Assembly: GCA_051382295.1 (NCBI GenBank)
Contig: JBBCAW010000089.1
Span: forward strand, 1-33,950
Length of the DNA stretch: 33,950 bases
Direction: 5' to 3'
Source of the DNA: Bdellovibrionota bacterium FG-1
Lineage (GTDB): Bacteria; Bdellovibrionota; UBA1018
The translations under genes and the position numbers were made by a program. Each line of letters opens with the position of its first letter. Within the stretch, counting starts at the first letter, position 1. The notes below the pieces were generated by a model. The model did no database searches, had not been told where the DNA came from, and saw only the letters and a list, made by a program, of their open reading frames with translations. This document shows positions 1 to 33,950 of this stretch, piece by piece.

Positions 1-72
1 TCGCGGTGAGTTGTTGCGCGAAAATCACAACAGCCCTTCGAGAACAGGATCGCCCGCGAAGGGGGGTGGCGA
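1..72 (+). repeat. 72-bp direct repeat, copy 1 (copy 2 at 3050-3121)
   Basis: 1..72 matches 3050..3121 with a single mismatch (g66/a3115). It may extend past the left edge of the window. Confidence 0.95.
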
Positions 73-118
73 AAGTTGGGTAAAAACAGGAAGTTTGCCT
101 TCGCGCAACAACTCACCG
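4..118. repeat. 19-bp perfect inverted repeat pair (4-22 / 100-118)
   Basis: CGGTGAGTTGTTGCGCGAA at 4-22 and its reverse complement TTCGCGCAACAACTCACCG at 100-118. Confidence 0.9.
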
Positions 119-177
119 AAAACCGCTGTTCTGGATGAGATAGTTCCAAAGCAAAAACGGGGATAAACGCCAGGGAG

Positions 178-322
178 AAATTCTGCGGGCGAGGGGTCGG
201 CCTTCCTGGACCTCCTTGGCCTCCGCGCCAAAACGCGCATCGTGCGCACGGGGGCAGGAGCGCGGTGGGGTGGGGGGCGAACGGGGTCTACTGCCTGAGC
301 GCGGCAGTTCGGGGCGCTGGGT
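178..322 (-). repeat. GC-rich palindromic intergenic element (family member A)
   Basis: 270-322 matches 12829-12881 at 49/53 nt. It shares the GCCTCCGCGC and ATTYT..CGAGGG motifs with 5346-5464, 7886-7940 and 12717-12803. Confidence 0.8.
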
Positions 323-446
323 TGGCACTGAGGCGGGGCCGCAGAGGGCATGAATTGGGCGAGAAGACTAACTTCGGATAATCTCAATTAGCCCTGGATC
401 CGGGTAAAAACTCCCACTGAAATCAAAAAAGGTAGTTTGAACCGTT

Positions 447-977
447 TTAAATGCCAATCCGTCTTCGTTTATTGGGTAACGACGGTTGTGTCAGCTCGCG
501 AAGCGCTATGGCAAGGGAGCGAATGGCTCCGTCATGTTTTTCGAGTTTCTGCTCCATGTTGTGCATTTTTTCAGCAAGAACACGATTTTCCGAGAGCAGA
601 CGGCGCAGCTTAATAAAGACACGCACGACATACACGCTGACTTGAATGGCTCTTTCTGAATTGAGGATGCTCGCAACCATGACGGCCCCGTATTCAGTGA
701 AAGCGTAGGGCGGATTTGGGGCAAATTTGAGCTTCGGGAGGTGGTCACAGATTGTGATAACCTGCTGCTTTTCCTTTTCGTCCAGCTGGAACATGAAATC
801 CTCTGGAAAACGCCCGATATTCCGCCTTACGGCCTGGTTCAGCGCCCTGGTCTGAACCCCGTAAAGTTCCGCCAGGTCGGCGTCGAGAATGACTTTCTGC
901 CCACGAATGAAAAGGATGCGTCTTTCGATAACTTCACTTGGAAGTAGGGTGGATTTGCTCATGATTTTCCCAGCCAT
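447..977 (-). CDS. ORF6N-domain DNA-binding protein
   Basis: Typical family motifs IRGQKVILDADLAELYGV..LNQAVRRN..RFPEDFMFQL and PYAFTEYGAVMVASILNS, a coiled-coil C-terminus ending RRRIG. The start could be 977 or 962. Confidence 0.9.
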   Translation of the reverse strand: MAGKIMSKSTLLPSEVIERRILFIRGQKVILDADLAELYGVQTRALNQAVRRNIGRFPEDFMFQLDEKEKQQVITICDHLPKLKFAPNPPYAFTEYGAVMVASILNSERAIQVSVYVVRVFIKLRRLLSENRVLAEKMHNMEQKLEKHDGAIRSLAIALRELTQPSLPNKRRRIGI

Positions 978-980
978 GAG

Positions 981-1005
981 AGGTTATCACAATCTGTGAC
1001 AACCT
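981..1005. promoter_or_regulatory. Palindromic putative operator of the ORF6N gene
   Basis: AGGTTATCACA-ATC-TGTGACAACCT dyad directly upstream of the start codon, with an inverted copy inside the CDS at 739-763. Confidence 0.6.
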
Positions 1006-1413
1006 TCTAAGATCAATTCCGCTGGTTCGGAAAAAAACAGGCGGTTTTAAATCTGGCGGCTGCGGCTACTGTCTCGAATAGCGACGCTGCCGCATTTAAT
1101 CAGAAGATTCGCGAGTCGAACGTTGATTTTATCGCCCAGTTCAGCAAGGAAGACGCTGCTGGGTCTTAGCCTTGGTCGAGAGTTTTTTGCGTGGGGGAAG
1201 TCTCCCTCAGATTCCATTTCGACGAAGAGGACGAGATCCAACCCTAAAGCCCGGAGGCAGGCATTGCGGAGGTTCGTTAGGCAAGGCACAAATGCCGCCT
1301 TTCCAGGATATTTGAAAATTGAAACACTGACGACCGTTTGAGCCGTGCCGTTTTGGTTAAGGGGCTGAATATTCTCGCGCAGAATTACCTTGTGGTCTTC
1401 CGTCGCCAGTGGC

Positions 1414-2052
1414 CTATTTCGCTAGCTTTAGGGATTTCTTTTCTTCCTTTTCTAACCTATGAACGGTTGCCTCCAATTCCTTTTTATTTTCTTCAGAAAA
1501 TATTTTTCTAGCCTCGATTTTAACCGTTTCTTCGGAGGAGATCCGGTACATGCCAACTATTGCTTTTAGATCTGTCAATCCAAAGTGATCTGCATAGAAA
1601 AGTCGCAGACGTATTTGCATATTTTCGGACATGTCGAGTCCGTAATCTTTCGTGGACTCAAATCTACAGTAGGCCGATTTGTCCGCTGCTCCCACTGCCT
1701 TGGCGACCTCTTCTTGGGTTTTGTTCGAAACCAGTCTTAGGAATCTGATTTGTTCCCTGGTGAGTTTCCGCTTATCGAGGATAAGAAATATAGCAATATG
1801 CTTCTCAATGGCTTCTTGAAAGCCCTCCGGAACATACGTCGCCCCGCACTTATCGCATTCAATAAAAAGCGCGACCGGAATAACGATTGGCCCAATCGCA
1901 TCTAGCGGGATTATCGCATTTTTAGTCAAAACGAGATGAAACCGCCCTAGGCAGTTTTCCTTTGTGTGTGAGCAAGAATAATCTTTGAGATTTATAGAGT
2001 AGCCTGCTGAAAATGAGTGAATGGGCTTCTTACCAGACTGTTTCATGGTCAA
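1414..2052 (-). CDS. MqsA/YgiT-like Zn-finger plus XRE-HTH antitoxin
   Basis: Cys pairs CSHTKENC and CDKC, followed by LTREQIRFLR..KTQEEVAKAVG HTH. Overlaps the upstream small gene. Confidence 0.7.
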   Translation of the reverse strand: MTMKQSGKKPIHSFSAGYSINLKDYSCSHTKENCLGRFHLVLTKNAIIPLDAIGPIVIPVALFIECDKCGATYVPEGFQEAIEKHIAIFLILDKRKLTREQIRFLRLVSNKTQEEVAKAVGAADKSAYCRFESTKDYGLDMSENMQIRLRLFYADHFGLTDLKAIVGMYRISSEETVKIEARKIFSEENKKELEATVHRLEKEEKKSLKLAK

Positions 2053-2350
2053 CCTCGGGAGTGGTTAAGGGATCGATTTCGCCCAGTCGGTCGGGATAAA
2101 CAGAAAGCACTATGTGCTTCGGAGACGACTCCTCCACAGCTAATCGCACACATATTTCTCGCTCGGTTACTTCCTGCATTTTATTCATATCGACCCATTT
2201 AAAATTTTTAAGCTTCGCTTCTATCGCCAGGGTGCAAATTCGGACTTTCTCTATGAAGAGTTTTCGCGATGAACAATAATGCCGGAGTCTAGTCCGGAAT
2301 TTCAGTAGGCGCGACGAGTCGGTATTCTCTTTGGGGATCAGTGTTCCCAT
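2030..2350 (-). CDS. Putative type II toxin (DUF4258/RelE-like small basic protein)
   Basis: 106 aa, basic, lies upstream of and overlaps the MqsA-like gene, and ends in an 'ICVRLAV..HIVLSVYP' strand pattern. The family call is inference from position and motif. Confidence 0.45.
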   Translation of the reverse strand: MGTLIPKENTDSSRLLKFRTRLRHYCSSRKLFIEKVRICTLAIEAKLKNFKWVDMNKMQEVTEREICVRLAVEESSPKHIVLSVYPDRLGEIDPLTTPEVDHETVW

Positions 2351-2364
2351 AGGTTGAGTCTATA

Positions 2365-2388
2365 ACAACTGGTTGTAAAATATACAAC
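2365..2388. promoter_or_regulatory. Overlapping palindromes upstream of the toxin-antitoxin pair
   Basis: ACAAC-TG-GTTGT (2365-2376) and GTTGTA-AAATA-TACAAC (2372-2388). Confidence 0.4.
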
Positions 2389-2490
2389 TCTATTGACTGA
2401 CTCGACGTATATGTCGGCTATAGGGCAAAAAGTGGCTTAACTTCAGCTAGCTGCTGGCTAAGATGTGGCGTACCGGCAAACATTGCCGAG

Positions 2491-3012
2491 TCAGATAAGT
2501 CCGTAAACGTGACTAAAATTGGCGGCATACAGTTCATTGATTTTTTTGGATACCGCATAGGGCGATAGGCAAGCGCTCTCTTTTCCCTCTTGGTTGGGAA
2601 TTTGATCGGCGTTGCCATAAACCGAGGACGAAGACGCATAGACGACGCGCTTGACCTGGGCTTCACGAGCAGCCAGCAGGATATTTAAAAACCCATCGAC
2701 ATTGACCTGATGGGTGAGGAGCGGGTCTTTGATGGATCTCGGGACTGAGCCTAGCGCCGCATGGTGGAGGACGTAGTCGATGTCGCGGCAGGCTTCGGTG
2801 CACGTCTGGAGGTCTCGAATGTCCCCTTTGATAAAGCGAAACCCGCTTTTCTTTTGAGTAGCCAGGTCTTGTAAAAACTCAATGTTTTCGATGAAACCTG
2901 TGCTGAGGTCATCCAAAACAGTGACTCGCTTTTATTGGGTGAGGAGCTCAGCGGCGAGGTTTGACCCAATAAAGCCCGCACCACCGGTGATGAGTAAATG
3001 CTCAGTTTTCAT
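2491..3012 (-). pseudogene. UDP-GlcNAc 4-epimerase (WbpP/TviC-like SDR) pseudogene
   Basis: MKTEHLLITGGAGFIGSN from 3012, in-frame TAA at codon 27 (2932-2934), then HHAALGSVPRSI, YASSSSVYG and SPYAVSK. It ends after VYGL, at about half the normal length. Confidence 0.9.
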
Positions 3013-3049
3013 AAAATACCTAATCGTTCTCGAAAGCTATTTTGAGGTT

Positions 3050-3121
3050 TCGCGGTGAGTTGTTGCGCGAAAATCACAACAGCCCTTCGAGAACAGGATC
3101 GCCCGCGAAGGGGGATGGCGA
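3050..3121 (+). repeat. 72-bp direct repeat, copy 2
   Basis: Matches 1..72 and sits at the 3' breakpoint of the nucleotidyltransferase relic. Confidence 0.95.
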
Positions 3122-3394
3122 TGCGTAGAATATCGTTCCGGTGTTTCTTGATATCCTTTTCGTCAACTTGTTCACCCTTGGACTTTCGCTCCGACATTTC
3201 GCGATGAGTGCGGGCCTTGAGACAGATGTTTGCAAGGGCGTTGATGATGAAAACGCCACGTCATGGGTCGCTCGGAACTCAAGGCCTTCCTGAGACATCA
3301 AAAGCGCGGCTGCTCCCCCGCCGATGACAACGTACTCGTCTTCGAGTTCTTTCAGGTGGTTCAGGAAATGATCAATGCCTCGTGGACCTGCCAT
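3122..3394 (-). pseudogene. AbiEii-like nucleotidyltransferase toxin relic
   Basis: RBS GGAGG, then ATG 3394 MAGPRGIDHF..YVVIGGGAAALLM..FRATHDV. Near 3257 it jumps to another frame giving the C-terminal GVFIINALANICLKAR..DIKKHRNDILRI. This indicates an internal deletion with frameshift plus 3' truncation. Confidence 0.75.
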
Positions 3395-3396
3395 GC

Positions 3397-3660
3397 TTAT
3401 TCCTCCATGAGCGTGAGCCCATACTTGGAGAGCATCTTTTGTAGCGCGATCTGAACGCGCTCGTCCGCATGTTCTCTCATGGATAGGTATAGCTCGATTG
3501 GGTTTATCTTGCCATCGATTGAGAAGATCCGTGGATCTTCTTTCCAAATTTGGATGTAAACGCCGGGGCCGCCGAAATCGCCGTAAGGAACGCCGTCCGT
3601 TCGGACTTGCCGGTAGACGGCGGGAGTAGTTGCGATGGTGAGCGCGGCGACTTCGCCGGG
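3397..3660 (-). pseudogene. C-terminal fragment of the cognate AbiEi-like antitoxin
   Basis: Not in the ORF track. Manual translation gives ..YIQIWKEDPRIFSIDGKINPIELYLSMREHADERVQIALQKMLSKYGLTLMEE*, with the stop 2 bp before the toxin ATG. No start is present. Confidence 0.65.
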
Positions 3661-3901
3661 TGTCCCTTTTGTCAGCCCATTGAATGGTCGCTCGTGCGCC
3701 GTGGATCAAGTAGCCTTCGGATCTAATCGTTGTGGTGGCGTACGGGTTTGGGGGCCAATTTTTGAGGGGAGTGGCGGTGCTGAATGACTGCTCTGGTTTG
3801 TTACCTAATTGCTGGCCGTCAGAAAAAGGCACAGTCACGGCTTGGGAAAGGTGGATTTTAACTGCCCGCGAGCAGAAGTGCGTTATTCGAAATCGGGGCG
3901 A

Positions 3902-4035
3902 CTGGCGGAAAATCACCCCTGGTATCCGGTTTGGGTGATGGTCATGCTCACCGGCTGCCGAAGTGGCGAGCTCCATCAGCAACGGTGGTGATGAAAAAAA
4001 TCGTCAGCCTTTACGATCACCGGAAGAAAGATTGA
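3902..4035 (+). pseudogene. Tyrosine integrase relic, copy 1
   Basis: Box I HPWYPVWVMVMLTGCRSGELH is fused out of frame near 3975 to [19 protein letters not shown]. Homologous to 32742-32854. Confidence 0.75.
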
Positions 4036-4162
4036 CGGAAGGATGATAAAGCAATTTTATAGGATTTGGAGTTACGTATGAAACGCATCAATGCCGGTAA
4101 TTTCATTGAAACTACAGGACGTAGATGCCGCAATTTGCGCCACCGCCAGGTACTTGAGTGCG

Positions 4163-4189
4163 TTAACAAAACATGGCATATTTTGTTAA
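4163..4189. promoter_or_regulatory. Inverted-repeat operator upstream of the AbiE operon
   Basis: TTAACAAAACATG-G-CATATTTTGTTAA (12/13 dyad). AbiEi proteins are known to autorepress via promoter inverted repeats. Confidence 0.65.
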
Positions 4190-4208
4190 ATAACTGAGGC
4201 CGTAAATC

Positions 4209-4817
4209 ATGCTGCAAAGCGTTGAGGTTAGAGTAAAAAGTAGAATCCTGAAGAATGGCCCAGGCTGGATCTTCACTTCGAGGCATTTCCTGGACCTTGG
4301 CAGCCCGGTATCCGTCAGACAGGCCCTTTTTCAACTCGAAAAGCAGAAGCTCGTCAGGCGGATCGCGCAGGGCCTATACGACTACCCCATCGAGCATAAG
4401 ATGCTCGGTATCGTTGCCCCAAATATAGAAGCGGTAGCGCAGGCCATCGCCGACAGGAACGGCGCAAAAATACAGGCTTCGGGCGCTTACGCAGCAAATA
4501 GGATCGGCATTTCAGAGCAGGTGCCAGCCCGTGCGATTTTCCTTACAGACGGTCCGCCCAGAAAGCTCAAGATCGGGAAGCTCGAAATCTGCTTTAAGCA
4601 GGCGACGGTAAAAAATATGTTTGCAGCAGGAAGTAAGGAGGCGCTTGTCGTTCAGGCGTTCAAGCACATGCAGAAGGAGCATGTCGATGAGCGGATGTTG
4701 CAGGTTGTAAAAAAGTTTCTGAAGGGCACAAAACGCCGTGAGTTTGAGAAAAATCTTAAATTTGCACCGCAATGGATTCGGTCTATTCTGTTCAAGTTGA
4801 TGGAACATGAATTATGA
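4209..4817 (+). CDS. Type IV TA antitoxin, AbiEi/DUF6088 family
   Basis: N-terminal wHTH (FLDLGS..VRQAL..RRIAQGLYDYP) and SGAYAANRIGISEQVP..FLTDGP. ATGA overlap with the next gene. Confidence 0.85.
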   Translation: MLQSVEVRVKSRILKNGPGWIFTSRHFLDLGSPVSVRQALFQLEKQKLVRRIAQGLYDYPIEHKMLGIVAPNIEAVAQAIADRNGAKIQASGAYAANRIGISEQVPARAIFLTDGPPRKLKIGKLEICFKQATVKNMFAAGSKEALVVQAFKHMQKEHVDERMLQVVKKFLKGTKRREFEKNLKFAPQWIRSILFKLMEHEL

Positions 4818-5326
4818 GCAAACTTCATCTCTTGCCGGTGCCAGAACGAAAACTTTTTTTTGACACCGCCGTTTCCGCGTCGGGCTTGGATTTTACGATC
4901 CTTGAAAAAGACTTCTGGGTTGTATGGACACTCGATCGTCTCTTTTCCCTGCCGGAGCTGAAGTCCCATCTTACCTTCAAGGGTGGCACCTCCCTCTCGA
5001 AGGTTTACCGCATCATCGAACGTTTTTCTGAAGACATTGATCTCTCCATTGAGAAAGACTTCCTGGGCTTCGACAAAAAGAAGGCCCTGGCCGACATCGC
5101 GCTTCTTGAGCGAGTTGCCACACATAAGAGCATCTATTTCGCGTCCGGCTGGGCGAACTACGAAACAGCTCGGAAAGGGACGCTCAAGTTATCACCGCTG
5201 CCCAGAATCCTGGACACACTGGAAAAGGATCTTGACCTAATGAGTCCGATGTTTTTCAAAGAGCGTCCGAACTGGCAGATGATTTTGAAAACGATCAAAA
5301 AGTTTGAATCTGAATTTAACCGCTAG
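4814..5326 (+). pseudogene. AbiEii/AbiGii nucleotidyltransferase toxin with an apparent in-frame internal deletion
   Basis: EKDFWV and FKGGTSLSK..IERFSEDIDL, then it joins near 5077 directly to the C-terminal ALADIALLERVATHK..YETARKGTLKL. It is 170 aa, whereas relatives are about twice that. Confidence 0.75.
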
Positions 5327-5345
5327 CCTGACCCCTTCACTGTTC

Positions 5346-5464
5346 GTATTTTCGGCGAGGGTGTCGGGGTCGGTCATCCCCCTTTGCAGCACCTCCTATG
5401 CTGCAAGTGCCCTTTTGGGCACTCGGGCTTCTCGAACAATCCTGTTCTCGAAGTGCCTCCGCGC
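5346..5464 (-). repeat. Triple-hairpin intergenic element (family member B)
   Basis: Hairpins at 5385-5405, 5406-5423 and 5428-5453. 5439-5453 is the exact reverse complement of 36-50, and 5375-5384 of 3108-3117. Confidence 0.8.
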
Positions 5465-6516
5465 ATCACGAGGACCGCAACCTTCGCCGATTTTCGGGTT
5501 TTTTCATCGAGTTCGCGCTTGACGGAATCCTTATCCAGCAAAAGTTCAACGGTGCCAGGGCTACCCGGGATGCTGGTGACCAGATAATTGCTCTCCCGAT
5601 CGATCGAGCCAAAACGCTTTTGCTTGGCCTTAAGAAGCCGATTGGAAATCCGAGTGACTTCTTCGGAATTTCTAAAATTGGTTCGAAGCATGTGGATGAT
5701 CTCGGACGCCCCCGGAATGGACTCATCCGCATGAAAGAGGGACTTGACCTTGCTCCACGAAAAAAAATTGGGATGCACGATTTGATTGGAGTCACCGCAC
5801 AACAGAAACTCTCCGGGGCGTTTAAGAGACCGCAAAAGAAGCGCGAGCTGGACGGGGGTTAGGTCCTGTACTTCGTCCACGACCGCAAAATCATAGCGGG
5901 GCTCAAGACGAGAAAGGTACTCATGGGAAACGATATTGGCGTCAAAAAAGCCACATTCTCCCATAAATTTGAGATATTTTTCGAACAAGTCGTAAACTTG
6001 GGCACGCTCTTGGCTTAAGAATATTGACTGTTTGACTCCAAGTCCCAGGTATTGCTCTCGACTCAACCACGCGCGTTCCGTAATCGCGCTTCCGGTCATC
6101 ACGCCCTTAAACTCCTCAAAAAGCTTGTGGGCATCGGTGAATTTATAAAAAGACTGGTGGCGAGAAAACCAATCCCGAAAGCGAGCGTACGTCATTTCTT
6201 CGCCCGGAGGCACCTGAATGGTTTCCAGAAATTCTCGGAAGGAAAGAAACTCGACGTTCTGGCGCTCGTTTTCATAGGCATGCGAAAAATACAGATCCCG
6301 CGCGTTCTTGGCCAAAAAGGCGGAAAGCGTCACGTACAAGACGTCTCCCGAGATCTGCTTCATCTTTTCAAGCGTGAGCGCCGTTTTGCCGCTACCGGCC
6401 GATCCAATCAGAATGAGAGGGGAAGGCAACCGATACACCTCGGCCTGAGCTTCATCAAAAGACAGCGGCTTGTCCAAAACATGAAACCGAGGTGAAGCCG
6501 GATTGATGTACTGCAT
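5465..6516 (-). pseudogene. UvrD-like SF1 helicase fragment
   Basis: Walker A GSAGSGKT, motif II VVDEVQD, motif III CGDSNQ and motif IV NFRN are present. Motifs V and VI are absent, and the sequence switches into the hairpin element after AVLVMR. Confidence 0.8.
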
Positions 6517-6638
6517 ACTTCAAATGCAGTTCTACCGGCCAGGTGTGCAAAGGCAAGCAGAAAAGTCGGGGGTAAGCAGGCTAGCTCGCCTCGAACTCCT
6601 TGGGCCAATTGAAGGTGTCGCATCATGAACTTTCTTGT

Positions 6639-7838
6639 TTAAATCCATTTCTCCAAAACTTCACCTAGGCGCTCCCAGGGCATTGCAACGATCTGATCGG
6701 TGAGTTGTATGGGATTTAACCCCGAAAAGATCAATACTGCGCCACGCGGACAGGGGTATTCTTCTAGAAATTTTTGAAGGTGTTTGCAGTCGGATAACGA
6801 CACTTTTGAGTTAAGTTTGACTTCGATGGGTAGGTAAGAGCTGTTGCGTTTGATGACCCAATCGACCTCTGCCACCTCTGGGTCCTGCCAAAAATGGAGT
6901 GAGGATAAGCTTTGCTTCGTCCTGATGGTCTTAAGAATCTCTAGTCCCACAAATTGTTCAAAAACATTTCCGAGCTCAGTTCTTGATAATGGGGCGCCTT
7001 CGCGCGCCGCCACTCGGCGTACCCCAAGATCAAAAAATAAATATCGAGGTGAACGAATGAGCTTTTTGCGAGTGGCGCTTTGAATGATGGGGTTAATACG
7101 ATCGGCAATGAGTGTGGACTCCAGGATTCCGTAATAAGACTTCACGGTTACATGGGATACTCCGACATCCTGGGCGATTCCAGAATAAGAGCAGATTCGT
7201 CCAGCCTGACTGGCGGAATGTTCCAAAAAACGATAAAAATCGGGTAGTTTTTTGAGACCCGCCTCTTTTCGAATTTCTTCTTCTAAATAGGTTTCAACGT
7301 AGGAATGAAGGTATGCTTCCTTGTCGTGAGGGTCGGGAGTGAGGAATATCTCCGGTAGGCTTCCGTAGTGGAGAAGATTGTTTAAAAATGTTTCCGAATC
7401 AATAACGCCCTCCTCGGATTGCATCATCTCGGCGACAGAAAATCCATCGAGTCGAAAGCTCAGGACTCGGCCGGGCAAAAGATTGAGGTCCGCCTGTTGT
7501 TTTAATTTTCGAGCCGAGGACCCCGTAATAAAGAATTGGGCCTTCTTTTGGTCAATGAGTTGCTGAATCGGGTCCATGATCTCAGGTACTTTTTGAACCT
7601 CATCTACGCAGATTCTCACCCCAGTCCTCTTCTTGAGTGCCGCCACTTCTCTAAAGATCAGGTCCGGGTTCCGTTCGTAGGCCTGTCGAATCGTTACCGA
7701 AAGAAAACTCAACGTCAGATCAAAATCGAACTCATGGCTGAGAGTTGTTTTTCCGGTCTGTCTGGGGCCTAAGAGTAAAATGCTTTTACCGCGCTTCCAG
7801 GCGCGCAAAACGGAAGGGGAAAGAGATCGGTTTACCAT
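6639..7838 (-). CDS. AAA+ ATPase with C-terminal DUF4143/PD-(D/E)xK-like domain
   Basis: GPRQTGKTT, VDEVQK, ITGSSAR, FFDLGV, FEQFV and EVDWV..PIEVK. Confidence 0.92.
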   Translation of the reverse strand: MVNRSLSPSVLRAWKRGKSILLLGPRQTGKTTLSHEFDFDLTLSFLSVTIRQAYERNPDLIFREVAALKKRTGVRICVDEVQKVPEIMDPIQQLIDQKKAQFFITGSSARKLKQQADLNLLPGRVLSFRLDGFSVAEMMQSEEGVIDSETFLNNLLHYGSLPEIFLTPDPHDKEAYLHSYVETYLEEEIRKEAGLKKLPDFYRFLEHSASQAGRICSYSGIAQDVGVSHVTVKSYYGILESTLIADRINPIIQSATRKKLIRSPRYLFFDLGVRRVAAREGAPLSRTELGNVFEQFVGLEILKTIRTKQSLSSLHFWQDPEVAEVDWVIKRNSSYLPIEVKLNSKVSLSDCKHLQKFLEEYPCPRGAVLIFSGLNPIQLTDQIVAMPWERLGEVLEKWI

Positions 7839-7840
7839 GC

Positions 7841-7873
7841 TTTCAAAATTCCACGAATTTTGAAATATGTCAA
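7841..7873 (-). promoter_or_regulatory. Promoter with an 11-bp perfect dyad ahead of the AAA ATPase
   Basis: TTGACA at 7873-7868 and the dyad TTTCAAAATTC-CAC-GAATTTTGAAA at 7841-7865. No Shine-Dalgarno before ATG 7838. Confidence 0.6.
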
Positions 7874-7885
7874 TAGTGTCAACAG

Positions 7886-7940
7886 GAATTCTCGGCGAGG
7901 GTGCCGAGCGGCGTTAGGCCCAGGGGCTGAATCCAGCGCA
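7886..7940 (-). repeat. Palindromic intergenic element (family member C)
   Basis: ATTCTCGGCGAGGGTGCCG matches ATTTTCGGCGAGGGTGTCG at 5348-5366. Confidence 0.55.
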
Positions 7941-7985
7941 TGTGCTCTGGTCCATCTACGATAGAGACAGACGATTCCAGATCTT

Positions 7986-8303
7986 TCACTGCCCCTTAAA
8001 AGCCTTTGCGGAATCAATCAGGTGGTGGGCCTCCTCACCTAGGTTTTCAAATACATAAGGGTTAAGAAACTGGCGACTACCCAAGAGTTTCCGGTCGATG
8101 GTGTTAAGCTCGGCCAAGTCACAAACGGCGTCCCAGTTCTTAACCATTTTCTTTACCTGATTTTCAATTAAATCAAGCGCCTGTTGCCTAGAAAGTAGAA
8201 ATATACCGGCGGCGTCGAGGCAGGATGCGATCTGACTTTTATTATTGCCGTCCAAAATCAGCATGGCCTGCGTAGCTACATTTCCTGAGCGCGCTTGTGG
8301 GCA
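7986..8303 (-). pseudogene. HipA-like kinase toxin, C-terminal fragment
   Basis: CPQARSGNVATQAMLI..CLDAA..FLLS..WDAVC..DRKLL..RQFLNP resembles HipA C-termini. The kinase core is missing. Confidence 0.7.
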
Positions 8304-8318
8304 CCGCTTTGCCGGAGC

Positions 8319-11204
8319 TTAAGAAGCCTCAAATAGGTCTGCCAGGCCTCGAAAGACCCCCGCCAGGAGCTGCGCGGAGTTACCCTCGGCCTCTAGTCGT
8401 AAGCCTCCCCCTTCTGTCCGGCTCACTTTAAGATTTTGGAATGCGGCCTGCAAAGATTGAACGTCGGAAGTGTTGAGAATAGGCGATTCGGCAGCCTGCA
8501 ATGGGGCGACTGCTTCGTCCACTGCTTCAACGGTGAGTTGATCTTCCGCGGAATCCGGGGTATCGGTCGGAGCCGGTTTGATTTTTAGTTCGTCCATCAC
8601 GTTTCGAACCTGACTGTAGAAGCTCCCGGTCCGCTCAAAAATCACTTCATCCGATTGGCCTTCAAAAAGCCCTTGAAACACCGCTCTCTTTTGCGCAACC
8701 AGGGACGTGATCCGTTCCTCAATGCAGTTTTGGGTCACTAAATTGTAAATTTGCACCGGTTGGGTTTGCCCCATTCGGTAAATACGGCCAATGCGCTGTT
8801 CGAGGACGGCGGGATTCCAGGGTAGCTCCAAGTTAATGCAAACCTGTCCCGCTTTTTGGAGATTCAACCCTACTCCGCCCGCATCGGTGGACAGGAAAAG
8901 CCTGACGTCGTCGTCATCATGAAATCGGACAATGTTCTCCGTGCGTTGCTTCTGGCTTTCTTTGCCGGAAAAAAACACCGCCTCTGTGCCCTCGCGCGCC
9001 AACAAGTCAGAAACAGACCAGTGCGCAAGTCTGAGCATTCGCTCCCATTGACTGAAAATCACGATTTTGAGCTTGGGCTGGGTCAGAAGTCCTTCTACCA
9101 GATTTCGAAACTCCAAAAGTTTGGGCGAATTTAACTGGTGAATTCGCGCTTCCGGCTTGGGGTCTATTTGGAGGGAGGGCCAAAGTTCAGCAAAGTCATG
9201 AAGAGCCATCCCATTGGACGTGATCCTCATTTTCGTCAGCAGCGTCATGAGTCTCAAATGCTCTGCCGGAGTCAGCGGTCGACGCTCCGCTATGCTTGCC
9301 AGCTGCGCGGTTTTTCTGGCGTATTCATCGTGAACTGATTTTTGCTCCTCGGTAATTTCGAGCGGCACTAGGGTGTCCGTCCGCGGCGGCAAATCGCCTA
9401 AGACCTCAGAACGAATCCTCCTGATCATGTGCGGTCCAATGCGACTGCGAATCCAAGACAGACCCCGGACCCCATGTTTGGAGTGATCTTCGGCGCGGGC
9501 ATCTCCGAGCTGAAATTGGGCAGGCAATCTCCATTGGGGACCCATTGCCGTTGAATCGACCCAGTCCATGAGTGAAGCCAACTCTTGGATCCGATTTTCC
9601 ATGGGAGTCCCGGTCAGGACTAAGCGAAAAGGAGCCCGAAGTCGCTTAATCTGCTGCGCCGTTTCGGTGGCATAGTTCTTAATTCTCTGTGCCTCATCAA
9701 GAATAACCGCATCGGGAGCCATAGCCAAGATCAGCTCTACGTCCCGGATAAAGAGTTCATAGTTAATGGCGCAGACTGCGGGCGCTTTTTTATAGAATTT
9801 TGCGCGTTCAGTGGGGCTTCCTTCAATCAAGTGGATCTCTCGCCCCGTGACGTTCTGCCACTCCCGTCGCCATTGGCTTTTAAGCGCAGCAGGACATACC
9901 AAAAGGACTCTTTTGGCCACGCCAGCACTCAACAGCGACTCGGCCCAGCCAATGGCCTGGACGGTCTTTCCCAGTCCCATGTCATCGGCCAATAGAAACT
10001 TCCCTTGCTCCAAGGCGCGCGAAATCCCTTCTTTTTGATAAGGATAAAGCTTAAATTTCAGGGAATGAAGCGCCTTTTTAAAGGCGGCTCGATGCCGAGG
10101 CAACTCGAGCGGCCATTTGAGCTTTTCAATTTCAGCTGCCAGCACTGGCCAAATCGCAGGGTCGATCCAAACTTGCTTGGATGATTTTTCTTGGATTTTA
10201 AGCGCCTGAAGAAATTCGTTCAGCTGTTGAAACCTTTTGGAGGGATCGCTTGGCGGAGCAAGGCGCGCCGGGCACAAGCCCTGAATGCCCGCAATAGGGT
10301 CACAATAAGGCTCCATTTCAATGGGCGGCACCCACTTAATCCGTTTGAGGGTGGTGGGGGGCTTTGCCTCCAAAAAGCGCGTCCAGGCGGCATTTGATTT
10401 ATCCCAATGAAGGACGACGGCGCAAATGTGCTTACATAACTTCAGTGTATTTTTTAAAAAATCGGGGCAGTCACAACTGGCATCTATGCCTCCGGTCGAG
10501 GGGGCGCTCTGGGCGACCAAGATTCGGTAATTTTTTGCCCGGTAAAAGCCTAAAACTTGATTTCCCGGAGGAGGAGTCAGCTTGATTGCTTCATTTTGTG
10601 CAGAGGTCATCCGCCTAAGAATGGCCTCCATGGCGGCGATTTGAATCTTCCAGTCGCAATGGGAGTAGCGTGAAAAGAGGTGTTTGACTAGAACGTCACG
10701 TTCCAGATGGAGCTTTGGCAAATTCACCATTTCTCTTAAAAACCAATAAGCTTGAAGATCTGAAAGCAAGGTGAGCGAAAACTTAAATCCTTGCACAAGC
10801 CATTTGGGGGCCTCCTGCAAAAGGCGCTTCTCCGCAGCGGATCGTCTTTTTTTGCTCAGAAGCTGCCCCAATGCAAGGAGAGAGGCCAATACACGAATCC
10901 GAAGCGATGAATCCCCCGGCGGGGTCAAACTCTGCTGAACCAAAAATCCACCCGAAGCCAACAGGGTGATGGTTTCCTCGTATGCCCTTCCGCTCCGAGC
11001 ATCTGTGACCTGCGAATGAAGAACTCCCTCATCCGTGATCCGCAAAAGACGAACCCGCCCAGCTTCTAGTTCTGAAAGCGCTTGATCGCGCTCCGTAGGT
11101 GTAAATTGCCACCGCGGCTCGGGGCTGACCTCTTGGTGTGGATTGCCACGTTTGATTTTGGCGGTAGGAAGCAAAAGGTGGGAGCTGGGCTGAGCTTGTT
11201 GCAT
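8319..11204 (-). CDS. SWIM zinc finger plus SNF2-family helicase/ATPase
   Basis: SWIM CDCPDF..CKH, LADDMGLGKT, LDEAQRIKN, LTGTPMEN, GGVGLNLQ and PWNPAVLEQRIGRIYRMGQ. The likely start is ATG 11204, because the track start overlaps the upstream gene. Confidence 0.92.
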   Translation of the reverse strand: MQQAQPSSHLLLPTAKIKRGNPHQEVSPEPRWQFTPTERDQALSELEAGRVRLLRITDEGVLHSQVTDARSGRAYEETITLLASGGFLVQQSLTPPGDSSLRIRVLASLLALGQLLSKKRRSAAEKRLLQEAPKWLVQGFKFSLTLLSDLQAYWFLREMVNLPKLHLERDVLVKHLFSRYSHCDWKIQIAAMEAILRRMTSAQNEAIKLTPPPGNQVLGFYRAKNYRILVAQSAPSTGGIDASCDCPDFLKNTLKLCKHICAVVLHWDKSNAAWTRFLEAKPPTTLKRIKWVPPIEMEPYCDPIAGIQGLCPARLAPPSDPSKRFQQLNEFLQALKIQEKSSKQVWIDPAIWPVLAAEIEKLKWPLELPRHRAAFKKALHSLKFKLYPYQKEGISRALEQGKFLLADDMGLGKTVQAIGWAESLLSAGVAKRVLLVCPAALKSQWRREWQNVTGREIHLIEGSPTERAKFYKKAPAVCAINYELFIRDVELILAMAPDAVILDEAQRIKNYATETAQQIKRLRAPFRLVLTGTPMENRIQELASLMDWVDSTAMGPQWRLPAQFQLGDARAEDHSKHGVRGLSWIRSRIGPHMIRRIRSEVLGDLPPRTDTLVPLEITEEQKSVHDEYARKTAQLASIAERRPLTPAEHLRLMTLLTKMRITSNGMALHDFAELWPSLQIDPKPEARIHQLNSPKLLEFRNLVEGLLTQPKLKIVIFSQWERMLRLAHWSVSDLLAREGTEAVFFSGKESQKQRTENIVRFHDDDDVRLFLSTDAGGVGLNLQKAGQVCINLELPWNPAVLEQRIGRIYRMGQTQPVQIYNLVTQNCIEERITSLVAQKRAVFQGLFEGQSDEVIFERTGSFYSQVRNVMDELKIKPAPTDTPDSAEDQLTVEAVDEAVAPLQAAESPILNTSDVQSLQAAFQNLKVSRTEGGGLRLEAEGNSAQLLAGVFRGLADLFEAS

Positions 11205-11271
11205 GGGCTTCAAATACCAGACTTTATTTCGAACGCAACCGGGAAGTCCGAATATTCTTACGCGGATCCCG

Positions 11272-12660
11272 TTACTCGATCTCCCAATGCCCACCCTTGT
11301 CGGGGCCAATACGCCGGATGAGCCCTTTGGTCTTCAGTGTGTTAATATTTCGTTGAACATTTCTCAATGTCATTCCAACCTGCGTCGCCAACTCTCTTGC
11401 TGTTAAATGGGGATTCTGACCCATTTTTTGAAGAATCGTCTTTTGATGATCCGTTAGGTTTTCTACGACGTTTTCTACGACGTTTTCTACGACGTTTTCT
11501 ACGACGTTGCTTACCGCTCTGACATCCTTGGGTCTGGATAAAATAATCTGAACAAAATTGCCCATGTCCTCGAATTTTGGGGGTTTTAGGCCAGCTTCTT
11601 TCATCGCTTTTCGAATCCGGGAGACCCCGGTTCCGGCCTTCTCAACGATGTTCATTCGAGCAAACATATCGGCAATCACTTCGTTGCGCCTCGCGGACCG
11701 TGCCCCAATGTTTTGCGGTGTAATCCCCTCCGGCAAGGCGCCTGGGCTGATGACTTCAACCCGGTCCGGAAACACTCTAACCTGAATACTGGTTCCGCTG
11801 TACTTGTAGTCGCGGTGAATAATGGCATTGGCAATCGCCTCACGCCAGGCAGACTGTGGAATTTCATATTCATTTTTGCGTTGTGCGGTTTCGATAATGG
11901 CCTGAAGACTCATGTGGCGTTGAAGAAAAAAATCCGCCTCGCTGAATTGTGTGAGTAGATCTCCGCGGACTTCTTTGCGGTCAAAAATGGTCACGCCTTC
12001 ATAGTCCTTAAATGCGAGCAACATGACCTGGGAGTGCAAAATAAATGGGTCGATCCGCTCGGCAAAAAACAAAAGCCCCGCGGTAGTGATTTGGCCATTT
12101 TTCGTCAAATTCAGGCTTCTCAAAATTTCTGGCAATCGATCCTTGGATACCGGATAGCTAATTCCGGCAGTTTTGTAGAAGCGCTTCACCTTCTTGAGGG
12201 AGATGTCTTCGAGAGTGGCCTCTGTATGAGCCTTAGAATCATAAGCGGATATTGGGCTTGCTTCAAAAGCAGCTTTGGTTTCGTCACGGCTTAGTTTTTG
12301 GGTAACTGCATCAAACCGCCGATAGTAAACACCACTGCAGGCATAGGGTTTTTCGCTGCCTCCTAGGACCTCGACCACCACAAGCTTTCCTACTTGCTTG
12401 ATTTTGGTTTCAATGCCCGGGTCACAATTTCGTCCAAGACTGAAAATTTCCGCTTTCATCTGGCCGGTCAAATGCTCGCCGATGATCTCTCCGTCGTCGG
12501 CTATACCCAAAAGGATGCGCCCTCCACGAGTATTGGCAAATGCGCAGATATCGTGAGCAATTTTCGGAGTATATTTTTCTTTGAACTCTACGGTGAGTCC
12601 TTCGCCTTCCCTGGTGAGAAGATCCAGGCTGATATCTGTTTTGACGGTAATCTTGCTCAT
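11272..12660 (-). CDS. AlbA_2/Schlafen + HATPase_c_4 (RecG-C-like) + wHTH protein
   Basis: EGLTVEFKE..ICAFANTRGG, REAIANAIIHRDY, RNEVIA..VEKAGTGV, and a C-terminal wHTH ending RIGPDKGGHW. Confidence 0.9.
   Translation of the reverse strand: MSKITVKTDISLDLLTREGEGLTVEFKEKYTPKIAHDICAFANTRGGRILLGIADDGEIIGEHLTGQMKAEIFSLGRNCDPGIETKIKQVGKLVVVEVLGGSEKPYACSGVYYRRFDAVTQKLSRDETKAAFEASPISAYDSKAHTEATLEDISLKKVKRFYKTAGISYPVSKDRLPEILRSLNLTKNGQITTAGLLFFAERIDPFILHSQVMLLAFKDYEGVTIFDRKEVRGDLLTQFSEADFFLQRHMSLQAIIETAQRKNEYEIPQSAWREAIANAIIHRDYKYSGTSIQVRVFPDRVEVISPGALPEGITPQNIGARSARRNEVIADMFARMNIVEKAGTGVSRIRKAMKEAGLKPPKFEDMGNFVQIILSRPKDVRAVSNVVENVVENVVENVVENLTDHQKTILQKMGQNPHLTARELATQVGMTLRNVQRNINTLKTKGLIRRIGPDKGGHWEIE
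11458..11505 (-). repeat. In-frame tandem repeat, 4 x 12 bp (VVEN)4
   Basis: GTTTTCTACGAC repeated four times perfectly on the + strand. Confidence 0.97.
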
Positions 12661-12716
12661 TTTTCGTTCTCCCTTCTTGTTGAGTTGGAATCAATAACAG
12701 AGTGGCGATGATCGCG

Positions 12717-12881
12717 GTATTCTTCGAGTGGTAACGCACATCGGTGACCCGGGCCTCCGCGCGAAAAACGCGAGCGGGTATTCTTTCGCCCTAGCCGAGG
12801 GTCTTTTGCGTGGTGGGGTTGGGTTGGAGTGGGGGGTGAGCGGGGTTTACTGCCTGAGCGCGGCAGCTCGGGGCGCTGGGT
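12717..12881 (-). repeat. Palindromic intergenic element (family member D)
   Basis: 12829-12881 matches 270-322. It contains GGCCTCCGCGC..AAAACGCG and two GTATTCTT..CGAG(T/G)G end motifs. Confidence 0.8.
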
Positions 12882-12923
12882 GGCCTCCAGCAAGGCAAGA
12901 ACGATTGACTCCCTGCATTCTCA

Positions 12924-14816
12924 ATGCTAGGTTTCGGCCCAAAGCCTATGCCAAAAAACGCAGTACCTAAAAAAGAAAAACCCAAAGGCGAACGGGCGCG
13001 TGGCCAACTGCGGATTGGTGATCATTGGAATGCTATCACGATTCTCGCGCTTTCGCAGTCCAATCCCCTCAAAGCTATTGCGGAGTTCGTCGAAAACAGC
13101 ATCGACGCGGGGGCGACGACGGTACATATTTTTCGCGGAAAAAAACAAGGCGAAACTTATCTCCGGGTGGTGGATAATGGTCGCGGGATTCCGCGAAATG
13201 ACGCTGGCGAACCCGATTTTAAATACGTGGCGACGCATATCGGTGACTCGATTAAGCGACGGATAAAAGCGAGCGGTGTCCAGGGTGAGTTTGGTATCGG
13301 GCTTTTGAGTTTCTGGACGGTGGGCGAGCGGCTGACCATGCGTTCGGCGGGCGCGGACGGGCACCTGTATGAAATGAAGCTGGTCAAAGGAAAGCCCGGC
13401 TATGATATTTCTCGGTCGCGGGCGCTTTTTGCCGAACAGGGTACCGAACTCGTGATTCAGCCTTTGCTCGCGGGTCTGCGGCACCTCAGTGGCGAGAAGA
13501 TGCAGTGGTACTTGGGAGTGGAGCTGCGCAACCGCCTTCTGGAGCGAGGGGTGCAGATTTTTATTCATGACCAGGTCTCGCGCAACGAGTATCGGGTCGA
13601 ACCCCAGCGATTTAATGGCCGACGGCTTGCGCTGAGTCCCCCTCAGGGTCTTCACGTCGAAATCTACGTCAATGGTGCGGACGCCGCGCAGCGAGTGGCG
13701 CTGTATCGACAAGGCACTCGAGTGCAGGAAGATTTGGGGGAGTGGACCGAGCTTGATGTCGCGATCTGGCGGTCAGGTTTGCTTTGCGGTTTTGTCGATT
13801 GGCCCGATCTTCAGCTCACTCCTGGCTCTCGCCTAGGCGTGATTCGCGATGAGCGATTTGAAAAAATGATTGAAGCGATTCGTCAGCTTGAGCCCGTGCT
13901 TCGAGCGGAGCTCGCCCTTCTTAAACAGGCCGACGAGGAGCAGGCGAGTCGCGCGACTTATGCGAGCCTGCATCGCGCATTTCGGGATGCGCTGGAGGCT
14001 CTTCCGGCCGAAGAATACGATTGGTTTGATCTGAAAAGCCAGAAATCCGGAAAAGCCCATCGGACTCGGACCGCTGATTCTGTAGGTACGGAGGGTGGTA
14101 GTGGCGAAGCGCTCGGGACTGAGGAGGTCCAAGGCGGAGCCGAAAATGGCGAATTAGAAAGTGGAGATACGGCAGGGAAGGATGGCTCTCCTTCGGGGCC
14201 CGTTCAGGCGGCTTTTTTTGAGTTTCCGGGGCCTCTTCATTCCGCCCGAATTGCACCCGCCTCGAGTCTTTTGGCTGTGCGCACACAACGGCGTTTTCGA
14301 GCCGTCGCGCGCGATCGCAAAAACAGCCCGGTGACCGACGGACTCACCTACGAGTGGACGTTGCTTGATGGTGGCGGGGTTTTGGATTCGACCACTCAAG
14401 CTGAGGTGACATTTACGGCCCCCGAGGAACCGGGATTGGTCCGTTTGCAACTCACGGTGAGTCAAGGGGAGCTTCAAGCTGTTGCGACCGCGACAGTGAC
14501 GGTGACTGATTCACTTCTGGCGGATCGCGCCGGGAATGCGCCAGGGAGCCGACGGGGGCTGCCTGATTTTACCTATGAGCGGGCGCCGGGCCAGCTCTGG
14601 CGTTCGCGGTTTGATATGGGACGCGATCTTATTTTGATCAATAGTGGGCATCGTGATTTTTTGTTTGCCTCGTCGAAACCGTCACTGAAGCTCAAGTATC
14701 TGCTGCGGCTTTTTTCAAAAGAGCTCGTGATTGCCAATTTTCCGGGTCTTTCGTCGATGGAACTTCTGGACCGGTTGATTGAGGTTTCGCTTCGGGCGGA
14801 GGAATTTTTGCGGTAG
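12924..14816 (+). CDS. GHKL (MORC/Hsp90-like) ATPase with acidic linker and Ig-like module
   Basis: AIAEFVENSIDA, VDNGRGI and GEFGIG, a Gly/Glu-rich linker, a beta-rich TYEWTL..VTFTAP..LQLTVSQ..ATATVTVT segment, then ILINSGH. The start may be 12948. Confidence 0.85.
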   Translation: MLGFGPKPMPKNAVPKKEKPKGERARGQLRIGDHWNAITILALSQSNPLKAIAEFVENSIDAGATTVHIFRGKKQGETYLRVVDNGRGIPRNDAGEPDFKYVATHIGDSIKRRIKASGVQGEFGIGLLSFWTVGERLTMRSAGADGHLYEMKLVKGKPGYDISRSRALFAEQGTELVIQPLLAGLRHLSGEKMQWYLGVELRNRLLERGVQIFIHDQVSRNEYRVEPQRFNGRRLALSPPQGLHVEIYVNGADAAQRVALYRQGTRVQEDLGEWTELDVAIWRSGLLCGFVDWPDLQLTPGSRLGVIRDERFEKMIEAIRQLEPVLRAELALLKQADEEQASRATYASLHRAFRDALEALPAEEYDWFDLKSQKSGKAHRTRTADSVGTEGGSGEALGTEEVQGGAENGELESGDTAGKDGSPSGPVQAAFFEFPGPLHSARIAPASSLLAVRTQRRFRAVARDRKNSPVTDGLTYEWTLLDGGGVLDSTTQAEVTFTAPEEPGLVRLQLTVSQGELQAVATATVTVTDSLLADRAGNAPGSRRGLPDFTYERAPGQLWRSRFDMGRDLILINSGHRDFLFASSKPSLKLKYLLRLFSKELVIANFPGLSSMELLDRLIEVSLRAEEFLR

Positions 14817-14866
14817 CGAGCCTGACCAAATTCACGCCAGACGTTAAAACGGTCAGATCAATTTTT

Positions 14867-15847
14867 TTACAGTCCTTTTCCCACTCCCCGAATTAAGTAC
14901 GCTCGGGCGAGTGGTCGATCTGAAAATATTTTTCCAAGCCCCAGGAGCAAAAGCCCCAGACCGTAATCGTGGGACTGAAAGACGAGGCGCTTCCAACCTT
15001 TGAGGTGAATGCCTTCGCGCTCAAGCGCGGTGAGGAGGCGAAAAGTCTTCTGCCATCCTTTTTTACATTTTTCGCGCCAAATTTTAAGATTTTCGAACGA
15101 ACTGACATGAAAAAGTCCATCAAACCGGCTCACTCCGACGACATTGGTCTGGTGCTGGCGGTACGCTACGAGTGCTTGAGGAACCGCAAAAACTCCACCC
15201 TGTGCGCTAGCCAGAAGTGCAAACCAATGGTCGTGGTACTCGGTCTCTGGCGGGATTTTGGGGTATTTTCTTGCGAGATCCGCATCAAAAAGCGTGGTGC
15301 ACCCCGTGACGACATTGCGGAGGAGTAGGTGCTGAAGCTGCGAAAACTGAATTCCGCGGGTCTCGGTTTTCCACACGGATTGCTCGCATAGTCCGCTGGG
15401 TTCCAAAGTGTGCATGTCGCAATGAACGAGCGAAAAAGCAGGGTGTTTGCTCAGCTCTTGGATCAGAGTCGCAAGCTTTTGAGGGTACCAAATATCGTCT
15501 TGGTCCGAAAAAGCGATGGCGTCCATGAATTTTTGGGATGTGGGCTCCTGTGCAAGCAGTACCTCCAGAGCCTTGCCGAAGTTGGCGCGATGGCCAAGAC
15601 GAACGGGGTTTTTGAACCAAACGAAGCGGGGGTCAGCAAAAAAGGGCGCGAGAGCGTCACTTTTTTTGAGGGGGGCCAGCGGAGAATCGAGGGTGATCGC
15701 GCAAATCCACTGAGTCCATGTTTGGTCCTGAATGGACTTAAGTTGTTGGGCAAAAATCTCTGGATCGGGTTGGTAGGCGGCGAGGGCGATACCGACTTGG
15801 GTATATCGGGAGACCTGGTCTACTTTCATCGATCTATCTTCGTCCAA
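14867..15847 (-). CDS. Glycosyltransferase family 2 (rhamnosyltransferase-like)
   Basis: QLKSIQDQT, FSDQDDIWYPQKL, NVVTGCT, HDHW and YRQH. The probable start is 15829. Confidence 0.92.
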   Translation of the reverse strand: MDEDRSMKVDQVSRYTQVGIALAAYQPDPEIFAQQLKSIQDQTWTQWICAITLDSPLAPLKKSDALAPFFADPRFVWFKNPVRLGHRANFGKALEVLLAQEPTSQKFMDAIAFSDQDDIWYPQKLATLIQELSKHPAFSLVHCDMHTLEPSGLCEQSVWKTETRGIQFSQLQHLLLRNVVTGCTTLFDADLARKYPKIPPETEYHDHWFALLASAQGGVFAVPQALVAYRQHQTNVVGVSRFDGLFHVSSFENLKIWREKCKKGWQKTFRLLTALEREGIHLKGWKRLVFQSHDYGLGLLLLGLGKIFSDRPLARAYLIRGVGKGL

Positions 15848-16787
15848 AGGTCACCACCTTCCCCATGGCCCTCGCTAAGCAAGCTCGCGCCAGCGCAGGA
15901 TCGGAGGGGTAATCCCGCCAAGCTTTGCAAATCAGGGGCATTCCGAAATCCAGGCGGTTCAAGAAAAGCGTCTCACTGGTCTTGGGATTAAGCAGTCCTG
16001 CATCCTGAGCGGCGTTCACTCGCATGAGAGTGCCGGTCCAAGCGGTCTTGAGTTTTTTTAGAACGGCCAGGGGATGATTTTGTCCGCGCAGGCTCAAGAG
16101 ACCGGCGAACGGCGTGATGCCGAGCACATTTTTTCCGTGTTGGCGGTAAGCGTACAGGGGTCTGTGAATGGAAAAAATCCCGCCATGTGCTGAAGCCACT
16201 GCGGCATACCAGTGATCATGGTAATCGAAGGCTTCCGGGATAGTGGGATACTGGCGGGCGAGATTAGCGTCCAATAACATCGAGCAGCCGGCGATCACAT
16301 TTCGGATCAGGAGATCTCCGAGCGAAGTGTGATGAACCCCGCGGCGTTCTAGTTTCCATGCGGTCTGCTCAGCAATCGAGCCTTGGGCATTCAAGATGTG
16401 CATGTCTGAATGAACGAGTGCGAGGGGGCCTCGCTTTTCGAGTTCGCAGGCACAGGTTTCGAGCTTTTCAGGATACCAAATGTCGTCTTGATCGGAGCAC
16501 GCGATGGCGTCGATATTCGCGTTTTTGGCAAGAAGTTGAATGGCGCATTCAAAGTTCTTCTTGGATCCCAAGCGTGTGGGGTTTTCGCGCCAGATGAAGC
16601 GGGGGTCATTGAAAAATTTCTGGAATGTCGGATTTTCCCTGAAGGACTGAAGCAATGAATCCGAGCTGATTAAACATTGCCATTGGGTGAAACTCTGTTT
16701 TTGAATGGACTCCAGCTGGGCCTCAAAAAAAGTGGGTTCGGGTTCAAAGGCTGCTAAGGCGATGCCGATTTGACGAATGGTCATCAT
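15834..16787 (-). CDS. Glycosyltransferase family 2, tandem paralogue
   Basis: QLESIQKQS, CSDQDDIWYPEKL, NVIAGCS, HDHW and YRQH. Confidence 0.92.
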   Translation of the reverse strand: MMTIRQIGIALAAFEPEPTFFEAQLESIQKQSFTQWQCLISSDSLLQSFRENPTFQKFFNDPRFIWRENPTRLGSKKNFECAIQLLAKNANIDAIACSDQDDIWYPEKLETCACELEKRGPLALVHSDMHILNAQGSIAEQTAWKLERRGVHHTSLGDLLIRNVIAGCSMLLDANLARQYPTIPEAFDYHDHWYAAVASAHGGIFSIHRPLYAYRQHGKNVLGITPFAGLLSLRGQNHPLAVLKKLKTAWTGTLMRVNAAQDAGLLNPKTSETLFLNRLDFGMPLICKAWRDYPSDPALARACLARAMGKVVTFGRR

Positions 16788-16875
16788 GGTTCTTTATCCT
16801 AACGCGCCCGGCATTACGAAGGAAGCGGATACCTCCTGACCTATCTCAAATTATCGTCACCACGGTGACCTGGAG

Positions 16876-18597
16876 TCATGTCCAAGGGATGATGATTACG
16901 CTATTTGCGAGCCCGCTTTGCACCCTACGAATCTGCTCCACTTCGTGGTGGGCACGGCGGGCGAGAATTGGATCTCGAGTTTGGGTGCCCGCAAGGCACT
17001 GATTGATCACCCAGGCATAGGGTTCAATTTCTGCTCGTCGGAGATCCTTTTGAAGCGCTTCGGCTTCGCTCACGGGTGTTGTTTCGGGAAGTGTAACGAT
17101 CAGGAGTTTTGTATACTTAGGATCTTTGAGGCGCATCATGGGTGTCGTCACATGAGATGCCGAAACAGCGCCGTGGCTAAACTTCTTCATCACTTCCCGG
17201 TGGTACGACCCGGTAGCATCCAGCAGAAGCAGAGTGTGACCGGTCGGGGCAGTATCAAGCACTACAAAATGATCACGAGCCTCGCTCACGATTCGAGAAA
17301 AGGCGCGGAACACAGCGACTTCTTCGGTGCAAGGGGAGCGCAGATCCTCCTTGAGAAGAGCCAATCCCTTTTTGTCGAGACCCTTGCCCGAGCTAGCGAC
17401 AACCTGATCAATATATTTTTGAGTTTCAATCTTCGGATCAATCCGACTTACCGTGAGACTCGAAAGTCGCTTTTCTCCAGCCAGAGTCGCCTCCAAGTGG
17501 GCGGCTGGGTCAGTGGTAGTCAGATGAACCGGGTGGCCCCTTGAGGCGAGTTCGCTGGCGATGGAGGCCGCAATCGTTGTTTTACCAACGCCACCTTTGC
17601 CCATCACCATGACCAGGCATCGTCCATCCATGATAATTCCATCAACCAGTTGCCCAATGGACAAGGTTCCGGTCGGCATCGCGACGAGCAAATCGGCCTT
17701 AGTCTCAAGCTCATCGTCTTTAAAGAACGCCCGCAATGCTTGAATCCCAACCATGTTGTAGGGCTTGAGATAAAAAACAGAACGCTCCTTTGAGGCCAAA
17801 GTCGGCGGTAGGTTTTTTAAGGCGTCATTGGCACGCTCTTCAAACGCCAGCGCGACTCGATCACTGCGGTTTGTTGCCCTAAATACGGCATTGATCGCCA
17901 GCTGCTGATTTTGAAGTCCAATTCCATCAAGCTCATGGCTTGTGCGTTCGGCTTCCGCTATTGCGACGGAGTCTGGTCGAGTAACTAGAATCACGGTCGT
18001 ATCTTTTTGATTGCGAAGGGTATTGACCGCCTGCTCGTAACGATCCCGCTGATTATTGAGAGCCGAACTCGGCCCAAGACAGGATGCGCCATGAGTCGAG
18101 GTCGTCAGAAAATCTTTCCAGGCGGAAGGAAGACTCAGGAGTCTGAGGGTGTGCCCGGTCGGGGCCGTATCGAAAATGATGTGATTGAATTTAGAGGTTA
18201 CCTGATCGTTCAGGAGTAGGCTGGTGAATTCATCAAAGGCCGCAACCTCCACAGTGCAAGCGCCGGAAAGTTGCTCTTCCATGTCTCGAATCGAGTCGGG
18301 TGGAAGCACTCCGCGATAGGGTCCAATAGAACGCTCCCGATAAGCTTTGGCAGCGGCTTCTGGGTCAATATTCAGGGCAAACAGATTTGGAACTTTTGGA
18401 ATCGCGATGGGCTCAGCAGTCAGGCGCACCCCTAATACTTCGTCGAGGTTTGAGGCCGGATCGGTACTTACCAAAAGAACTTTTGCGCCGCGATCGGCCA
18501 GGGTCACTGCCGTGGAGCAAGCTAGCGATGTTTTCCCAACACCGCCCTTACCGGTAAAAAACAGAAATCGAGTGGGCGCGTCTACAAATCCATTCAT
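16876..18597 (-). CDS. arsA: Arsenical pump-driving ATPase
   Basis: Two GKGGVGKT P-loops, two DTAPTGHT signatures and Cys ligands (SGAC, SCLGP, SPCTEE). The C-terminus may be slightly clipped (PWT*). Confidence 0.96.
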   Translation of the reverse strand: MNGFVDAPTRFLFFTGKGGVGKTSLACSTAVTLADRGAKVLLVSTDPASNLDEVLGVRLTAEPIAIPKVPNLFALNIDPEAAAKAYRERSIGPYRGVLPPDSIRDMEEQLSGACTVEVAAFDEFTSLLLNDQVTSKFNHIIFDTAPTGHTLRLLSLPSAWKDFLTTSTHGASCLGPSSALNNQRDRYEQAVNTLRNQKDTTVILVTRPDSVAIAEAERTSHELDGIGLQNQQLAINAVFRATNRSDRVALAFEERANDALKNLPPTLASKERSVFYLKPYNMVGIQALRAFFKDDELETKADLLVAMPTGTLSIGQLVDGIIMDGRCLVMVMGKGGVGKTTIAASIASELASRGHPVHLTTTDPAAHLEATLAGEKRLSSLTVSRIDPKIETQKYIDQVVASSGKGLDKKGLALLKEDLRSPCTEEVAVFRAFSRIVSEARDHFVVLDTAPTGHTLLLLDATGSYHREVMKKFSHGAVSASHVTTPMMRLKDPKYTKLLIVTLPETTPVSEAEALQKDLRRAEIEPYAWVINQCLAGTQTRDPILARRAHHEVEQIRRVQSGLANSVIIIPWT

Positions 18598-18618
18598 AAA
18601 ACCTCCAGAACGGCTTGA

Positions 18619-19008
18619 TCAGCCGCAACAGTCTTCCTCGGATTCACAGCAGGACTCGTCGCCCTCTTCTTGTTCGGTATCTAGCGGTGTTTCGAACGCA
18701 ACACCAAACGCAGCTAGCGCCGACTGTAGATCGCCTCGTTGGGGGTAGAAGCCGCTCGCCAAAACTCTTCCATTCGCCAGGATTAAGGGAAGGCAAGAGT
18801 TTCCGCGCGCATCCAGCTCCTGCTTGACGGGGATCGAGTCGACGAAGGCTTTGGGTTGCTGTGCCATGTTGTACCGCACGACATCTACATTGTTACGCTT
18901 GAGCCATTCGAGGTCTCCGGCAAAACGGGCGAGCTTCGGATCAACTTCAGGACCACAGACGCCGGTTGAACAACACATGGGCGGATCAAATACTTCAAGT
19001 TTTAGCAC
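18619..19008 (-). CDS. arsD: Arsenite metallochaperone
   Basis: FDPPMCCSTGVCG and C-terminal CC pairs. GTG start at 19008 with AAGGAG RBS. Confidence 0.93.
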   Translation of the reverse strand: MLKLEVFDPPMCCSTGVCGPEVDPKLARFAGDLEWLKRNNVDVVRYNMAQQPKAFVDSIPVKQELDARGNSCLPLILANGRVLASGFYPQRGDLQSALAAFGVAFETPLDTEQEEGDESCCESEEDCCG

Positions 19009-19064
19009 TATTTTATACTCCTTGATTACCGGGGTTTTCGCCGGAATTGATAAGGACAGATGTT

Positions 19065-19409
19065 TTATATTCCTGCCACTAAAACCTTCAGGCGCCTGAG
19101 TCCGCGAGGTTCGACGCAATAACACACTGCGGTGCCTTCGGTTTCACCTTTGATCAGGCCAGCCCCTTTGAGAACTTTAAGATGCTGGGAAACCGTGGAC
19201 TGAGCCAAATCCTCAATTTGGTCCACAATTTCGCCACAGATGCAGCTTTGCCGCCGAGCCAGGAGTCTGAGAATCTGAATCCGTGCTGGATGCCCAAGCG
19301 CTTTAGTCATTAAAGCGAGTTCTTCGTCTGCTTTTTTCCCCTCGACCGGCCTAAGATCGTGTTCTGGTGCTTTAGTGTCGCAACAATGAGCGTCTTTTAA
19401 TTGCTTCAT
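19065..19409 (-). CDS. arsR: ArsR/SmtB transcriptional repressor
   Basis: KALGHPARIQIL..CICGEIV..AQSTVSQHLKVLK..YC. Confidence 0.93.
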   Translation of the reverse strand: MKQLKDAHCCDTKAPEHDLRPVEGKKADEELALMTKALGHPARIQILRLLARRQSCICGEIVDQIEDLAQSTVSQHLKVLKGAGLIKGETEGTAVCYCVEPRGLRRLKVLVAGI

Positions 19410-19419
19410 GCCTTCTTTT

Positions 19420-19435
19420 ATCGTTAAAAGACGAT
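19420..19435. promoter_or_regulatory. Putative ArsR operator
   Basis: ATCGT-N6-ACGAT dyad just upstream of arsR. Confidence 0.55.
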
Positions 19436-19501
19436 GAATACAATCTATTTTAACTGGGGTCTATCCACCCAATACAGTCTATTGCCGAGAAGTTATTCCT
19501 C

Positions 19502-19533
19502 TTGACCCCGTACCCTGGTACAGGGTGTATGAT
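19502..19533 (+). promoter_or_regulatory. MerR-type long-spacer promoter
   Basis: TTGACC-20 bp-TATGAT with the dyad ACCCCGTACC-CT-GGTACAGGGT (9/10) across the spacer. Confidence 0.88.
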
Positions 19534-19539
19534 CGAGGT

Positions 19540-20001
19540 ATGAATCAGGAAGTTGCCTCTCAATTGACCATCGGACGACTGGCGAAGGCCGCAGGGGTCG
19601 GAATCGAAACCGTCCGTTTTTACGAACGCAAAGGGCTTTTACGTAAGCCAAGTGCTCGGTTGGGGGCGTTTCGTGCTTATTCACCCCAAGACGTCGATCG
19701 GGTGCAGTTTATCAAGAGGGCGCAAACGGTCGGATTTACCCTTCGTGATATTGCAGATTTGCTGCGACTTGAGGCTGGAAGTGGGCTGACGTGTAGTCAG
19801 TTGCTGACAGCGGTTTCTACAAAACTCACTGACATTCAATCACGCATTCTGGATCTCAAGAGAATGGAAGCTGCGCTTAAAGAATTGGAAGGCTGCTGTG
19901 CGGCGCAACCCTCTTCGAGAAAACCCACTTGTTTTTTGACGACCTGTTTTAGCAAAGAAGATCAAGCGACCCAAAATGTCAGGAAAGGAAAGAAAAAATG
20001 A
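19540..20001 (+). CDS. Metal-responsive MerR-family regulator
   Basis: LTIGRLAKAAGVGIETVRFYERKGLL, Cys at TCSQ and a C-terminal CC..C..C. Likely start is ATG 19540. Confidence 0.93.
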   Translation: MNQEVASQLTIGRLAKAAGVGIETVRFYERKGLLRKPSARLGAFRAYSPQDVDRVQFIKRAQTVGFTLRDIADLLRLEAGSGLTCSQLLTAVSTKLTDIQSRILDLKRMEAALKELEGCCAAQPSSRKPTCFLTTCFSKEDQATQNVRKGKKK

Positions 20002-20261
20002 TTATTAAAATTCTCGGCCCCGGCTGCGCGAATTGCAAACGTCTGATGGCCCAAACCCAAGAAGCGATTAAGACCCTCGGCGGAGAGTGGTCCACGGCTG
20101 AGCTAAAAAAGGTTGAAGATTATGAACAAATTGCCTCTTACGGGATTTTGTCAACACCTGGGCTCGTGCTCGATGAGGTAGTACTCATGAATGGCCGCGT
20201 TCCGAATTCGAAGGAAATCGTGGAGCTGCTCAAAACTGCCAAGTCATCAGGGCCTTGCTAA
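19998..20261 (+). CDS. Small redox-active disulfide (thioredoxin-like) protein
   Basis: IKILGPGCANC..YGILSTPGLV..GRVP. Confidence 0.9.
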   Translation: MIIKILGPGCANCKRLMAQTQEAIKTLGGEWSTAELKKVEDYEQIASYGILSTPGLVLDEVVLMNGRVPNSKEIVELLKTAKSSGPC

Positions 20262-20270
20262 GGGGTATTT

Positions 20271-21353
20271 GTGGAAAACACTGACATGCCAAATCGGCAC
20301 TCATTACCCGTCAAACAGCTACTAGCTGCCGTCGTGGCACTGGTGGCCTGGGTAGTCCTTTACGAGAATTTGGCGCGGATTTCTCACTGGTTGACCTATC
20401 AAGTTTTACATTTGCCGGTGGGAAGACTTGCAGCAGCGATCGAGTTTTTTGTATTCGAAGCGCCCAAGGTCCTCCTTCTTTTGACGGTGGTCGTGTTCTG
20501 CATGGGCATCATCCGGTCGTTCTTTTCTCCGGAACGAACTCGCGCTATTCTGGCGGGTAGAAAGGAGTCTGTTGGCAATGTCTTGGCGGCACTTCTAGGA
20601 ATCGTTACTCCGTTTTGCTCTTGTTCGGCAGTGCCACTCTTTATCGGTTTCGTGACAGCTGGAGTGCCGTTGGGCGTGACGTTTTCCTTTCTCGTATCCG
20701 CCCCGATGGTGAACGAAGTGGCTCTCGTGCTTCTCTTTGGCATGTTTGGTTGGCGAGTCGCGCTGATTTACTTGGGGACTGGGCTTCTGGTAGCGATCCT
20801 TTCAGGGTGGGTCATAGGCAGGCTTAAGCTTGAACGTTACGTTGAGGAATGGGTGTACCGCACTCAAGCTCCAACCGTCGCCGGCGTCGCGGACGTGAGT
20901 ACTTGGATTACGCGGTTGGACTATGGCCTCAGTGAAGTTCGAGAGATCGTCGGCAAGGTATGGATCTATGTACTGCTCGGAATTGCGGTTGGCGCAGGCA
21001 TTCATGGTTATGTCCCCGAGGATTTTATGGCCTCATTGATGGGGAAGGAGTCTTGGTGGTCGGTTCCATTGGCGGTTATCGTCGGCGTACCGATGTACTC
21101 AAATGCGGCAGGGATCATTCCCATCGTAAAAGCGCTGCTCGAAAAAGGAGCGGCTTTGGGGACCGTCCTTGCTTTCATGATGTCGGTGATTGCGCTGTCG
21201 CTTCCAGAAACGATTATGATGAAAAATCCCGCCAAAAGGGTTGCCGCGAAGCCGACGAAGACACGGCTTTTGAAAGTGGAAAATAGCTTCACCGCATCAA
21301 TCTCCTTGTGCCAAATAGGTTGCTTCTATTGCAACAGCCCCGCCATAACGTAA
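20271..21353 (+). CDS. ArsP/DUF318-family permease, probably with its C-terminus replaced after about 21222
   Basis: TPFCSCSAVP, SAPMVNE, GVPMYSNAAG and LSLPE. The final transmembrane helix is absent and an unrelated tail follows. Confidence 0.85.
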   Translation: MENTDMPNRHSLPVKQLLAAVVALVAWVVLYENLARISHWLTYQVLHLPVGRLAAAIEFFVFEAPKVLLLLTVVVFCMGIIRSFFSPERTRAILAGRKESVGNVLAALLGIVTPFCSCSAVPLFIGFVTAGVPLGVTFSFLVSAPMVNEVALVLLFGMFGWRVALIYLGTGLLVAILSGWVIGRLKLERYVEEWVYRTQAPTVAGVADVSTWITRLDYGLSEVREIVGKVWIYVLLGIAVGAGIHGYVPEDFMASLMGKESWWSVPLAVIVGVPMYSNAAGIIPIVKALLEKGAALGTVLAFMMSVIALSLPETIMMKNPAKRVAAKPTKTRLLKVENSFTASISLCQIGCFYCNSPAIT

Positions 21354-21418
21354 GCACTAGGCTGAAACCGCTGAGCCATCGATACAACTGGATCGCGATT
21401 TGCATTAATGCATCAAGT

Positions 21419-22576
21419 ATGAGGATTGGCATTGTTGGCGGTGGAATTGGCGGTCTTTCTGCGGCGATTTGTCTTTCCAAGATAGGAATAGAAGTTGAAG
21501 TTTTTGAAAGGGCGTCGGAGATCCGTGAAAGCGGCGCAGGCGTGAGTCTTTGGCCCAATGCCACGCGGGTTTTGGCACAAATGGGCCTGCTTCAGAAGTG
21601 TTTGGCGAAGAGCGTACCCCTTTCGTCCCTTGAACTGAAAAATCTTCGGGGAAAGATTTTGCTCCATACACGGATCGACCAAGAAGAAACTCCGGTGCTC
21701 TGCATGCGTCGACCCGATCTCTTGGCAATTCTGCACGCGGAAGTCTCCGACAAGTCGATTTTCTTGAATCACAACTGTAAGAAGATAACGGCTTTAGAAA
21801 AGAAAGTTGCCATTGAGTTTGAGGGGCAAGAGGCCCGAGTATTTGACGCGGTTGTAGGGGCTGACGGAGCCAGATCACGGGTAAGAGCTTACGTGACCGG
21901 CTTAACGCAAGAACCCGTCTATCGCGGGTATACGATATGGCGCGGGGTTACTGAGTTTGACCTGGGCGCACACTCGTCGAACATGACTCAGGAAATCTGG
22001 GGAAGTGGGCGGCGTTTCGGAGTTCTGCCGATTGGAGGAAAAGTTCTTTGTTGGTACGCAACCGACACGAGACCCAAGGATCAGGATGATTCTTCTAGAA
22101 ATCACGAGTCCGAGCTCTTGAGGCTCTTTAGTGGGTGGCCGGATCCAATACTAGAGATCATTCGGACGACTCCACCGCATGAAATCCTAAAAAACGACGC
22201 AGCCGATCTCGGTCTTCGAGGACCGTGGTTCAATCATAACGTAGCAATCATTGGTGATGCCGCTCACCCCCTTACACCCAACGTTGGACAAGGCTGCTGT
22301 CTTGCGCTTGAAGATTCCTGGGTTCTTTCTCAATCGCTGCAAAAGACCGGCGAACCAAACAGGATAGAGCGGGCCTTCGAGCTCTTTGGACGCGTTAGAC
22401 GAAAGCGAGTACCCGCGATCGTAAGAACCACGCGATGGATCGGATCAGTTGCACAGACCAAAAGTAAGTCTGCCGTTCTTATCCGAGATCAGCTGCTCCG
22501 GGCGTTTTTTCCTCTGGTTTTTGACTTGGCCGTTCGACCCATCCATCGCTACGACGCTACGAAACCGTTCTCATAA
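21419..22576 (+). CDS. FAD-dependent monooxygenase (aromatic hydroxylase)
   Basis: IVGGGIGGL, VGADGARSRVR and IGDAAHPLTPNVGQG. ATG at 21419. Confidence 0.93.
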   Translation: MRIGIVGGGIGGLSAAICLSKIGIEVEVFERASEIRESGAGVSLWPNATRVLAQMGLLQKCLAKSVPLSSLELKNLRGKILLHTRIDQEETPVLCMRRPDLLAILHAEVSDKSIFLNHNCKKITALEKKVAIEFEGQEARVFDAVVGADGARSRVRAYVTGLTQEPVYRGYTIWRGVTEFDLGAHSSNMTQEIWGSGRRFGVLPIGGKVLCWYATDTRPKDQDDSSRNHESELLRLFSGWPDPILEIIRTTPPHEILKNDAADLGLRGPWFNHNVAIIGDAAHPLTPNVGQGCCLALEDSWVLSQSLQKTGEPNRIERAFELFGRVRRKRVPAIVRTTRWIGSVAQTKSKSAVLIRDQLLRAFFPLVFDLAVRPIHRYDATKPFS

Positions 22577-23535
22577 TCGCCCAAATCTCGCGATGATGGT
22601 TCTCTTTTTTTCAGAAGGCACCCGTAAATGGTTAGCCCAGGCCCAAAGGCGAGACTGACTACCAAAGTTCCTTCACGGATCGCTTTATCCTGCAAAATTT
22701 CATTCCAAATATGGGGGAGCGTTGCCGACGACATGTTGCCATACTCAAAAAGAATTTTTCGGCTCGCGGCGACTTGAGTGTCCTCTAGTTTAAGAAGGCG
22801 TTGTGCAGCATCAATGATTTTTGGTCCACCCGGGTGAATTGCGAATACAGCCGAGTGCCTAGCGTTCATGTAGTCGAGGCCACTTATTTTGAAGAGACGA
22901 AGCAGAAAATCGGATAGCCCCTTCATCACTTTTTCAGGAACCTCCCGAGAAAGTGTCATGCGCATGCCCGCTTCTGAGGGGGTCCACGTCATGTCAGACT
23001 CACTGTCGGGCAGAATCTCATCTGCGATCGCAATCACTTCAAGGCCACAGTACTCGGAAGAGCCGGTCTCGAGCGAGTACTTTACAAAACCATCAGCAAA
23101 AAGACTTTGAACCACGAGTTGTTCGGGGCTGTGGTCTGAGACATCCAAGTGGAGACTACAGACTTCGGTATGTACAATATCCACGCGCTCCGATTGTTTA
23201 GTTAGGCCCCGCGCAATTCGAACTGCCGGGATCGCCGCGTAACACCCCATGTGATAGGCATGCAGCACTGAAGTCTTGCTTCCCCATCCGCGCTCGCTCA
23301 CAAGCCGCTGCGCCGAACTCGGAGAAGCATAGCCGGTACAAGTGACATGGATGAGATGGGCCGGGACGTCGGCGTCTTGCGCATCTTGCACTTCTGGCGT
23401 TTTCTGGAGATAAAAGCGCTTGAAGATGTCCCCGGTAATCTGATTGTATTTTTGGGTGCGTTTCGAGATGACTCCGTAGGCTTCGAAGATTTCGAACAAG
23501 TATTGGACGAGTGTATGCTGCGCGGGAGCATCATT
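22549..23535 (-). pseudogene. Type III polyketide synthase, 5'-truncated
   Basis: The catalytic triad motifs HMGCYA, IHPGG and YGNMSS plus AFGPGL are present. The 5' end abuts a plus-strand fragment. Confidence 0.8.
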
Positions 23536-23952
23536 CTTCTCGTCACGGCCTTTCATCATGTTTCCTCTGCTAACGCGCGCGATTTTCTGGAACGGTCGGC
23601 GCGGGCGGGTGCGAGTGTCCTGGTTGTTGAACCGCTCGATAGAAACTTGAAGGGAATCGTTCTGGGGGGATTGCTCTTTCTTCCGGCACTTCTTTTTCCG
23701 ATCCGCACATTGCTGCGAAGCTGGCCTGGCTTGGGGCGTTGGATGCGGCTAGCCGCATTTCACTGGGTCATACCGCTTATCCCATTTTTTCTATCCCACG
23801 ATGGTATTGTCAGTGCGCGGCGGCAGCGCACTTCAGACGATTGGGACGCGCTGATTCATGGGTTGCCTTACGAACTCATCATTCGTCCAAACCTCGGGTT
23901 GATGAGAAATTTCTCGGTGGTCTTGTTGAAAATGTCCGAAAAATCGCAGTAA
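23530..23952 (+). pseudogene. Class I SAM methyltransferase-like C-terminal fragment
   Basis: TAFHHVS..ARDFL..VLVVEP..HDGIVSARR. The SAM-binding N-terminus is missing. Confidence 0.65.
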
Positions 23953-23971
23953 GTAAGATCGGGGCGCCGAA

Positions 23972-24448
23972 CTATTCCTCTTCTTTGATCTGGGCAGCCA
24001 AGTAGTTCTGGATTCCGGTCTGCTTGATTTGGTCGAGTTGTGCTTCAAGGCAGTCAATATGGCTTTCTTCGTCTTTGAGGTTTGAAGTAAAAAGTTCGCG
24101 GGTGCCGTCGTCACTCAATTCTAGGGTGAGTTTGATCGCTGAGTTGTAGAGCCGGACCGCATCGTACTCAGCCTTGACGTCGGATTCAAGCTGCGTTTTG
24201 ACGTCCTCGCCAATGTGGAGTTCCTTGAGGCGGCTAACGACAGGTTTGCCTTCGAGGAAAAGGATTCTTCCAATGATAGCTTCTGCGTGTTTCATTTCCT
24301 GGATGGCCCGTTTCTCAATTATTTTGTGAAGACGGTTATAGCCCCAGTTGGCGCACATTTCCGAATGAACCATGTACTGATTGATAGCGGTCAGCTCATC
24401 GGCTAGTAATTCATTTAAAGACGCGATTACCTTGTCGTTGCCTCTCAT
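23972..24448 (-). CDS. bfr: Bacterioferritin
   Basis: MRGNDKVI..LADELTAINQY, EMKHA..RILFLEG and DEESHID. Confidence 0.96.
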   Translation of the reverse strand: MRGNDKVIASLNELLADELTAINQYMVHSEMCANWGYNRLHKIIEKRAIQEMKHAEAIIGRILFLEGKPVVSRLKELHIGEDVKTQLESDVKAEYDAVRLYNSAIKLTLELSDDGTRELFTSNLKDEESHIDCLEAQLDQIKQTGIQNYLAAQIKEEE

Positions 24449-24824
24449 AAAAAGTTTCTCCATTAGCTTCAAAGGTTATTCTCATCAATGAATAGCAATT
24501 TTCAGACCAGGACAGATAAGTGTTTTGTACGTGTAAAGCGACCGACAGAACTGGGGTGCCATAGGGCACATCGAAATCCCAGGGATATCCGCGTAGACCT
24601 TCGCCAGCGTCCCGGGAGCTGCCTCGGCCCCCAGCAAAGATGTGGTTTGAACGGGCTATACTCGTCTCATTTTCGGACTGATTGACCTAAAAACAGCCAA
24701 ATCATCGCAAAAATAGCCGAAAAATGGCCAAAAAACTATGGCATTGAATTCGCTTTGAGTGTGTCTGCCAAATCGGACAGAGTAGATGGAGCTACCTCCT
24801 TCCCCAAAGAAAGAGGTAACCCCG

Positions 24825-24977
24825 ATGAAAATTAAACAGATTGGTGAAACCGCCAACTATTATTCTTTTCGTCTGAAGCTGGAAAAACTTAAGCTGAAAA
24901 CCTGGCGACTCTATGTCCTCGCTAAGATTCTGCTTTTTCTAGCCGACCTGGTTTCCGCCTACTTGAGACAAAAATGA
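24825..24977 (+). CDS. Small basic hypothetical protein
   Basis: AAGAGGT RBS before ATG 24825; 50 aa with a hydrophobic C-terminal helix. Confidence 0.4.
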   Translation: MKIKQIGETANYYSFRLKLEKLKLKTWRLYVLAKILLFLADLVSAYLRQK

Positions 24978-25095
24978 GAGGTGCTTGGGGTACAGCATAA
25001 CCCGAGTTCTCATGGCAGAGAGCTGTCCGGTTTGGTTTTATAAAAAAACCCATAACGATTTAACATTATACTCCATTTTGCTGATCCTTACTTGT

Positions 25096-25310
25096 ATGAG
25101 AACTGGCCCGAAATGGCTCATCAGCTTTTTACTTTCCCTCGCTTTATCCTGCTCGGCGCATGCGGTATCTCCGAAATTTTCCGCCCATATCGCCAACTGG
25201 AAAACTGCCCTTTTAAACGAGATCGATGCGGCAAAGTTCGCCCAGATCCATGCGGTTGAGGCGCGGGTGAGAGCCGAAGCGGGATTGGGCCAGAATGATG
25301 CCCTGATACG
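25096..25310 (+). pseudogene. Secreted protein, N-terminal fragment
   Basis: Signal peptide MRTGPKWLISFLLSLALSCSAHA. It runs into a convergent fragment. Confidence 0.45.
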
Positions 25311-25416
25311 CGCCCACGCGATCACCGCCACCGCCGACCTTGTCACCCGCTTGGGCGATGAGAGGAAAACTACCCGTGAGGGCCGCGACAATAATCGCTA
25401 AATTTACATATTTCAT
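25213..25416 (-). pseudogene. Secreted 'GGGGD'-motif protein, 3'-truncated
   Basis: MKYVNLAIIVAALTGSFPLIAQA-GDKVGGGGD, translationally coupled to the TIGR02147-type gene. Confidence 0.55.
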
Positions 25417-26294
25417 TGGGATTCTCTTTCTTTCTTGGGTTTTGTGAGCGGAAAAAATTGTACGTTCATTTGGTAGACCGAATCCTTGGCTCCGTCTTGG
25501 GTCAGGGCTAGGATCTCGTCTTGGAGGCGGTCGATCTTGTCTTTAATCAACTCGAGATGCTCTGGAGCACAAGCGAAGGTAATGCCGTTGATGAGTCTCC
25601 GAGAAAAATCGGCATCTGAGGTCTTCTGTAGTTCCTGGGAAGCTTTCTCAATCATTTGCTGATGAAATTTTCGAACTGCGAATTCTGAGCGGTTGGTTTT
25701 GACGTAGAAGCTTTGACGGGTTCGCCTCAGTCGCCCTTCCGGGTCCTCTTGCAGGAGTCCAATCGCAATCATCCGCTCGATCGCGCTCCGCGCTTCGGCA
25801 GTCGTGATTCCAAGACGATGGGCGATCTGGGCGGGTTGGCTTTGAAAATCATCGAGCGTCACCAAGTTGAGGATGGCCAGGTGATGCCAGTTTGCCATGG
25901 CTCTAAACTGCTCGATCTCTAGGGTCGTATAGGTGGCAGCCTGATTTGTCGCGACCGCCTCAGCTACTTTCCTTTCCAGCCTGGCTCGCACTTTCATCGA
26001 TATCTTGGCGTTTTTAGAGGAGGCCTGAAGCACAGATAATAGCAAGACGTTGGACTCTGGCTCCTTCAAAGCCAGTGCCTCCGAAACCTGAGCCGCAAAC
26101 TTGAGAGTCATGGGACGCGTGCCGGAAAGCACTCGAGAGAGCAGAGAAACTGAAGCGCCAAGATCACGCGCAAATGCGCTCATCGAGTACGAAGGGTTTC
26201 TTTCGCGGCGGGATTGGAAAACCTCGAGGAGGTAATCTGCCGGGCGCTTTGCCGCGTGTTTGATTTGGTCACCTGGTCCGTTCATAGCGAGCAT
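25413..26294 (-). CDS. TIGR02147-family protein (HTH + DUF4423)
   Basis: RNPSYSMSAFARDLG..LSRVLSG, WHHLAILNL, RKFHQQMI and VYQMNVQFFPLT. Confidence 0.88.
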   Translation of the reverse strand: MLAMNGPGDQIKHAAKRPADYLLEVFQSRRERNPSYSMSAFARDLGASVSLLSRVLSGTRPMTLKFAAQVSEALALKEPESNVLLLSVLQASSKNAKISMKVRARLERKVAEAVATNQAATYTTLEIEQFRAMANWHHLAILNLVTLDDFQSQPAQIAHRLGITTAEARSAIERMIAIGLLQEDPEGRLRRTRQSFYVKTNRSEFAVRKFHQQMIEKASQELQKTSDADFSRRLINGITFACAPEHLELIKDKIDRLQDEILALTQDGAKDSVYQMNVQFFPLTKPKKERESQ

Positions 26295-26699
26295 TAAATA
26301 GCCTGTTATGACACGATGTGTAATTCATTTGGATCTAAAGTGTTGTCAAATTGAAAATACTAGTAATATTAAAGTGTTAAGGTCTAGAGATCCTTTCAGT
26401 GGCCTATTGACGGTTTCGTCCTTTTTCAGCTTAACGTATTCGCGATCAGATTGGCTCTACAGACGGCAATTTCTGAAATAGACGAAGCATCTTTACCGGT
26501 GGAACACCTAACGGGTTCTAAGTAAAATGGCCGAACCGAATAGTTGCAGGGCCCCTTAGAGCGCGAAGCTCTGAGGGAACGGAGGGCGCGCGTATGATTT
26601 CGGATGGTTTTATAACTTTTGGAATTTGCCGCCCTAGAATCTTACGTCCTTTTGTCTCAATTAGGGCGATAAGTCTTTTGTGATCATGGGGGTTCTGTT

Positions 26700-27614
26700 A
26701 TGCTAATGGAGCATAATAACGGCAGCCACCGAGGGAAGAAAATGGTTCCGCAGGACACCGGGCAAAACAAAACTATCCTTGCAGTAGACAGTAATCCAGA
26801 TGTTTTACAAATGATTTCAGAGTATTTCGCAAACACCCACTACGAGGTGGTCACCGCCGAAACCGGTGACGCGGCGAAAACGGCAATGCGTACTCGTGTC
26901 CAGAATCAACCACCCATACTTCTACTGAATTTGTCGGTCGGCGCTGAAAGTGGCTCCGACTTAGCCGAGTTCCTCGTTGAACATCATGCAGTGGCGGGCA
27001 TAATTCTCACGTCCCAGGCCTTCAATCCTCGTGAGGGTGTCCAATCTCTAATCGAAAAATGCGAGACATTCGACATTCCATTTTTTGAACTCACCACGCC
27101 CTTAAAGGGGGTGGACCTCGATTATCTCCTCGATCGAATCGAGCTTCACAAAGACGCCCCGGACCAACATACCGTCGAGGCCGCCGTGGCGCGCGCGATT
27201 TATCGCCGGCGTTTTACTTATCTCTATGCCGGAAGGCCCGGTAATATTTTACGAAAAGCACGCGAAACATTCGGACTTGATATCCCGGCGTTTACCGCAA
27301 TCGCTCGTGCGAATGACTTGCCCATCTCCGATGAATTCTACACGGAATACGAACAACACGATAAATCGGGCGAGCGCATTTCAGCCACTCATTGGTTTTA
27401 TCTCTGCGAGCTGTTGGAAATTTCAACCGACAGCATCAGTTTTGGGTATTGCGAACGGCTCCACCTGGGACGCATTCGACATGCAATCAACGAGGACACT
27501 ATTCGACTGCCCGTATCGGACGATCTCAAATCGCGTTTAGAGGCGTTGCGAAAAATGGAAGAGAAAGAGTCCAAGGAGTTTGAACGGGCGTTTTTCCAGC
27601 CCCGGACACATTAA
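26700..27614 (+). CDS. Pseudo-receiver domain plus XRE-like HTH regulator
   Basis: Receiver fold ILAVDSN..ILLLNL with Asn at the phospho-Asp position. C-terminal LRKARETFGL..ISATHWFYLCELLEI..SFGY. Confidence 0.7.
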   Translation: MLMEHNNGSHRGKKMVPQDTGQNKTILAVDSNPDVLQMISEYFANTHYEVVTAETGDAAKTAMRTRVQNQPPILLLNLSVGAESGSDLAEFLVEHHAVAGIILTSQAFNPREGVQSLIEKCETFDIPFFELTTPLKGVDLDYLLDRIELHKDAPDQHTVEAAVARAIYRRRFTYLYAGRPGNILRKARETFGLDIPAFTAIARANDLPISDEFYTEYEQHDKSGERISATHWFYLCELLEISTDSISFGYCERLHLGRIRHAINEDTIRLPVSDDLKSRLEALRKMEEKESKEFERAFFQPRTH

Positions 27615-27838
27615 AAGCACGGAAGATCAGCAAACCCTGCTGTCTGTGAACGCCGATCACTTGACTCTGACCGCACTATCCTCGATGCAGGGTGACTCCG
27701 GGATTGAACAACAGGCGCCTCTATTTGAGGGTGAATACCTGCGCACACTTCGTGAATCAGGTACCCTTCTTTCCTACAATAAATTTTTTTAAGAAAATCA
27801 CTCAAGCTTTGCGGCTTCATGACGAATAGTAAATGAGT

Positions 27839-27860
27839 TTATATAACAAAAGTTATAAAA
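27839..27860. promoter_or_regulatory. Dyad upstream of the acyltransferase, partly repeated at 26608-26621
   Basis: TTATATAAC-AAAA-GTTATAAAA. CAAAAGTTATAAAA (27847-27860) is the exact reverse complement of 26608-26621. Confidence 0.5.
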
Positions 27861-27874
27861 GATGGGGTTTCTAT

Positions 27875-28663
27875 ATGAAAGTCACGCCAATAGACGCGCC
27901 ACTCCCCTTGGACGGCATCAACCGAAACTTAAGAGTTGTCGTGCTCGACTGCCCCTACGACACCATCCAGAACGAGCAAACTCAGGGTTTATTTGCAAAA
28001 CTTGCCGCACTTAAAATAGCAGGCTATCAAGCAGAATACCCCTACGGCGCACTTCCCTTGGATACGACCGACTTTATTGCCGTTCATCTTCTTCTCTGTG
28101 AAGAGCGCTCAGGAAATCTACTACCATTAATGGGCTTCAAATCGGTCACAGCCAAACGCTGCGCGATTCACAATATTCCTTTCCCAGCCCACGGGGTTCT
28201 TCGTGGAAACGATCTTCCTGAATATGAAAAAGCGCTTGACGAGATCATTTCCACATCGAGAAGTAAGGGCCAGGAAATCGCGTACAATAGTTCTCTAACG
28301 GTTCATCCAGATGCACGACACGACAAGCAGCTCCGCCAACTATGCACCGACATGACGGTCGCGCTTTTTGTCAAATATTACCAAGAATATAAAATACCGA
28401 ATGTCATCGCCGCAGCGACACTGCGATTTAAGGTGCAGGTGGTTAAGGAATTTGCGGGTTTTGAATATTTGTCGCTAAACGGTTCACCGCTTCCGCCCTT
28501 CGATTGTAAACCCTTCTTTGGTGAAAAGGTCGCTCTCATGCATTTGCGTCAGTTCCGTGATGAGGCAAAGTTTTGGGCCAATCGCTACTCGTGCCTCTGG
28601 GACAACCGCCTGACTATCTCCACACAAAAGAAGATCGTACCATCAATAGCCGAAGCCGCTTAA
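27875..28663 (+). CDS. LuxI/FeeM-like GNAT-fold acyltransferase (putative signal synthase)
   Basis: LFAKLAALKIAGY..LPLDTTDFIAVHLLLC..MGFKSV parallels the LuxI R..F..W..D.FD..hll..R pattern. The call is by eye only. The start is 27875 or 27833. Confidence 0.55.
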   Translation: MKVTPIDAPLPLDGINRNLRVVVLDCPYDTIQNEQTQGLFAKLAALKIAGYQAEYPYGALPLDTTDFIAVHLLLCEERSGNLLPLMGFKSVTAKRCAIHNIPFPAHGVLRGNDLPEYEKALDEIISTSRSKGQEIAYNSSLTVHPDARHDKQLRQLCTDMTVALFVKYYQEYKIPNVIAAATLRFKVQVVKEFAGFEYLSLNGSPLPPFDCKPFFGEKVALMHLRQFRDEAKFWANRYSCLWDNRLTISTQKKIVPSIAEAA

Positions 28664-29589
28664 ACACACAGCGCGTGACTTTCGCGCATTTTGCGGATGA
28701 CTGGCAAAAAGTCGAGTTCAAAGCGACAAAGTCCATCCCCTGCCGACACACATTTTGTTTTTTTTACCTCAATCGTCGGAAAGTTCAAATAACCTGGGAT
28801 AGAGGCCATAAATCCTGTGCGCACCAAACAACCGACCCTGCTATTGATGTAATTGGCACCGATTACCGGAATTAACTCCCGATCCGGCACACCATCAATT
28901 GAACAGGTCGTTGCATCATGGAAGCGGATACTCCACTTGAAGTTTTTCTCGATATATTTTTCAAGCACGAACTCGCACATCATCTCAAAAAGCTCGCGAA
29001 GATTTCGTGCTTTCTGTAGTTCAATACCCATCGGGGAGTTCCGGTGCGTGTTGACGGCATTCCTCCCCATCTCAACAAGCAATTGCTCATTGCGATACTG
29101 CTTCAACACCCACGATCCAATGTCAACGGATAGGCGCAGGTTGATCGGAGCATCCGGATCGGTGAACATCGCCTCCGTCATCTGGAATCGCCGCAGGATT
29201 TGTAGTCTGCGCTCCCAGCCCAGGCGTTGCTCGACGTAATCCAGCAGATTCACCACAGAACGACGCTTACTGCTCGCGCCGTAAACATATTTCTCCGGTA
29301 TATAGCACTCGTTTCCAAAAAATTGCCGCGAAAGCGCGACGTAGTCGATGGCATTCGTTACGAGCGAGTCAAATCCGACGTTGATTACCTCCGCCAGCGC
29401 CATGGTCGAACGAATGAGGGGCTCCACATTGCGGGTTTTGAGATTCGTAAAATCCCGGCTTGTCAGCCGCATCAAGTCCGCCATCGCGGAGTCGCTCAGG
29501 GAAAGCGTCTCCTGAATGCGATTCAGCGTCTGCCATACTGGCGGTAGTGCTGACCTCGCTAAGAGGTCAGATTTATTTCGTACAGACAT
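28660..29589 (-). CDS. XRE-HTH plus V4R/HNOB-like ligand-binding protein
   Basis: N-terminal HTH and a C-terminal V4R signature (GCLVRTGF..VKKTKCVSAGDGLCRFEL). Confidence 0.7.
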   Translation of the reverse strand: MSVRNKSDLLARSALPPVWQTLNRIQETLSLSDSAMADLMRLTSRDFTNLKTRNVEPLIRSTMALAEVINVGFDSLVTNAIDYVALSRQFFGNECYIPEKYVYGASSKRRSVVNLLDYVEQRLGWERRLQILRRFQMTEAMFTDPDAPINLRLSVDIGSWVLKQYRNEQLLVEMGRNAVNTHRNSPMGIELQKARNLRELFEMMCEFVLEKYIEKNFKWSIRFHDATTCSIDGVPDRELIPVIGANYINSRVGCLVRTGFMASIPGYLNFPTIEVKKTKCVSAGDGLCRFELDFLPVIRKMRESHALCV

Positions 29590-30440
29590 CTTTTCATCCC
29601 CTTAAAATGGCACTCGATCTCTCGTACGCCAGCCGCTGAACCACCAACGTAACGAGTAAACCGCTTAACATACTCCTTCTTGTAATCGCACAGGAATGAA
29701 CCCAGGCTCGCACCCTTGTAGTCAAAATACTTCATTTCTGGCGAAGGTGTGACCGAAAGTGTCAGAAGATCGGCTTTTTCATCGCAAATCGCGTAAGAGA
29801 AGTTTGACTCGTATTTTGTGATATGTCCGAGCAGACTGCGCAAAAGCTGTTTTTTGGTGGCAGCGTGAACGTATTCATTATGCAGCCGACCGTGCATTTC
29901 AGCGGTGTCCAGCGGTTTTGTCATAGTGGCGATTTCGTCCCTCTTCAGATTTCCGCTCTCTATCAACCAGGTCACGAGTTCCAAATTGAAACGAATGTTT
30001 AATTGGTTGTCGTAAATGACAAAAAAATCGGGGTCGATATTGAGGTGTTTAAAATACTCCAATAGGCGTGCCTCCCCCAGTTTATCCGCGAAGAATCTTA
30101 TGAGTGGGCGAATGGCCCGCACCTTCGACCCCTGATGTCGCAGGTACTTTTGGGGAATCTTGAATCGGCTCTCCGGATATGTGGGTTCTGACGTAGCAGC
30201 CGAACAATTATCGATGAACCCCGACTTGTAGGAATGCTCGGATTCAATTCCAAACGCCTGGCAAAGTCGAAACCACTGCGAAGTCGATGGCATTAAGATG
30301 CCAGCTTCGATTTTTGACAGGGCTGCCTGAGACACTTGAAGAAGATTTGCGATGGTTCGCTGATCCTTCCCGATCAACTTCCTCCCTGCTCGAATCACTC
30401 GTGCTGTGCGTACTACATCTTGTTTTTCCTGCGGGGTCAC
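29559..30440 (-). CDS. XRE-HTH plus V4R/HNOB-like ligand-binding protein, paralogue
   Basis: IRAGRK..QRTIANLLQVSQAALSKIEAG, a KIPQKY..GSK linker (YIPEKY..SSK in the neighbour) and FLCDY..VREIECHFKGMKRCLYEI. GTG start with GAGGAAGG RBS. Confidence 0.75.
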   Translation of the reverse strand: MTPQEKQDVVRTARVIRAGRKLIGKDQRTIANLLQVSQAALSKIEAGILMPSTSQWFRLCQAFGIESEHSYKSGFIDNCSAATSEPTYPESRFKIPQKYLRHQGSKVRAIRPLIRFFADKLGEARLLEYFKHLNIDPDFFVIYDNQLNIRFNLELVTWLIESGNLKRDEIATMTKPLDTAEMHGRLHNEYVHAATKKQLLRSLLGHITKYESNFSYAICDEKADLLTLSVTPSPEMKYFDYKGASLGSFLCDYKKEYVKRFTRYVGGSAAGVREIECHFKGMKRCLYEINLTS

Positions 30441-30769
30441 GGGCCCTTCCTCTGAAGAAATAGATATTGTCTTCGATATAGCACTCTCATTTTGTCACGT
30501 CATGCCGAGATTTAAGATGGTGTGAAAAATCGTCTGTCTTCAAAAAGATTTCACCCCAATGGGAAAACCTATTTCGTGTCGGCGCCTACCAAAAAGGTTG
30601 CCTCCATCTTATCCCTCGACGTATGGGCTAGAGCGGCTTCGGCTGGTGTGGTCGGGTTGTTTGGCATGTGGCGCTTGGTTTTTAGGAGTTACAGAGGAGT
30701 TAGGACGAAAAAATAGCCATCCAGTCTCCTGAGTGGCTCTGCCTTAATGCATTGTTTTTATAGATTTTT

Positions 30770-31172
30770 TTGATTGGAGCGACCCCAATGGGTTTGGCGA
30801 TGTCTTGCAAGGCGTATTCGACCTCGACCTTATTGTTTGATTTACAGAGAAGCAGCCCAATACTTGGGCTGGTCATCTGGGTGCTTGAACTTGTCGTTGA
30901 TCACCGAAAGATAGAAATTGAGCTTGCCCGCGAACTCCGGCGCAAATGGGACTGTTTTTGGCTCAATGACCACAAAGCACAAGAGTCAGATGGTAAAAAA
31001 GCAAATCGACGTAGAAGTCCTTATTGCCGACATTAAGATGAACCTGGCGCCCCACGAATGCAAAGCCGACTCCAAGTTCAAGTAGGAACTTCTGGACGTG
31101 ATCGACGAGCCCCTGTTCGAGTTCTTGCTCCTTGGCCTCGGAAGCCAGGGTCAAAAAGTCGAAAATATAGGG
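30770..31172 (-). pseudogene. YhcG/DUF1016 PD-(D/E)xK nuclease fragment
   Basis: PYIFDFL..FLLELGVGFAFVGRQ..DLLFYH, a frameshift near 30980, then FVVIE..AGKLNFYL..SIGLLLCKS..VEYAL..PIGVA. Confidence 0.9.
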
Positions 31173-31420
31173 TCAGACGGTTGGGGGTCCTTGGATTAGA
31201 AAGCGCCTACCACGCCTATTGCAACGAACCGCAAGGCGAAGAAACCCGACCAACGCTCCATCTTCAAAAAAACAGGCAGAAACCTTATCACATCGACTAT
31301 GCGTTCTTGTCCCGGCCCCTTATCAAAAATCTTCGAGCCGTTTCCGTGGGGGCGTTTGACGATTGGATTGCACTCAGCGACCATGCGCCGTTGACCGTTG
31401 ATGTTGGGGGGCCATTTTAA
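31173..31420 (+). pseudogene. Endonuclease/exonuclease/phosphatase family, C-terminal fragment
   Basis: LESAYH..EETRPT..YHIDYAF..LSDHAPL. Confidence 0.8.
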
Positions 31421-31497
31421 GAATGCTGACACAAGCTGCGTGACTGCAAAATTTTCGAATGGAATCGATTCTAGGTACCTACTCGGAGACATCTGAT

Positions 31498-31911
31498 TCA
31501 GATCGGGGCAATTTGTGCATCGAGCTTGGACTCAACGTAGGCTTTGGCTTCTTCTACGGTCTTCTTCGCGAACTTCGAGTCCGTAACAGAGAGGGCCTTG
31601 GACCGGTACGAGGCGACATTTTTCAGTTTCAGTACATTGATGCAGTCTCTGGCAAGGCTCTTGAAGTCGGTGATCCCAATCCCATTCAATTGTTTGTGAA
31701 GGATCGTAGGAGCGCCCTCGTGACCATCTGAGCTCAAGTCCTTGCCAAATCGATTGACGGACAGAGCATCGAGATAATTTATTAAGGCGATGCAAAAATT
31801 GGTGACCGCAGCGTCAGAGTCCTTCTCTTTGTGTGACCAATTCGCCACCTTTTGATGCTGGTGGCCTTTACTCAAATAGCTGCTGAACTCCGCTTTATCA
31901 ACGGCTCGCAT
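31498..31911 (-). CDS. HEPN-domain protein (putative toxin)
   Basis: Helical, 137 aa, with SDGH and KNVASY (a variant of the Rx4-6H/Y motif). Overlaps the MNT gene. Confidence 0.7.
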   Translation of the reverse strand: MRAVDKAEFSSYLSKGHQHQKVANWSHKEKDSDAAVTNFCIALINYLDALSVNRFGKDLSSDGHEGAPTILHKQLNGIGITDFKSLARDCINVLKLKNVASYRSKALSVTDSKFAKKTVEEAKAYVESKLDAQIAPI

Positions 31912-32509
31912 TCTGTTTCCTTTCCCAAATCGGGATGCCTTCAGTTTTTACGTTCTTTAGATAGCGTCTCCCCATTGCTGAGTCATATTTCGCCTGTGTT
32001 TCGATTTGAAGATTAACCTTCAGTCCTACTTCGTTTCCGGCAGCCACCAACACCGAATTAAGTTCGAACTCCAGATCTGGGCTTTTCTTGGAAACGATAA
32101 CCAATAAATCGATGTCACTCGTGACCCTGAACTCGCCTCTCGCTGCGCTTCCAAATAGGACTACTTCCTCCACGGAGCTTCTCGCTTTTGAGGATAGTTG
32201 GTTCATTTGCCCTTTTATCCATTCGGGTAAAAGGCGCTGTTCTGCCGAGACGATTTCCTTGAGAAGTCTATTGGCGATTAGGGATGCCTTGTTCAGCGAA
32301 TAGACCGCAGATTTTCCGTGGCGCTCTTCATCCAGAACTCGTAGCTTAACGAGGTCAGGGATGTAGCGACTTACAGTGTTTTGGGGCGTTTTGATACTTC
32401 GAGCAAGCTGTGTCTGATTTTGACGCAGATCTGGGTTTCTTATGAAATACTGAACGATCTTCAACTTTACTTCAGGGTATAAACAAACATTCAGTATGCC
32501 GGTTGCCAT
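31898..32509 (-). CDS. wHTH plus minimal nucleotidyltransferase (MNT antitoxin)
   Basis: N-terminal wHTH (QTQLARSIK..TVSRY) and LFGSAARGE..SDIDLLVI. Confidence 0.88.
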   Translation of the reverse strand: MATGILNVCLYPEVKLKIVQYFIRNPDLRQNQTQLARSIKTPQNTVSRYIPDLVKLRVLDEERHGKSAVYSLNKASLIANRLLKEIVSAEQRLLPEWIKGQMNQLSSKARSSVEEVVLFGSAARGEFRVTSDIDLLVIVSKKSPDLEFELNSVLVAAGNEVGLKVNLQIETQAKYDSAMGRRYLKNVKTEGIPIWERKQNASR

Positions 32510-32515
32510 TTCTAA

Positions 32516-32573
32516 ATTATCCTTTTTTGGATTACATATGTCAATATTGGATTATATAATCCATAAATGGATT
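32516..32573 (-). promoter_or_regulatory. Sigma70 promoter and ATCC/GGAT dyads of the MNT-HEPN operon
   Basis: TTGACA (32544-32539), 17 bp, GATAAT (32521-32516). A perfect palindrome TGGATTATATAATCCA lies at 32548-32563, with related dyads on each side. Confidence 0.75.
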
Positions 32574-32755
32574 TATTTTGAGTTACTTACCCTATGTGGC
32601 TCAAGAAACTCGAGGTAAGTCTCCATTTGTGCAACCGGCGGTTGTACAAAGTTATCGTTTAATTTCAATGACTTACGTCTTCCTGTGCTCGCTCGTTTTG
32701 CCGTGCTGGCAGGCTTTTTTCCAGTGGTCGACTGCTTCTTTTTGATGCGTTTCAT
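32573..32755 (-). CDS. Small Lys/Arg-rich protein downstream of the integrase
   Basis: GGAG RBS and an MKRI start, both conserved in the second copy at 4078. Confidence 0.45.
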   Translation of the reverse strand: MKRIKKKQSTTGKKPASTAKRASTGRRKSLKLNDNFVQPPVAQMETYLEFLEPHRVSNSK

Positions 32756-32797
32756 CCGTGACTCCGAGTCTTATAGCATTGCTTTACCATCCTTCAG

Positions 32798-33007
32798 TCA
32801 ATCTTTCTTCCTGTGATCGTACAGGCTGACCACTTTTTCCATCACGACCGTCGCGGGAATTCCGCTTGAAATCAACTGCGTGGCGAAGCATGCGCGGAGA
32901 GCGTGAAATCGAATGGAGGGGATGCGGTTTCCCTCGCAGAAACCGCGAAGGACGCTGGCTTGAAGACCGCTGGAGCGGACCAAGGAATCGTTTTCGATAA
33001 ATTGCAA
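32798..33007 (-). pseudogene. Tyrosine integrase relic, copy 2
   Basis: Box [20 protein letters not shown] is present. The G(H/W)..Y segment and the N-terminal domains are not seen. Confidence 0.8.
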
Positions 33008-33329
33008 ATAAACGAAAATTTCGAAAATCGAAGCCCTTCGGGGCGCTCAGAACGCTCCAGACTTTCAAGCTGTGCCTTGACGGTATCGCCGGTAGGGAGC
33101 GTGACGGTGGTCCCGCGTGCAAGATCGGTGAAACGGGAGCTGTGGGCATGGGCCGAAATGATTTCGGACAGGGTAGTTTTCACTTGAGCACGTCCTTTCA
33201 GCGCGTTCGCGCTGGGCGGGGTAAGAGCAACGCATGAGCCAAAGGGTGCCCAAGATCTCAGATGTGGGCTGACGCGTCGAAACGATTTGCTTTTAGCATT
33301 TCGTAACGCAATGCAACATATTAGATTCT

Positions 33330-33444
33330 AACCAGAATCGACGAAGTTTCGTCGGAAGTGCGATAGAAAACACTGAAAAGGTGCTGAAATTAAATGGGAT
33401 TTATTGATAAACACGAAAGCAACGAAACTTCGTCGTTTTTGGTT
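33330..33444. repeat. 24-bp inverted repeat pair (33330-33353 / 33421-33444)
   Basis: AACCAGAATCGACGAAGTTTCGTC against the reverse complement AACCAAAAACGACGAAGTTTCGTT (21/24). Confidence 0.85.
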
Positions 33445-33508
33445 CGGTGAAATGGTTATCTAATTTGCTCGGGCCCCCTACAATTGGGGGAGGGGGACTT
33501 ATGCCTTT

Positions 33509-33771
33509 TCATCCAACCCAGCGGGCGGCTTTATTCTCGTTCGTGTTCGCGATAAGGTGTTTCAGCGCCTTTTTGCGCATTTGATAGGAATTGGCATGGG
33601 CCAACGTTCCAATGCGCGAGTTAACGCTCGTTACTAGGCTCAGTACTTCTGAATTCGGCAGGCGCGGTGCGAGTCGATGCGGGCGAAACGTGGTCGGACT
33701 TGGCGAGGACTCAAGTTTTCGCAACGCTTTAACAAAGCGCCATTTCTTAAGGGGTTCGGCAAAAATTTCCT
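33509..33771 (-). pseudogene. Possible reverse-transcriptase C-terminal (thumb) fragment
   Basis: The frame is open from the IS boundary: QEIFAEPLKKW..SVNSRIGTLAHANSYQMRKK. This resembles the S.NSY.G...HA.SY..R motif of DGR-like RTs. Confidence 0.4.
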
Positions 33772-33950
33772 GCTTATCCGGTTGTCACTTAATAGCATTT
33801 AAGCTACGGTGCGTCGCAGAGGATTTTAGCGATGCCAACTGCGGGTCAAAAGCCACCGCCACCGAAAAACTCCCCTCCTGAATATCCGATAACCCATCTG
33901 GACTTTCAGCTCATGTTTCCTGATGAGGCGGCATGCCTCCTCTATCTGGA
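33772..33950 (+). mobile_element. IS1595-family element, left end and transposase start (partial)
   Basis: AGAGGA RBS, then ATG 33832 MPTAGQ..EYPITHLDFQLMFPDEAACLLYL, matching the IS1595 N-terminal F..E..C..YL pattern. Candidate terminal IR begins GCTTATCCGGTTGTCAC. Confidence 0.7.

Follow-up and report, generated by a model that had tools for sequence, protein, structure and literature searches.

A candidate acyl-signaling locus linking a LuxI/FeeM-fold synthase to XRE-H-NOX/V4R regulators in Bdellovibrionota

Results

A putative synthase gene converges on a pair of regulator genes

The window, by which we mean the whole 33,950-nucleotide stretch of FG-1 DNA analyzed here, contains the following genes and short sites of interest:

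26612..26625, no strand: hybrid site ATAAC-TTTT-GGAAT, a weaker candidate operator upstream of the pseudo-receiver-HTH gene
26700..27614, + strand: fusion of a pseudo-receiver (Asn77; Lys missing) and an XRE-like HTH, from a PF00072 match (E = 1.5e-5)
27842..27857, no strand: perfect palindrome TATAAC-AAAA-GTTATA, a candidate operator, 17 bases ahead of the start codon at 27875
27875..28663, + strand: predicted LuxI/FeeM-fold acyltransferase (262 aa) of an unnamed family, proposed to synthesize N-acyl amino acids, based on a fold model
28660..29589, - strand: B-type regulator with a degenerate XRE HTH and a predicted H-NOX/V4R-fold domain, proposed main ligand sensor, from a structure model
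29559..30440, - strand: A-type regulator with a canonical XRE HTH (HTH_3) and a domain homologous to that of B, proposed operator reader
30466..30479, no strand: weak box-like site upstream of A, in which only an AT..N10..AT frame is kept

All four reading frames are open, as a sequence-only reading of this DNA had proposed, and that of the synthase has a second in-frame ATG further upstream, at 27833. The TTAA at 28660-28663 is common to the ends of the synthase and B genes and accounts for the 4-bp tail-to-tail overlap described in that reading; the B and A genes overlap by 31 bp. Its view of the region as otherwise fragmented was overstated: fragments are present (YhcG, 30963-31154; an epimerase, 2491-2916), but so are long family-matched ORFs (arsR-arsD-arsA, SNF2 and a type III PKS-like gene). 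Scans for sigma-70 promoters and terminators returned chance-level matches only. A DUF4423/TIGR02147 gene at 25413-26294 was considered as part of the module and rejected; it has about a dozen paralogous matches across the genome and is absent from the recurrent neighbor clusters of the synthase.

The first of the four genes was likewise rejected as a core component. Its receiver domain falls below the Pfam cut-off, with Asn77 and Thr133 at the positions of the phospho-acceptor Asp and the conserved Lys of canonical response regulators. The helix resemblance noticed earlier holds, in that its WFYLC aligns with the WFRLC of A; the HTH also matches an A-type N-terminal profile (E = 3e-6), for which some ten generic XRE proteins encoded in this genome rank ahead of it. 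However, we found no full-length homolog in 74 other family genomes, which yielded only single-domain matches, or beside any other synthase. The protein had been proposed as a fourth member of the module; we read it instead as a local accessory or, possibly, a target.

The synthase model has a LuxI/FeeM fold

Modeling (pLDDT 93.9) predicts that the synthase has a LuxI-type GNAT fold. RpaI (Z 15.8, rmsd 3.1, 195 residues aligned), FeeM (2g0b; Z 15.4, rmsd 2.9, 179 aligned) and LasI (Z 15.3, rmsd 3.0, 178 aligned) tie at the top of the fold comparison, and the top Foldseek matches, LasI and FeeM, agree with the LuxI-like enzyme proposed from the sequence. This assignment rests on the predicted model, as searches of solved-structure sequences with the synthase and its 150-row profile gave nothing significant. 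The window protein has no Pfam match at E = 1, and none of 150 family members matches the LuxI families (PF00765 and PF17327, at E = 0.05) or the FeeM families (PF21926 and PF13444). Atlas neighbors carrying PF21926/PF13444 families score 0.90-0.91 to the synthase, a lead only. Elsewhere in the genome, a PF21926 match on contig C22 belongs to a different gene.

In sequence, the family departs from LuxI. The E-x-x-R motif of LuxI strand 4 was not found, nor is any Glu or Arg conserved on strand 135-143, where Y137 (143 of 150 members), S140 (122), W141 (104) and T142 (140) recur instead. At the positions of the LuxI-invariant E44, E101 and R104 stand P61 (138/150), Y137 and S140, with the strand 4 register inferred. 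Within the N-terminal R, F, W, E, D, D, R network of LuxI, four near-invariant basic, aromatic and acidic residues, K47, Y51, D63 and D66, align with R25, F29, D46 and D49 of TraI in a weak profile alignment (hhalign probability 1.1%, against eight plasmid LuxI proteins), and K89 would be the counterpart of LuxI R70.

Two paralogous regulators combine an XRE HTH with a predicted H-NOX/V4R-type sensor domain

A and B are paralogs (21% identity over 203 aa, E = 6e-9), and the pair of N-terminal XRE HTH domains read from the sequence is borne out by an HTH_3 match in A (E = 1.8e-8) and by structural matches of B residues 14-80 to XRE repressors. Of the two, the HTH of A is the better conserved (0.52 vs 0.31). 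The C-terminal V4R signature fared less evenly. The window regulators match V4R (PF02830) at E = 0.04 and 0.22 (14.6 and 12.1 bits, below the cut-off of 31), whereas homologs reach 6e-7 to 5e-5. The B model (pLDDT 93.4) supports an XRE HTH followed by a predicted H-NOX/V4R-fold domain, its best match being an H-NOX protein (4u99; Z 16.1, rmsd 3.0, 179 aligned); its sensor domain also matches the N-terminal domain of VirS with bound ligands (Z 12.9), PoxR (8.3), CdpR (8.2) and DmpR (7.8). A search of the Atlas with the sensor domain of A gave V4R clusters at 0.77, again a lead only.

By their sequences, neither type keeps the proximal His and YxSxR heme motifs of H-NOX sensors. YxSxR turns up in a single A protein out of 59 and a single B protein out of 86, no His is conserved in 87 B rows, and the best His column in A reaches 29 of 60. 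The Cys/Glu zinc site of XylR/DmpR-type V4R domains is only partly kept. Each window copy has three cysteines, but these vary across the family and the cysteine signature is not family-wide: C-x6-8-C is found in 12/59 A and 39/86 B proteins, and E-x-x-C-x6-8-C in 10/59 and 24/86. A LuxR autoinducer-binding domain (PF03472) was not found in the window, in line with the earlier reading, or in the whole genome; a control search found it in E. coli.

B is the regulator nearest to the synthase in 48 of the 53 loci having both types, and its sensor domain tracks synthase identity more closely than does that of A (pairwise identities, rho 0.33 vs 0.12; 46 loci), as expected if B reads the synthase product. 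The dimer considered from the sequence is also predicted: the A:B complex scores 0.65 against 0.12 for the best control, at least 80% of its contacts recur between runs, and partner pLDDT is at least 83. The complex-score mark is reached by 116 of 157 solved pairs and 2 of 215 mismatched pairs. As A and B are paralogs, an XRE interface like that of a homodimer may account for this score.

Linkage to regulators, a second enzyme and a hydrolase recurs across the phylum

We found the synthase in 96 of 401 Bdellovibrionota genomes, about a quarter of those sampled and including single-contig assemblies; the family comprises 647 clusters at 50% identity. Its linkage to the regulators recurs far above chance. 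At 98 synthase loci, an HTH-V4R regulator lies within 5.5 kb in 87 and is convergent within 1 kb in 73, which is the gene-neighborhood conservation that the sequence-only reading had set as a check. Histidine kinases (36 loci) and small XRE genes (19) recur as well. Neither an exporter nor a nitroreductase-type oxidase is among the 20 annotated clusters of the top 45 recurrent neighbors.

Most loci also encode a second enzyme: a methyltransferase only (42), a ThiF protein only (38) or both (1), leaving 17 with neither. The ThiF proteins are stand-alone, of about 270-300 aa. A quick tree places methyltransferase and ThiF loci in alternation inside well-supported clades, its starred branches forcing at least 7 and 4 changes. 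NCBIfam matches of the methyltransferases all lie far below cut-off and do not distinguish an O, N or C class. An AidH-like hydrolase is encoded at 19 loci, 18 of them with a methyltransferase; the one tested matches PDB 4g5x (E = 4e-33), which is AidH (PMC3532132).

Neither a capping enzyme nor a hydrolase adjoins the window locus. FG-1 groups with the methyltransferase genomes: the gene lies at C21:110683-111558, and a second copy of the trio is 19 kb away from it. The proposed N-acyl amino acid is here probably methyl-esterified in trans. Searches of this genome, which is 97.7% complete, gave no cognate ThiF, AidH-like or ABH1 gene; the best ThiF scores 105 bits against a minimum of 207 for family members.

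A palindrome precedes module genes

Upstream of module genes in the family there is often a 16-bp palindrome, TATTCC-N4-GGAATA. The dyad ATTC-N6-GAAT occurs upstream of 16 of 98 synthase genes (1.9 expected) and 12 of 58 A genes (0.8 expected). A matrix of the family box finds 60 sites in 206 kb of non-coding DNA and 13 in 782 kb of coding DNA; column-shuffled matrices find 0-7. It also finds new sites before gene classes outside its training and sites in held-out loci (three in L003, others in L012, L173 and L184). The palindrome tracks the recognition helix of A across loci. Of the 55 loci that have A, 28 carry the box and 27 do not, and of 27 loci lacking A, 4 carry it; Gln-Gly in the helix accompanies it in 17 of 26 box-positive and 1 of 26 box-negative loci. 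These loci are related by descent, so p-values overstate the association. Among 65 box-negative loci, a search for dyads returned nothing but AT-rich words, and no other dyad stood out. Where the synthase family is paired with a LuxR-HTH regulator instead, the family box is absent and another palindrome is found.

The window palindrome has the 6-4-6 geometry of the family box and agrees with it at 8 of 12 arm positions, but its score on the family matrix is poor; the 260-bp spacer contains no other palindrome of this kind. Its pattern, chosen after it was seen, occurs once in the window and in none of 100 shuffles, and the genome has two copies of its 14-base core. The hybrid site at 26612..26625 joins one window-type arm to one family-type arm, occurs twice in the genome and, at 6.7 bits, is the best intergenic family-matrix site near the module; it too was recognized post hoc, and no strong intergenic site was found in the window. 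The site at 30466..30479 has a negative score and may be a chance occurrence. A genome-wide scan with the family matrix gave 56 sites of at least 11 bits, mostly within ORFs, and thus no readable regulon.

Discussion

Our analysis leads us to favor, with moderate confidence, an autoregulated circuit in which an N-acyl amino acid is made, capped and sensed by the regulators. Judging from its modeled fold, the GNAT enzyme would take the acyl chain off ACP or CoA and pass it to an amino acid or amine. The enzyme encoded beside it in related loci would then cap the carboxylate, giving a neutral, diffusible product: a methyl ester where a SAM methyltransferase is present, or a ring closed by ATP-driven ThiF adenylylation, as in oxazolones. 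The product may enter the heme-less H-NOX/V4R pocket, mainly that of B. A, either by itself or with B as a partner at the HTH domains, would bind the palindrome ahead of synthase, capping enzyme, hydrolase, regulator and neighboring kinase genes, and ligand binding would alter its occupancy; a symmetric operator would suit a homodimer of A no less than an A:B heterodimer. The ester or ring may be cleaved, and the circuit reset, by an alpha/beta hydrolase, which is AidH-like at many of the loci with a methyltransferase. Capping and reset rest on relatives of the window locus, which has no adjoining gene for either.

The acyl-signal synthase read by HTH-V4R receptors that was conceived from the sequence thus gains from the fold, the linkage, the missing LuxR domain, the predicted A:B complex and the operator-like palindrome. 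What it overlooked was the second enzyme and hydrolase of the family. As a methyltransferase or ThiF is usual in the family, and a hydrolase frequent, the product is likelier to be an N-acyl amino acid with a cap than a LuxI-type lactone, and a classical AHL is less likely.

The system has partial counterparts. With LuxI/LuxR pairs (LasI, TraI, RpaI, EsaI/EsaR) it shares the synthase fold, a convergent, overlapping synthase-regulator layout, as esaI/esaR in L150, a palindrome upstream of the synthase and, in part of the family, an AidH-like hydrolase. It differs in the absence of a PF00765 match, of E-x-x-R and of a LuxR autoinducer-binding domain in the genome, in its XRE and H-NOX/V4R receptors, often two paralogs, and in the second enzyme usual beside the synthase. 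The sensor fold of B recalls the AraC regulators VirS and CdpR and the V4R sensors XylR, DmpR, PoxR and MsvR; here, however, an N-terminal XRE HTH precedes the domain, which is linked to a synthase gene. ThiF is reported to cyclize N-acyl amino acids in the OxzAB/TyzABC oxazolone pathways (PMC10404671, PMC12596934). An N-acyltransferase adjoins ThiF in 39 of our 98 loci, but this ThiF is stand-alone and exchangeable for a methyltransferase, the loci have dedicated regulators and a candidate operator, and FG-1 lacks a cognate ThiF. ACL signaling in Bacteroidota (Linares-Otoya et al. 2025), as described in other papers (PMC13080023, PMC13419125), also places two enzymes beside a regulator whose occupancy is changed by an N-acyl signal; by that description, it is set apart by regulators of the LuxR family.

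The regulators might instead sense the product or a precursor inside the cell, with cell-to-cell signaling absent. We consider this unlikely but deserving of weight: linkage, operator and hydrolase would fit it equally, and its enzyme logic is that of the Tyz/Oxz and stieleriacine clusters. Self-regulation by a product is also seen in metabolite clusters that do not signal between cells, which counts against a signaling interpretation. In favor of signaling, most of the recurring neighbors have regulatory roles (two receptors, histidine kinases, small XRE genes), the annotated recurrent clusters include no exporter, and a dedicated lactonase-like hydrolase would be more typical of signal turnover.

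It is improbable that the enzyme is a divergent, SAM-using AHL synthase for which HTH-V4R proteins replace LuxR and whose acyl donor, not its product, is what the methyltransferase or ThiF modifies. The LuxI-invariant E44, E101 and R104 have no counterpart, no family member matches PF00765, and a self-cyclizing enzyme would need no ThiF or methyltransferase, yet such a partner is present in 81 of 98 loci. The tie of RpaI and LasI with FeeM, the residues aligned with TraI, the AHL lactonase activity of AidH and the 17 loci, plus the window, without a second enzyme nearby speak for it. Very improbable, finally, is an outside cue (a gas bound by heme, a redox or metal cue read by the cysteines, or a lipid from the prey) with the synthase as output gene: despite the heme H-NOX matches of B, the three cysteines of each window regulator and V4R-profile matches, many weak, extending to genomes without the synthase (200 vs 96 of 401), the heme residues are lacking, the cysteines are variable and the B sensor domain tracks the synthase.

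Under the favored circuit, a broader picture can be drawn, although as a whole we regard it as doubtful: a phylum-wide, LuxR-free quorum sensing in predatory Bdellovibrionota, with a new class of receptor, an XRE-H-NOX/V4R heterodimer of operator-reading and ligand-reading subunits, and an N-acyl amino acid capped by either of two chemistries (a methyl ester or a ring closed with ATP) that are unrelated but interchangeable and form dialects, each with its own hydrolase. In Verrucomicrobia, the synthase family would have been rewired to a LuxR-HTH regulator and a different operator.

To our knowledge, Bdellovibrionota predators have been reported to lack quorum-sensing signal synthases, and our literature searches found no description of this synthase family and regulator system. 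A synthase gene, two unusual sensor-regulators and a DNA switch point to undescribed chemical signaling in this phylum. Pfam does not detect this family, for which there are now a candidate pair of enzymes and a candidate receptor, operator and off-switch, which makes predator-to-predator signaling a directly testable question. If the proposal is true, heme-less H-NOX/V4R domains would join the receptors for self-made acyl signals, and methylation and adenylation would substitute for each other within one pathway.

Locus organization and genomic context

The four open reading frames proposed in the sequence-only reading are all open where it placed them, and the convergent synthase and B genes share TTAA at 28660-28663, the 4-bp tail-to-tail overlap described there. 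The genes and candidate sites considered are as follows.

26612-26625, hybrid site before the pseudo-receiver gene, picked post hoc
26700-27614, pseudo-receiver (Asn77, Thr133) with an XRE-like HTH
27842-27857, candidate operator TATAAC-AAAA-GTTATA, a perfect palindrome 17 bases before the ATG
27875-28663, + strand, candidate acyltransferase (synthase)
28660-29589, - strand, B-type regulator, XRE HTH and sensor domain
29559-30440, - strand, A-type regulator, XRE HTH and sensor domain

The synthase database protein has 262 aa, and the gene probably starts at 27875. B and A, taken earlier for paralogues, indeed share 21% identity. The 4.44-Mb genome (97.7% complete; the window is contig C89) carries a second, diverged synthase/B/A trio of the same layout on contig C21 (23-31% identity) and an additional A gene without partners on C71. 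An IS200-family transposase gene immediately 5' of the C21 synthase copy (L001:7689-8162; G000:C21:89688-90161) may have displaced that copy's promoter or operator. The C71 gene (L002:8659-9528; G000:C71) is close to the C21 A copy and lies upstream of an allantoate amidohydrolase-like gene, with pyrimidine-degradation-like genes near (names from translations).

The pseudo-receiver-HTH gene had been counted as a module member. We rejected it as a core part, since it yielded only single-domain matches in 74 other genomes of the family and accompanies no other synthase. Its HTH matches the A profile (E 3e-6), outranked by about ten generic XRE proteins; the gene could be a target or modulator peculiar to this locus. 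Divergent from it is a TIGR02147/DUF4423 gene (25413-26294), which belongs to a set of about a dozen paralogous genes in this genome.

Elsewhere, the window holds a defence-island-like stretch (4209-14816: DUF6088 with a short AbiEii, UvrD-like, AAA-DUF4143, SWIM-SNF2, AlbA_2-HATPase and a MORC-like ATPase), an arsenic-resistance-type cluster (16876-21353: arsA, arsD, arsR, a MerR regulator, a thioredoxin-like protein and an ArsP permease), and a type III PKS-like (chalcone synthase) gene with a convergent FAD monooxygenase and a ferritin-like gene (21308-24472). At 31498-32509, an HTH-nucleotidyltransferase gene precedes a 137-aa ORF lacking a Pfam match, a layout that we take to resemble MNT-HEPN pairs.

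A synthase family with a LuxI/FeeM-like predicted fold

The synthase has no Pfam match and an NCBIfam match at chance level only. Its family comprises 647 clusters at 50% identity; among 150 aligned relatives, none matched the LuxI or FeeM families and one matched a generic GNAT model (E 0.004). The confident AlphaFold2 model (pLDDT 93.9) agrees with the LuxI-like fold first suggested for 27875-28663: a Foldseek check ranks LasI and FeeM first, and the top three among 48,161 chains, effectively tied, are RpaI (Z 15.8, rmsd 3.1, 195 aligned), FeeM (Z 15.4, rmsd 2.9, 179 aligned) and LasI (Z 15.3, rmsd 3.0, 178 aligned). The best generic GNAT reached Z 14.5 over 146 residues.

Conserved linkage to regulators

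Of 401 phylum genomes, 96 contain matches to the synthase profile. Our neighbourhood set comprised 100 regions, which take in 102 of the 103 match rows from other genomes, plus the C21 copy. A main-cluster synthase ORF is present in 98 of the 101; two fragments and one more distant GNAT were excluded. Recurrent linkage, as anticipated from the window, is evident: an A or B gene lies within 5.5 kb in 87 of the 98 loci, synthase and regulator converge within 1 kb in 73, both regulator types occur in 55, and the exact gene order of the window is found in 30.

Several variants stand apart. A distant synthase subfamily (L127-L143), which lacks the operator-like box described below, occurs with ThiF, a hydrolase and a single V4R gene, alongside small XRE genes that stand alone and may represent the regulator in split form. 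In L176:280-2607, L011:5179-8229 and P0010, the synthase domain is fused with TerB-like and cyclic-nucleotide-binding domains, divergent from ThiF. In L014, L056, L108, L122, L131 and L144, the synthase or a more distant GNAT adjoins a heme-oxygenase-like diiron enzyme (PF14518), another tailoring variant, which replaces the V4R genes in some of them.

Exchangeable second enzymes and hydrolases

Of the 98 loci, 43 carry a class I SAM methyltransferase and 39 a ThiF protein (methyltransferase only, 42; ThiF only, 38; both, 1; neither, 17). A quick tree shows one enzyme giving way to the other inside clades with strong support (L088 with ThiF beside L091 with methyltransferase; L066 beside L070), and the starred branches force at least seven and at least four changes. 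That two unrelated enzymes have replaced each other repeatedly suggests a shared job. In stieleriacine clusters, as far as the published account describes them, methyltransferase and ThiF instead occur together and the ring is methylated (PMC12479983). Because that methylation is on the ring, ester formation in our loci is our own inference. In the ThiF-type loci L054, L057, L059 and L064, ThiF is followed by a gene for a cysteine-synthase-like PLP enzyme, a possible source of an unusual amino acid acceptor.

A hydrolase gene is found in 60 loci. AidH-like hydrolases account for 19, 18 of them with methyltransferase; the one member tested matches 4g5x, reported as the AHL lactonase AidH (PMC3532132), at E 4e-33, and its nucleophile falls in the same alignment column. 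A second group occupies 30 loci, 23 with ThiF. The window's own synthase clade (18 rows, same quick tree) has nine methyltransferase rows, five with neither enzyme, one with both and three unlabelled. A family methyltransferase lies elsewhere in the genome (C21:110683-111558; 301 bits, member range 138-363), and no cognate ThiF or hydrolase was found in this 97.7% complete assembly.

Paired regulators with putative heme-less sensor domains

In the B model (pLDDT 93.4), residues 14-80 form an XRE domain and residues 107-300 a second domain, whose fold matches include H-NOX (Z 16.1), the ligand-bound VirS N-terminal domain (12.9), Bet3 (10.4) and the phenol sensor PoxR (8.3). No conserved His is present in the B-type rows of the alignment, and the YxSxR heme motif turns up in a single A protein of 59 and a single B protein of 86; judged by sequence, heme motifs are missing from both. 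Of the Cys-containing V4R signature proposed earlier, the cysteines are kept only in part across A and B proteins.

Mean top-residue frequency in the HTH is 0.52 for A versus 0.31 for B, and in the sensor domain 0.36 for B versus 0.30 for A, a slight difference. Where a locus has both types (53 loci), the regulator closest to the synthase is B in 48, and B's sensor follows the synthase in pairwise identity more closely than A's does (rho 0.33 versus 0.12; a soft test). Together these suggest a division of labour in which A would contact DNA and B the ligand. The predicted A:B complex scored 0.65 (best control, 0.12), a mark that 116 of 157 solved pairs attain, against 2 of 215 mismatched ones; runs share no fewer than 80% of contacts, and partner pLDDT is 83 or higher. 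Predicted contacts fall chiefly on the last HTH helices, the WFRLC helix singled out in the sequence-only reading among them. Because A and B are paralogues and a homodimer was not predicted for comparison, the model supports an ability to pair without implying a preference.

A candidate operator

Of 98 synthase upstream regions, 16 contain an ATTC-N6-GAAT dyad, as do 12 of the 58 upstream of A (1.9 and 0.8 expected; best dyad in shuffles, 8-9 and 5-10). The matrix derived from these sites reads TATTCC-N4-GGAATA (the box) and finds new sites before untrained gene classes: kinases (12/47), methyltransferases (6/43) and hydrolases (8/50). With training sites included, it finds 60 sites in 206 kb of non-coding versus 13 in 782 kb of coding DNA; column-shuffled matrices find 0-7. 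Among held-out loci with a clear A gene, leaving out two that repeat training loci, three of six carry the box (L003, with three sites of 19.5-23.8 bits, L012 and L173) and L010, L171 and L179 lack it; held-out L184 also has it. Overall, the box occurs in 28 of 55 loci with A versus 4 of 27 without; none of 16 distant-subfamily loci, counted apart, is positive. Gln-Gly in the A recognition helix, counted by eye, marks 17 of 26 box-positive versus 1 of 26 box-negative loci.

The window's A protein has Gln-Ala there, and no strong intergenic matrix site was found in the window. The palindrome at 27842-27857 has box geometry, shares 8 of 12 arm positions and is the sole such palindrome in the spacer (post hoc). 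For comparing the two window sites, no relative closer than 54% was found.

Verrucomicrobia-labelled records and similar metagenome contigs pair the synthase family with an acyl-CoA dehydrogenase and a LuxR-HTH regulator of 350-380 aa lacking the autoinducer domain (PF03472). L004, L005, L007, L008, L167, L168 and L180 (Verrucomicrobia where the record is named) also have a distant methyltransferase. None of the LuxR-HTH/acyl-CoA dehydrogenase loci has the box; GGGGA-n-CTCCCTA-like sites, a pattern chosen by eye, instead precede the synthase in five of 135 scanned loci (two near-identical), and the whole arrangement is a possible second undescribed circuit. From this, the synthase seems to move as a set with a regulator and operator of its own.

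A proposed signalling circuit

We favour, with moderate confidence, an autoregulated circuit. On its modelled fold, the synthase would transfer an acyl group; the methyltransferase or ThiF would cap the product, which the regulators may sense in the heme-less pocket predicted from models. The regulator would control the putative operator, a hydrolase, from its homology, would reset the circuit by hydrolysis, and the circuit would act between cells. Folds, linkage, enzyme exchange, motif and covariation are observed; from them we infer every reaction and binding event.

The same components could serve intracellular product feedback on a lipid pathway, a reading that we find rather unlikely. A divergent true AHL synthase would share the fold and is improbable; the synthase's residues point away from LuxI. 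The set R25, F29, W35, E44, D46, D49, R70, E101 and R104 (TraI numbers) is retained in eight plasmid LuxI proteins. In a weak profile alignment (probability 1.1%), K47, Y51, D63 and D66 of the synthase correspond to R25, F29, D46 and D49, and are near-invariant among 150 relatives (K/R47, 150; Y/F51, 150; D63, 130; D66, 149). P61 occupies the E44 position, and strand 4, Y-x-x-S-W-T, carries neither a conserved Glu nor a conserved Arg in these relatives. That the regulators sense an outside cue is very improbable.

The autoregulated circuit shares its logic with known synthase-receptor circuits, and its nearest conceptual precedent is the work on ACL (N-acyl-cyclolysine). A preprint reports that Bdellovibrionota lack predicted acyl-HSL synthases. 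No description of this module was found in the largely open-access literature searched. The synthase family, the receptor architecture, the operator and the exchangeable capping step appear to be new.
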